Positions 1-64,000 of a stretch of DNA of 64,000 nucleotides are shown here, in pieces. This DNA is from Pristiophorus japonicus (Eukaryota): positions 62,434,001 through 62,498,000 of the forward strand of contig NC_091997.1 in the NCBI RefSeq assembly GCF_044704955.1, given 5' to 3'. Under the pieces are notes generated by a model, which worked only from the letters and a program-made list of their open reading frames with translations, did no database searches and was not told where the DNA came from. The stretch's first letter is position 1. The number at the start of each line of letters is the position of its first letter. The position numbers were made by a program, and so were the translations under genes.

Positions 1-635
1 CTGATTCTCACTGGGGTACGGGTCCCATACACACTGACTCTCACTGGGGTACAGTCCCACACAAGCACTGACTCTCACTGGGGTACGGGTCCCACACACA
101 CTGACTCTCACTGGGGTACGGGTCCCACACACACTGACTCTCACTGGGGTACCGGTCCCACACACACTGACTCTCACTGGGGTACAGTCCCACACACACT
201 GACTCTCACTGGGTTACGGGTCCCACACACACTGACTCTCACTGGGTTACGGGTCCCACACACACTGACTCTCACTGGGGTACGGGTCCCACACACACTG
301 ACTCTCACTGGGGTACAGTCCCACACACACTGACTCTCACTGGGGTACGGGTCCCACACACACTGACTCTCACTGGGGTAGGGGTCCCACACACAATGAC
401 TCTCACTGGGGTACGGGTCCCACACACACTGACTCTCACTGGGGTACAGTCGCACACACACTGACTCTCACTGGGGTACGGGTCCCACACACACTGACTC
501 TCACTGGGGTACAGTCCCACACACACTAACTCTCACTGGGGTACGGATCCCACACACACTGACTCTCACTGGGGTACGGGTCCCACACACACTGACTCTC
601 ACTGGCGTACAGTCCCACACACACTGACTCTCACT
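1..635. repeat. 33/32-bp GC-rich minisatellite (satellite A), array 1, truncated by the window edge
   Basis: Tandem unit ACTGGGGTACGGGTCCCACACACACTGACTCTC with a 32-bp ACAGTC variant, read directly; lies in an APBA2 intron. Confidence 0.97.
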
Positions 636-962
636 GTGCCCATGGCCATTCTGATGTGTGAGCGAAGATGGTGAGTGTTGGCAGGATATTCTATACTTGG
701 AAGCATTTCAACCAAGCCTGGCATTTCAGGAGTCGCTGGATAGCGATCAGGAGCAGGAATCCTGGCTGATCTTACCCTTTCTTACCCAGTGTGCTGGAAC
801 CAATTCTGGCACCCCAACCAGCGCTCCTCCCCAACACATTCCAGCTGTTTCTGCACAGACTGAGCCCTTCCCAATCCGCTGGCTCTGTGACACCGGATGG
901 TGCTCTGAGCCATCGGCATTGCATTAACAACTAAAGATCACAACAAAAGGAGCCGAACTCAC

Positions 963-1043
963 CTCGGCAACATAGTTATTGTTGAGCGGGCCATTGAGGT
1001 CGGAGCGCTGCTGTTTCCGTGGCTGCTCCGTGTCGGGAGCGAC
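963..1043 (-). CDS. APBA2: APBA2 coding exon 2 (81 bp, VAPDTEQPRKQQRSDLNGPLNNNYVAE)
   Basis: Minus-strand ttgacAG acceptor and GAG|GTGAGT donor, phase 0/0; matches the recalled vertebrate APBA2 segment LEQPRKQQRSDLNGPVDNNN; not in the ORF track. Confidence 0.92.
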
Positions 1044-1161
1044 CTGTCAACATACCAAAGAAACGCCTCTTTACAGCCAGTACTTCCGTACATTCATCTC
1101 TCCTCTCTATCTCACCTTCCATCCAGCCATCTATGTGACCATACATTTATATATCTGGATA

Positions 1162-2335
1162 TTTAGATACAGAGTAAAGCTCCCTCTGCACTGCCCCATC
1201 AAACACTCCCAGGGCAGGTACAGGGGGTTAGATACAGAGTAAAGCTCCCTCTACACTGTCCCATCAAACACTCCCAGGGCAGGTACAGGGGGTTAGATAC
1301 AGAGTAAAGCTCCCTCAACACTGTCCCATCAAACACTCCCAGGGCAGGTACAGGGGGTTAGATACAGAGTAAAGCTCCCTCTACACTGTCCCATCAAACA
1401 CTCCCAGGGCAGGTACTGGGGGTTAGATACAGAGTAAAGCTCCCTCTACACTGTCCCATCAAACACTCCCAGGGCAGGTACAGCACGGGGTTAGATACAG
1501 AGTAAAGCTCCCTCTACACTGTCCCATCAAACACTCCCAGGGCAGGTACAGCACGGGGTTAGATACAGAGTAAAGCTCCCTCTACACTGTCCCATCAAAC
1601 ACTCCCAGGGCAGGTACAGCACGGGGTTAGATACAGAGTAAAGCTCCCTCTACACTGCCCCATCAAACACTCCCAGGGCAGGTACAGCACGGAGTTAGAT
1701 ACAGAGTAAAGCTCCCTCTACACTGTCCCATCAAACACTCCCAGGGCAGGTACACCACGGGGTTAGATACAGAGTAAAGCTCCCTCTACACTGTCCCATC
1801 AAACACTCCCAGGGCAGGTACAGCACGGGGTTAGATACAGAGTAAAGCTCCCTCTACACTGTCCCATCAAACACTCCCAGGGCAGGTACAGCACGGAGTT
1901 AGATACAGAGTAAAGCTCCCTCTACACTGCCCCATCAAACACTCCCAGGGCAGGTACAGCACGGAGTTAGATACAGAGTAAAGCTCCCTCTACACTGTCC
2001 CATCAAACACTCCCAGGGCAGGTACACCACGGGGTTAGATACAGAGTAAAGCTCCCTCTACACTGTCCCATCAAACACTCCCAGGGCAGGTACAGCACGG
2101 GGTTAGATACAGAGTAAAGCTCCCTCTACACTGTCCCATCAAACACTCCCAGGGCAGGTACAGGGGGTTAGATACAGAGTAAAGCTCCCTCTACACTGTC
2201 CCATCAAACACTCCCAGGGCAGGTACAGCACGGGGTTAGATACAGAGTAAAGCTCCCTCTACACTGTCCCATCAAACACTCCCAGGGCAGGTACAGCACG
2301 GGGTTAGATACAGAGTAAAGCTCCCTCTACACTGC
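1162..2335. repeat. 65/68-bp tandem satellite (satellite B), about 17 units
   Basis: Unit TTAGATACAGAGTAAAGCTCCCTCTACACTGTCCCATCAAACACTCCCAGGGCAGGTACAGCACGGGG; a short copy recurs at 54745-54905. Confidence 0.97.
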
Positions 2336-2545
2336 CTTTCTACGTTGCTCTGTCGCTATGAGAAGACTGCCCCTACTGAGCCAGCCATCCTGTGGCCCCT
2401 TGAATAGAGGCTGTAAGCTCAGTGCTATTATTGGAACAGTCTTGTGCTAAAATCAGCAGATCTGGGTCAGACCTGGGGCTCCCCTCGCAGAGTTGAAGAG
2501 GGGGGCAGAGGTGGGGATTAACGGAAAGTGAGTGCAGTGCTGAGA

Positions 2546-2978
2546 CCACCAAGGGACGCATTTGCACTGTTTATTTTAGAAAGTGAATTGTACTGAACTA
2601 TCCTGTGCGATCTCGAGCTGTACGTGTTTCTGTTTGTTAGAGGTACCCTGGGAGCAGCCATTTGGCCTGAATGGGGCCAGGGAATTGTGCAAACACATCT
2701 GACTGGGTAAAGCGGCAACACCAAGAGACGGGGGGACGAAGGGAGGGAGAGACGGAAAAGCGAAGAGCGAGTGAGAGACGAAGGGAGGGTGGAATGGAGT
2801 GAATGTTGCGTTATGTTGCCTCTTTACCCAGTCAGATGTGTTTGCACAATTCCCTGGCCCCATTCAGGCCAAATGGCTGCTCCCAGGGTACCTCTAACAA
2901 ACAGAAACGCGTACAGCTCGAGATCGCACAGTACAATTCACTTTCTAAAATAAACGGTGGAAATGAGTCCCTTGGTGG
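2546..2978. repeat. Long inverted repeat (arms 2546-2720 and 2814-2978, 93-bp purine-rich spacer); possible MITE or foldback element
   Basis: Arms are reverse complements with a few substitutions and one ~10-bp indel; mirrored ORF translations 2518..2724(-) and 2771..2953(+) confirm it. Confidence 0.92.
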
Positions 2979-3469
2979 GGTTTAGGGGAACCCATTAACC
3001 TTTGCTGCCCCTCTAAATGTTGCGGTGTATGGGAGGAGTGTGTAGAATGTTAATTATGTTACAGATTTATAAATATTAGAGATATTAAATATCTGTCCTT
3101 ATTTCAAAAATCTATTTCTACCATTGATTTGCTGAACTGTTAAAACTCACTCAAGTGTGCAACTTCCAACTTAATATATTAAGGAAATTAAATTAAATCA
3201 TTTTGTATCCAGAAAAATAATTATAAAAAGACATGAGAAAACTCATTGTCTCATTTAAATCCATCACTGGTGGAGCTGTGGCACCATGGAAACCTCAGAG
3301 ACCTGTGAGTCTGGTTCCTGCCCCCAGCTAACAGCAGCTTTCAGTGTGACTGTGCCTGGTGTACTGTGACACCCAGCCCCACGTCACAGGGCAGTGACAG
3401 AACAACATCAACTCTCCATCCCTGGTCACTGCCGGCTTTACCGCAATTCAACAGCCAGGGTTCCTGCTC

Positions 3470-4005
3470 CTGACCCACTGCCCCCTGGGTTAGGGGGGGG
3501 GGTTACTGACCCACTGCCCCCTGGGTTAGGGGGAGGGGGTTACTGACCCACTGCCCCCTGGGTTAGGGGGAGGGGGTTACTGACCCACTGCCCCCTGGGT
3601 TAGGGGGGGGGGGGTTACTGACCCACTGCCCCCTGGGTTAGGGGGGGGGGGGTTACTGACCCACTGCCCCCTGGGTTGGGGGGTGGTTACTGATACAGTG
3701 CCCTCTGGGTTGGGTGGGGGGGGGGGGGGTTCATGACCCCATGCTCCCTGGGTTGGGGGGGTCAAATCCCAGTGCCCCCTGGGTTAGGGGGGGGGGTCCT
3801 GACCCAACGCCCCCTGTGTTGGAGGGGGTTCCTGACCTCATTTCCCCTGGGTTGTGGGGGTGGGGGGGGTGTTCCTGATCCAACACCCCCTGTGTTGGGG
3901 GGGGGGGGTTCCTATCTCCATTCCCCCTGGGTTGGGGGGGGGGGGGTTACTGACCCAGTGCCCCCTGGGTTAGGAGAGGGGGGGGGGGGTCCTGACCCCA
4001 TGTCC
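3470..4005. repeat. ~30-bp G-rich minisatellite containing GGGTTAGGG, embedded in an old interspersed repeat
   Basis: Unit GACCCACTGCCCCCTGGGTTAGGGG(G)nTTACT, degenerating rightward. Confidence 0.9.
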
Positions 4006-4257
4006 CCTGCTATGTGTGTGGATGTGGATGTGGAGTGAAGCATAGGATCAAGCCCTCCACAGTTGAATAGCCTGCCAACACTCAGTGTCACGGTTCATGC
4101 TGGACGAATGGCCATTTGAGCGAGGTACCAGAGGGTGAAGGGCAGCTCCTGGGGAATGCCAGAATAAACCAGCCTCTTCAGGAGAGTTGGAGAAAGAACT
4201 GGGAAGGAAGGAAAATGGTCTTCAGATTGTGAGCAAGTGCCAATTGGCGAAGCCTAC

Positions 4258-5142
4258 CTGCCCAGAGTTCCACTGCTTGTGTTCCTCAGTGGCCCTCGGT
4301 CCCGGCTTTTCACTGACAGGAGCCTGTCCCCTTTCCCCATCGCTGGGTGAGGACTGGCACAGTCTGGGCTGGTCCTCCCCTTTCCCAGGACAGGTGGCCG
4401 TGTCTCTGTCTGACTTGCCGCTCCCAGCCTGGTCCGGGCTCTGCTCTCCGACACTGTTCAAGCTGCTCATACTCATGCTCATTTTGATTTCAGCTACGAT
4501 CTGATCGATGTCCTCCTCCACATCCTCTGCGTCAGCCTCCGATTTACCGCAGTGGTGCTGGGACATCTGAGGGGTCTGGGCAACGGGCTCAGAGGGAGAA
4601 TAATCCCGAGGGGTCCCTTCACTGCTTCCGATTCCTTCACTACTCATCTCGGCCTGGACTGCAGCACAGTCTGAGTCCTCGAGTCCATCCTCAGGTCCAT
4701 CACACCCAGGGACGTCAGACTCTTCAGTCATAGTGTGGTAGAGCCCGTTAGATTCTGCCCAGGCCTCTTCCACAGCTTCCTGGCAGTCATCAGCCTCCGC
4801 TGTGGGGATTTCCCGGGTCCCATAGTACCCGCCGCTGCATCCGATGTCTTCCAAGTAACTGTCTTCCTCGGGACAGTACCTGATGTAATAGGTCACACCT
4901 TCCTCCTCCTCAGGCAGGCCTTCATCGTAGTCTTCGTCTTCCTCCGACGTGTTGTTCACGTAGTCCGAGCTCGAGTCCCCATCCCCCGGGTTGTCATGGG
5001 GAGCGGTATCCACGGAGACAGGACAGGGCTCCCTGCCTTCCTCCTGCCAATCTGCAGAGGCCTGGTGTTTGGGGTGGTCCTGGCGATGAGCGGGGGAGGA
5101 GCAAGGACTGGCCCCGGGATCTCGCGGGCAGCTCGCCATCAT
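4258..5142 (-). CDS. APBA2: APBA2 (amyloid-beta precursor protein-binding family A member 2, Mint2/X11-beta) first coding exon, acidic N-terminus
   Basis: Peptides SSSDYVNNTSEEDEDYDEGLPEEEEGVTYYIRYCPEEDSYLE and EEDIDQIVAEIKMSMS match recalled APBA2; acceptor ttgccAG places the exon start at 5206; ATG ATG GCG at 5142/5139; donor CAG|GTAGGC after 4258 (phase 0, compatible with exon 963-1043). Confidence 0.93.
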
Positions 5143-5356
5143 CACCAGTGCCAGTCTGTTCTGATCACCGGCACCTCACGTTCCAGTTGCAGCACACACA
5201 GCCAACCTGGCAACAAGAGCAGGGCATCAGTGCACAACAAGAACCTGCATTCATATAGCCTTTAATATAGCAAAATGATTAGGGGTCAAGTGGGGAGAGA
5301 AACACCAGCAAGCCCTTCACAGCGCAGGTCATTCTGCTCACGATCGGGCAATAATC

Positions 5357-8152
5357 CTGACTCTCACTGGGGTACGGGTCCCACACACACTGACTCTCAC
5401 TGGGGTACAGGTCCCACACTACACTGACTCTCACTGGGGTATGGGTCCCACACACACTGACTCTCACTGGGGTATGGGTCCCACACACACTGACTCTCAC
5501 TGGGGTACGGGACCCACACACACCGACTCTCACTGGGGTACAGTCCCACACACACTGACTCTCACTGGGGTATGGGTCCCACAAACACTGACTCTCACTG
5601 GGGTACAGGACCCACACACACACTGACTCTCACTGGGGTACAGGACCCACACACACACTGACTCTCACTGGGGTACAGTCCCACACATACTGACTCTCAC
5701 TGGGGTATGGGTCCCACACACACTAACTCTCATTGGGGTACAGGTCCCACACACACTGACTCTCACTGGGGTACGGGTCCCACACACACTGACTCTCACT
5801 GGGGTACGGGTCCCACACACACTGACTCTCACTGGGGTACAGGTCCCACACACACTGACTCTCACTGGGGTACGGGTCCCACACACACTGACTCTCACTG
5901 GGGTACGGGTCCCACACACACTGACTCTCACTGGGGTACGGGTCCCACACACACTGACTCTCACTGGGGTACAGGTCCCACACACACTGACTCTCACTGG
6001 GGTACAGGTCCCACACACACTGACTCTCACTGGGGTACGGGTCCCACACACACTGACTCTCACTGGGGTACGGGTCCCACACACACTGACTCTCACTGGG
6101 GTACAGGTCCCACACACACTGACTCTCACTGGGGTATGGGTCCCACACACACTGACTCGCACTGGGGTACGGGTCCCACACACACCGACTCTCACTGGGT
6201 TACGGGTCCCATACACACTGACTCTCACTGGGGTATGGGTCCCACACACACTGACTCTCACTGGGGTATGGGTCCCACACACACTGACTCTCATTGGGGT
6301 ACGGGTCCCACACACACTGACTCTCACTGGGGTACGGGTCCCACACACACTGACTCTCACCGGGGTACAGGTCCCACACACACTGACTCTCACTGGGGTA
6401 TGGGTCCCACACACACTGACTCTCACTGGGGTATGGGTCCCACACACACTGACTCTCACTGGGGTACGGGTCCCACACACACCGACTCTCACTGGGTTAC
6501 GGGTCCCATACACACTGACACTCACTGGCGTATGGGTCCCACACACACTGACTCTCATTGGGGTACGGGTCCCACACACACTGACTCTCACTGGGGTACG
6601 GGTCCCACACACACTGACTCTCACCGGGGTACAGGTCCCACACACACTGACTCTCACTGGGGTACAGTCCCACACACACTGACTCTCACTGGGGTACTGG
6701 TCCCACACACACTGACTCTCACCGGGGTACAGTCCCACACACACTGACTCTCACTGGGGTACGGGTCCCATACACACACTGACTCTCACTGGGGTACAGT
6801 CCCACACACACTGACTCTCACTGGGGTACAGTCCCACACACACTGACTCTCACTGGGGTACAGTCTCCCACACACTGACTCTCACTGGGGTACGGGTCCC
6901 ACACACACTGACTCTCACTGGGGTACAGGTCCCACACACACTGACTCTCACTGGGGTACAGGTCCCACACACACTGACTCTCACTGGGGTACGGGTCCCA
7001 CACACACTGACTCTCACTGGGGTACGGGTCCCACACACACTGACTCTCACTGGGGTACAGGTCCCACACACACTGACTCTCACTGGGGTATGGGTCCCAC
7101 ACACACTGACTCTCATTGGGGTACGGGTCCCACACACACTGACTCTCACTGGGGTACGGGTCCCACACACACTGACTCTCACCGGGGTACAGGTCCCACA
7201 CACACTGACTCTCACTGGGGTATGGGTCCCACACACACTGACTCTCACTGGGGTATGGGTCCCACACACACTGACTCTCACTGGGGTACGGGTCCCACAC
7301 ACACCGACTCTCACTGGGTTACGGGTCCCATACACACTGACACTCACTGGCGTATGGGTCCCACACACACTGACTCTCATTGGGGTACGGGTCCCACACA
7401 CACTGACTCTCACTGGGGTACGGGTCCCACACACACTGACTCTCACCGGGGTACAGGTCCCACACACACTGACTCTCACTGGGGTACAGTCCCACACACA
7501 CTGACTCTCACTGGGGTACTGGTCCCACACACACACTGACTCTCACCGGGGTACAGTCCCACACACACTGACTCTCACTGGGGTACGGGTCCCATACACA
7601 CACTGACTCTCACTGGGGTACAGTCCCACACACACTGACTCTCACTGGGGTACAGTCCCACACACACTGACTCTCACTGGGGTACAGTCTCCCACACACT
7701 GACTCTCACTGGGGTACAGGTCCCACACACACTGACTCTCACCGGGGTACAGGTCCCACACACACTGACTCTCACTGGGGTACAGTCCCACACACACTGA
7801 CTCTCACTGGGGTACAGTCCCACACACACTGACTCTCACTGGGATATGGGTCCCACACACACTGACTCTCAACGGGGTACAGGTCCCACACACACTGACT
7901 CTCACTGGGGTATGGGTCCCACACACACTGACTCTCACTGGGGTATGGGTCCCACACACACTGACTCTCACTGGGGTACGGGTCCCACACACACTGACTC
8001 TCACTGGGGTATGGGTCCCACACACACTGACTCTCACTGGGGTACGGGTCCCACACACACTGACTCTCACTGGGGTTTGGGTCCCACACACACTGACTCT
8101 CACTGGGGTACAGGTTCCACACACACTGACTCTCACTGGGGTACGGGTCCAC
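5357..8152. repeat. 33/32-bp minisatellite (satellite A), array 2
   Basis: Same unit as 1-635; produces spurious (GTGPTHTDSHW)n and (CGTRTPVRVSV)n ORFs. Confidence 0.97.
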
Positions 8153-8939
8153 AGGCATCCTGTCCTTATCTGAGAACCCAGTCGGAAGGCTCTGGATGTA
8201 CAGGAGGGGGAGACCTGACCAATCTCTGCCGAGTGGATCTGATGCATATTAAACGTTCCCACTGTTGCTGCACCTGACAGCACAAACCACAAAAAAAGGA
8301 TATTTTCTCCTAAAAACACTGTCCTTGAACCGGACTTTAAAGGAAATAATTCCGAATTCTTCAATGTCCGATTCTGATGTAACAGCAGGACAGGAGACAC
8401 GGCCTTGAACGTGATTCTCAAATTCTCGGTAATGTTTACTCCTGTCAGTCACAAACCTCGATGCGTTGCACCTTTCTCTAGCCTGGGGCAGTGTTTACTT
8501 GGTCCCTCAAGGGCGGAGGCTCAAGCTCCAGCCCTGGTTTTTGCTTAGATCAGCCCTCATTTTAAATTCCTTTCATCTGTTGTAAAATCAATTCCTTTCC
8601 AACAAATCCCCTCTGTCCTTACTTTCTGATTCTGTTTATTCCATTCACGATCCATCACTGTGTGAGGGTGGGTTGGAAACCTTGGGTCTCTTGTCAGCAG
8701 GCTGCACTCCCAGCCCTGCATTGGCTGCTGGGATCACTTGTACTCTCTTAACCCGACAAAGATCCTCACACACATTAAACTGGTGTCAGTGTGTACGCAC
8801 CCTCCACAGCGAGTCTCTCTCAACACCGCCCGGCACCGGATTCACTGAGCCTCAAACACCCGCCTGTATTTCAGACACACCAGCTTGAGCAGCCACTGCC
8901 CTTCCACAGTCACTTTCCTCCCTCCGCACCCGAGAGTGC

Positions 8940-10097
8940 CGACTCTCACTGTGGTACTGGACCCACACACACTGACTCTCACTGGGGTATGGGTCCCACA
9001 CACACTGACTCTCACTGGGGTACTGGTCCCACACACACTGACTCTCACTGGAGTATGGGTCCCACACACACTGACTCGCACTGGGGTACGGGTCCCACAC
9101 ACACTGACTCGCACTGGGGTACGGGTCCCACACACACTGACTCTCACTGGAGTATGGGTCCCACACACACTGACTCTCACTGGGGTACGGGTCCCACACA
9201 CACTGACTCTCACTGGGGTACAGTCCCACACACACTGACTCTCACTGGGGTACGGGTCCCACACACACTAACTCTCACTGGGGTATGGGTCCCACACACA
9301 CTGACTCTCACTGGGGTACAGTCCCATACACACTGACTCTCACTGGGGTACGGGTCCCACACACACTGACTCTCACTGGGTATGGATCCCACACACAGCG
9401 ACTCTCACTGGGGTACGGGTCCCACACACATTGATCTCACTGGGGTACAGCCCCACACACACTGACTCTCACTGGGGTACAGTCCCACACACACTGACTC
9501 TCACTGGGGTACAGTCCCACACACATTGACTCTCACTGGGGTACGGGTCCCACACACACTGACTCTCACTGGGTATGGGTCCCACACACAGCGACTCTCA
9601 CTGGGGTACGGGTCCCACACACACTGACTCTCACTGGGGTACGGGTCCCACACACACTGACTCTCACTGGGGTACGGGTCCCACACACACTGACTCTCAC
9701 TGGGTATGGATCCCACACAGCGACTCTCACTGGGGTACGGGTCCCACACACATTGATCTCACTGGGGTACAGCCCCACACACACTGACTCTCACTGGGGT
9801 ACAGTCCCACACACACTGACTCTCACTGGGGTACAGTCCCACACACATTGACTCTCACTGGGGTACGGGTCCCACACACACTGACTCTCACTGGGGTACG
9901 GGTCCCATACACACTGACTCTCACTGGGGTACAGTCCCACACACACTGACTCTCACTGGGGTACAGTCCCACACACATTGACTCTCACTGGGGTACGGGT
10001 CCCACACACACTGACTCTCACCGGGGTACAGGTCCCACACACACTGACTCTCACCGGGGTACGGGTCCCACACACACTGACTCTCACTGGGATACGG
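8940..10097. repeat. 33/32-bp minisatellite (satellite A), array 3
   Basis: Same unit as arrays 1 and 2. Confidence 0.97.
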
Positions 10098-10199
10098 GGC
10101 TTGTGGCCTGGGGGCTGAGGGCCACGTTTACTAATTATAGCCAGGACACGGGTAGGTGTCGAGAAATTGCCATGTGAGGCAACTAAGGGAAGGAAGAGA

Positions 10200-10775
10200 T
10201 AATCTCCTTCAGTGGTGTGGTTTGAGGGATGAATATTGGTCAGGACACCAGGGAGAACTCGCCTCCTCTTCATCAAAACAGTGCCATGGGACCTTTTACA
10301 TCCACCTGATATAGCAGACGCGGCCTTGGATTAACGTCTCATCCGAAAGACGGCACCTCCAGCAGTGCAACACTCTCTCAGTGCTGCCCCTCCGACAGTG
10401 AAGCACTCCCTCAGTACCGTCCCTCCGACAGTGAAGCACTCCCTCAGTACCGCCCCTCCGACAGTGAAGTACTCCCTCAGTACTGCCCCTCCGACAGTGA
10501 AGCACTCCCTCAGTACTGCCCTTCCGACAGTGCGGCGCTCCCTCAGCACTGCTCCTCCGACAGTGCGGCGCTCCCTCAGTACTGCCCCTCCGATAGTGAA
10601 GCACTTCCTCAGTACCGCCCCTCCGACAGTGATGCACTCCCTCAGTACCACCCCTCCGACAGTGAAGCACTCCCTCAGCACTGACCCTCCGACAGTGCGG
10701 CGCTCCCTCGGTACTGCCCCTCCAACAGTGCGGCGTTCCCTCAGTACTGCACTGGAGTGTCGGCCTAGATTTTGT
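10200..10775 (-). mobile_element. Deu-domain SINE (SacSINE1/AmnSINE1-like), partial, with internal 30-bp minisatellite (10362-10750)
   Basis: Minus strand GGAGGTGCCGTCTTTCGGATGAGACGTTAA...GATGTAAAAGGTCCCATGGCACTG resembles the recalled Deu domain; collinear with the copy at 21670-22130. Confidence 0.8.
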
Positions 10776-12574
10776 GTAAGGATGGGGGAAGGGAGACATT
10801 CTCGATGCGGCATTGTTCTGTGGCCATCGCCAAGGTTCTGTATAATTCTGGGTGCCTGAAATAATGACTATGCAACCCAGCTGGTCACTATGGAAACAGA
10901 AACATGGCATTGATCTGACTATTGTACAGTCCACAGCCCCTCACCGAATCTCACACTGCCTCCATTTTCAGCCTGTGTGTACTCTCGGCAAATGTTGTGA
11001 CAATGGATGGACGGGACTGTCGGCTGCAGCTAATTGTGGACTGAGGGTCCCGACAATTCCCCCGTGACTGGGACCAGAGCTACTGCTCAGTGTGAAAGGA
11101 CAATCAAAGCACAATACCTGCTGCTTGCGACATCCATCAGCCTCGTTAACTCACACACACAATGTCCCACAAAAAAGCCCTTCTCCGTCGCCTCTTCCCG
11201 AATGGCTGGGAGTCTGGCTGCTGACGAGAAATTATCGCCCGGGAGGGAGTATTTCCTCCTGGACTGAGGGAGATCCTGGGTGGGTCGGTCCCGATTCCCC
11301 GGCAATAACAGACATTCCACGGGAGCCAGCAAGATCTGCAGCTGGGCCCAAATGGGAGCCGGCATAAATAATTCATGGCCCTCGCTCTCAAACCAATTTC
11401 ATGATAAGCAGTTGTGCAAGGATTTCATTGTCAGTCTCTAACTGGGCTTTATTTTAACACTCAGAGATTGAAGAAATCTGACAGTTCACCGACATCCCTG
11501 AAACTGTAGGAGCAACACATTCGATTTATTTCAAACCCCAACCCGAACCCCACTGCTCTCCTACAGTCACCGACAGATTTCCTGCGTTTATGGCTTTTCT
11601 CTTAATCCCATTATTAAGAAGATGCCTTAATATTAATCTGAATTACATACATGGTGCTGACAGTACAGATAATGGGAGGGGTCCCAGACACAATACAGAC
11701 CCTGTCTGATGGAGCGATGGTTAGTGAGCAGTAATGAGCATCAGCACAGAGGCGCACGGGATGGGGGCCGGGGAGCGGAGATGCCGGTCAGGGAAGGGGG
11801 ATCCCGGAGAGTGGAGCAGGATGGGGGGAGTGGGCGGGGGAGCAGGGAGAGGTGAAGTGGGATGGCTTTAATGCAAAATAGGTCACTCAGGCTCCAGAGT
11901 GGGGGCTGAGGGGGGTTTGAGCAAAGTTGCAGGTGCAGGACGGGTCTCGCTAGATGGGAGTTTGGGCTGTGGCGTTCTAGCTCTGTCTCTGGCCCCTGCG
12001 CCCATCCAGAGAGGCTCCTTGTGGGTGCATGCCTTTGCAATATCAACCCTTTCATCTAAAATATAACCCCTCTAGTTAAAGGGGCACATTTGTCATGGAA
12101 ATGCATTTGGCAAGTTTTTAGAAAGGGATGAGGAGTCAAAAGGCCTCTTCATCATGTGCTCTAACTTCAGGAGATAATCATCACCCATTGCTAATCAGAG
12201 ACACTTCCCCTTTAACCGCTCAGCCTCACTGTAACATTATCACAAAATCATAAATTGAACAGAATTTCAGAGAATTTTAAGCTTTATCCAGATTACGGAC
12301 TAAAAATACCAGAGACATTTGGAGTGTGCGGATTGCAGGCTGTGCCAGCGCTGATCCCAGTATTGCAGCAACGGTGCAGCAGTGACAGGGCCAAGCAATT
12401 GAATTCGGGGAGGCTCATCTCCTCCCCTCTCTGCTCCAACCTTACTGTTGCTGGTTTATTGATGCTACTATGCTCCATGATCCTCTCAATGTTCCTAATA
12501 CTCTGTCCTATGTGCTCCCTCCTCCCTGTATCTTTACTGTTCAAATCAATACAAGATAGTCACCAAAAAATCCA

Positions 12575-12810
12575 ATAGGGAATTCAGAAGAAACTTCTTT
12601 ACCCAGAGAGTGGTGAGAATGTGGAACTCATGGTGAAATGATTAGCATAGATGCATTTAAGGGAGGCTGGATAAACACGAGGGAGAAGGGAACAGAAGGT
12701 TACGCTGATAGTTAGATGTGGAAAAACAGGAGGAGGCTCGAATGAAGCATAAATGCTGGCGTGGACTGGTTGGGCCGAATGGCCTGTTTCTATGCCGAAT
12801 ATCCCGTGTA
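12575..12810 (+). mobile_element. CR1 LINE 3' fragment
   Basis: RRNFFTQRVVRMWNS-coding segment followed by the GGGCCGAATGGCCTGTTTC tail. Confidence 0.75.
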
Positions 12811-12989
12811 GTACAATAGTACTGGCACCACCTCCTCCTCAAATCAATACCTCAGAAAGGAGAGCTCCGCCATCAGACTTCCCTTCCGCCTGCAATCTAC
12901 CCAGGAGTGGTGTCATTCTTCACCTCTGTTCCAATCTTAGTGTAGCCCTGCAGTGTGAGCTTTGAACCTTCACCTGGGTCACAGTAATA

Positions 12990-13290
12990 ACATAGGAATA
13001 GGAGGAGGCCATTCAGCCCCTCCAGCCTGCTCCATCATTCTATTAGACCACGGCTGATCTGTATCTCGACTCCATCTACCCACCTATCCCTAAATAACCT
13101 TACACAACAAAAATCTCTCAATCTCGAGCTCCAACTGACCCCCAGAATCCACAGCCTTTTGGGGGACAGACTTTCAGATTTGCACTCCTGAATGGCCTGG
13201 CTGTAATGTTAAGATTGTGGCCCCTTGTTCTGGATTCCTGACCAGAGGAAACAGTTTCTCTCTACCCTATCGAAGCATTTGATTATTTAA
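12990..13290 (-). mobile_element. CR1 LINE 3' fragment, degraded
   Basis: CATAGGAATAGGAGGAGGCCATTCAGCCC tail similar to the other minus-strand CR1 copies in the window. Confidence 0.7.
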
Positions 13291-13769
13291 GTATCATGTA
13301 ATGTCAGGTCGAGCAACTCCAATCCCAGCACCCTGCACTGACCAGGAGTTCCCCCGTGATCTGCTCAGTAACCCTCATTCAAACAACACCAGCAACAACA
13401 GACGGCCAGATCACCTGTCGGGCTGTCAATGTGTCTGTGAGTGAAGACTGGCCCCCCCATTCTATTGTCAGTTACTGCCTCAAGGCTGCATTGCACGGGA
13501 CACACAGCTCTATTTAAGGGTGTGACTGCACGTGGTGTCATTGAAGCCTTTTTGCTTACAAAAGCCTAGCGACTCTGAACAAACGCCAATTTTTGGGGAC
13601 AGCTCATTTCAGTTAATATATTTCAGAACATTAGAAGTCTGTCGGGGTTTAAGTCATCTCAAGGTCTCCATTATACAGGAGAGAAGCTTAGAGCCGACAG
13701 TTTCCGCAGGATCCTCACAGCCTGCTGCTGGGAGCGGCTCATTGCATCAGGGTCACCTCGACAAGTCAG

Positions 13770-14240
13770 CAGCTGCTGCCCCCAGTCCAGCTGCCCCCGG
13801 TCCAGCTGCCCCCAGTCCAGCTGCCCCCGGTCCAGCTGCCCCCGGTCCAGCTGCCCCCGGCTCCCCACATCCCCCCACTCCACCCCTGGCTCCTCGCTCT
13901 CCCACCCCGCTCCCCCCAGCTCTCTCCCCCACCGACTCTCCACGCCCCCCCCTCACCACCAGCTCAACCCCTGCTCCTCTCTCTCCCCCTCCCAACCCCT
14001 GCTTCCCGGATCCCCCACTCTGGTTGATCGCTCTCCCTCCCCTCCCCCCCAGCTCCTCGCTGTCCCGCCGCCCCCCCAGATCTCTCCTCCACCGGCTCTC
14101 CGCTCCCCCGCCCTGCTCCCTCACCACCCAGCCTTGCCCTCTCTCCCACCAGCTTTCCCCTCATTCCCCCCCCCTCCCTGCTCTCCTCCCCCCCACCATC
14201 ATCCCCAGTCCCCTCGCCCTCCTTCCTCGTCCCCCCCCAG
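13770..14240. repeat. 15-bp repeat (GCTGCCCCCRGTCCA, about 6 copies) followed by a C-rich low-complexity tract
   Basis: Read directly from the sequence. Confidence 0.85.
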
Positions 14241-14837
14241 TTACTGAGTGTCAGAAGAATATTTAACCCCAGGAGGCATCAGTCCTGTCAGATCAGGAGC
14301 AGGCACACTGATGGATTCCATCCCCCTGCAGCCTACCTACCCCTGGGTTGAACCAGTGACCTTCCCTTCAAACTCTCAGTTTATCTCAATACTCATTGCA
14401 GTCTAGCCTGACCTTGTAATCATGGATACCACAGAGCTCTGAGCTCGACACTGATCATTAGTGACTCCCTGCTGCATATTACCCGGGTATCACACGGGGC
14501 GGTTAGAGACACTGCAGTCACGCACTGACTCCAGTACCACTTGATGCACGCACTGAGCTGCTCTTCCGATTGTTATTTTCAGAAACTGGCACCAACTGAG
14601 TGATTAATCCTCGACACAATGATACAGTGACAAGAATAATTCCATCTCTTCATTCAGTGGCTGACATGAACAATGAAGACCAGAACCTCCTCTTCCAACA
14701 CAAAGTCTGTGAGCTCCTTCACAGCATAGGTACTGGGACAGGGGAGAGACACACAGTCCATGTATCGCACACGGCACTCACTACAGTTACAGTAAGGTCC
14801 AACACTGGCTGTGAGTGAAACTCTCATGCTGTGAAAT

Positions 14838-15123
14838 AGGTCTGTCACTGTATAACACTGGGGTACAATACTGGTGGGTACAGGTCTGTCTGTATAACTG
14901 GGGTACAGTACTGGTGGGTACAGGTCTGTCACTGTATAACACTGGGGTACAGTACTGGTGGGTACAGGTCTGTCACTGTATAACACTGGGGTACAGTACT
15001 GGTGGGTACAGGTCTGTCTGTATAACTGGGGTACAGTACAGGTGGGTACAGGTCTGTCACTGTATAACACTGGGGTACAGTACTGGTGGGTACAGGTCTG
15101 TCAGTGTATAACACTGGGGTACA
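14838..15123. repeat. ~44-bp minisatellite (satellite C)
   Basis: Unit ACTGGGGTACAGTACTGGTGGGTACAGGTCTGTCACTGTATAAC; reverse-complement copy at about 62720-62820. Confidence 0.92.
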
Positions 15124-17499
15124 AAGATGCAATGGTCAGACGGGTACTCTGGATGGAGAGGGACTGAATGCTGACTGGCCTTTTCTGTCTCTGAATTTCC
15201 TAATCTTCCTGAGACTTCACATTTTGGGTAACGGGAAGATGGAGTATCGGAGGCTTGGTTGTGCTTCATTCTCCGGAAGACAAGCAGTATTTGGAGGAAT
15301 TGTGAAGAAGCTACAGAAGGCACTGCTGCTGTCTCACATCGGAAGCAGCAACACTTTCCCTGCCACCATCCGGGAATGTTCGGCTCTGTGAAGTTTTCCA
15401 GTTCTGTTTGTAAATTATTCACTGTAAAGGGAGCGGCTCTGAATTGTGCCCCCTCGCAGCTCACTGTGTATCTGCTTGCAGCAGATGGCTGGCTTTTCGC
15501 CTCCTCGGAGGTGTGCGGATAACAAACTGCGAGAAGCACGTTGTGGGGATAGTGTCGGAATGAAGGCACAACAGACAGGCGCAGCCTGACGTGCTGCTGA
15601 ACCACACAGACCAGAAGGTGCCAGCCTCAATCCACAGTCTGTGCTGTAAAGGAGTTAGTGTCACAGTGCCTGTGGGCTAGCGAGGAGAGCAAGAACCAGC
15701 CGGGGTTCCTGCTCCCGATCACTGCCCAGTGATCACCAGCCAGTGACCTCCCCCACCCTCTAGGTTGCGGTGAGATGTAGATTGTACCTCCTCCTTGGCA
15801 CTCTCTTCCCGGCAAGTCTCAGAGATAAAGTGTGGCCCACGGGACTCCAACCCAGGGACAGAGAGTGATGTAGACCTGTGGGTCTCTGGGGCCGTGTGTA
15901 CAGCAACTGGTAAAGTCACCAGCACAGTAACCACACAGTAACTAGTAGAGTAACCAGCACAGTAACTAGTAGTAACTACGGGTAACCAGAATATTGAATC
16001 TCTCGGGATTCCTGCCTGGTTATTTTGCTGTCTGTATCTAGGGTCAGTCACTCACTGCCACATGACTTAAATGCAGCCAATGAGAGATCGTCCTGGCACT
16101 CTGGTTTCAGGATGCACTGATCCAGGGCCACAAACCATTTCCTGAACAAACCCTCAGCGCGTATCTAAAGTGGAAGAGTGTGTCTGTGTGGACACGCTGC
16201 AGGCACTTGGGACTGACTGTAGAGGTGGCCCAATGGGAATGGGTCAGCAGTTATAGGGATAGAGAGGGATGCAGATAATCTGACACATGCAACAACATAG
16301 TAGTTCCATAGCCTGGAACTCGGCTCGAGGGGATTAGGAATTACATACAACATTCCGACAGATTAAATGGGTGGATACAGTCGATCATAAAGGAGAGTGT
16401 ACGTGGGCTGTCTCATTACGATCTCGCACCCACGCCCTGTCTCATTGCGATGTCTCCAAGTCCTACTTTTCATGACTCAAGAGTAGAGGTTCTCAGCATT
16501 TAAGAGAGCTACTGGCAGCATTCTCAAACACTCGTGTGCAGTGTAACATGGTCACCTCATCTTATGCCCCGCTATGTATACTGCGCTGTTAACAGCCCAC
16601 AGGCAGCAGCTATAATCACGGAACAGGTCTAGTGCCGAGATTTCTGCATCAGTTCTCTCAGGCACCTGTGAGCATTGGACCTGGCAGAGTGAAGAGTTTC
16701 ATGTTGGAGGCAGCCTCCCTCCAGGTTTGTTGGCTTGTTCCTGTTATTCTGACAGAAACTGTGAGGTATTTTAATTAGAAATAGCCAGCAGGAAATTATT
16801 GCAGAAACGCAGCCGAGTGAAACTCCCGCACTGCCTTCGTAACTCACTGAAGATGAAACGATTGATTGTTTGGACTTGTCATTTGCAGCCTGGTGAGATT
16901 GGCTCAGCGATTGACCATCCGGTGTCACACGGCACACTGCCGAGCCCGGCTGCACAGGCTGGCAGGCCCACTGACCGCACACATTAGAGAATTTTGGTAA
17001 TTAGACGAAGCTACTTGCTAACTCAAACTTAGATTGAAAAACACTGGTTGTGCGGGAGAGGATTACAGAAAGGACACGGATCCTCGAGCTTTGATTAGCC
17101 GATTCAGGGCATCGTCGAAAGCTCCCACCCTCCCCCAGTTTGATGTCCATGGAGACCTGTTCCTGGTCCACGCCCCAGGAACCAGAGATTAACTGTGTCC
17201 CTGAGGAGAGGGAGGGGTGAATGAGTGGCGAGTGAGCCACTGGGCCCCTCACACACCTGTCTGCATCAGTCAGGTGTTTGCAGGACAACATCTTGAACAG
17301 TGGGAACAGCATGCTATAGCGAGAGTTCAAAAAAAAAACAGATTTTCTCATTCGCATCTTCGACATACAAATAGAAACCTGAAAAACTAACAAATAAACT
17401 GACTGCCCAGGTCAGGCCCAGGGCGGTCCTGCTGAGACCCAGCAAAGGTGGCCAAGAAACCAAAAGAAAATGTGAGCAGAAAGGGATTGGTGTGTGAGG

Positions 17500-17825
17500 T
17501 GGACGGGGAGAGTCGGATGAGGGGTCGGAATGGGGGGGGTGGGGGGGAGTCGGACGGAAGAGGGGGGGGGGGGAGTCGGATGGGAAGGGGGGGGCGGGTC
17601 GGACGGGAAGGGGGGGGTCAGACGGGAAGGGGGGGTCAGACGGGAAGGGGGGGGTCGGACGGGAAGGGTGGGGGGTCGGACGGGAAGGGTGGGGGGTCGG
17701 ACGGGAAGGGGAGGTCGGACGGGAAGGGGGAGGGGCAGACGGGAAGGGGGGGGGGCAGACGGGAAGGGTGGGGGGTCAGACGGGAAGGGGAGGTCGGACG
17801 GGAAGGGGGGCGGCAGACGGGGAGT
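17500..17825. repeat. G-rich ~20-bp minisatellite (GTCRGACGGGAAGGG...)
   Basis: Read directly; dense G-tracts with G-quadruplex potential. Confidence 0.9.
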
Positions 17826-18084
17826 TTATATGAAAATTCAAGTCCCCCATGATAACTGTATTACCCGTTACATGTACCTCTAATTTCCTGATTTATATTG
17901 CCCCCAACACTACAACTACTATTAGGGGGCCTATAAACTGCTCCCACCAGTGTTTCCTGCCTTTGTTATTTCCTAGCTCCACCTAAAGTAATTCTACATT
18001 TTGATTTTCCATGGCTAAGATCCTCTCTCTCTCTCTCTCTTTATCCGATCCCTTATCAGGGCTACCCGCTCCTCACCACTTTCC

Positions 18085-18835
18085 CCATCTCGCAACTCTC
18101 CTTCCACCCCCTCTCCCCCCAACTCTTCCCCCTCCAACCCTCACCCCACCTCCCCAAGCCCCTCTCCCCAACTCTTTCTCCCCCTCTCCCCAACTCTTCC
18201 CCCCCCCTCTCCCCAACTCTTTCCCCCCCCCTCTCCCCAACTCTTTCCCCCCTCTCCCCAACTCTTTCCCCCCCTCTCCCCAACTCTTTCCCCCCCTCTC
18301 CCCAACTCTTTCCCCCCCTCTCCCCAACTCTTTCCCCCCCTCTCCCCAACTCTTTCCCCCCCTCTCCCCAACTCTTTCCCCCCCTCTCCCCAACTCTTTC
18401 CCCCCTCTCCCCAACTCTTTCCCCCCCCTCTCCCCAACTCTTCCCCCCCCTCTCCCCAACTCTTCCCCCCCCTCTCCCCAACTCTTCCCCCCCACTCTCT
18501 CCCCAACTCTTCCCCCACCCTCTCCCCAACTCTTCCCCCCCCTCTCCCCAACTCTTCCCCCCACCCTCTCCCCAACTCTTCCCCCCACCCTCTCCCCAAC
18601 TCTTCCCCCCCTCCCCAACTCTTTCCACCCACTCTCCCCAACTCTTCCCCCCCCTCCCCAACTCTTTCCCCCCCTCTCCCCAACTCTTTCCCCCCCCCTT
18701 CTCCCCAACTCTTTCCCCCCCCTCTCCCCAACTCTTTCCCCCCCCCTCTCCCCAACTCTTTCCCCCCCCCTCTCCCCAACTCTTTCCCCTTCCCTCTCCC
18801 CAACCCTCTCCCCAACTCTTTCTCCTCCCCCCCCC
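18085..18835. repeat. C-rich ~22-bp minisatellite (CTCTCCCCAACTCTTTCCCCCC)
   Basis: Read directly; G-rich on the minus strand. Confidence 0.95.
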
Positions 18836-19082
18836 TGTCATGTATGTAACTACAATGTAACACCACTGCATTACTGTATACACTCAACTTAGATGCACAC
18901 CTTGACCACAGGGGGTGAACTTGTGGGAGACACTCCTTACCTGATCACACAGGTATATAAAGGGAGGTCCCACACAGGGTCATCACTTCTGGAGTCCTGT
19001 AATAAAGAGTTAAGGTCACAGAGTGGCCTTGTCCCTGGAATGTGCCTCTTGTGGTTTCATGCTGTAGAGTAAGGACTTTACA
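18836..19082 (+). mobile_element. Solo LTR (247 bp), probably Gypsy-type
   Basis: TGT...ACA termini, CCCC on both flanks (candidate 4-bp TSD), TATATAAA at 18954, AATAAA at 19001. Confidence 0.8.
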
Positions 19083-19849
19083 CCCCTGTCGCCAACACCA
19101 CCATTTTGCTAAAAGTGAAGTATCCTGGAATATTTATTTCCAAACCTTGGTCACTCTATAACCACGTCTCCGCAATGGCTATTAGATTAACCCCATTTAT
19201 TTATGTGATATTAACTCATCTATTTTGTTGTGAATGCTTTGCACACGAGCTGCGATGCAGCAACAACCTGCTGAGCACAAGCCAGGCGTCCGGGACTCAT
19301 CAACCCACCAGATCTGATGATGCACAGAACGCAGCTTTTCTATCTTGTTCTGGCACATTCACCCTGACCGTTTTCCTATCCATCAAGCTTTTAACAGCAA
19401 AACACTTATGTATCCCCAGCCCCCTCCATAGGTGACAGTCAGCCGCTCCCATCCCAGGGGGAAGTCTCTGTAACCATGGGTTACAGCTGCAATGGGGCAC
19501 CGTTACCCCGAACCCACTCCAGCTCTGGCTGCATTAAACACCCACAACCCCGAAACACAGCGCTGGTCTGTAAACACCGACACGTGGGGTTCATAACACT
19601 TCCCACAACCGCTTCCTGGTCGCAATACACTTGCTTCTTTTACGACGGACAAACACATATTCCCCCTCCCACTATCAGTGCCTGTGCCTTTAAAGCTGCA
19701 GCCAAGATGCTGAGACTGTGCAGCCTCTGCACCGGTTCCATTGCACCGATCCTGGCTCTGCACCGGTTCCATTGCACCGACCCGGTCTCTGCACCGGGAG
19801 CATCTCCTATTTTTGCATTTGAGGCCAGCGGTTTGCAGCCCAGGAGAGG

Positions 19850-20220
19850 GAGAGAAGGGCGGCTGCTCCGGGCTGTGAGGTTTGCATGAGTTAGTTTGCA
19901 GCCGGAGGGAGGTGCATTGCCCCCAGGGCCTGGCCTGGGCCGCTTCCCCCTTACCTGTCTGCCCCGCACTCAGCGGCCGGTCCCAGCTTCTGTTCCTTTG
20001 TGTTCCCGGAATCCCCAGTGCATCGGGCCCCTGACCCTGAATACCCAGCGCCCCCATACCCCGCACACTGAATACGGCAAACACGCCGCCACCCGGCAAT
20101 CTGGATACATCACTAATATTTCACATTCAGGTGCTGGGGTGCCTGGCACTTTGCGTGGCTTCGGCGCTAGAACCCCAGACCCTGGATGTGCAGTATCGCC
20201 GAACCCAGGACACTGACTAG
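19850..20220 (-). promoter_or_regulatory. Candidate APBA2 non-coding 5' exon or promoter
   Basis: Locally CpG-rich; strong minus-strand donor CAG|GTAAGG (exon end 19955); APBA2 needs an upstream exon because the 5206 acceptor precedes its ATG. Confidence 0.3.
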
Positions 20221-20809
20221 TTTATTGTCATAAGCCAGAGTTGCAGCGAATGGGACAGAATGTGCTGGGCATTCAGTCAGGGTTAGACCGGGCCACAACT
20301 GGACCTTGCAAATACCCCACAGCAGCTACACTCATTGCAAATAGGATGACAGGCTTTGTGCACAGGTCATTGCAAGGCTGGCTGTGAAGCTGATGGGAAT
20401 GGGGCGGGAAGACCAAGTGTAGTCTTCAGGCAAAGAGGAGTTAAAGGTCAGGGGGCAATAATTGGTCCAGGGGCCCCTTTGCCTTGCACCATCATCCCTT
20501 CTCGCATTTAATCTCACCTGTCTCCACCCTATCACAGGCCATCACTTTTGTTCTTTCTTCCCCCTCCCTGTATCTGCTTAAAAACGAGTACATCTCTAAC
20601 CTTTTCCAGTTCTGACGCAAGGTCATTGACCTGAAACATTAACTTTATTTCTCTCTCCACAGATGCTGAATAGTTCCAGCACCTGCAATACTTTGCTTTT
20701 ATATATTCTTACCTTATTTTCATATAATACTTTGATTTTATATTAATTATGTGGAAATAGAAAAACACAAGGTAATTTGGAAAATAGAATTGGTTGGAAC
20801 AGAGAAGTT

Positions 20810-22195
20810 TCCATGCAGCAAGACCTGAACAACTTTCAGGCTTGGGCTGATAATTGGAAAGTAATATCTGCGCCACGCAAGTGCCAGGCAATGACCATCT
20901 CCAACAAGAGAAATTCTAACCACCGCCCCATGACATTCAATATCATTACCCTCATTAAATCCCCCACCATCAACATCCTGGGGGTCACCATTGACCAGAA
21001 ACTTAACTGGACCCACCACATAAATTCTGTTGCTACAAGAGCAGGTCAGAGGCTGGGTATCTGCAGCAAGTGTCTCACCTCCTGACTCCCCAAAGCCTTT
21101 CCACCATCTACAAGGTACAAGTCAAGAGTGTGATGAAATATTCTCCACTTGTCTGGATGAGTGCAGCTTCAACAACACTCAAGAAGCTCGATACCATCCA
21201 TACCATCCATCTGATTGATTGGCACCCCACCCAGCACCTTAAACATTCACTCCCCCACCACCAACGCACCGTGGCTGCAGTGTGTACCATCTCCTTTCCA
21301 TGGCTACATTAAACACCCACAAACCCCTGAAACACAGCTCTGTGAACACCAACACGTGGGGTTTACAACATTTCCCACAACCTACAAGACACACTGCAGC
21401 AACTCGCCAAGGTTTCTTCGACAGCACCTCCCAAACCCGTGACCTCTACCACCTAGAAGGATAAAGCACATGGGAACACCACCACCTCCAAGTTCCCCTC
21501 CAAGTCACACACCGCCCTGACTTGGAAATATATTAGCTGTTCCTTCATCGTCGCTGGGTCAAAATCCTGGAACTCCCTCCCCAACAGCACTGTGGGAGTA
21601 CCTTCACTTTAAGGACTGCAGCGGTTCAAGAAGGCGGTTCACCACTACCTTTTCAAGGGCAATTAGGGAATGAAAGAAAAAAGAATTGCATTTATATAGC
21701 GCCTTTCATGACCGCCAGACATCCCAAAGCGCTTTACAGCGAATGAAGTACTTTTTGAAGTACTGTTGTAATGTAGGAAATGCAGCAGCCAATTTGCACA
21801 CAGCAAGCTCCCACAAACAGCAATGTGGTAATGACCAGATAATCTGTTTTTTAGTGATGTTTATTGAGGGATAAATATTGGCCAGGATACCAGGGATAAC
21901 TCCCCTGCACTTCTTCAAAATAGTGCCATAGGATCTTTTACGTCCACCTGAGAGGGCAGAAGGGGCCTCGGTTTAACGTCTCATCTGAAAGACGGCACCT
22001 CCGACAGCGCAGCACTCCCTCACCACTGCACTGGAGTGTCAGCCTAGATTTTACATGCACAAGTCCCTGGAGTGGGATTTGAACCCACTGACTCAGAGGT
22101 GAGGGTGCTACCCACAGAGCCACAGCTGAAACAAACGGGCAATAAATACTGGCCTTGCCAGCAACGCCCACATCCCGTGAATGAATTAAAAAATA
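20810..22195 (+). mobile_element. LINE 3' fragment (RT C-terminus plus tail), interrupted by a Deu-SINE
   Basis: QQDLNNFQAWADNW...ILGVTIDQKLNWTHHI RT peptide; tail GGGCAATTAGGGA|...|GGGCAATAAATACTGGCC split by the insertion; same family as 45150-49040. Confidence 0.85.
21670..22130 (-). mobile_element. Near full-length Deu-domain SINE (SacSINE1-like)
   Basis: tRNA-like head with B-box-like GGTTCAAATCCC, Deu domain, and 3' end GCGCTATATAAATGCAA shared with L2 tails. Confidence 0.82.
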
Positions 22196-22714
22196 GTCAA
22201 GGCTGAGGTGCTGGGTGATGCACTACTGAGGTGCAGCAGCGCCATCACTGACAGGAGGGTGTACTTACAGTTTAACTCGTTTACATAGGCAGTCCCCATT
22301 ATAAATATAGACAGGAATTTCTAATGGAAAAAGAGGGTAGGTACTGCACACAAATGTAAGGTTTTAATCAATTCTAGCAGATCAGCTCATGGTAGTAGAA
22401 GCGCATGCTGGTTTACGACATTTGAAGTGTCATCAATATAGTACGGCTGGAAAAGTGTTACAGGAAATAAGTGCAATGCTCAAAGGAAGTGTGCACTACA
22501 CACGAGACTGTTAATATATTGCAGAGCTAGAAATTGAATTTGGTGATACGGCTAAGCTGTGTGATCATTATTGTGTGAATGTTAGCAGGATATTGGAGTG
22601 CAGAGGAACATCCCAGCCAAGTGACCAATATCTGCACATGTGCATTCTCCACTCCAGCAGTGATCAGCACCGAAAATCCTGGCTGATTTTCTCCCCTCCT
22701 TATACAATGGCCAT

Positions 22715-22885
22715 ACAACAACATCTTGCATTTATATAGCACTTTTAACTTAGTAAAATGGTCCAATGCGCTTCACAGGAGCATTATCAGACAAAATTTG
22801 ACACCGAGTCACATAAGGAGATATTAGAACAGGTGACCAAAAGCTTGGTCAAAGAGATAGGTTTGAAGGAGACTGTCTCAACATG
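22715..22885 (-). mobile_element. L2-like LINE 3' end fragment
   Basis: Plus-strand TTGCATTTATATAGCAC tail similar to the Deu-SINE 3' end. Confidence 0.55.
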
Positions 22886-24277
22886 GGTGGGGGTGGGGTG
22901 TGGGTAGGGGAAGTGTGTCAAGAAGGGAGGGGGGGAATTGTCTCGGGAATGCAGTGATGATGGCAGCAGGAACAAGGGACATCTTGGAATTCTAGGAATT
23001 TGTGGTGACTGGAAAGCAGGAATGGCTGCACTGAAATCATTCATCGTCCTGCACAGTCAGAGATTTACTGGGCTCTCAGCTACCAGACACAAGACTGACA
23101 TCCTCCCTATTCCCAGATCAGTTATCGTCCATAACTACTGCTCGTTGAGAGGAGCTAAACTCATCACACACAGCAGTCCGAAACATCTCAAGCAGTGCAA
23201 GGCAGCAGCACAGGGAACAGACCCAGGGTGCAATTGGATTTAATCTGTTAGAATACCAGCAGAATGAAATTCCAGACTACCGTCCTTTGAATCGTCCCAT
23301 AATAATTCAATTATCCTGTAATAATTCACAGAACTTAAAAAAGTCTAAAAAGCACTGAGTGACTAAGTCAGTTATGAGCTGAAGTTGATCTCAAGTGCTG
23401 GAAGAGTCTGTGATATCTGTGGATTAAGGGATTCCCGTTATCAAGAACCCTGGAATAATAGGTCTCCATCCTCTCATAAATCAAATCGATTGCTGTCTGT
23501 CAGCAACCAAAATGAATAGGAGAAGGTCAGATACATGATGATGAAGTCCTCTCTCATATTATTTGTTTGGGTTGTGATTTTGTAACCTCATTGACAGTGT
23601 TTAACAACCAGCGATTTAAATGACCCAGTGAGAGGCATCCTAGAAAGAGTTTGGGCAGAGCGTGTCCATTGTCTGTCAGCGAGATTTTTTTTGCATGCAA
23701 ACTGGAAATTTATTAGAGACAGATCAGGCAAAGGTCAGCGTTTAACACAAAGGAAGATCCGGCAATACTTTGAGTAAAGGTCTGGATTCCAGGTTGCTTG
23801 TAATATAAGTTCTGTCTCAGCTCTTACTTTGACTGATACATAATAGCTATATAATCGAACTCTCTTTTCCTCTTCCTCTTATGTAGGCCACTATACATTA
23901 AGGGGGTTATGACAATCAGGACAATAGTCACATTGCTCTTTCTCCCTTTCACCAGAGATTTAAACATCCCTCTCGTAGCCTAACTCTCCCATTGAACCCC
24001 GTCCCTTCTGTATCCCAACACTTCCAACCCTCTCGTACTCTAACTCTCTCACTGGAGCCCATCCTAAGTTCAGGTCTCTTCCAGTTTCATCATTAGGTAT
24101 TTCAACACAATTCATGAAGTACGTGTGTTGCCAATGTATCATTTATGTGAGCAGTGCTTGTCTGCATTAAATTCTTGATTAGAATGTGGAACTTGCTACT
24201 ACATAGAATAGTTGAGGCGAATAGCATTTATGCCTTTAAGGGGAAGCTAGATAAGTATATGAGGGAGAATGGAATAC

Positions 24278-24845
24278 AACATAAGAAATGAGAGCAGGAG
24301 TAGGCCATTTGGCCCCTCAAACCTGCTCCGCCATTCAATAAGATCATGGCTGATCTTCTAACTCAACTCTATTTTCCTAAATCCCTTGATTCCATTAATA
24401 TCCAAAAATCTAGCGATCCCGGTCTTAAATATACTCAATGAATGAGCCTTCACAGCCCTCTGGGGTAGAGAATTCAAAAGATTCACCACCCTCTGAGTGA
24501 AGAAATTTCTCCTCAGCTCAGTCCCAAATGGCTGACCTCTGATTCTGAGACTGTGACCCCTGGTTCTAGACTCCCCAGCCAGGAGAAACATTCTCCCTGC
24601 ATCTACCCTGTCAAACCCTGTAAGAATTCTGTATGTTTCAATGAGATCATCGCTCATTCTTCTAAACTCTAGAGAATATAGGCGTAGTCCACTCAATCTC
24701 TCCTCATAGAACAAGCCCCTCCATCGCAGCAATCAGTCTGGTGAACCTTCGTTGCACTCCCTCAATGGCAAGTATATACTTCCTTAGGTAAGGAGAACAA
24801 AACTATACACAATACTCCAGGTGTGGTCTCACCAGGGCCCTATAT
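24278..24845 (-). mobile_element. CR1 LINE 3' fragment
   Basis: ORF 24358..24732 LYSLEFRRMSDDLIETYRIL...RRNFFTQRVVNLLNSLP. Confidence 0.9.
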
Positions 24846-25539
24846 AAGGAAACATTGATAGAGTTAGATGAACTCAGTGGGCGGAGGCTCGTGTGGAGCA
24901 TATTGTGCCGGCATGGACCGTTTCTGTGGTGTAAATTGAATGCAAACATTTCATTTGCCTTTGATCTGTGTACTTAAATATTATGTCCAACTCATTCTGT
25001 AATTTCTCAACAGTTTTCTCCAATTTCACTGCACCTCCTGGTTTCATATCATCTCCAAATTTGACCAATTTCCATTGGGTTTCTGAATCACTCATTGTTG
25101 TAAATTAGAAACAGCAGTTATCCCCTCAGTACTCCTTCCCATCACAATATAACTCCTCTGTTTTACACCTTCCAGCCAGTTTATTATCCATACACCAGAC
25201 TCTCACAGCTTTGAGCTTAACTAATAGTTATTTTGGGGGGAATTTTTGGAAGACTAGGTGCAAAACATTGTCAGGCTTACCACAGTCTACCTGGGGTGTC
25301 ACCTCCTCAGAGAGTGAAGCTCTTCTCCTGAATCGATGCTGACTGTTGTTTATGAGGCGGATTATTGATAATCAGTTCCATTATTTGACAAGGGATTGGG
25401 GTATATTTAATGGGACTCGCATCGCTTTTACTGAAGGGTTCCACCCCACAACCTCTTCTCCTCAGAGTCTGGCAGCTGCTGTTGCTATGATTACCCGCGA
25501 ACCCCTGACTGAAGGGCTTCACCTTCCCAAGTACTGGAG

Positions 25540-25788
25540 GCCCGGGACCCCCTCCCCCGGGGGTCAGCCCCGGGACCCCCTCCCCCGGGGATCAGCCCCG
25601 GGACCCCCTCCCCCGGGGATCTCTAGGCCTCTGGTGTCCGGGGACTGGGCGGGTTGCGGCCGCGCGGCGGGAAGCCGGCGTCAATGACGGGGGAAGATTG
25701 TGCGGCGGACTCGGGGCCGGAACCTTGTGCGGCGGAGCCGATATTCCGGGGGCCGGCTCGCGGTGACTCCAGGCGGGAAGATGGCGGC
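25540..25788 (+). promoter_or_regulatory. MPHOSPH10 CpG-island promoter with a GC box and a YY1-type motif (AAGATGGCGGC) over the start codon
   Basis: CpG-dense; GGGCGG near 25647; AAGATGGCGGC at 25778-25788; 28-bp repeat x3 at 25540-25620. Confidence 0.7.
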
Positions 25789-25848
25789 GCTCGGCGGCTG
25801 CGCGCGGCGGCTGGAGATAGCGGCGGGAAGGCCCGAGCTCCTGCTCAG
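25781..25848 (+). CDS. MPHOSPH10: MPHOSPH10 (U3 snoRNP protein MPP10) exon 1
   Basis: MAALGGCARRLEIAAGRPELLL resembles the recalled human N-terminus (ATGRPECFL); donor AG|GTAATC, phase 2. Confidence 0.88.
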
Positions 25849-25990
25849 GTAATCCCGGGGCCCGAGCTCCTGCTCAGGTAATCCCGGGGCCCGAGCTCCT
25901 GCTCAGGTAATCCCGGGGCCCGAGCTCCTGCTCAGGTAATCCCGGGGCCCGAGCTCGGGTAATCCCGGGGCCCGAGCTCCTGTTCAGGTG
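25830..25990 (+). repeat. 29-bp tandem repeat spanning the MPHOSPH10 exon 1 donor
   Basis: GGCCCGAGCTCCTGCTCAGGTAATCCCGG x4 plus two variant or partial units. Confidence 0.93.
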
Positions 25991-26039
25991 AAGCCTGGGG
26001 AGCCCTCAGCACTCAAACGCTTTACGGCTGCGAGAATCT

Positions 26040-26625
26040 GGTGCACTGTCCGGTGTGGGCCTGAGTTATACTGACCAGGGGTGCACTGTCCGGTGTGGGC
26101 CTGAGTTATACTGACCAGGGGTGCACTGTCCGGTGTGGGCCTGAGTTATACTGACCAGGGGTGCACTGTCCGGTGTGGGCCTGAGCTATACTGACCAGGG
26201 GTGCACTGTCCGGTGTGGGCCTGAGCTATACTGACCAGGGGTGCACTGTCCGGTGTGGGCCTGAGTTATACTGACCAGGGGTGCACTGTCCGGTGTGGGC
26301 CTGAGTTATACTGACCAGGGGTGCACTGTTCGGTGTGGGCCTGAGCTATACTGACCAGGGGTGCACTGTCCGGTGTGGGCGTGAGTTATACTGACCAGGG
26401 GTGCACTGTCCGGTGTGGGCCTGAGTTATACTGACCAGGGGTGCACTGTCCGGTGTGGGCCTGAGTTATACTGACCAGGGGTGCACTGTCCGGTGTGGGC
26501 GTGAGTTATACTGACCAGGGGTGCACTGTCCGGTGTGGGCCTGAGCTATACTGACCAGGGGTGCACTGTCCGGTGTGGGCCTGAGTTATACTGACCAGGG
26601 GTGCAGAGTCTGGCGTGGGCCTGAG
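26040..26625. repeat. 40-bp minisatellite (about 14.5 units) in MPHOSPH10 intron 1
   Basis: Unit GGTGCACTGTCCGGTGTGGGCCTGAGTTATACTGACCAGG. Confidence 0.97.
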
Positions 26626-26791
26626 GCAAACAGACTTTCCTGTAGAACCACATGAATCAACGCCTTTTGGGGAAAAATGGGGTGGGTGGGGATATAGAAT
26701 TTATAGTAACTAGATCCTAGTCTGCTGTGTTACAGGCTGAGATTGTGGAAGGAGCCATGGCATTAATGCTGTTCCTCTCTCCGTCTCCTAG

Positions 26792-27422
26792 TGTACAGGA
26801 TGGATTGGCATCAGACTTCACTGCTCTGACTAAAGAGCTGTATGATTTACAGAAGGCGCAGGAGGCAGGTGGTGTTGCGGGAAGCCCACTGAAGGAGCTG
26901 GTCGTGGAACAGTTTGATGAGGAGCAGATTTGGCAAGAGATCGAACTGCAGAACAATTCAGTCTTAAACTACTTCAAAACGACGGTAGCATCTCTGCTTC
27001 GGGGCACTCTTTTTCGGTTGATTGAAGAAGAGGTGATCGAAGTTCCTGAGCAAGAGTTTGAAAACGATGTGTCTGTAGAAGATGATGAGATAAGGGAGAG
27101 TAGTGACGAGGAGGACAGAGAAGAGTTAAAACATAAAGTCAAAGGGAAAAATATTCAAACTGAAAAGCTTAGTGATGAAGACTCTGACCTCAACTTTGAT
27201 ATTGATGAACTCGAGAAAAAGACTAAACCCGAGAGGAGGCCGAGATTCGCCACCACCTCTGACCTAGATGATAGATTTTTTAGACTTTCAGAAATGGAAG
27301 CTTTTTTGGAGAAAGCTGAGAAGGATGAAGGGAAGCAAAAGGATGATAATGAAATCAATTATTTTGAAGATATTCCTTCTGAGGATGAAGAACTTGTCAT
27401 CAAAACAAAGACTAAGGGAAAG
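26792..27422 (+). CDS. MPHOSPH10: MPHOSPH10 exon 2
   Basis: VQDGLASDFTALTKELYD...FDEEQIWQEIELQN...DDRFFRLSEMEAFLE; AG/GT boundaries in phase. Confidence 0.95.
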
Positions 27423-28693
27423 GTAATGATCTTGTATTCAGCCCTGCTCCCTGACCCCTGCTGTGATATAATTTCATGGATGCTTGTCAGTCTCTGCTAC
27501 CTTGATTTAATGGCCATTCTTTGTTTTAGGCAGTGAGAGTCCATGGGCTATTTGATTGTGGGAGGCAGCACAGTCTTCACCCATTGCACAAACACTCACT
27601 GAATTGTGACCAGGATTAGAGGCCCTGGCTGATTTGTTTTCCTCTCCCTAGCCCAGGACTGCCCCCTCGCTGTTCCCCAGCTGTGATTTGCTAGCTCAGC
27701 ATAAACTGAGGGTTGGGCCACTGGACTGTATAGCTCAGTACCACACCAGCCCATACATTTACCCGCTGGGGAGTTGAAGTGAAGATCTTTTAATGAAATA
27801 GCACTAGTTGATCCATTGTGATGTTGGTCACAGAAAAATATTTTCTCTCTCCTCCTGCAGTTATCTCTGCTCATCTGTCTGACTTCCTTTATCCACACTG
27901 GTCAGATTTCTACCACATTGTTGTTGAGGAAACTGAAAGCTAGGGTGCATTATATGGAAGCCGGGTACAAGAGCACACGCACTTATATCCAGGGCCCAGT
28001 GACCCCATAACTGTCTGAGAGATGCAGCAGCTGCTGAAAATCTGCAACTTTCGCTGGTGGGACCACTGTTCCCTGGGGTTCGCTGTGTGCTCTGCCTGTG
28101 ATTCACACGGTGGGGTGCACTCACACACCACCTGCTGTTGAGATATCAGTCCCTGATACCCACTCAGCAAAGGGCGGAAACTTCTGCTTGCCAGTCAGTG
28201 ACCATCCCCCTGGGGTGGAGGGGAAGTCCGCGGGGATCTGCGTAGGACCAAGGTGGCTACAAATTGACATGCTGGTGGGAAACTAAGTCAATCCGCGGTC
28301 TCTGTAATCTAAAGCCTGTAGGCCCACAGTACTCCAGGACTTGATTGATCAGCCAGTCTGGATTACTGTTGGGACCTGGAGAGATTGAACTGTTGCTAGG
28401 ATTGGGATTCTTCCCACGAGGCTCCAGATAGCAGTCGTAAGGTGTGTGAATTCAGCTGGTTAAATTGCAGCAGAACCCTTGGGGAGTTCCTAAGCCCTTC
28501 CTGCCATGGGCTGGTCTCTCGCACACCTGCTAGTCGCAGCCTGTACAGCTGATTGGTGGAGATCTAATAACAGCTTGGTTGCTCATCCCTTCTATGGGAG
28601 TAAGTGATGAAGGGCGGGTGGACCTAGTGATGTGAGTATGAGGAGCTCTGTATTAATGTTTTTACCTGTTTGAATTTTGTTGCTGTTTGTCAG

Positions 28694-28857
28694 ACTAAGA
28701 GTTCCAGGAACCTGCAGTACAAGGATTTCTTTGACCCGGTCGAGGGTGAGGAACCTGCGATAGAAGGTGGCGATGAGGAGAATGAAAGTGACGAGGCAGA
28801 AGGGGAACCAGAGTTAGAAGAATTTGAAGAGGATGAGGATATGGAAGAAATGGATGA
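28694..28857 (+). CDS. MPHOSPH10: MPHOSPH10 exon 3
   Basis: TKSSRNLQYKDFFDPV plus acidic run; GA|GTATGT donor, phase 2. Confidence 0.92.
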
Positions 28858-29246
28858 GTATGTTTACTGAAGTTTCCTTCTCCATTTCCTCCCCCCCTCC
28901 CTAAGCCACAGGCGCTGGGTCCAGCCCGAGAGTCGCTGACACCCCTCTGATTACCCCATCCAAGAGACCGTTCCTGTCTTGGGCGAGACAGTGGCTGAAT
29001 AATATACAGTGGGCGCGTCTCAATCGCCGGGAATATAACCCAAGTTCAACTATTCCCTTTCTCCTGGTGACTCTCTCCAGACACCATATTCCAGATGAGG
29101 GCTGCCCGGCATTGTGTGTCTGCGATAGTACTGCCTTGGTTTTATATTCTGTACCTCGTGATGAAGTCCAGCATCCCACTGACCTTAACTGTTCTCCTTT
29201 TACATTTGCGCTATTTTAATGACATGTACATTATAATGACTGGAGC

Positions 29247-31275
29247 ATAGAAACATAGAAAATAGGTGCAGGAGTAGGCCATTCGGCCTTTCGAGCCTGC
29301 ACCACCATTCAATAAGATCATGGCTGATCATTCACCTCAGTACCCCTTTCCTGCTTTCTCTTCAGATCCCTTTAGCCGTAATGACCATATCTAACTCCCT
29401 CTTGAATATATCCAATGAACTGGCATCAACAACTCTCTGCGGCAGGGAATTCCACAGGTTAACAACTCTCTGAGTGAAGAAGTTTCTCCTCATCTCGGTC
29501 CTAAATGGCCTACCCCTTATCTAAGACTGTGTCCCCTGGTTCTGGACTTCCCCAAAATCGGGAACATTCTTCCCGCATCCAACCTGTCCAGTCCTGTCAG
29601 AATCTTATACGTTTCTATGAGATCCCCTCTCATCCTTCTGAACTCCAGTGTATAAAGGCCCAGTTAATCCAGTCTCTCCTCATATGAGATCCCCTCTCAT
29701 CCTTCTAAACTCCAGTGTATAAAGGCCCAGTTAATCCAGTCTCTCCTCATGTGCCAGTCCAGCCATCCCTGGAATCAGTCTGGTGACCCTTCGCTGCACT
29801 CCCTCAATAGCAAGAACATCCTTCCTCAGATTAGGAGACCAAAACTGAACACAATATTCCAGGTGAGGTCTCACCAAGGCCCTGTACAACTGCAGTAAGA
29901 CCTCCCTGCTCCTATACTCAAATCCCCTCGCTATAAAGGCCAACATACCATTTGCCGCCTTCACCACCTGCTGTACCTGTATGCCAACTTTCAATGACTG
30001 ATGTACCATGACACCCAGGTCTCGTTGCACCTCCCCTTTTCCTAATCTGCCACCATTCAGATAATATTCTGCCTTCGTGTTTTTACCCCCAAAGTGGATA
30101 ACCTCACATTTATCCACATTATACTACATCTGCCATGCATTTGCCCACTCACCTAACCTGTCCAAGTCACCCTGCAGCCTCTTGGCGTCCTCCTCACAGC
30201 TCACACCGCCACCCAGTTTAGTGTCATCTGCAAACTTGGAGCTATTACACTCAATTCCTTCATCTAAATCATTAATGTATATTGTAAAGAGCTGGGGTCC
30301 CAGCACAGAGCCCTGCAGCACTCCACTAGTCACTGCCTGCCATTCTGAAAAGGACCCGTTTATCCCGACTCTCTGCTTCCTGTCTGCCAACCAGTTCTCA
30401 ATCCAGGTCAGTACATTACCCCCAATACCATGTGCTTTGATTTTGCACACCAATCTCTTGTGTGGGACCTTGTCAAAAGCCTTTTGAAAGTCCAAATACA
30501 CCACATCCACTGGTTCTCCCTTGTCCACTTTACTAGTTACATCCTCAAAAAATTCTAGAAGATTCGTCAAGCATGATTTCCCCTTCATAATCCATGCTGG
30601 CTTGGACCGATCCTGTCACTGCTTTCCAAATGCACAGCTATTTCATCCTTAATGATTGATTCCAACATTTTCCCCAATACTGATGTCAGGCTAACTGGTC
30701 TATAATTACCCGTTTTCTCTCTCCCTCCTTTTTTTTAAAAAGTGGTGTTACATTAGCTACCCTACAGTCCATAGGAACTGATCCAGAGTCGATAGACTGT
30801 TGGAAAATGATCACCAATGCATCCACTATTTCTAGGGCCACTTCCTTAAGTATTCTGGGATGCAGACTATCAGGCCCTGGGGATTTAATTGCCTTCAATC
30901 CCATCAATTTCCCTAACACAATTTCCTGCCTAATAAGGATATCCTTCAGTTCCTCCTTCTCACTAGCTCCTCGGTCCCCTAGTACATCCGGATGGTTATT
31001 TGTGTCTTCCTTCGTGAAGACAGAACCAAAGTATCTGTTCAATTGGTCTGACATTTCTTTGTTCCCCATTATAAATTCACCTGAATCTGACTGCAAGGGA
31101 CCTATGTTTGTCTTCACTAATCTTTTTCTCGTCACACATCTATAGAAGCTTTTGCAGTTCGTTTTCATGTTCCCGGCAAGCTTCCTCTTGTACTCTATTT
31201 TCCCCCTCTTAATTAAACCCTTAGTCCTCCTCTGCTGTATTCTAAATTTCTCCCAGTCCTCAGGTTTGCTGTTTT
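29247..31275 (-). mobile_element. 5'-truncated CR1 LINE (RT domain, frameshifted) with internal 67-bp tandem duplication at 29617-29750
   Basis: [23 protein letters not shown] and KFADDTK motifs; (CATAGAAA)2 tail. Confidence 0.95.
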
Positions 31276-31600
31276 ATTGGTGGACAATTAGTCAGTGCAC
31301 TGAGATCAGTTGAGGCAGCCCAACGAGACCAGCAATGGGATGGAGTCTGGGCCACCAGGTTTGCAGGGAGCAGGTACTCCAAATCATTGTTGTCTTGCTA
31401 AAGCTGCTGAAAGAATTGTACCGCTCCAGCAATTGGTCTGTGCCACACACCCCACCTGTGATTTGTGGTATCATGCTTAATTAGCAACAAATACTATAAA
31501 TACAAGCTGAAAATAGATGATCCGGTATATTCTTTTGATGGAAGAGTGTAGATTCTGTATTTCTGTGTTGCATTAATTTGATTTCCTTTTTGTGACCCAG

Positions 31601-31769
31601 AGACCAGGAGGAAATGGAGGAATCCAAGAGAGACCGAAAGGCCAAGGGGGCCCATAAGAAAGTTAGCTTTGACCTGTTGCACGACAGTGAGGGGGAGGAA
31701 TTGGCCGATGTGATAGGAGGAAAGAAGCCGGAAGAGGCAAAATCAGCCTTTGAAAAACGGCAAGAAAGG
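31601..31769 (+). CDS. MPHOSPH10: MPHOSPH10 exon 4
   Basis: ...AHKKVSFDL...KSAFEKRQER; splice sites in phase. Confidence 0.92.
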
Positions 31770-31918
31770 GTGATTATTGTAAAGACAATTAATTCAGGCA
31801 CAGACCGCGAGGATTAACGCTAACACGGGCTGGTTGGTCCGAATGGCCGGTGTGCAGCCTGTAATTTCTAAATAATGTAATTCCGCAGATAACCTGCAAC
31901 GTGTTTTGTTCCCGATAG

Positions 31919-32060
31919 TTGAACACACAAATCCAGCAGCTGGAGAAATCTGCCTTGGAGCATAAGCCGTGGCAGCTCCTGGGAGAGGTCAATGCTCAGA
32001 AACGACCCGAGAACAGCCTACTGGAGGAGGACCTGCTGTTTGACCACGCAGTCAGGAAGG
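31919..32060 (+). CDS. MPHOSPH10: MPHOSPH10 exon 5
   Basis: KPWQLLGEVNAQKRPENSLLEEDLLFDHAVR, conserved Mpp10 motif. Confidence 0.96.
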
Positions 32061-32231
32061 GTGAGTCTCAGTCTGCACACTCACCTTGCGACGAGGAGGG
32101 GTGCACTGACCGCTCGTTCAGACAGCAGTACATCTGGGTGTATGGGACAGTGCTTTTACTAGCAAAGCATTAAGTTGTGTCATAATTTGCTTTGTATTTA
32201 GTTTGTGCTTATTTCTGATCTCTGTTCTCAG

Positions 32232-32299
32232 CTCCTGTCATCACTGAGGCGACAACACTTCAACTGGAAGATGTAATTATCCAGAGGATTAAAGACCAG
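32232..32299 (+). CDS. MPHOSPH10: MPHOSPH10 exon 6
   Basis: APVITEATTLQLEDVIIQRIKDQ; cAG acceptor and GTCAGT donor. Confidence 0.94.
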
Positions 32300-32317
32300 G
32301 TCAGTGCAAGACGTTGT

Positions 32318-33160
32318 CATAGAATCATAGAAATTTATGGCACAGAAAGGAGGTCATGTGGCACATTGTGCATGCCGGCTGAAAAAGAGCTATCCAGCCT
32401 TTTGTCCGAGCCTTGTAGGGTACAGCACTTCGAGCGCATATCCAAGTAGTTATTTAATGTGATGAGGGTTCCTGCCTCTATCACCCTTTCAGGCAGTGAG
32501 TTCTAGACCCCCATCACCCTCTGGGTGTAAATGTTCTCCTCAACTCCCCTCTAATCCTTCTGTCGGCACAGGCTCAACAGGTCGAATGGCCGCCTTCTGT
32601 GCTGTAACCATTCTATGATTCCATTTCTTTAAATCTATGCCCCCTGGTTAGTGACCTCTCTGCTAAGGGAAATAGGTCCTTCCTATCCACTCTATCCAGG
32701 CCCCTCATCATTTTAAACACCTCAATTAAATCTCTCCTCAGCCTCCTCTGTTCCAAAGAAAACAACCCCAGCCTATCCAATCTTTCCTTATAGCTAAAAT
32801 TCTCGTAAAACTCCTCTGTACCCTCTCTAGTGCAATCACATCTTTCCTGTAATGTGGTGACCAGAACTGCATGCAATACTCTAGCTGTGGCCTAACTAGT
32901 GTTTTATTCATTTCAAGCATAACCTTCCTGCTCTTGCATTCTATGCCTCGGCTAATAATGGCCAGTATCCCATATGCTGCCTTAACCACTTTATCTACCG
33001 GTCCTGCTGCCTTCAAGGATCTGTGGACATGCACTCCAACGTCCCTCTTTTCCTCTACACTTCTCAGTATCCTACCATCTATTGTGTATTCCCTTGCCTT
33101 GTTAGCCCTCCCCAAATGCATTCCCTCACACTTCTCTGAATAGAATTCCATTTGCCGCTG
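32318..33160 (-). mobile_element. CR1 LINE 3' fragment containing a short plus-strand CR1 tail (about 32565-32620)
   Basis: LVRPQLEYCMQFWSP peptide; (CATAGAAT)n tail; inserted GTCGAATGGCCGCCTTCTGTGCTGTAACCATTCTATGATTC. Confidence 0.85.
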
Positions 33161-34932
33161 TCATTAACTGTGGCACAGCTTGTCTGTAAGGGGTTCAGAG
33201 TTTTAAAATTAGGTGGAAGGAGAGAGAGTGCACCATCTCACAATCGAATTAAGTGTCATTTGTAGATGGTCACATGTTTTAAGTGTTAGTCTAGTAGGTG
33301 CAGTACCTGAGTCTAAGCTGGGAGACCAACAGAGTCCAGGTTTCAGTGAACATTTAGTTTGGGTTTTCACTGTGTTGGAGGGGTGTAACCTCCTGGGAGA
33401 TTGGCCAGAGCCACACTGGCTGAGTCTGGGGTCTGTCCACTGCCTCTTTGTCACTATCTCCTCAGTGGGAATTCATAAAATTGCAGGGAAACAGGCAGGT
33501 TAGAAAAAAATAATTCCATGGTAGAAATTTCCCTTACATGCTGATGTGTAATAAACGCAGCCTCAGCTGAGTAATATAAAGCAGGCTAAATGAGCCAAGT
33601 CACAATTTGTACAGAAAATCTGATTTCACTCAGACACTCTCGACCGAATCTTTGAGTTGCAGTGAAAATTGGTGAGAGAGTGAAGACAGTAAAACCTGCC
33701 CAGACACCTCCAGCTCTGACCTACCCGGGCAGTTTATCAGGAGCATTGCAAACAAGGCCGACAGCAAGAAGCTGTGAAATAACTGTTACATAGGAAAATC
33801 TCCAAACCTAATAGCTTGTGCCACATCTAGCAACTAATTGCTTGGAATATTCCAACTGCATTGGTGTCCAATTGCATGGCCAGCTTGCGCTTGCTAAGTG
33901 TGGCATATTCAGATGTTTCACCCACTGGAATGCTGCAGATACAGTGTGCTTTCATTTAAACCAAATGTAAAGACAGCAGGAAAATAGCACAAAGTGTGGA
34001 AACTGCAGATAATGGTGTGAAAAATTACCATACTGTAAATAATGGAAAGCAGGAGAGCGGTGTTTGAAAGATGGAGAGCTCGGGCTGTTCACAATAAGCA
34101 CTCTTGTTGGAGTGGGATTGATGATACATGCATATATAAAATTTATATCAGCGTGTGCTAGAATTACTGCCTTCCCTGATTAAAAATAGATCTCTCTCAC
34201 CCCTGGGATCTGGGAGGTGTATTCACTTAGATTCAATTAGATTGAGAATGTGTCGCTCCACTTGGTATGCAAGAACAGAGATCATCAGTGGGGGTTTTAT
34301 AGATTGTTCAAAATGATAAATGGGACAGACTAGGCAAACATAAATCGATGCTTCCCATTGGTCAGTGAATCGAAGACAAGGCCATAATCTTGAGATAAGC
34401 ACTAGTACGGCGTGCCAGGGTGGAGGAAGCTTTTCACTGTTATCGCAAGGTGAATGCTTTGCACGTGATCGGCACTAGATTAGTTACAGGCATTAGAGTA
34501 TGAAACGGTCGGGGAAGGAAGTGGGAGTGTGGTAAAATCAGTTTCTGAGAGAGGCCGAACTTCCCTCAATCTGAAATAACAGAATCTTGGAACGCGCAGC
34601 TGGTCAGTCAGACACTGACAGTGAACTGGCCGGTGAGAGATTTGGGTGGGAGCTGGGATGGCGGATCTCCATACCAAATGTTCCTGGCTCCTTTTCCGGT
34701 GCCGGAGAACCAGATGTGCATGTCCAGAATTGGTGAATGTTGAGTATCAATATGTTTACACTGCTTTAAACACGGGCATTTTCAAGAAGGTTCCTTTCCA
34801 CTTGTCGACAGGCATGTTGGACTCTGTGGAGTGGCTCCGATTCTCTGCTGTGTTTGTTTGGTGGATTGCAGCCACTAATGGTGCCGATTAATCAGCTGTT
34901 GATGGCTGGGCATGGTCCACTCTGTGTTACAG

Positions 34933-35070
34933 GCCTGGGACGATGTTGTACGGAAGGAAAAGCTAAAAGAGGAGACCTTTGAATACAAAAAGCGACTCAC
35001 CTTGGACCATGAGAAAAGCAAGCTGAGTCTGACCGAAGTGTACGAGCAGGAATATCTAAAGCAAACTCAG
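34933..35070 (+). CDS. MPHOSPH10: MPHOSPH10 exon 7
   Basis: AWDDVVRKEK...LDHEKSKLSLTEVYEQEYLKQTQ. Confidence 0.96.
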
Positions 35071-35376
35071 GTAATAATGCCGGGCTTCTGGGTTTTGAAC
35101 AAGGGGTTGATCGGAGTGGAAGTGCAACAGTTAGTTTCAGCGCCCCGGGCTAGACACGGGACATTAGACCAGGATCCGGCTCAGCGGCGATGCCTTGCAC
35201 GGTAATGTTATTTTAGGGAGGATGAAGTTATGATTGGTAAATGATTTGCTGTGATGTTAGTCGGGTGCGAGATTACAGGCCACAGCCAGAAGGAGTACGT
35301 GAGGTCTCCGAGCTGCCGGGTGATTGTGTCAGTGGGGCATCGTGTCAGGTTTTTAATGAAACGTTTGTTATTGCAG

Positions 35377-35487
35377 CAAAAGTCTGAAGTGGAAGAAAAC
35401 CAGCAGCACCTGGATATCCAGAAGATGATGGATTCCCTTTTCCTCAAAATGGACGCACTCTCCAACTTCCACTTCACACCCAAACCG
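35377..35487 (+). CDS. MPHOSPH10: MPHOSPH10 exon 8
   Basis: ...IQKMMDSLFLKMDALSNFHFTPKP; GTGAGT donor. Confidence 0.95.
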
Positions 35488-35719
35488 GTGAGTAAAGGAA
35501 TCGGTGCAATGTCGGAGTCTGAGCAGAGACGAGTGTGTTGGGAGCACGGCTCCGATTGTTTTGCTGATTGTCTGTATTACTGGGCGGAAACATTTGATCT
35601 TTGCTGGATTTTAATGCCCTGCCTGGCCTGACCCTGGCTCCAGGAATAACCCCTGCTACGTTGTTTGATGGATGTCGCTCAGCATGACTCGAGCTGGTTG
35701 CTGGAGTGATACAGATCGT

Positions 35720-36135
35720 GTGCGGTAGTGTAGTGGTTATGTTACTGGACAAGTAACCCAGAGTCCTTGACTAATAACCTGGAGACGTTTGTGAGCTTAA
35801 ATTCAGTTAAATAAATCTGGAATAAAGAGCTAGTGTCAGTAATGGTGACCATGCAGCTGTCGGATTGTGATTTAAAAACCCAACTGGTTCACTAATGTCC
35901 TTCAGGGAGGAAACCTGATGTCCTTACCTGATCTGGGCCTACATGTGACTCCAGTCTGCACCAACATGGTTGCCTCTTAACTGCCTTCTGAAATGGCCTA
36001 GCCATTTGTATCAAAGCACACCACACGGACTGCAGCGGTTCAAGGCAGCTCACCACCTTCTCAAGGGCAGTTGGGGATGGGCATTAAATCCTGGCCTTGC
36101 CAGCGACGCCCACAGCCCATGAATTATTTTTTTTT
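35720..36135 (+). mobile_element. tRNA-derived SINE sharing its 3' tail with the plus-strand LINE family at 20810 and 45150
   Basis: A-box-like GTGTAGTGGTTA head; central CTGGTTCACTAATGTCCTT...CCTACATGTGACTCCAG; tail GGACTGCAGCGGTTCAAGG...GGCCTTGCCAGCGACGCCCAC. Confidence 0.75.
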
Positions 36136-36794
36136 TTAAATCAGCAAGGTCCTGCACTCGATTTCTAGTCAGCTGGGAGACGGATGGAGGGGAACCACAT
36201 TGTGCCTCAGTACTCCTGGTAAGGGGGAAATCAAGCACCACTGCCCTGTCACCCCTGCTGGAAAATACCTGTTTATGGACATCCATTGAGGACAGGATCA
36301 CACTCTGCTGTGATGCCCCCCGTGGTTGGATAGCTCATCATCTAGGCTCACACATGAGGAATGGCCATCTGGGTGCCTGTACTACTGTAGCCAGCGAGAG
36401 TTGGGGACTTCAGGAGAGGAGGGGCAAAAACTTGTCGGACAAAACTGGTAAAATAATAAGCAGACATTCCCCTCGGTGCGGGAGTGTAATCGAGAACTCC
36501 AGACTCTTATTGTGGAACTTCAGTGGCACCAAAACCTAATCTCAAAGGCTCGGTGTTTCCTCTGACTTTTTACTTTCTTCTTTGTGTAGAGGATTGACTT
36601 GCTGTTTGCTGCTTATGACCCTACACACACGGCCCCAAGGGCAGCTTTATTCCTGCAGCCCACAGAGCTCCAGATCTCTGATACTGAATTGTGCACAGCA
36701 CGAAGATCAGTCACCTGCAGAATCCGAGGACAGGTCACTGAGTACTTCACACCACTGGGTCCCTCCTCCTGAGACCCCAACACTGGGCCCCTCA

Positions 36795-39700
36795 CATAGA
36801 AAATAGGAGCAGTAGTAGGCCCTTCGAGCCTGCACCGCCATTCAATATGATCATGGCTGATCATAAGAACATAAGAATTAGGAACAGGAGTAGGCCATCT
36901 AGCCCCTCGAGCCTGCTCCGCCATTCAATAAGATCATGGATGATCTGGCCGTGGACTCAGCTCCACTTACCCGCCCGCTCCCCATAACCCTTAATTCCCT
37001 TATTGGTTAAAAATCTATCTATCTGTGACTTGAATACATTCAATGAGCTAGCCTCAACTGCTTCCTTGGGCAGAGAATTCCACAGATTCACAACCCTTTG
37101 GGAGAAGAAATTCCTTCTCAACTGGGTTTTAAATTGGCTCCCCCGTATTTTGAGGCTGTGTCCCCTAGTTCTAGTCTCCCCGACCAGTGGAAACAACCTT
37201 TCCGCCTCTATCTTGTCTATCCCTTTCATTATTTTAAATGTTTCTATAAGATCACCCCTCATCCTTCTGAACTCCAACGAGTAAAGACCCAGTCTACTTA
37301 ATCTATCATCATAAGGTAACCCCCTCATCTCCGGAATCAGCCTAGTGAATCGTCTCTGTACCCGCTCCAAAGGCAGTATATCCTTCCTTAAGTAAGGTGA
37401 CCAAAACTGCACGCAGTACTCCAGGTGCGGCCTTACCAATACCCTATACAGTTGCAGCAGGACCTCCCTGCTTTTGTACTCCATCCCTCTCGCAATGAAG
37501 GCCAACATTCCATTCGCCTTCCTGATTACCTGCTGCACTTGCAAACTAATTTTTTGGGATTCATGCACAAGGACCCCCAGGTCCCTCTGCATCTCAGCAT
37601 GTTGTAATTTCTCCCCATTCAAATAATATTCCCTTTACTGTTTTTTTTCCCAAGGTGGATGACCTCACACTTTCCGACATTGTATTCCATCTGCCAAACC
37701 TTAGCCCACTCGCTTAATCTATCTAAATCTCTTTGTAGCCTCTCTCTGTCCTCTACACAACCTGCTTTCCCACTAATCTTTGTGTCATCTGCAAATTTTG
37801 TTACACTACACTCTGTCCCCTCTTCCAGGTCATCTATGTATATTGTAAACAGTTGTGGTCCCAGCACCGATCCCTGTGGCACACCACTAACCACCGATTT
37901 TAAACCCGAAAAGGACCCATTTATCCCGACTCTCTGCTTTCTGTTCGCCAGCCAATTCTCGATCCATGCTAATACATTTCCTCTGACTCCGCGTACCTTT
38001 ATCTTCTGCAGTAACCTTTTGTGTGGCACCTTATCGAATGCCTTTTGGAAAAACTAAATACACCACATCCATCGGTACACCTCTATCCACCATGCTCGTT
38101 ATATCCTCAAAGAATTCCAGTAAATTAGTTAAACATGATTTCCCCTTCATGAATCCATGTTGCGTCTGCTTGATTGCACTATTCCTATCTGGATGTCCCG
38201 CTATTTCTTCCTTAATGATAGCTTCAAGCATTTTCCCCACTACAGATGTTAAACTAACCGGCCTATAGTTACCTGCCTTTTGTCTGCCCCCTTTTTTAAA
38301 CAGAGGCATTACATTAGCTGCTTTCCAATCCGCTGGTACCTCCCCAGAGTCCAGAGAATTTTGGTAGATTATAACGAATGCATCTGCTATAACTTCCGCC
38401 ATCTCTTTTAATACCCTGGGATGCATTTCATCAGGACCAGGGGACTTGTCTACCTTGAGTCTCATTAACCTGTCCAGCACTACCCCCCCCTAGTGATAGT
38501 GATTGTCCCAAGGTCCTCCCTTCCCACATTCCTGTGACCAGCAATTTTTGGCATGGCTTTTGTGTCTTCCACTGTGAAGACCGAAGCAAAATAATTGTTT
38601 AAAGTCTCAGCAATTTCCACATTTCCCATTATTAAATCCCCCTTCTCATCTTCTAAGGGACCAACATTTACTTTAGTCACTCTTTTCCGTTTTATATATG
38701 TGTAAAAGCTTTTACTATCCGTTTTTATGTTTTGCGCAAGTTTACCTTCGTAATCTATCTTTCCTTTCTTTATTGCTTTTTTTAGTCATTCTTTGCTGTT
38801 GTTTAAAATTTTCCCAATCTTCTAGTTTCCCACTAACCTTGGCCACCTTATACGCATTGGTTTTTAATTTGATACTCTCCTTTATTTCCTTGGTTATCCA
38901 CGGCTGGTTATCCCTTCTCTTACCACCCTTTTTCACTGGAATATATTTTTGTTGCGCACTATGAAAGAGCTCCTTAAAAGTCCTCCACTGTTCCTCAATT
39001 GTGCCACCGTTTAGTCTGTTTCCAGTCTACTTTAGCCAACTCTGCTCTCATCCCACTGTAGTCCCCTTTGTTTAAGCATAGTACGCTCGTTTCTGACACT
39101 ACTTCCTCACCCTCAATCTGTATTACAAATTCAACCACACTGTGATCACTCATTCCGAGAGGATCTTTTACTAGGAGATCGTTTATTTTTCCTTTCTCAT
39201 TACACAGGACCGGATCTAAGATAGCTTGCTCCCTTGTAGGTTCTGTACATACTGTTCTAAGAAACAATCCTGTATGCGCATTCTATGAATTCCTCCTCCA
39301 GGCTACCCCGTGCGATTTGAGTTGACCAATCAATATGTAGGTTAAAATCCCCCATGACTACTGCCGTTCCTTTTTCACATGCCTCCATTATTCCCTTGAT
39401 AATTGCCCGCCCCACCGTGAAGTTATTATTTGGGGGCCTATAAACTACGCCCACCACTGACTTTTTCCCCTTACTATCTCTAATCTCCACCCACAATGAT
39501 TCAACATTTTGTTCATTAGAGCCAATATCATCTCTCACAACTGCCCTGATAGCATCCTTTATTAACAGAGCGACCCCACCTCCTTTCCCTTCTTGTCTAT
39601 CTTTCCGAATTGTCAGATACCCCTGTATGTTTAATTCCCAGTCTTGGCCACCCTGTAACCATGTTCCTGTAATGGCCATCAAATCATACCCATTTGTAAT

Positions 39701-40895
39701 GATTTGTGCCGTCAACTCATTTACTTTATTTCGAATGCTGCGTGCGTTTAGGTAGAGTGTTTTAATCCTAGTTTTTAAACCATGATTTTTAGTTTTGACC
39801 CCTCCTGCAGCCCCTTTATATTCAGTGGCCCTTTTTCTTTTTTGCCTTGGGTTTCTCTGCCCTCATCTCCTTTCTGTCTTTTGCTTTTGTCTCCTTTTTG
39901 TTTCCCTCTGTCTCCCTGCATTGGTTCCCATCCCCCTGCCATATTAGTTTAACTCCTCCCCAACAGCACTAGCAAACACTCTCCCTAGGAAATTGGTTCC
40001 GGTCCTGTCCAGGTGCAGATCGTCCGGTTTGTACTGGTCCCACCTCCCCCAGAACCTGTTCCAATTTAGCTCCTAGCTCCTTAAATTCGTCTCGTAGGAC
40101 CTTATCCCTTTTTCTAACCTATGTCGTTGGTACCAATGCGCACCACGACAACTGGCTGTTCTCCCTCCCTTTTTAGAATGTCCTGCACCCGTTCCGAGAC
40201 ATCCTTGACCCTTGCACCAGGGAGGCAACATACCATCCTGGAGTCTCGGTTGCGGCCGCAGAAACGCCTATCTATTCCCCTTACAATCGAATCCCCGATC
40301 ACTATTGCTCTCCCACTCTTTTTCCTGCCCTCCTGTGCAGCAGATCCTCTATCTCAACACCATATTCCTACTTTCTCCCCAGACCCCTTGATGCCTTTTG
40401 TGTCTAGAAATCTATCTATCTCCCTCTTAAATATATTCAGTGACTTGGCCTCCACAGCCTTCTGTGGTAGAGAATTCTACAGGTTCACCACCCTCTGAGT
40501 GAAAGAATTTCTCCTCATCTCGATCCTAAATTTCCTACCCTGTATCCTGAGACTGTGACCCCTTGTTCTAGACTTCCCAGCCCCGGGGAAACATCCTCCC
40601 CGCATCCAGTCTATCCAACCCAGTCAGAATTTTATACGTTTCAATGAGATCCCCTCTCATTCTTCTAAACTCTAATGAATACAGGCCCAGTCGACCCTCA
40701 TACGACAGTCCTGCCATCCCAGGAATCAGTCTGGTGAACCTTCGCTGCACTCCCTCTATGGCAAGTATATCCTTTCTTAGGTAAGGAGACCGAAACTGCA
40801 CACAATACTCCAGGTGCGGTCTCACCAAGGCCCTGTATAACTGTAGTAAGTCATCCTTGCTCCTGTACTTAAATCCTCTTGCAATGAAGACCAAG
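36795..40895 (-). mobile_element. Nested CR1 LINEs: a 3.5-kb CR1 (36862-40345; SGNH-esterase ORF1 part, APE, RT) inserted into an older CR1 3' fragment (36795-36861 plus 40346-40895)
   Basis: IGDSIVRG...CCLPGARV esterase, VMGDFN endonuclease and KFADDTK RT motifs; the host tail ATCATGGCTGAT|CCTCTATCTC is split by the insertion. Confidence 0.93.
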
Positions 40896-41048
40896 TGAGA
40901 CCGAGATTGGGCCCCTCACCCTGTGAGGCCAACACCAGGCACCAAACTGTTTGTCCTCAGCTGGCAGTGGGCCAAGGTGAGAGGGAAATGCTTAAACTTT
41001 CCTGTTGATCAGGGATGAGTTTGTAACGATAGTTGTTTCTTTTGCCAG

Positions 41049-41156
41049 CCTGTGCCTGAAGTGAAGGTGGTCTCCAACCTGCCGTCCATCAGTATGGAGG
41101 AGGTGGCACCAGTGAATGTCAGTGATGCCACTCTACTGGCACCAGAAGAAGTCAAG
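41049..41156 (+). CDS. MPHOSPH10: MPHOSPH10 exon 9
   Basis: [36 protein letters not shown]; GTAAGT donor. Confidence 0.96.
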
Positions 41157-41421
41157 GTAAGTGACTAAAGAGAAAGGTAACATTAAGCCAAACAGCTAAT
41201 CAGCCCCGGCCCCCGAAGCTGCACCGTAGTGCCTTGGGATGTTTCACTATGTTAAAGGCGCTATATAAATAGAATTGTACTGGGGGAGGGCGCGATGGTA
41301 GACAGCTAAAGAGGCTGGATTGTATGAACGCTGCTTTGTTATTGCATCGGGTGACTTTATAGATGAGGTGCGAGACCTGCGGTTGGTGTTTGAGCTGTGC
41401 TGACTGGCCTGGTAATTACAG

Positions 41422-41652
41422 GAGAAGGGCCGAGCTGGGGACCTCCAGGGAGACACGGAAAAGACAGAAACAGACAAGAAGCGGGAGAGAAGGCAGAAGA
41501 AGAAACTGAAACGTCTGCGACTGAGGGAGAAGGAGGTGCGTCGGAAAGGGTTGGAGAAGCTGAATGTGAAACTCAGCAATAAACGAGAGAAGGAAACGAA
41601 TGCTGAGAAAGTGAAGAAACTGACGCAGGAAGGCAAGGCGACACTGCTGAAG
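41422..41652 (+). CDS. MPHOSPH10: MPHOSPH10 exon 10
   Basis: EKGRAGDLQGDTEKTETDKKRERRQKKK...GKATLLK; in phase. Confidence 0.94.
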
Positions 41653-42474
41653 GTGAGTGCTGACATACGGTATTAACAGTAGGGAGAGGGCCGGCAGTGT
41701 AATGAAACTGTATAATATGCCTCGCGTTGACTGGGAGAAGGAGAAATGAAATTAATTTTACAATGTCTTATTTCCTTTGAATAATTTCTGTCCTATGGCA
41801 GTAAATCACCCTGTGAGTCCCATTGTTCCTGTCTCGAGCAATGTGTGACTGAATCAATTCCCAGCAAATGTTTCCGTTGCCTAATATTCAGTCCATTTAA
41901 CTCCCTGTACTGAATTGCAATTTCAAACAGACCTCCCCATCAGCGGCATTTATCTCTTGCATTCACTCCTCATCAAAATCTGTGTAGCTTCAGAAATATA
42001 CTGCGCTCAACAGGAAATACCCAGCAGGTCTGTCAGCATCCAAGAGAGAAAAGATAGGTTAATGTTGTGGTGGGGTCCTTGTATATAGAGTATATCTGAA
42101 ATGTTAACCTTTCCTTTCTGACCTGTGTATTTTCAGCGTTCACTGTTTTATCTCTAATCGTTGGATCAGTTCACTTTCCCAAGTTGCATTGTACCTCTGC
42201 ATTACCTGCTCGTACTTGCATACAATCTCTCTCTTAACCATCATTTACTCTGCACTCACTCCTGTATATACTGCCTGAGGCATCAGTACCCTGATTAGGA
42301 ATCTCCTGTTTAATGTCGCAGACCCTAGCACTGTCCAGCATTAGTGGAACAATCTGTATTCTCCACTCCTTTGTTTTCCCAATGTCATTCCACCATATTG
42401 TGGGGAGGAAAAAGCAAGATTTTCTATTTTAAAAATGTAACTTCGAACTGGATTTTGTTTTTAACTATTAAAAG

Positions 42475-42624
42475 GATGAAGGGAAAGATAAACCTCTGCG
42501 CTCGTCAAAGGCCTTCTTCTCCCAGTTACAAGATCAAGTGAAAGCCGAGCTGAAAGGAGCCAAGATCGGAGCCAAGAAGCAGAACAAACACAGAGAGCTT
42601 TCAGCAAGCAAACTGAAACTTTAA
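42475..42624 (+). CDS. MPHOSPH10: MPHOSPH10 exon 11 (terminal, TAA)
   Basis: DEGKDKPLRSSKAFFSQLQDQVK...ASKLKL*; total spliced CDS 1980 bp = 659 aa. Confidence 0.95.
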   Translation, partial: DEGKDKPLRSSKAFFSQLQDQVKAELKGAKIGAKKQNKHRELSASKLKL

Positions 42625-42717
42625 GCCAGACCTCTTCACTTCCTCTACAGATTGAGCCATCTGATATATAGCAGATCATTCCAAAAACCATTCTTATTTT
42701 AAACATGGTTGTTTTCT

Positions 42718-42723
42718 AATAAA
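42718..42723 (+). terminator. MPHOSPH10 polyadenylation signal
   Basis: AATAAA about 95 bp after the stop, followed by T/GT-rich sequence. Confidence 0.7.
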
Positions 42724-43024
42724 ATATTGATTTTCTCTATTTTGTACAGTGTTACTTTGTCAGACTCCCAGCTCCTGCGATAGAACTATATCCGGCATAA
42801 ACTCAGTCATACAGACCAGTGTGACAAAAAGCATTGTTTTCTAGGTTGGATTGTAACTTATTCGTTACAACATACACAACTGGTAACGGCAAGCAATTTC
42901 TGCAGAGTATACACATCTTAGACTGATTGATGCACATAACTTGATTGGATGGAAACCTGTCTGACAGATCAGTCTGGAGCAGGCCAACTATTCAATTCAA
43001 ATACAAACATCCATTGGGCTGTTT

Positions 43025-43310
43025 ACATAGAAACATAGAAAATAGGTGCAGGAGTAGGCCATTCGGCCCTTCTAGCCTGCACCGCCATTCAATGAGTTCA
43101 TGGCTGAACATTCAACTTCAGTACCCCATTCCTGCTTTCTTGCCATACCCCTTGATCCCCCGAGTAGTAAGGACTTCATCTAACTCCTTTTTGAATCTAT
43201 TTAGTGAATTGGCCTCAACTACTTCCTGTGGTAGAGAATTCCACAGGTTCACCACTCTCTGGGTGAAGAAGTTCCTCCGCATCTCGGTCCTAAATGGCTT
43301 ACCCCTTACG
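43025..43310 (-). mobile_element. CR1 LINE 3' fragment
   Basis: (CATAGAAA)2 AATAGGTGCAGGAGTAGGCC tail as at 29247. Confidence 0.85.
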
Positions 43311-43644
43311 GTACCTTTTTTTTGGCAGCTCGATCAGTTTGGGCAAATGCCGTTAGGAATCCTGGAAATTAATGTTTTTAATGTCTGCTTGTTCAGGAAT
43401 GTCTTCAAGAAGATTTGGAGTTATATCTTGGATGGTATTGGCTGGAGCCAGCAGCGGTGAGCCTGCAGGATACCGCCAGAAGACCCATTGGGTGGGCAGT
43501 GGGGAATCTAGTGTCTATACTGCGTCAACTAACACAATAATTACAGTCAGTCCTGTTGTGTGTTGAGGTGAGATGGGGCTCGGGCTGTGACTGCCCGCGC
43601 CGGCCTGAGGAGACTCAGGATAAACAGCAAGTCTGGGGAAAGGG

Positions 43645-44455
43645 TTGTGATTGGCGGGTCGGTGGAAGGGACGGGCTGTGATTGGCGGGTCGGTGGAAGG
43701 GACGGGCTGTGATTGGCGGGCCGGTGGAATGCGCGGGTTATGATTGGCGGGGCGGTGGAAGGCGCGGCTATGATTGGCGGGGCGGTGGAGGGGCGGGCCG
43801 GTGCAAGGCGCGGGCTATGATTGGCGGGCCGGTGGAAGGCGCGGCTGTGAGTGGAGGGGCGGGCTGTGATTGGCGGGCCGGTGCAAGGCGCGGGCTATGA
43901 TTGGCGGGGCGGTGGAAGGCGCGGCTATGATTGGCGGGGCGGTGGAAGGCGCGGCTGTGATTGGAGGGGCGGGCTGTGATTGGCGGGCCGGTGGAATGCG
44001 CGGGCTATGATTGGCGGGGCGGTGGAAGGCGCGGCTATGATTGGCGGGGCTGTGGAAGGCGCGGCTGTGATTGGAGGGGCGGGCTGTGATTGGCGGGCCG
44101 GTGCAAGGCGCGGGCTATGATTGGCGGGGCGGGCCGGTGCAAGGCGCGGGCTATGATTGGCGGGCCGGTGGAGGGGCGGGCTGGTGCAAGGCGCGGGCTA
44201 TGATTGGCGGGGCGGTGGAGGGGCGGGCCGGTGCAAGGCGCGGGCTATGATTGGCGGGCCGGTGGAAGGCGCGGCTGTGAGTGGAGGGGCGGGCTGTGAT
44301 TGGCGGGCCGGTGCAAGGCGCGGGCTATGATTGGCGGGGCGGGCCGGTGCAAGGCGCGGGCTATGATTGGCGGGCCGGTGCAAGGCGCGGGCTATGATTG
44401 GCGGGGCGGGCCGGTGCAAGGCGCGGGCTATGATTGGCGGGCCGGTGGAAGGCGC
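43645..44455 (+). promoter_or_regulatory. FAN1 promoter minisatellite: about 24 inverted CCAAT boxes interleaved with GC boxes
   Basis: ~30-bp units GATTGGCGGG(G/C)CGGTG(G/C)AAGGCGCGGGCTAT ending 15 bp before the FAN1 ATG. Confidence 0.8.
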
Positions 44456-44469
44456 CGGCTCTCCGCTCG

Positions 44470-45025
44470 ATGACTTCCCCGGACAGAAAGCGGCCGCGGG
44501 GCCGCCTCTCTCTCCGAGCCCGAAGGCGGGAATCTTCCGCCGGCCGTGGTTTCGGGGCCACAGCACCGCCCCCACGAAACTGCGGGTCCGGGGCGGCGGG
44601 TGAGCGGGGCGGCAGCTGCGGGCCCGCGGGCCGCCCGCTCTCCAAACTCTCCCGGCGGCTCTGGAGAGCGAGAGGCTGCGGGCCCGGAGCGGCCCCCGGG
44701 GACGGCCCGGAGCCCGACCCCAGCCCAGGCCCGGAGGCCGGAGAGAGGGTGAGGGATCCGGGGCCCGACCCCAGTCCAGGCCCGGAGGCCGGAGAGAGGG
44801 TGAGGGATCCAGGCCCGGAGCCCGACCCCAGTCCAGGCCCGGAAGCGGGGGATCCAGGCCCGGAGGCCGGAGAGGCGCTGGGGGCCGCGGGCCGGGACAC
44901 GGACCCAGCGCCCTATTACCTCGCGAACTTTGTGACGGTGCTGGCCGCCGTGCTCGGGAGCGAAGATAAAGAACTTTTCGATGAAGAAGACCGGGGCTGG
45001 ATTGGAACATTCCAGCAACTATCAG
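44470..45025 (+). CDS. FAN1: FAN1 (Fanconi-associated nuclease 1) coding exon 1; short N-terminus without a recognisable UBZ4
   Basis: MTSPDRKRPRGRLSL resembles the recalled human PPDKKRPRRSLS; PYYLANFVTVLAAVL...LFDEEDRGWIGTFQQLS resembles PYYLRSFLVVLKTVL...FYQLS; donor G|GTATCC, phase 1. Confidence 0.85.
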
Positions 45026-45149
45026 GTATCCCCGCTGGGAAATGGCGGCAGGCTTTGGGTCCAGAGGAACCTCTCCCCAGGCCGGAGCCCCCCCCGAGCA
45101 CCGGGGAAGCTGGTTGTTGGAGGCCCCGGGCCATGTCCTCAGGGCTGTG

Positions 45150-48100
45150 CCACCTCCAGCTGCTTCAATGACCTTCCCTCCACCATAATGTCAGAAGTGG
45201 GGATGTTTGCTGATGACTGCAGTGTTCAGTGCCATTCACAACTCCTCCGATAACGGAGCAGTCCGTGCCCGCCTGCAGCAAGACCTGAACAACATTCAGG
45301 CTTGGGCTGCTAAGTGGCAAGTAACATTCATGCCACACAAGTGCCAGGCAATGACCATCTCCAACAAGCGAGAGTCTAACCACCTCCCCTTGACATTCAG
45401 TGACATTACCATCGCCGAATCCCCCGCCATCAGCATCCTGCGGGGGGATCACCATTGACCAGAAACTTAACTGGACCAGCCACATAAATACCGTGGCAAC
45501 AAGAGCAGGTCAGAGGCTGGGTATTCTGCGGACTCCCCAAAGCCTTTCCACCATCGACAAGGCACAAGTCAGGAGTGTGATGGAATACTCTCCACTTACC
45601 TGGATGAGTGCAGCTCCAACAACACCCAAGAAACTCGACACCATCCAGGACAAAACAGCCGCTTATAAGAACATAAGAATTAGGAACAGGAGTAGGCCAT
45701 CTAGCCCCTCGAGCCTGCTCCGCCATTCAACAGCTGATCTGGCCGTGGACTCAGCTCCACTTACCCGCCCGCTCCCCATAACCCTTAATTCCCTTATTGG
45801 TTAAAAATCTATCTATCTGTGATTTAAATATATTCAATGAGCTAGCCTCAACTGCTTCCTTGGGCAGAGAATTCCACAGATTCACAACCCTCTGGGAGAA
45901 GAAATTCCTTCTCAGCTCTGTTTTAAATTGGCTCCCCCGTATTTTGAGGCTGTGCCCCCTAGTTCTAGTCTCCCCGACCAGTGGAAACAACCTCTCTGCC
46001 TCTATCTTGTCTATTCCTTTCATTATTTTAAATGTTTCTATAAGATCACCCCTCATCCTTCTGAATTCCAACGAGTAAAGACCCAGTCTACTCAATCTAT
46101 CATCATAAGGTAACTCCCTCATCTCCAGAATCAGCCTAGTGAATCGTCTCTGTACCCTCTCCAAAGCTAGTATATTCTTCCTTAAGTAAGGTGATTAAAA
46201 CTGCACGCAGTACTCCAGGTGCGGCCTCACCAATACCCTGTACAGTTGCAGCAGGACCTCCCTGCTTTTGTACTCCATCCCTCTCGCAATGAAGGCCAAC
46301 ATTCCATTCGCCTTCCTGATTATCTGCTGCACCTGCAAACTAACTTTTTGGGAATCACGCACAAGGACCCCCAGGTCCCTCTGCACCGCAGCATGTTGTA
46401 ATTTCTCCACATTCAAATAATATTCCCTTTTACTGTTTTTTTTTTTCCCCCAAGGTGGATGACCTCACACTTTCCGACATTGTATTTCATCTGCCATCCT
46501 TAGACCATTCGCTTAACCTATCTAAATCTCTCTGCAGCCTCTCTGTGTCCTCTACACAACCCGCTTTCCCACTAATCTTTGTGTCATCTGCAAATTTTGT
46601 TACACTACACTCTGTCCCCTCTTCCAGGTCATCTATGTATATTGTAAACAGTTGTGGTCCCAGCACCGATCCCTGTGGCACACCACTAACCACCAATTTC
46701 CAACCCGAAAAGGACCCATTTATTCCGACTCTCTGCTTTCTGTTAGCCAGCCAATTCTCGATCCATGCTAATACATTTCCTCTGACTCCGCGTACCTTTA
46801 TCTTCTGCAGTAACCTTTTGTGTGGCACCTTATCGAATGCCTTCTGAAAATCTAAATACACCACATCCATCGGTACACCTCTATCCACCATGCTCGTTAT
46901 AGCTTCAAAGAATTCCATTAAATTAGTTAAACATGATTTCCCCTTCATGAATCCATGCTGAGTCTCCTTGATTGCACTATTCCTATCTAGATGTCCTGCT
47001 ATTTCTTCCTTAATGATAGTTTCAAGCATTTTCCCCACTACAGATGTTAAACTAACCAGCCTATAGTTAGTTACCTGCCTTTTGTCTGCCCCCTTTTTTA
47101 CAAAGCGGCGTTACATTAGCTGCTTTCCAATCTGCTGGTACCTCCCCAGAGTCCAGAGAATTTTGGTAGATTATAACGAATGCATCTGCTATAACTTCCG
47201 CCATCTCTTTTAATACCCTGGGACTTGTCTACCTTGAGTCCCGTTAGCCTGTCCAGCACTACCCCCCTAGTGATAGTGATTGTCTCAAGGTCCTCCCTTC
47301 CCACATTCCTGTGACCAGCAATTTCTGGCATGGTTTCTGTGTCTTCCACTGTGAAGACCGAAGCAAAATAATTGTTTAAGGTCTCAGCCATTTCCCATTA
47401 TTAAATCCCCCTTCTCATCTAAGGGACCAACATTTACTTTAGTCACTCTTTTCCGTTTTATATATCTGTAAAAGCTTTTACTATCCGTTTTTATGTTTTG
47501 CGCAAGTTTACCTTTGTAATCTATCTTTCCTTTCTTTATTGCTTTCTTAGTCATTCTTTGCTGTCGTTTAAAATTTTCCCAATCTTCTAGTTTCCCACTA
47601 ACCGTGGCCACCTTATACGCATTGGTTTTTAATTTGATCCTCTCCTTTATTTACTTGGTTATCCACGGCTGGTCATCCCTTCTCTTACCGCCCTTTTTCA
47701 CTGGAATATATTTTTGTTGAGCACTATGAAAGAGCTCCTTAAAAGTCCTCCACTGTTCCTCAATTGTGCCACCGTTTAGTCTGTGTTCCCAGTCTACTTT
47801 AGCCAACTCTGCCCTCATCCCACTGTAGTCCCCTTTGTTTAAGCATAGTACGCTCGTTTGAGACACTACTTCCTCACCCTCAATCTGTATTACAAATTCT
47901 ACCATACTGTGATCACTCATTCCAAGAGGATCTTTTACTAGGAGATCGTTTATTATTCCTGTCTCATTACACAGGACCAGATCTAAGATAGCTTGCTCCC
48001 TTGTAGGTTCTGTAACATACTGCTCTAAGAAACAATCCCATATGCATTCTATGAATTCCTCCTCCAGGCTACCCCGTGCGATTTGATTTGACCAATCGAT

Positions 48101-49040
48101 ATGTAGGTTAAAATCCCCCATGATTACTGCCGTTCCTTTTTCACATGCCTCCATTATGCCCCACCGTGAAGTTATTATTTGGGGGCCGATAAACTTTGCC
48201 CAACAGTGACTTTTTCCCCTTACTATCTCTAATCTCCACCCACAATGATTCAACATTTTGTTCATTAGAGCCAATATCGTCTCTCACAACTGCCCTGATA
48301 TCATCCTTTATTAACAGAGCTACCCCACCTCCTTTCCCTTCTTGTCTATCTTTCCGAATCGTCAGATACCCCTGTATGTTTAATTCCCAGTCTTGGCCAC
48401 CCTGCAACCACGTTTCTGTAATGACCACCAAATCATACCCATTTGTAATGATTTGTGCCATCAACTCATTTACTTTATTTCGAATGCTGCGTGCATTTAG
48501 GTAGAGTGTTTTAATACTAGTTTTTAAACCATGATTTTTAGTTTTGACCCCTCCTGCAGCCCCTTTATATTCAGTGGCCCTTTTTGTTTTTTGCCTTGGG
48601 TTTCTCTGCCCTCCACTTTTACTCATCATCTTTCTGTCTTTTTGGCACCCCATCCGTTTGATTGGCACCCCATCCCCCACCTTAAACATTCACTCCCTCC
48701 ACCACCAGCACACCATGGCTGCAGTATATGCTATTCACAAGATGCACTGCAGCATCTCCCAAACCCGCAACCTCTACCACCTAGAAGGACAAGGGCAGCA
48801 GGCGCATGGGAACACCACCACCTGCAAATGCCCCTCCAAGTCACACACCATTCTGACTTGGAAATATATCGCTGTTACTTCATCGTCGCTGGGTCAAACT
48901 CCTGGAACTCCCTAACAGCACTGTGGGAGCACCTTGGCTACACGGAGGGTCACCACCACCTTCCCGAGGGCAATTGGAGAAGGACAATAAATGCTAGCCT
49001 TGTTGGTGACGCTCACGTCCCATGAACAAAAGAAACAAAA
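45150..49040. mobile_element. Nested LINEs in FAN1 intron 1: plus-strand LINE 3' part (45150-45664 plus ~48641-49040) interrupted by a minus-strand CR1 (45665-48640; APE plus RT)
   Basis: Host sequence GCCGCTT|GATTGGCACCCC is split; CR1 peptides LYLNARSIRNK, ITETWL and [13 protein letters not shown]. Confidence 0.93.
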
Positions 49041-49613
49041 ACAATAGAGTCGGCTGAGCCACGCTGAATTTGCAATCGACATCAGTGAATCTAACCTGGG
49101 TGCTAGTTAGCCTCAGTACCGCAGGGTACAGGGATCCCACCTTCCAGTCACTTCGTCTGGAAAATGCACCTGTGGATATCGAGTGAGAGCCATTTGCTAA
49201 GATGCATCCCACGATTAAATATTGTGGTGACACTTTTAACACATGAAATTTTTTTCATCCAATTTACTTTTGAAAGTTACTATTGAATCTGCTTCCACCC
49301 ACCGTTTCATTCCATATCACAACTCGTTGTGTAAAGAAATTCTCATCTTCCCTCTGGTTTTTGCTAACTATATTAAATCTGTGTCCTCTGGTTACTGACC
49401 CTCTTGCCACTGGAAAGTTTTTCTTTATTTACTGCATTAAAACCCCTCAATTTTGAACACCTCTATTGGACACATTCTAAATGGTAACCTAACCATTTTA
49501 TAAAGGTTTAGCATAAGTTCTGTGCCATATGCTTTTTTAACAGCCTTGTCCTGTCCCCAGTTTGGGTCTGTTAGTCTCGTAGTAGTTACTGGATGCTCCC
49601 CTCTTGTCTTCAG

Positions 49614-49754
49614 CTGCCGGCCAGAAGCTCTACGTGAGACTCTTTCAACGGAAGCTGAATTGGCTAAAAGTGAGCAGGCTGGATTATGCTGAGATTGGCC
49701 TGGATCTGACCCCCACCATCGAAGAGCTGAGTCTCGCTGGCTTGTTACAAACAG
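49614..49754 (+). CDS. FAN1: FAN1 exon 2
   Basis: [19 protein letters not shown]...AGLLQT. Confidence 0.96.
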
Positions 49755-50465
49755 GTATAGGAATCCCTCATCCAGGGCGGGTTTTAATCAGAACATTGAA
49801 GCTTGCTGCATTACTGATTTTAAAATCCTTCTCTTCATCTTCAGCTCTCCCCGCATCCTCGTCCCCCGCTCTCCCCGTGCCATTGTTCCCCGCTATCCCA
49901 CGCCACCCACTCTCCCCGCATCCTCGTCCCCCGCTCTCCCCGTGCCATTGTTCCCTGCTATCCTCTCACTCTCCACTCTCCCCATGGCTTTGTTCCCCCC
50001 CGCTCTCCCCATGGCCTCGCCCCCGCCCTTTCCAGCCCTACACCTGCTACTCTACGATTCTTTGACTGGCCTGTTATACCGCCCCAGCCTCGGCCCTCCA
50101 TTGGATCAGGGTCTTCAGCCACCTTGGCCACTCTGCAACTCTCTCTCCAAACCCTGCCCCTCGCCTTTTTAAAAACCTTCTCAAATACCATCATTTCCAC
50201 CAAGCTTTTGGTAAACTCGCCCCCATTGTCTCATTGCTTGCTTCTTTATTCCTTTTATGAGTATCTCCCCCAAAAGTGAAGGGTTTCGGGGGCTTTCACT
50301 GTTCTGGATGCTGAGTAGATGTACCTGGGGCACAGGATGTTTTAAAGTACACCTGAGTCATCCAGCATTGGGTACGTCCGCGATAGTGTGGGGTCATGGG
50401 TCAGTGGATACCGTTCGCCAGGGCCCTGTGTGTTTATTCTCTGACGATGTCCTTTCCCCCCACAG

Positions 50466-50664
50466 GGTCGGAACTGTGCGACATCTCCGAGGCCCTGGAC
50501 CTGCTGTCAGCCCCTGAGCTCAAACTATTGGCTAAAACCTTCCACCTGCAACCCCGGGGTCAGAGGGCGGAGATCCTGGGGTCCCTGCTCCAGTTGGGCA
50601 AGCAGAAATCGATCTTCAGTAGTGACCGGAACCCATCGAGCCCCGGCTCCGCCATCCTCAACAG
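50466..50664 (+). CDS. FAN1: FAN1 exon 3 (SAP domain)
   Basis: SELCDISEALDLLSAPELKLLAKTFHL...; phase-2 donor AG|GTTCTT (weak). Confidence 0.88.
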
Positions 50665-51134
50665 GTTCTTCAACAGGCGCCACTTAACCTTCGGAGCGGA
50701 GTGCACACTACCTGCGGGAAGGGTATAGGGGGGGAAGGGAGCGGCAACGAGGGGAGAGAAGGGGCAGCGAGGGTGGGGAAGAGGCAGAGGGGGGCAGCGA
50801 GGGTGGGGAAGGAGCAGTGAGGGTGGGGCAGCACAGGTGGGGTGTGGAATACCTACTCGGGGAGGGATTGCAAGCCATCTAGCACGATGGACCTAGAGGA
50901 CGTTCCTCGTCCTTTGAGGCGAATAGCATAGAGACTTTGAAGGGGAAGCTGGATAAACAAGATGCTGGAGAAAGGAGTAGAGGGATATGCTGATAAGGTG
51001 AGATGAAGGCGGGAGGAGACTCGTGTGGACATAAACACGGCATGGACCAGTTGTGCCAAATGACCTCTTTCAGTGCTGTGAATTCTCTAATTCTGTGTGT
51101 TTACCAGCCTGCGTTTAATGGTATGTGTTGTCAG

Positions 51135-51368
51135 GGTGAAGGAGCTGGTCGGACGGTGTGTGAAAGTCACTGCGCCAGCCCGTGCAGTGTTCTCACGGGT
51201 TTTGCTACTTTTCTCTCTGACTGAGTCGACGGATGAAGAGGAGGCGGCCAGTGCTGGACAGAGTCAGCTGTCCACAGTGCTCATGGTCAACATGGGACAC
51301 GTCGTCTTCCCCAGTTACAGCGTGCTGAGGGAGACCAAAATCTTTCGACACAGGGACGACCTACTCAG
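51135..51368 (+). CDS. FAN1: FAN1 exon 4
   Basis: RAVFSRVLLLFSLTESTDEEEAASAGQSQLSTVLMVNMG...IFRHRDDLLR. Confidence 0.96.
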
Positions 51369-51436
51369 GTGACAACACACTCTGATCACTTCAATAAATA
51401 GGGCAGGCACAGAGTTAACAGGATAAATCCACCATT

Positions 51437-52147
51437 CGGTGTGGGGGAGGGGGGCCCGGTGTGGGACTAAGCCCTGGGGAGCACTGCCCAGTGTGGGACT
51501 GAGCCCCAGGGTGCAGGGCCTGCTGTGGGACGGAGCCCCGGGGAGGGGGTCCCCGGTGTGGGACTGAGCCCCAGGGAGCAGGGCCCTGTGTGGGACCGAG
51601 CCCCGGGGAGGGGGTCCCCGGTGTGGGACTGAGCCCCAGGGAGGGGGGCCCGGTGTGGGACTGAGCTCCGGGGAGCGGGGCCCTGTGTGGGACTGAGCCC
51701 CGGGGAGCACTCCCCAGTGTGGGACTGAGCCCCAGGGAGGGGGTCCCGGTGTGGGACTGAGCCCCGGGGAGAGGGTCCCCGGTGTGGGACTGAGCTCCGG
51801 GGAGCAGGGCCCGGTGTGGGACCGAGCCCCGGGGAGGGGGTCCCCGGTGTGGGACTGAGCCCCAGGGAGGGGGGCCCGGTGTGGGACTGAGCTCCGGGGA
51901 GCGGGGCCCTGTGTGGGACTGAGCCCCGGGGAGCACTCCCCAGTGTGGGACTGAGCCCCAGGGAGGGGGTCCCGGTGTGGGACTGAGCCCCAGGGAGCAG
52001 GGCCCTGTGTGGGACCGAGCCCCGGGGAGAGGGTCCCCGGTGTGGGACTGAGCTCCGGGGAGCAGGGCCCAGTGTGGGACTGAGCCCCAGGGAGGGGGTC
52101 CCCGGTGTGGGGCTGAGCTCCGGGGAGCAGGGCCCTGTGTGGGACTT
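51437..52147. repeat. 31/32-bp G-rich minisatellite in FAN1 intron 4
   Basis: Unit GGTGTGGGACTGAGCCCCGGGGAGGGGGTCCC with variants. Confidence 0.95.
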
Positions 52148-52403
52148 GATGGAAAGTCAATGTATGAGCAGATAAATTAATGTATAATGGGTGGATATAT
52201 GAGTAGATTGTTTGAAGAAGAGGTGGGTGATGCTCCCTAACACGATTACACAGCATTAGGCTGTTTGTGCAATTTTGATTTCTGAAGCAGAAATGCTGTC
52301 ATTTTAAATGAAACGACGGGCTATTTGTTTCATAGTGGGTGTTGACATGTGTTCCCCGACGGGTGAATGTTCCTTGATGGGTGAATTGTGTGTTCCCGGA
52401 CAG

Positions 52404-52535
52404 ATACGACGCAGCCGTGCATTCTCTGGCCGAGGTGGGGAATGCCATGAGCAATGGGACCTGGAGTGATGCCCTTCAGATTTATAAAAATGCCAGAGAG
52501 AAGTGGAGCTCGCTGGAGAACAGCAGTGACGTCAG
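52404..52535 (+). CDS. FAN1: FAN1 exon 5
   Basis: YDAAVHSLAEVGNAMSNGTWSDALQIYKNAREKW; phases match neighbouring exons. Confidence 0.92.
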
Positions 52536-52972
52536 GTAATGTGAGGGATGCACAGCATGCTCACAACCATCCGTGTCGGGTGGTAACCCTCATGGGGGAA
52601 TCTAGAACCAGGGGGCACAGTCTCAGAACAAGGGGTCGCCTATTTAAAACAGAAATGAGGAGGAATTTCTGCTCTCCATTTCTTATGTTAATGGGGAAAA
52701 GACCCCCACCAGGCAGCACTGCCCCCCCCCCCCCCCGGGCAATATCCATTGAGGAGCTTTGTGCAGCTTTGTATTTAGAGGCACTTTGTTAATCCCATAA
52801 CTGGGAGGCTGGTGACAGCGACTGCGGGAACATACATTTCAGGGAACTGGGGAACACCCGTTCCTGTCTCCCTGGGAAAGCTCAGATGGGGGGTTGGGAG
52901 AAGTGGGTCCAGGAGAGAATGGACCTGAATAACAGCACTGTGCCTTTATATGAAGTCTTGAATGTAATTATT

Positions 52973-54248
52973 AAGAACATAAGAAATAGGAACAGGAGTA
53001 GGCTAAACGGCCCCTTGAGCCTGCTCCGCCATTTAATACGATCATGGCTGATCCGATCATGGACTCGGACTCAGTTTCACTTTCCTGTCCGCTCCCCATA
53101 ATGCCTTATCCCCTTATCTTTTAAGAAATTGTCTATTTCTGTCTTAAATTTATTCAATGCCACAGCTCTCTGAGGCAGCGAATTCCACATATTACAACCC
53201 TCAGAGAAGAAATTCCTTCTCATCTGTTTTAAATGGGCGATCCTTTATTCTAAGATCATGCCCCCTAGTTCTAGTCTCCCCCATCAGTGGAAACACCCTT
53301 TCTGCATCCACCTTGTCAAGCCCCCTCATAATCTTATACGTTTCGATAAGATCACCTCTCATTCTTCTGAATTCCAATGAGTAGAGGCCCAACCTACTCA
53401 ACCTTTCCTCATAAGTCAACCCCCTCATCCCCGGAATCAACCGAGTGAACCTTCTCTGAACTGCCTCCAAAGCAAATATATCCTTTCGTAAATATGGAAA
53501 CCAAAACTGCACGCAGTACTCCAGGTGTGGCCTCACCAATACCTTATATAGCTGTAGCAAGACATCCTTGCTTTTATACTCCATACCCTTTGCAATAAAG
53601 GCCAAGATACCATTGGCCTTTCTGATCACTTGCTGTACCTGCATACTATCCTTGTGTTTCATGCACAAGTGCCCCCAGATCCTGCTGTACTACAGCACTT
53701 TGCAATCTTTCTCAATTTAAATAATAACTTGCTCTTTGATTTTTTTCTGCCAAAGTGCATGACCTCACACTTTCCAACATTATACTCCATCTGCCAAATT
53801 TTTGCCCACTCACTTAGCTTGTCTATGTCCTTTTGCAGATTTTTTGTGTCTTCCTCACACATTGCTTTTCCTCCCATCTTTGTATCATCAGCAAACTTGG
53901 CTACGTTACACTCGGTCCTTTCTTCCAAGTCGTTAATATGGATTGTAAATAGTTGGGGTCCCAGCACTGATCCCTGCGGCACCCCACTAGTTACAGGTTG
54001 CCAACCAGAGAATGAACCATTTATCCCGACTCTGTTCTCTGTTAGTTAGCCAATCCTCTATCCCCAACCCTGTGAACTTTTATCTTGTTCAGTAACCTTT
54101 TATGTGGCACCTTGTCAAATGCCTTCTGGAAGTTCAAATACACCACATCCACTGGTTCCCCTTAATCCACCCTGTTCGTTACATCCTCAAAGAACTCCAG
54201 TAAATTTGTCAAACATGACTTCCCTTCATAAATCCATGCTGACTGCCT
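52973..54248 (-). mobile_element. 5'-truncated CR1 LINE
   Basis: [18 protein letters not shown] and LVRPHLEYCVQFW motifs; (ATAAGAAC)n tail. Confidence 0.93.
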
Positions 54249-54744
54249 GACCCAGGGTGTTTCACAGAGACACAAAGTGATAATAAAAGAAGAATTGGAG
54301 AGGTGACCAACGGCATGTCCATGTTGGGTATTCAGGCATTTAAGGAGGGCGTTCCAGAATATTGAGCTAAGACAGCTGGAGGTTGTGCTTCTCAAAGTGG
54401 GGTGAACGGGGGGTGGGGGTAAGGCCAGAGTTGGAAGAGTGGAGCGTGAGTGCTGGTGTGAGGCTGGGGGAGGTTGCAGAGGGGGGCAGGGTGGATCTGA
54501 AGCCATAGTTAATAAGGATCTTGAATTCAATGTGGAAATTGGCAAGGATGCAGGAAAGGAGAACATGACTTAGTGCGTGATCACATGTAAGCAGCAGAGC
54601 TTTGGACAAGTTGGAGTTTGTGTAGGATGGAGTTGAGGAAGCTGAAGAATGAATGAGGGTTTCAGCAGTGGTGGGTGTTCAGCGGGTGGCAATAGGCAGT
54701 TTTACAAGATTGGGTATGAGCTATGGAACAATTTTAACAGAGGA

Positions 54745-54905
54745 GCAGAGTAAAGCGTTCTCTACACTGTCCCATCAAACACTCCCAGGGCGTATAGCAC
54801 GGGTTAGATACAGAGTAAAGCTCCCTCTACACTGTCCCATCAAACACTCCCAGGGCAGGTACAGCACGGGTTAGATACAGAGTAAAGCTCCCTCTACACT
54901 GTCCT
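54745..54905. repeat. Satellite B, short array (2-3 units)
   Basis: Same unit as 1162-2335. Confidence 0.9.
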
Positions 54906-55170
54906 AACAATGTTCCTCATTAATCCTGCCTACTGCCCCAGTGAGTAATGTGAGCGCTGTCACACTGTACCTGTGCTGTGGACTCGGGTCCCGCAGGGAC
55001 AGGTTGAGACTGGCCAAGGTCTGTAACAGCGAGCAGAGAGATGGGTTTGAGCCCAGGACTCTGAGGGCAACGTCCGATCCCCAACACCCTAGTCGCACTA
55101 AACAAACATTACCTGGCCAGTGTGTTTCTTTTTCATTTTAGAATGGGTGACTAATATTGGTTAATTTTAG

Positions 55171-55279
55171 GTTCTGTCGGGAGCTCCCGGTGTACCTGCG
55201 ATGTTTCACTGCGGGCTGGATCTACACGCGCATCCGATTCCGTGGGGTTGAAGTTTTACAGCGGCTGCACATGTACCAG
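55171..55279 (+). CDS. FAN1: FAN1 exon 6
   Basis: [33 protein letters not shown]. Confidence 0.96.
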
Positions 55280-55312
55280 GTAAAAAATGCAAAATTACAC
55301 AAGAAAAGCGCA

Positions 55313-55550
55313 GTGACCCGGCAACTGGTTATAGTGATCTGGTGACCCGGTGCCAGTTAGTGATCCGGTGCGAGGGCTCGGTGCCAGTTAGTGATCCGAT
55401 GACCCGGTGCGAGGGCTCGGTGCCAGTTAGTGATCTGGTGACCCGGTGCGAGGGCTTGGTGCCAGTTAGTGACCCGGTGCGAGGGCTCGGTGCCAATTAG
55501 TGACCCGGTGCGAGGGCTCGGTGCCAGTTAGTGATCTGGTGACCCTGTGC
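55313..55550. repeat. ~31-39-bp minisatellite
   Basis: GACCCGGTGCGAGGGCTCGGTGCCAGTTAGTGATC variants. Confidence 0.85.
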
Positions 55551-55634
55551 AGGGGTGCAAGTAGGTTGTGTTGACGAGAGGATTGAAGCTGCTGGTGTCG
55601 GATGTTAAACCCTGTCTTCGAATCTCATTCTCAG

Positions 55635-55754
55635 GAGGCGGTGGAGGAATTGCAAAGCCTTTTGGAGCAAAGCATCTTTTGTCCAGAGAGCCGTGGGCTG
55701 TGGTGGGATCGGCTGAGTCTGAATCTCCAGCAGCATCTGAAACGGCCCGATCAG
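55635..55754 (+). CDS. FAN1: FAN1 exon 7
   Basis: [40 protein letters not shown]. Confidence 0.96.
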
Positions 55755-56059
55755 GTACTGCTGACGACGAGGGCCAGTGTGGCTGCTGCTTACTGTGATG
55801 TCATTGCCGAGTCCTTATGTATTTCCGGGCATTGATCCTGATGAGGCAGGTCCCACTATGGTGATCAGTCACAGGATCTCTTTCTCTCCCCGCCCACCCC
55901 CCCCCCCGTGTCTGACACAGTGCAGGGGATCACACCCCACTACCACCGACTGCTCTGTGATCTTGATCAGGTTTGATCAATAACTAGGTCCAGGTAACCT
56001 GGTTGAAGAATGCTCACGATGGAAGCTGATTTGAACTCACTGACTCACTCCTCAGATTA

Positions 56060-57030
56060 TTCTGTTCGAGTGTTGATGTGGTGTACCTGGACTTCGAAAA
56101 GTTGTTTGATAAAGTGCCACATAATAGGCTTGCAAGCAAAGTTGAAGCTAATGGATTACAAGGGACAGTGGCAGAATGGATACGGAATTGGCTAAGTGAC
56201 GGGCAACAGAGTAGTGGTGACCAGTTGTTTTTCGGACTGGAGGAAGGTATACAGTGGGGTTCCCCAGGGGTCGGTACTGGGACCACTGCTTTTCATAATA
56301 TATATTAATGATTTAGACTTGGGTGTACAGGGCACAATTTCAAAATTTGCAGATGACAAAACTTGGAAGTATAGTGATAGACAGGCTGGTGGAATGGGTG
56401 GACATATAGCAGATAAAATTTAATGCTGAAAAGTGATACATTTTGGTAGGAAGAATGAGATAAGACAATATAAACTAACGGCTACAATTCTAAAGGGGGC
56501 ACATGAACACGGAGACCAAGGGTATATGTGCACAAATCATTGAAGGTGGCAGGGAAGGTTGAGAAAGCGGTTAAAAAAGCTTACAGGATCCTGGGCTTCA
56601 CAAATAGAGACAGAGTACAAAAGCAAGGAATTATGATGAACATTTATAAAATACTAGTTCAGCCTCAACTGGAGCATTGTATCCAATTCTGGGCCCCGCA
56701 CTTTAGGAAGGATGTGAAGGCCTTGGAGACGGTGCAGGGGAGATTTACAAGAATGGTTCCAGGGACGAGGGACTTCAGTTACATGGATAGACTGGAGAAG
56801 CTGGGATTGGTTTCCTGGAGGGGTCCAGACAGAGTCGAGAGAAACTGTTCCCATTGGCAGAAGGGTCGAGAACCAAAGGACACAGATTTAAGGTAATTGG
56901 CAGAAGAACCAAAGGCGACATGAGGAAAAACATTGCGGGAAAGGGCAGGGAAGTGGGACTAGCTGAGGTGCTCCTGCAGAGAGCCGGCACGGGCCGAACG
57001 GCCTCCTGTGCTGTGACCATTCTCTGATTC
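56060..57030 (+). mobile_element. Sense-oriented degraded CR1 LINE ending at the FAN1 exon 8 acceptor
   Basis: [27 protein letters not shown] and KFADD motifs; 3' tail GGGCCGAACGGCCTCCTGTGCTGTGACCATTCTCTGATTC. Confidence 0.88.
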
Positions 57031-57033
57031 CAG

Positions 57034-57198
57034 GCAATCGGCTGTGTGCGGGAAGGGCTGAACGATGCTCAGGTACAGACGGGACATCGCCTGGCGCTAC
57101 ACCAGCGGGCAATGCGGATACGTGACTCCCCAAGCTGCAAGAAATGGCGCCACCTTCTTCAGGATCTGCCAGTGATGGGAGTGGAAGATGTGCCGCAT
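57034..57198 (+). CDS. FAN1: FAN1 exon 8
   Basis: AIGCVREGLNDAQVQTGHRLALHQRAMRIRDSPSCKK...EDVPH; GTGAGT donor. Confidence 0.94.
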
Positions 57199-57217
57199 GT
57201 GAGTGTACCAGCAACAT

Positions 57218-57412
57218 TCACCCCGCCCGTCTAAACCTCACGTTCCTCATCACCCCGCCCGTCTAAACCTCACATTCCTCATCACCCCGCTCGTCTAAAC
57301 CTCACATTCCTCATCACCCCGCCCGTCTAAACCTCACGTTCCTCATCTCCCATCACCCCGCCCGTCTAAACCTCACATTCCTCATCACCCCGCCCGTCTA
57401 AACCTCACATTC
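57218..57412. repeat. 32-bp minisatellite (about 6 units)
   Basis: TCACCCCGCCCGTCTAAACCTCACATTCCTCA. Confidence 0.9.
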
Positions 57413-57902
57413 TTCAAGGGTCTGGTGTGGATGATTTTATTTAAATCCTTTTATTGACTGCGTTATTTCCACAAATCTGTCTCGGGTCTGACTGGGTCCA
57501 CTAACTCGCCATTGATTGTCTGGGACATCAGCAGAGCCCCCCGCTGCCTGAGGGGGGAGATTTGACCCCGTTTACCCCACTACCCCTCCTGATGCTCGCT
57601 GAGTACCTGAAAATTGAAAAGTGTCTTAAATCATTGTCATCTAATGGCCCTGATTCTATGCTGTAAAATTCTGTCATGTATATTTTCTATTTAAATGTAA
57701 TCCTATATATTGTTCTAATAGCTCCGGGGCTCAGTTCCACACCGGGCCCTGCTTTCCCACACCCTGGGCAGGGCCTTTACCCACTGAGCCAATAAAGGAG
57801 CCTCTTAATTCACCCTTTAATATATATTTCAGGATAATGGTGCCCTGGGAGCCAGGCTGCATCTGAACAGGTTTTAATTGCTGGTTTTAATTTTCTTTGT
57901 AG

Positions 57903-58056
57903 GTGACAGTGAAGGGCAGAGCCTGCCCGGGGATGGGTAATGCCTTGTTCCTGATGGAACGCACCAGTGAGGGGGAGGGGGAGTCTTGCTCCACAGTGAT
58001 CTGTTCGGTGGAGGAGGTTTCTCTGGCTCACTACCAGCGGCAAGGCTTCGATCAGG
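57903..58056 (+). CDS. FAN1: FAN1 exon 9
   Basis: [10 protein letters not shown]...[22 protein letters not shown]. Confidence 0.95.
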
Positions 58057-58135
58057 GTAATCACCAAATCAGCTCACATTGATTGCTGCTGAGGTGCGAA
58101 GACTGTGTGCAGTGATCTGTCGCTCTGTGTTTCAG

Positions 58136-58239
58136 GGATACACGGTGAAGGAGCCACCTTCTTAACGCTATTCGGACTTCTCTTCTGGGAAATCATCTTC
58201 CTGCCCGGAATCCCGGATGTTTTCCGGAATCCGTATCAG
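58136..58239 (+). CDS. FAN1: FAN1 exon 10
   Basis: [35 protein letters not shown]; follows a 79-bp intron. Confidence 0.96.
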
Positions 58240-58580
58240 GTATTTGGCTGAAGGGTTGCTTCTCCCAGACTAGGGTACGTACCTTGGGCAGGGATTGGGG
58301 GAAGCGTGTCGATTCATTCAAATGCAAAATAGATCCATTTCTTTCAGAAATTGACAGATACCATATTGGAGTAATGTCAGACATGCCGTGGGGTGAATGC
58401 TGCGTATTCGGGAGGGACAGGTAACTTTGGAGCCCTGCTCCCAAAGCTCTCCAGCACTGGGTCTGTTGTATACTCATTGATCGAGATTGTTGGGATCCGA
58501 GGAGAACCAGGGTCTTTTTTTAGTCCAGTGATGACTACAGTGCCCTGATAAATGTGATTAATGGTGTATTTCTGCCCCAG

Positions 58581-58775
58581 GCTTGCCCTCTGGATCTCTA
58601 CACCGAGTGTTTCTATCAGCACCGGAGGGAGCCCATTGAATCGAGGCTTGAGATCCTGCAAGATGCCCCCACAGGAACCCTCCACACACTCATCGCCAAC
58701 GTGTGGAACAGTCACAAAGGCACAGCAGCCACGTTAGTCAACTGGGAGATCTTCAGCTCTCTTCAGCAGGCCCAG
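58581..58775 (+). CDS. FAN1: FAN1 exon 11
   Basis: ACPLDLYTECFYQHRREPIESRL...LVNWEIFSSLQQAQ. Confidence 0.96.
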
Positions 58776-58819
58776 GTACATAGCTTCTACCCCAGTATTA
58801 TAGTGATAGACCTGTACCC

Positions 58820-61800
58820 ATAAAAATTAACAGGAGTAGGCCATCGAGCCTGCTCCGCCATTCAACAAGATCATGGCGGATCTGGCCGTGGACTCAGCTC
58901 CACTTACCCGCCCGCTCCCCGTAACCCTTAATGGTTCAAAATCTATCTTATCTATGATTTGAATACATTCAATGAGCTAGCCTCAACTGCTTCCTTGGGC
59001 AGAGAATTCTACAGATTCACAACCCTCTGGGAGAAGAAATTCCTTCTCAACTCGGTTTTAAATTGGCTGTGCCCCCTAGTTCTCGTCGCCCCGACCAGTG
59101 GAAACAACCTCTCTGCCTCTATCTTGTCTATCCCTTTCATCATTTTAAATGTTTCTATAAGATCACCCCTCATCCTTCTGAACTCCAACGAGTAAAGACC
59201 CAGCCTACTCAATCTATCATCATAAGTAATCTCTGAAATCAGCCTAGTGAATCGTCTCTGTACCCCCTCCAAAGCTAGTATATCCTTCCTTAATTAAGGT
59301 GACCAAAACTGCACGCAGTACTCCAAGTGCGGCCTCACCAATACCCTATACAGTTGCAGCAGGACATCCCTGCTTTTGTACTCCATCCCTCTTGCAATGA
59401 AGGCCAACATTCCATTTGCCTTCCTGATTACCTGCAAACTAACTTTTTGGGATTCATGCACAAAGATCCCCAGGTCCCTCTGCATGTTGTAATTTCTCCC
59501 CATTCAAATATTCCCTTTTACTGTTTTTTTTCCCCCCCAAGGTGGATGACCTCTCATTTTCCGACATTATATTCCATCTGCCAAACCTTAGCCCATTCGC
59601 TTAACTTATCTAAATCTCTCTGTCGTCTGCACAACCCGCTTTCCCACTAATCTTTGTGTCATCTGCAAATTTTGTTACACTACACTCTGTCATCTATGTA
59701 TATTGTAAACAGTTGTGGTCCCAGCACCGATCCCTGTGGCACACCACTAACCACCGATTGCCAACCAGAAAAGGACCCATTTATCCCGACTCTCTGCTTT
59801 CTGTTCGCCAGCCAATTCTCTATCCATGCTAATACATTTCCTCTGACTCCGCATACCTTTATCTTCTGCAGTAACCTTTTGTGTGGCACCTTATCGAATG
59901 CCTTTTGGAAATCCAAATACACCACATCCATCGGTACACCTCTATCCACCATGCTCGTTCTATCCTCAAAGAATTCCAGTAAATTAGTTAAACATGATTT
60001 CCCCTTCATGAATCCATGCTGCGTCTGCTTGATTGCACTATTCCTATCTAGATGTCCCGCTATTTCTTCCTTAATGATAGCTTCAAGCATTTTCCTCACT
60101 ACAGATGTTAAACTAACCGGCCTATAGTTACCTGCCTTTTGTCTGCCCCCTTTTTTAAACAGAGGCGTTACATTAGCTGCTTTCCAATCTGCTGGTACCT
60201 CCCCAGAGTCCAGAGAATTTTGGTAGATTATAACGAATGCATCTGCTATAACTTCCGCCATCTCTTTTAATACCCTGGGATGCATTTCGTCGGGACTCAA
60301 GGTGGACAAGTCCCCTGGTCCTATTAGCCTGTCCAGCACTACCTCCCTAATGATTATCTCAAGGTCCTACATTCCCGTGACCAGCAATTTTTGGCATGGT
60401 TTTTGTGTCTTCCACGCTGAAGACCAAAGCAAAATAATTGTTTATGGTCTCAGCCATTTCCACATTTCCCATTATTAAATCCCCCTTCTCATCTTCTAAG
60501 GGACCAACATTTACTTTAGTCACTCTTTTCTGTTTTATATATTGGTAAAAGCTTTTACTATCTGTTTTTATGTTTTGCGCATCTTTCCTCTCTTAGCCAT
60601 TCTTTGCTGTCATTTAAAATTTTCCCACTAACCTTGGCCACCTTATACGCATTGGTTTTTAATTTGATACTCTCCTTTATTTCCTTGGTTATCCCTTCTT
60701 TTTCACTGGAATATATTTTTGTTGAGCACTCTGAAAGAGCTCCTTAAAAGTCCTCCACTGTTCCTCAATTGTGCCACCGTTTAGTCTGTGTTTCCAGTCT
60801 ACTTTAGCCAACTCTGCCCTCGTCCGCTTTAAGCATAGTACGCTCGTTTGAGACACTACTTCCTCACCCTCAATCTGTATTACAAATTCAACCATACTGT
60901 GATCACTCATTGCAAGAGGATCTTTTATTATTCCTGTCTCATTACACAGGACCAGATCTAAGATAGCTTGCTCCCTTGTAGGTTCTGTAACATACTGTTT
61001 TAAGAAACAATCCCGAATGCGCAGTCTATGAATTCCTCCTCCAGGCTACCCAGTACAATTTGATTTGACCAATCGATATGTAGGTTAAAATCCCCCATGA
61101 TTACTGCCGTTCCTTTTTCACATGCCTCCATTATTTCCTTGATTATTGCCTGCCCCACCGTGAAGTTATTATTTGGGGGCCTATAAACTACGCCCACCAG
61201 TGACTTTTTCCCCTTACTATCTCTAATCTCCACCCACAATGATTCAACATTTTGTTCATTAGAGCCAATATCGTCTCTCACAACTGCCCTGATATCATCC
61301 TTTATTAACAGAGCTACCCCACCTCCTTTCCCTTCTTGTCTATCACCCCTGTATGTTTAATTCCCAGTCTTGGCCACCCTGCAACCACGTTTCAGTAATG
61401 GCCACCAAATCATACCCATTTGGAATGATTTGTGCCGTCAACTCATTTACTTTACCTAAATGCACGCAGCATTCGAAAAGTGTGTTTTAATACTAGTTTT
61501 TAAACCTCCTGCAGCCCCTTCCTATCACCTTGTGGTTTACACTTACCCCAGTGCTACTCTGCTCTGTTGCCTCCTGCCTTTTGCATTCTTTCTTGGAGAT
61601 CTGTTCATCTGAGCTCTCACCCACTCTAACTAGCTCAGAGCCCTCTCCTGGATTCCCATCCCCCTGCCAAACTAGTTGAAAGCCCTCCCACCCGCGAGAA
61701 CATTGGTCCCGTCTCTGTTGAGGTGTAACCTGTCCGACTTGTACAGGTCCCACCTACCCCAGAAGCGGTCCCAATTGTTCAGGAAACTAAAACCCTCCCC

Positions 61801-62675
61801 TCCTACACCAATGCCCCAGCCACGTATTTATCTGACTAGCCTTCCTATTTCTACCCTCACTAGTACGTGGCACTGGCAGTAATCCCGAGATTACCATCTT
61901 TGAGGTCCTGGCTTTCAATCTTACGCCTAGCTCCCTAAACTCAGCTTTCAGGACCTCGCCCGTCTACCAATGTGAACCACAACCACTGGCTGTTCCCCTT
62001 CCCTCCCCAGAATGCCCTGCAGTCGCTCAGTGACATCATTGACCCTTGCACCAGGGAGGCAACACACCATCCTGATAGTTTTGCTGCCGCAGAAGCGCCT
62101 ATCCGCTCCCCTCACTATTGAATCTCTTATCGCTATAGCCCTTCCCGTCTTTCTCTTCCCCCCATGTGCAGCTGAGCCACCCACGGTGCTGTAGACTTGG
62201 CCCTGGCTGCACTCCCCAGAGGCATCACCGCCCTCGCCAGAATAGCCTCAGGGGACTCCTGCACTACCTGCCTCGCCATACTCTTGTGTGCAACGGTCAC
62301 CCATTCCCTGTACACTTTTAATCTGTGGGGTGACCAACGCCTGAAACGAGCTATCCACGTGCCTCTCGGATGCTCCTCGGTGCCTCCAGTCCTCGCTCAA
62401 GCTCCGAGACTCGGCGGTCGAGTTGGAGGAGCTGGAGACACTTCCTGCACATGTGGTCATCCCCGTTGCGGGAAGCATCCAGGAATTCCCACATGGCACA
62501 GGTGTTGCATTCCGTTTGAACGAGCTGCCCTGCCATCCCACTAGTTACCCTTAAATTACCCAGCAAAAACACTGACTCCCAGCTATTTAGTAATTTATCC
62601 TCTTATCTATTAGAACACAAAATCAAAGATATACTCACCAGCCAACCACTTACCAGCTTGGCTGTGACGTCACTT
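58820..62675 (-). mobile_element. Apparently full-length but decayed CR1 LINE (ORF1 zinc finger/leucine zipper plus esterase; ORF2 APE plus RT)
   Basis: MAGQLVQTECNTCAMWE...CRKCLQLLQL ORF1 start, DSIVRG esterase, VIMGDFN and RT motifs; many small deletions. Confidence 0.93.
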
Positions 62676-62920
62676 TTTGATTTCTTGTCCCTCCTCCCCG
62701 CACTGCTCACTCACCGACTGCCCCAGTGTTAGACAGTGACAGACCTGTACCCACCAGTACTGTACCCTACAGTGACAGACCTGTACCCACCAGCACTGTA
62801 TCCCAGTGTTATACAGTGACAGGATGAAAATTTCCCTCACTGAAAGGACTGTCATTAGCAGATTTGTAGTGAAGTTGTCGCTTTAGCTGTGAATTGATGT
62901 GTTTATGGGGATCTTTTCAG

Positions 62921-63049
62921 AGCCTGGTGAGCTGCCTGGGTGGTCTGTTTCTGAGTGGCGTTTGTAGGATTCTGGCCAAGAACTTGAGGCACAGCCGTGG
63001 GGGCCTCCCTGATCTGGTGGTGTGGAGCAGCCACAGCCTCCAATACAAG
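62921..63049 (+). CDS. FAN1: FAN1 exon 12 (VRR-NUC, catalytic PD)
   Basis: [35 protein letters not shown]. Confidence 0.97.
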
Positions 63050-63459
63050 GTGAGCGAGTCTGAGGTAAGCTTACAACCGGTGTTTGTACCGAGACTGGCC
63101 GAATACCAGGGGCCTGGTCATCCCACCAGTCACAAAGTCAATACACGGATTCAGAATTGATTATTTTTCTCTGTTCTGCTCATTTCCATTCATGTAACGT
63201 CCAAAGGGTGAGACCCAGGGTCCTCAGTATTGTGATCTCACACCCTCCCAAACACACTGGGTGGCTGTGCCCATGGAGCTGTCCTGCAGGGGTGGAGGGA
63301 GGTTTTCCGGGAGAGTGCACATCCTTGCACACTGTGCTGCCTGAATATCGAATGTTCCTTTAACACAATCTCTTCCTGATTTTTATGTCTGTATTGCTGT
63401 CACACCTGAGGTGATCTCACTTTAAACGCTCCTTACCTGTTTCTCTCTTTGGTTTCCAG

Positions 63460-63597
63460 CTGGTAGAAGTGAAAGGTCCGAGTGACCGACTCTCCCACAA
63501 GCAGACAGTGTGGTTGGATCAGCTGCGGAGACTTGGGGCCGATGCGGAGGTTTGCCACGTCAGTGCGGTCGGTGCACGGAGTCACCGGCTCAGCTAA
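63460..63597 (+). CDS. FAN1: FAN1 exon 13 (VRR-NUC EVK motif, stop)
   Basis: [34 protein letters not shown]...HRLS*; total spliced CDS 2376 bp = 791 aa. Confidence 0.97.
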
Positions 63598-63811
63598 TCC
63601 CCCGGAATCCAGGACCCCCCCCCCTCGTACCAGACCTGCTCCCATACCCGCATTCATTCTCTCTCTCTCTCCTCCGTGTGTCCCACGGGACCATGAAGCC
63701 CACGGCTGAAGGTGAACTACTTGGATGATGTAGTGGCAGACAGCCCATGTCTGCAGGAACATGTCATGCCCTGCGGGAGGTGCTGCTGAGCCAGGCCCAG
63801 ACAAAGCAGGA

Positions 63812-63817
63812 AATAAA
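63812..63817 (+). terminator. Candidate FAN1 polyadenylation signal
   Basis: AATAAA about 215 bp after the stop; a second one at 63979-63984. Confidence 0.4.
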
Positions 63818-64000
63818 TGGCTGCTCCTGCTGTCAAACTGCCTAAAAATTTGAGATGTTGGAATGTCAGCATTAGAAAATGTAACAGCATCAGGAAGCTG
63901 CAAAGCAAGGGGGGAAATGGGCTAAAAAGTGGCAGATGGAATTTAGGGCTACAGGTTCATAGGACATAAAGCTGTAAAAATAAATAGATCAAGCCGAGGA

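Follow-up and report, generated by a model that had tools for sequence, protein, structure and literature searches.

FAN1 of the sawshark Pristiophorus japonicus is directly preceded by one short promoter-type element present in 26 copies. We consider it probable (roughly 60%) that this array is a working NF-Y/GC-box promoter that was amplified neutrally through the usual turnover of minisatellites, and that its proximal boxes suffice for its function. Within the 64-kb stretch of DNA analysed (the window), the array and the start of the gene are arranged as follows:

43644..44460, + strand: minisatellite of 26 units, 19-47 bp long, of 15 unit types
44427..44469, + strand: last unit and short leader (last ATTGG, 44433; last upstream ATG, 44430)
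44470..45027, + strand: first coding exon of FAN1, with the basic N-terminal motif, KLSR (MIM-like) and the start of the HTH domain

The array contains exactly 24 GATTGG boxes (43649-44437), where the original prediction had about 24, and two degenerate GAGTGG copies complete the 26 head-to-tail units. On the minus strand, 22 of the 24 boxes read CGCCAATCA, in agreement with the CCAAT reading proposed earlier, and the remaining two read CTCCAATCA. TRF finds a period of 31 and higher-order periods of 80 and 110. In 300 dinucleotide shuffles, ATTGG occurred 2.7 times on average and never more than 8 times, against 24 in the array; because shuffle tests suit tandem repeats poorly, a per-unit chance estimate (below) was used in their place. 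The FAN1 ATG at 44470 lies 37 bp past the last ATTGG and 10-15 bp past the end of the array, close to the 15 bp first reported.

The units had been described as cassettes of a CCAAT box plus a GC box. A CCAAT box is indeed present in 24 of the 26 units, but a GC box (GGGCGG) is found in 14 and both boxes together in 12. The total of 16 GGGCGG lies within what shuffled sequence gives (mean 10.5, sd 2.7, max 19), and none of the 16 in the array is part of GGGGCGGGGC. The array also has 22 copies of TTGGCGGG, which we take to resemble E2F sites, overlapping 22 boxes. E2F motifs are known to be positioned near CCAAT (PMC3730095). The array is 72% GC with a CpG observed/expected ratio of 1.21, and its top strand is G-rich (skew 0.49, G4Hunter-type mean 1.06), a property that may favour instability. 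A search of the array for strict G3 quadruplexes with loops of up to 7 bases found none, and three were found with loops of up to 12; single-strand folding gave a z of -3.1 on 20 shuffles, with a sparse centroid.

The basic unit fits the spacing of NF-Y pairs and much of the proximal array does not. Gaps between successive ATTGG boxes are 31 bp (8 gaps), 30 bp (5), 47 bp (3), 36 bp (3), 49 bp (2) and 19 bp (2). The spacing of CCAAT pairs bound by NF-Y is most commonly 30-31 bp, with peaks at 31, 41, 52 and 63 bp, and at least 24 bp is needed (PMC4982600). Thirteen of the 23 gaps are 30-31 bp. The ten that depart lie mostly close to FAN1, where six of the last eight gaps (36, 47, 47, 49, 31, 36, 31 and 36 bp) are not 30-31 bp, and the two 19-bp gaps lie under the 24-bp minimum for double NF-Y occupancy. 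Thus, the spacing of 30-31 bp claimed for the array holds as its basic period but not through its gene-proximal part. The claim of helical phasing is not supported, either by these ten gaps or by the phase coherence of the whole array (Rayleigh), which was R 0.11-0.31 at 10.2-10.6 bp per turn and reached 0.51 only at 10.0 bp per turn, one of the six periods tried. The drift of the gaps off the preferred 31/41/52 series, mainly near the gene, argues against selection on geometry.

The history of the array is partly legible in its internal repeats. Exact duplications of 147, 99, 86 and 84 bp, along with recurring strings of units, show that blocks were copied, and both GAGTGG units lie within such blocks. 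Two of the 26 units have lost the CCAAT core, apparently in a single event that was later duplicated. Purifying selection would also leave such a pattern, but the flanking positions of the unit vary about as little, so the largely intact core does not discriminate. The surroundings are rich in repeats: tandem repeats make up 19.6% of the window (61 TRF rows, 13 arrays of at least 190 bp), and 26% of 1-kb windows hold at least 190 bp of another array. Such richness would fit a short elasmobranch chromosome, where simple tandem repeats are abundant (PMC10620051). In humans, upstream regions and CpG islands show an excess of VNTRs (10.1101/2020.11.03.367367). CCAAT is a regular unit component in none of the 12 other large arrays, and the chance of finding it in a random unit is 2-6%, which makes it likely, on this post hoc argument, that the motif derived from a pre-existing promoter.

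Several other repeats in the window deserve mention in their own right. Three unrelated arrays (units of 28, 29 and 40 bp; 25541-26625) surround a putative start of MPHOSPH10 near 25781, located by eye, and the 29-bp unit, in which CAGGTAAT occurs, possibly duplicates a splice donor. A 33-bp minisatellite family occurs at 1-636 and 5357-10098, with heavy CpG decay in the 5357-10098 array, and a 67-68 bp family occurs at 1163-2334 and 54746-54904. An acidic exon of 306 aa on the minus strand (4222-5142) has no Pfam match; it looks similar to coding exon 1 of an APBA/Mint gene.

We postulate an ancestral module of about 31 bp in which a G-rich GC/E2F-like tract came after an inverted CCAAT box. 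Slippage or unequal exchange would have multiplied it, in a part of the genome that is GC-rich and prone to repeats, and the gaps of 19, 36, 47 and 49 bp could stem from block duplications and internal deletions at a later stage. Amplification of a normal promoter module had been proposed from the start; the look of the unit and its basic period of 30-31 bp support this. Many units are probably occupied by NF-Y and by factors of the Sp/KLF type, which would hold the island in an open, unmethylated state. Two to four proximal boxes probably direct productive initiation to the ~35 bp that separate 44430 from the FAN1 ATG, since transcripts begun before that point would include additional reading frames ahead of FAN1. 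More distal copies would be largely redundant, and the length of the array would therefore be tolerated rather than selected.

The gene downstream of the array is FAN1, as first proposed. The features that establish this, and those of the neighbouring gene, are:

44470..63597, + strand: FAN1 coding region, 13 coding pieces, 791 aa
42475..42723, + strand: inferred last coding exon of MPHOSPH10, with its stop at 42622-42624 and AATAAA at 42718
43026..43308, no strand assigned: dispersed repeat between MPHOSPH10 and FAN1, with 9 further matches within the window

The reading frame that opens at 44470 on the plus strand has an exon 1 with 100% identity to one database protein, the fanconi-associated nuclease 1 of P. 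japonicus. Its 791 residues were placed on 12 pieces (44470-63594) and one piece at ~62920-63050. The HTH, SAP, TPR and VRR-NUC domains and the catalytic motifs GGLPDL and EVKG, which mark the core of vertebrate FAN1, are all present. The start codon is the orthologous one, with shark, ray and bony-vertebrate FAN1 sharing the same basic N-terminal motif. An N-terminal extension of FAN1 through the array was considered and rejected: none of the 17 sense-strand ATGs within the array reads into the FAN1 frame. MPHOSPH10 lies upstream on the same strand, and we therefore also rejected a bidirectional promoter. The exon that precedes its inferred last one (41422-41652) matches Pfam Mpp10 (E 3.5e-5); the inferred last exon, searched alone against Pfam, gave no match. 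From MPHOSPH10 to the FAN1 ATG is ~1.7 kb, occupied by the dispersed repeat (280 bp) and the array, and the MPHOSPH10 AATAAA is ~0.9 kb upstream of the array.

The array also makes up the upstream half of a CpG island that begins with it:

43500..45000, no strand assigned: CpG island over the array and exon 1, GC 0.65-0.76, CpG o/e 0.84-1.2

CpG islands are usually defined by a GC content above 0.55 and a CpG o/e above 0.65 over at least 500 bp, and 500-bp windows from 43501 to 45000 exceed these values. In matched contexts, the array has 90 CG copies and one TG/CA variant (1/91), whereas the decayed fraction in three other arrays is 223/290 (67 CG), 25/55 (30 CG) and 8/24 (16 CG). Five of 11 informative comparison arrays are also without CpG decay, so the retention of CpG in the array may suggest an unmethylated state, one that youth or homogenisation can mimic. 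Fisher p-values, for CpG decay and for the protein features below, count related copies or species as independent and were not relied on.

From its position, the array would be the FAN1 promoter. The last two of its 17 ATGs open out-of-frame reading frames that overlap the FAN1 start, one of them at 44430, and the FAN1 ATG itself has a T at -3. Because upstream ATG frames run across the array, productive transcripts should start after 44430, and we infer a productive start zone within the last unit and leader (44427-44469). NF-Y is known to suppress ectopic upstream initiation that introduces uORFs (PMC6624317). NF-Y boxes typically lie ~80 bp upstream of the start (PMC3730095), whereas the last box of the array is only 37 bp from the ATG, a point against our preferred reading.

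Four public runs (of seven listed) were compared over 44391-45150. None of the listed runs is recorded as RNA; three of the four, all from one study, were taken as RNA solely because they are spliced. In three of the four, exon 1 is left at 45025 and the sequence continues as AGQKLYVRL, the start of exon 2; FAN1 is thus transcribed and spliced. One RNA-type contig covers 44461-44754. The interval 44391-44460 is without an RNA-type contig and one begins at 44461, a boundary that does not serve as evidence here: a contig does not reveal where transcription begins, and most of 44461-44700 is also missing from two of the three RNA-type runs. In the DNA run, which may be the assembly's own sample, a contig (44426-44741) joins the last unit to exon 1, and contigs also show an internal unit adjacency that occurs at 43824 and 44254. 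The contigs seen over the array reach only its last two units. Contig depths over the last units (4.0, 15.9 and 7.9) track the window's 31-mer multiplicities (3, 9 and 4), and the depth per copy is 0.3-0.45 of the flank, a value that fits a shorter allele and GC dropout equally and is not a copy number. The DNA run differs from the window by substitutions at 44637 and 45021 (third codon positions in exon 1) and by a 2-bp intron deletion at 45088; both substitutions recur in the RNA-type runs, pointing to a second haplotype.

NF-Y minisatellites, Sp1-type promoter repeats of repair genes and CCAAT arrays of LTR12 are already established, and the sawshark array is unusually long. In its anatomy it resembles the ABO, XRCC5 and LTR12 repeats, with more units, and it is a candidate VNTR. 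The ABO CBF/NF-Y minisatellite enhancer is likewise a minisatellite of a host gene with CCAAT sites in its units, and reporter output depends on repeat number; however, it is a proven VNTR with 1 or 4 units ~4 kb upstream (PMC2988417), whereas the 26 sawshark units adjoin the start codon inside a CpG island. The XRCC5 (Ku80) VNTR is similar in being a repeat with a putative Sp1 site in the proximal promoter of a DNA-repair gene, but it has 0-3 copies of a 21-bp unit, more copies give lower expression, and the unit is without CCAAT (PMC4829605). The U3 repeats of ERV9/LTR12 form long direct arrays of CCAAT units upstream of a start site and come nearest in unit number (5-17, with 14 in the globin LTR). 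They differ in being retroviral, in their thousands of copies and in their ~41-bp units with GATA sites (PMC11853044, PMC3730095); the sawshark array has no LTR anatomy and carries GC/E2F-like tracts in place of GATA sites. CCAAT-pair promoters share the direct repeats and the modal gap of 30-31 bp, and the TOP2B pair has an Sp1 site, but these are pairs or a few boxes in non-repetitive DNA (PMC4982600) where the sawshark has 24 near-identical copies, and the 36-, 47- and 19-bp gaps lie outside the preferred series of such pairs. Promoter-proximal VNTRs are common in humans (10.1101/2020.11.03.367367). Our literature search on CCAAT/NF-Y promoter VNTRs found nothing on the FAN1 locus.

Could the number of units matter? 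If the array is length-polymorphic, unit number might set FAN1 output by additive or cooperative binding of NF-Y, much as first proposed. The increase in reporter output from four-repeat ABO enhancers (PMC2988417), the effect (albeit inverse) of XRCC5 repeat number on expression (PMC4829605), the 13 of 23 gaps at the preferred spacing of NF-Y pairs and the link of human FAN1 expression variants to Huntington onset (PMC7990447) are all consistent with such a role. We nevertheless find it doubtful. Copy number need not track expression, as that of the BORIS minisatellite has no clear relation to it (PMC4973313), and of the human gene-VNTR pairs tested 193 were eQTLs (10.1101/2020.11.03.367367). 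In the sawshark, the proximal spacing is irregular, and no second array allele was seen in contigs that reach only the last two units. A different role would be that of a boundary, in which an NF-Y-bound, G-rich block stops the RNA polymerase II of MPHOSPH10, suppresses ectopic upstream starts and guards the FAN1 start. The closeness of MPHOSPH10 on the same strand makes this conceivable, and G-rich pause elements occur between close genes. A CCAAT box is reportedly part of a termination signal, going by the title of Connelly and Manley 1989. The block to upstream initiation noted above (PMC6624317) also fits. On the other side, gene order alone does not call for 24 boxes and a literature search on such a mechanism gave no relevant full text, and we judge the boundary unlikely.

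It is distinctly unlikely, in our view, that the array is not a working promoter, either because it is inert or because transcription starts further upstream and the array falls in a 5' leader or the first intron. Of the 15 exons of human FAN1, 13 are coding, and three promoters are predicted for that gene (PMC7990447); five more ATTGG lie upstream of the array at 42944-43487, and there is little space after the last box. However, inspection by eye found no AG with a long pyrimidine tract just before the ATG, the CpG island begins at the array, and a leader through the array would bring up to 17 upstream ATGs before a start with T at -3. An origin as the remnant of a retroviral LTR U3 enhancer, or as an expansion made during assembly, seems extremely improbable. 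LTR12 U3 regions with 5-17 CCAAT-bearing repeats do have gene-promoter activity (PMC11853044). The coding exon begins within 15 bp of the array, though, so LTR anatomy is absent, with no room for R/U5 between the array and the ATG. Four unit motifs are found nowhere else in the window, and the array unit had 0 matches in viral contigs; all seven runs listed belong to one organism. GC-rich repeats are, as is generally known, error-prone in assembly. Fifteen distinct unit types would be hard to produce by error, however, and the junctions in the DNA run, possibly the assembly's source, also argue against an artefact. We favour neutral amplification of a working promoter.

The FAN1 protein of the sawshark has a peculiarity of its own. 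It resembles human FAN1 in its HTH-SAP-TPR-VRR-NUC core, its catalytic motifs, its CpG-island 5' end and its MIM-like KLSR (an equation made by eye that rests on the marmoset sequence), but it is without the UBZ and the SPYF/MIP box of the human protein (PMC8424649, PMC8324060, PMC7990447). Neither element is encoded in any of the six frames of 36001-49700 or in the sawshark protein (P0001), and its N-terminus has 147 residues against a median of 391 in other hits. We compared the best 120 of 939 hits, among which 16 entries are sharks, rays or a protein of a skate cluster; two without an N-terminus were dropped, leaving 14 (13 sources). Within these best 120, a UBZ or SPYF pattern occurs in 0 of the 14 shark and ray N-termini, whereas the other 104 hits (the named ones being bony vertebrates) have UBZ in 100 and SPYF in 101. 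KLSR-like MIM residues are retained in 13 of the 14. Eight additional elasmobranch N-termini (among P0121-P0146) are all without UBZ and SPYF. P0017 (1145 aa), a FAN1 that ranks beside the elasmobranchs, retains a single CxxC of the UBZ, the first, and is without SPYF; it is possibly an intermediate state or a gene-model error. Our literature search, with little coverage of subscription journals and supplementary files, found no papers on elasmobranch FAN1, nor on the FAN1 UBZ in sharks.

Repeats are also found within the coding sequence of exon 1:

44703..44843, + strand: coding tandem repeat in FAN1 exon 1, 51 bp x 2.6, a 17-residue Pro/Gly/Asp/Glu unit

Protein-level tandem repeats, with differing units, are present in 6 of the 14 shark and ray entries versus 1 of the 104 others (best 120 of 939 hits), and three of the eight additional elasmobranch N-termini (two species) reach the repeat threshold. 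Coding repeats lie just after KLSR in P0003, P0005, P0007, P0009, P0012, P0142 and P0146, suggesting a recurrent repeat hot spot. The 5' end of FAN1 appears to gather repeats repeatedly in elasmobranchs, and the protein appears to be without one of its two MLH1 sites.

This bears on the suggestion that an array before FAN1 forms a feedback loop with a gene that modulates tandem-repeat stability. In humans, the stabilising effect of FAN1 on CAG repeats depends on its nuclease and on the SPYF box, which binds MLH1, and is independent of the UBZ (PMC8424649). A second MLH1 site, the MIM with L155 and L159, has ~40-fold synergy with the first (PMC8324060). These data concern triplet repeats, not 30-bp minisatellites, and the accessible part of a FAN1 review names no minisatellite role (PMC7990447). 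The missing MLH1 site in elasmobranchs further weakens a simple loop borrowed from human data, and the suggestion is not supported. A more elaborate version, which we think very unlikely, is that sharks and rays lost UBZ and SPYF, weakening repeat control, and that the length-variable array of the sawshark sets FAN1 dose, penalises upstream starts by means of its uATG-bearing units and blocks read-through from MPHOSPH10. If true, the dose of a repeat-processing nuclease would be controlled by a repeat, in a minisatellite-rich lineage.

The sawshark array is an extreme case, with 24 CCAAT boxes before a cellular gene compared to 4 in ABO and 5-17 in LTR12, and it lends itself, as a construct made by nature, to the question of whether NF-Y sites are additive, saturate or disperse the start site. 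The absence of UBZ and SPYF in sharks and rays is more surprising and could matter more than the array. In elasmobranch FAN1, two elements that are studied as modifiers of CAG expansion appear to have been deleted naturally, while the MIM-like motif and the nuclease are kept, so that the separate contributions of these parts may be testable.

Follow-up and report, generated by a model that had tools for sequence, protein, structure and literature searches.

FAN1 of cartilaginous fishes lacks the N-terminal UBZ4 finger and SPYF box

Main

The front-end handles of human FAN1 link the nuclease to the Fanconi anaemia (FA) and mismatch-repair systems and slow repeat expansion of the Huntington's type. 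An initial annotation of 64,000 nucleotides of the Pristiophorus japonicus genome (contig NC_091997.1, positions 62,434,001 to 62,498,000 of the forward strand; the window) proposed that one in-frame deletion had removed the UBZ4 finger and the SPYF-type MIP box from a FAN1 with an intact nuclease. The locus raises the question of whether these handles are truly missing, in which animals, and what kind of nuclease would remain.

According to published accounts, multicellular eukaryotes conserve the PIP box and UBZ well (PMC7990447), and the FAN1–MLH1 interaction is conserved across species (PMC13473659). Our search of the literature on FAN1 in sharks and cartilaginous fish and on vertebrate UBZ loss, with most subscription journals outside its coverage, found no report of such a loss; short chondrichthyan FAN1 proteins are already in public annotation, and it is the class-wide loss of the module that appears to be new.

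Results

The window carries 13 FAN1 exons on the plus strand (44470-63597, ending in TAA) that encode 791 residues. They match the stored protein P0002 letter for letter, to which a query with exon 4 also leads at 100% identity under the label Pristiophorus japonicus FAN1, so the exon count, protein length and GLPDL and EVK motifs first annotated map exactly. FAN1_HTH, Fan1_SAP, FAN1_TPR and VRR_NUC follow one another in that order, each above its Pfam cut-off, and residues 132-791 align to human FAN1 (phmmer E value 2.6e-258; PDB 9GY0, chain numbering offset by 4), with D960, E975, K977, H742, R952 and K986 conserved and the catalytic residues of the PD-(D/E)xK site (D960, E975, K977) all present.

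Coding exon 1 (185 codons plus 1 nt; 44470..45025, +) is one open frame over 44470-45024 with a GT donor at 45026, and its translation agrees with the order of motifs originally noted: RKRPR, APPPRNC, PLSKLSRRL, a Pro/Gly repeat and PYYL. The basic, NLS-like start RKRPRGRLSL (44485..44514, +) aligns as the homologue of vertebrate KRPRRSLS and is, by that resemblance, a candidate NLS. KLSRR (44644..44658, +) corresponds to the C-terminal half of the MLH1-interacting motif (MIM), with equivalents of K158-L159-S160-R161, a Pro at the L155 position, and L152 and the beta-strand absent. A coding 51-bp tandem repeat of 2.6 copies (44703..44843, +) forms a Pro/Gly/Glu linker that replaces the KEN-bearing one, and the folded core (PYYL, FAN1_HTH) starts at 44911..45025 (+), where the R377 equivalent is Ala. 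Exon 2 (49614..49754, +) has 141 nt, as human c.1235-1375. The SAP domain lies in exon 3 (50466..50665, +), with Lys280 (50606-50608) as the R507 equivalent and Asn298 as that of K525; exons 4-11 (51136..58775, +) encode the TPR and nuclease scaffold, where Leu479 (55698-55700) replaces R706 and H742 is retained. Exon 12 (62921..63049, +) holds the equivalents of R952, R955 and the catalytic D960 (GGLPDL), and exon 13 with the stop codon (63460..63597, +) those of E975, K977 and K986, the EVK motif being present. Introns 4 and 8 contain minisatellites with 32-bp units (51444-52146 and 57218-57416), and elsewhere the introns hold many LINE-like reverse-transcriptase fragments.

The human splice mutations c.1234+2 and c.1375+1 place the donors of the matching exons (PMC8201669), and residue 185 of P. 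japonicus FAN1 aligns with human residue 411; the first two coding intron positions are identical in the two species. Because the donors and these residues coincide, exon 1 is the homologue of human exon 2 (411 codons plus 1 nt), which carries UBZ and SPYF, and it is 226 codons shorter than its counterpart. Compared with human FAN1 (1017 residues; PDB 9GY0), with which it shares orthology, the four Pfam core domains, these intron positions and catalytic D960/E975/K977, the shark protein is 226 residues shorter before the core, lacks PIP, UBZ4, SPYF, the MIM beta-strand and KEN, and reads R377A, R507K, K525N and R706L at the equivalent positions.

Exon 1 has a GC content of 73% and adjoins a tandem array. 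Farther upstream lie Mpp10-family (MPHOSPH10) exons (26790-41162, +), followed by an open frame with an AATAAA polyadenylation signal (42475..42723, +) that we take, from its position and resemblance, to be the probable last MPHOSPH10 exon. This leaves about 1.75 kb before the FAN1 ATG for any upstream FAN1 exon. Nearly half of that gap is filled by the GC-rich promoter array itself (about 820 bp; 43642..44460, +), which contains 24 ATTGG (inverted CCAAT) and 16 GGGCGG motifs and ends 9 nt before the ATG; none of the 17 ATGs within 43642-44460 gives an in-frame extension of FAN1, and the 5'-most listed contig of the spliced runs described below begins at 44461. A myotubularin 3-PAP (MTMR10-type) exon lies 6 kb downstream of FAN1 on the minus strand, and the order MPHOSPH10–FAN1–MTMR10-type is that of vertebrates. 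The genome contains a single match to exon 4, and chondrichthyan FAN1 cores form one clade with a support of 0.998. By tree, copy number, synteny, intron positions, domains and catalytic residues, the window gene is identified as a single orthologous FAN1.

In exon 1 we found neither UBZ4 (CxxC-x11-H-x4-C) nor SPYF/Sx(Y/F)F, an N-terminal PIP-like box or KEN. As Pfam models detect the FAN1 UBZ unreliably (best E values 0.014-0.022, for bat and paddlefish FAN1), we used a custom profile built from 65 vertebrate FAN1 rows, whose own members score at least 86.5 bits; across six frames of the whole 64-kb window its best score was -5 bits. Between 43000 and 49700, a loose CxxC-H-C pattern has a single match, which lies in a repeat of intron 1 on the minus strand, and the SxF/Y-F pattern has three, all in intron 1, in agreement with the absence from exon 1 that had been annotated.

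Four sequencing runs, with data in the form of contigs, were placed on 44400-50700. A contig of the DNA run X1, which may be the assembly's own sample, spans 44412-44754 with zero differences from the window, and one of run X5, from another sample and study, spans 44461-44754 with one silent difference; both cross 44514-44644, where UBZ and MIP would lie, gap-free. The GT..AG joints 45025->49614 and 49754->50466 occur in X5, X6 and X7, three samples of one study that we call spliced from these joints alone, none being recorded as RNA, and are absent in X1. Since second-sample contigs span the segment and all three spliced runs join exon 1 straight to exon 2, the absence of UBZ and MIP is not an assembly error, and two of the objections that the initial annotation had foreseen, sequence collapsed out of the exon and an additional UBZ exon, become very unlikely. 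The 51-bp coding repeat is bridged by none of the listed contigs, so its copy number rests on the assembly. One X1 contig has a 15-base deletion relative to the window at 50365 (intron 2), probably the other allele.

A genome-wide search for a displaced UBZ exon, a loose first look with one 51-aa paddlefish query, gave a single match, L002 on contig C2 (G000:C2:26385558-26385659; E=2.7). It is an isolated 51-codon frame between repeats (L002:1500-1610), with NAPP and an exact UBZ-like C-C-H-C spacing. We rejected it as a displaced exon, as it scores 13.7 bits, a chance-level value, against at least 86.5, has no start or acceptor and has no other FAN1 piece in 30 kb.

To place the loss, we took one full-length model per chondrichthyan species (n=20: 11 sharks, 8 rays and skates and the chimaera Callorhinchus, P0162) and set aside models truncated at the 5' end as well as isoform duplicates (P0008, P0009, P0084, P0086, P0088, P0091, P0095, P0156, P0163, P0164, P0166-P0175, P0178, P0192 and P0193); those of this excluded set whose sequences were inspected are likewise without UBZ. 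CxxC, Sx(Y/F)F, the PIP-like box and KEN each occur before PYYL in 0 of the 20 models. Of 140 rows from other vertebrates, isoforms included, the UBZ pattern occurs in 132, an SPYF-like box in 135, a PIP-like box in 127 and KEN in 102, and the eight rows without UBZ comprise four 5'-truncated or partial models, a bird-like one cut inside the finger, two penguins and the milkfish. In an outgroup set of ten representatives, UBZ and SPYF are both found in hagfish, amphioxus, Ptychodera and Diadema FAN1, and UBZ in that of Acanthaster and Nematostella; none was seen in the Owenia protein, and the lungfish and lizard models have no usable N-terminus. Because all 20 chondrichthyans lack what 132 of 140 other rows, hagfish and amphioxus have in UBZ, the module is ancestral and disappeared on the stem of the chondrichthyans, a placement to which the chimaera contributes a single model, P0162. 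The loss of UBZ4 and SPYF is thus real, derived and found in a spliced gene; annotated as a feature of P. japonicus, it is not peculiar to this species.

Some rows outside the class deserve a separate mention. In penguin FAN1 of the Eudyptula and Eudyptes clusters (P0142, P0143) the first zinc-ligand Cys of UBZ is Arg, whereas Cys is retained in the Aptenodytes row; the ligand change may have inactivated the finger independently. The milkfish (Chanos chanos) model P0083 lacks both UBZ and SPYF. It has a MIM-like stretch close to its start and an SD(Y/F)F unit, matching Sx(Y/F)F, repeated three times in tandem; it may be 5'-truncated. Isoform X3 of lamprey FAN1 (Lethenteron reissneri, P0203) keeps the PIP-like box, SPYF and MIM with a finger that ends after one Cys, either through independent loss or as an isoform effect.

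What has stayed in the N-terminus is as informative as what has gone. A KLSRR-type motif is found in 18 of the 20 chondrichthyan models, being decayed in Scyliorhinus and absent in Narcine, and the chance of the pattern in shuffled N-termini is 0.0008-0.004 (five tested). In the register of the human MIM (n=19 chondrichthyans), L159 is kept in 19/19, S160, R161 and R162 in 18/19 each and L155, as L or I, in 11/19, whereas equivalents of L152, I150 and V147 occur in 0/19, against L152 in 131 of 137 other rows; P. japonicus keeps L159 alone of the anchors I150, L152, L155 and L159. The conserved part of the motif is mainly its basic tail and not its hydrophobic anchor. In the crystal structure of MLH1 with the peptide, the four anchors and the beta-strand are needed, the strand lifts the affinity from 33 to 0.06 µM, and the peptide is traced only to residue 160 (PMC13473659). 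A complex prediction for the shark MLH1-CTD with FAN1 residues 35-75 scored 0.06, too low to read either way.

LSL and KLSRR are 43 residues apart in P. japonicus, against 132-176 in 81 bony-vertebrate rows, and in the 16 chondrichthyan models where it is measurable the spacing between the basic start and KLSRR ranges over 29-64 residues; at the place of the 51-bp unit, other sharks and rays have tandem repeats unrelated to it. As the spacing before KLSRR shrank and the linker after it consists of unrelated tandem repeats, loss or replacement affected no fewer than two segments, one before and one after the motif, and PIP, KEN, the MIM beta-strand and L152 went as well; the single in-frame deletion initially proposed does not account for this. 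Nor is there support for APPPRNC as a trace of the human UBZ flank NAPPAKLAC, as it aligns instead with AAPPQSNSGS and AALPTGNSGS of other sharks. The NLS-like start and the SKLSR segment are both present as annotated; the latter, taken at first for a remnant, is by its distribution conserved like a selected motif and not like a decaying one. Its homology to the MIM rests on position and conservation, because a MIM profile scores the shark motifs at only -2.9 to 5.7 bits.

The partners of FAN1 look intact at the sites that we could compare. The P. japonicus genome has 29 exon matches to FANCD2, with K561 kept, and FANCL RING exons; its MLH1 keeps E669 and the S3 leucines L574, L585, L636, L639, L650 and L653 unchanged, with V647I. 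MSH3 is present, and 17 kb upstream on the same strand lies an exon that has a leading ATG, SKFF and a GT donor and that we take, by position and resemblance, to be the MSH3 first exon, probably with an intact MIP box. It had no PDB match, and a DHFR search meant to locate MSH3 gave no match. From these sequences, both the FA and the mismatch-repair partners (FANCD2 K561, FANCL RING, MLH1 E669 and probably the MSH3 MIP box) thus appear preserved. MLH1 E629 (P. japonicus site L016:1501-1665, minus strand) is G or S in 18/18 elasmobranch rows and E in 3 chimaera rows and 96 of 99 others. As a sign of co-evolution with the lost MIM strand this change is weak, being one event that postdates the chimaera split, with a partner, R145, that is Gln in 85 of 137 other rows.

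The nuclease core has also changed. D960, E975, K977, K986, R952, R679, R710 and H718 are invariant in 19/19 elasmobranchs, whereas R507 is kept in 1/19 (133 of 140 other rows), K525 in 0/19 (134 of 140), R706 in 3/19, with H, C, Y or L in 16/19 (133 of 140), and R982 in 6/19, with Q or H in 13/19 (135 of 140). Position 507 is Lys in P. japonicus, Gln in 15/19 elasmobranchs and in hagfish, and Arg in the chimaera, which also keeps K525, R706 and R982. Four of the five 5'-phosphate pocket residues are retained in P. japonicus (H742, R952, R955 and K986), R706 being Leu. In human FAN1, R507 bridges PCNA D232 and is reported as required for PCNA activation on CAG extrusions (PMC12078661), R706 is one of the five 5'-phosphate ligands and K525 lies in the dimer patch (PMC12078616). 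The intact nuclease of the initial annotation therefore holds for the active site only, since elasmobranchs have mostly lost R507, K525 and R706. FAN1 distances are 0.67 from shark to chimaera and 0.68 from shark to paddlefish, and those of MLH1, a single control gene with a bony-fish reference other than that for FAN1, 0.30 and, to gar, 0.44; read with that one gene and those differing references in mind, they suggest that the FAN1 core evolves faster.

Discussion

The FAN1 of cartilaginous fishes is probably a stand-alone, FA-parallel nuclease for cross-links and flaps under relaxed constraints from its partners, to judge from the conserved and altered residues. On our best reading, shark FAN1 would be recruited by DNA structure, uncoupled from ubiquitinated FANCD2 and PCNA and largely from MLH1. 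Comparison among species shows that on the chondrichthyan stem the N-terminal exon lost PIP, UBZ4, MIP, the beta-strand half of the MIM and KEN, leaving the basic start and KLSRR, and that elasmobranchs later lost basic contacts to PCNA (R507), in the dimer (K525) and to the 5'-phosphate (R706, often R982). The protein would still be nuclear, attach to branched or cross-linked DNA via its HTH/SAP/TPR core and cut it with the PD-(D/E)xK site. By analogy with human mutants, ubiquitinated FANCD2 or PCNA would not retain it; it would leave the S2 site of MLH1 to MSH3, because SPYF is gone, and would bind the S3 site weakly or not at all.

Several observations on the human protein bear on this reading. 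UBZ mutants lose foci and still rescue mitomycin C (MMC) sensitivity, and early recruitment to interstrand cross-links (ICLs) uses SAP (PMC7990447); SPYF is required for MLH1 binding, and SPYF mutants are MMC-resistant (PMC8424649). The uncoupling from FANCD2 may be partial, because human FAN1 associates with non-ubiquitinated FANCD2 without UBZ (PMC7990447), and some MLH1 binding may persist, because KLSRR is found in 18/20 models, L155 as L or I in 11/19 and the S3 pocket is intact. The Lys at position 507 of P. japonicus may likewise keep the PCNA contact. The retention of R507, K525 and R706 in the chimaera counts against our reading, and as human FAN1 unable to bind MLH1 was reported as ICL-hypersensitive, and toxic in one study (PMC8324060), a stand-alone FAN1 would need to escape such effects.

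We weighed three other explanations. An artefact, with UBZ and MIP hidden in collapsed sequence, a missed exon or a second gene, could draw on the high GC content of exon 1 beside a tandem array, the unbridged coding repeat and the UBZ-like frame on contig C2, but is hardly credible given that contigs of two samples cross the segment gap-free, that exon 1 is spliced directly to exon 2, that the short gap between MPHOSPH10 and the ATG has no UBZ profile match, that 20 species share one architecture, and that the frame on C2 scores far below true members, with no start, acceptor or FAN1 neighbour. It is unlikely, too, that FAN1 is rewired rather than uncoupled, with KLSRR still docking on MLH1 S3 so that the nuclease remains tied to MutL and leaves MSH3 unhindered at S2. 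The constancy of L159, S160, R161 and R162, the hydrophobic residue at 155 in 11/19, the six unchanged MLH1 leucines and the residual binding of a minimal human MIM (33 µM; PMC13473659) would fit this idea. Set against them are the disappearance of V147, I150 and L152 from 19/19 chondrichthyans where nearly all other rows keep L152, the Pro at 155 in P. japonicus, the concentration of conservation in the basic tail when the crystal peptide is traced only to 160 (PMC13473659), the absence or decay of the motif in Narcine and Scyliorhinus, and the replacement of MLH1 E629, a contact of the lost strand, in every elasmobranch row.

We regard it as quite improbable that FAN1 is instead attenuated or repurposed, drifting away from cross-link and slip-out repair, with the losses of R706, R982, K525 and R507 blunting a nuclease that is harmful without MLH1 control. 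The substitutions at R706, one of five 5'-phosphate ligands (PMC12078616), and at R982 in most elasmobranchs are in keeping with it, as are the distances of FAN1 relative to MLH1 and the relief of toxicity that nuclease or dimer mutations bring to MLH1-unbound human FAN1 (PMC8324060). The frame is open and the gene spliced, however, the catalytic residues and R952, K986, R679, R710 and H718 do not vary in 19/19, the rate comparison has one control gene and differing bony-fish references, and the chimaera, without the N-terminal module, keeps all four basic residues.

A bolder form of the stand-alone reading, which we hold to be conceivable though somewhat doubtful, is that elasmobranch FAN1 has shed all mapped regulatory contacts (ubiquitin, both PCNA and both MLH1 sites, APC/C), so that the wild type equals the combination accelerating CAG expansion in human cells, with the MSH3 MIP box and MLH1 S2 intact, and that the KLSRR tail marks a second function. 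If so, a group that includes very long-lived animals would tolerate repeat instability driven by unopposed MutS-beta and MutL or restrain it by another route, and KLSRR, kept throughout the history of the group after the MLH1-binding half was lost, would have a second, undescribed function in all vertebrate FAN1.

A class without the module that has FANCD2, FANCL, MLH1 and MSH3 offers a natural experiment on what the FAN1 UBZ is for, and on the share of protection from triplet expansion that comes from MLH1 sequestration or PCNA activation as opposed to cutting; shark FAN1 would be a ready separation-of-function reagent, and the kept KLSRR points to an unexplained role of the motif. The loss is less surprising than it might be, since in human mutants of the UBZ both cross-link repair and CAG-repeat stabilisation are already normal. 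The human C44A/C47A, SPYF, MIP/MIM and delta73-349 mutants and the Huntington's disease modifier R507H each abolish a contact missing by nature from chondrichthyan or elasmobranch FAN1 (PMC8424649, PMC8324060, PMC12078661). In these fishes, unlike in those mutants, the changes occur together, are tolerated and have become fixed throughout a vertebrate class, and delta73-349 keeps the UBZ that the shark protein lacks.

The PIP- and UBZ-less Fan1 of Schizosaccharomyces pombe, which repairs cross-links without FA machinery (PMC7990447), and bacterial FAN1 (PDB 4R89, 5Y7G) resemble the shark protein as nuclease cores without UBZ. This likeness, drawn in the initial annotation for the fungal and bacterial forms, extends to the core and not to its setting: the shark state is a secondary loss within vertebrates, with a core about 60% identical to that of bony-vertebrate FAN1 and a MIM fragment left, in a host that, unlike fission yeast, still has FANCD2 with K561 and FANCL. 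The model nearest to a core-only FAN1 is that of Narcine bancroftii (P0087), whose N-terminus has only 43 residues and no KLSRR.
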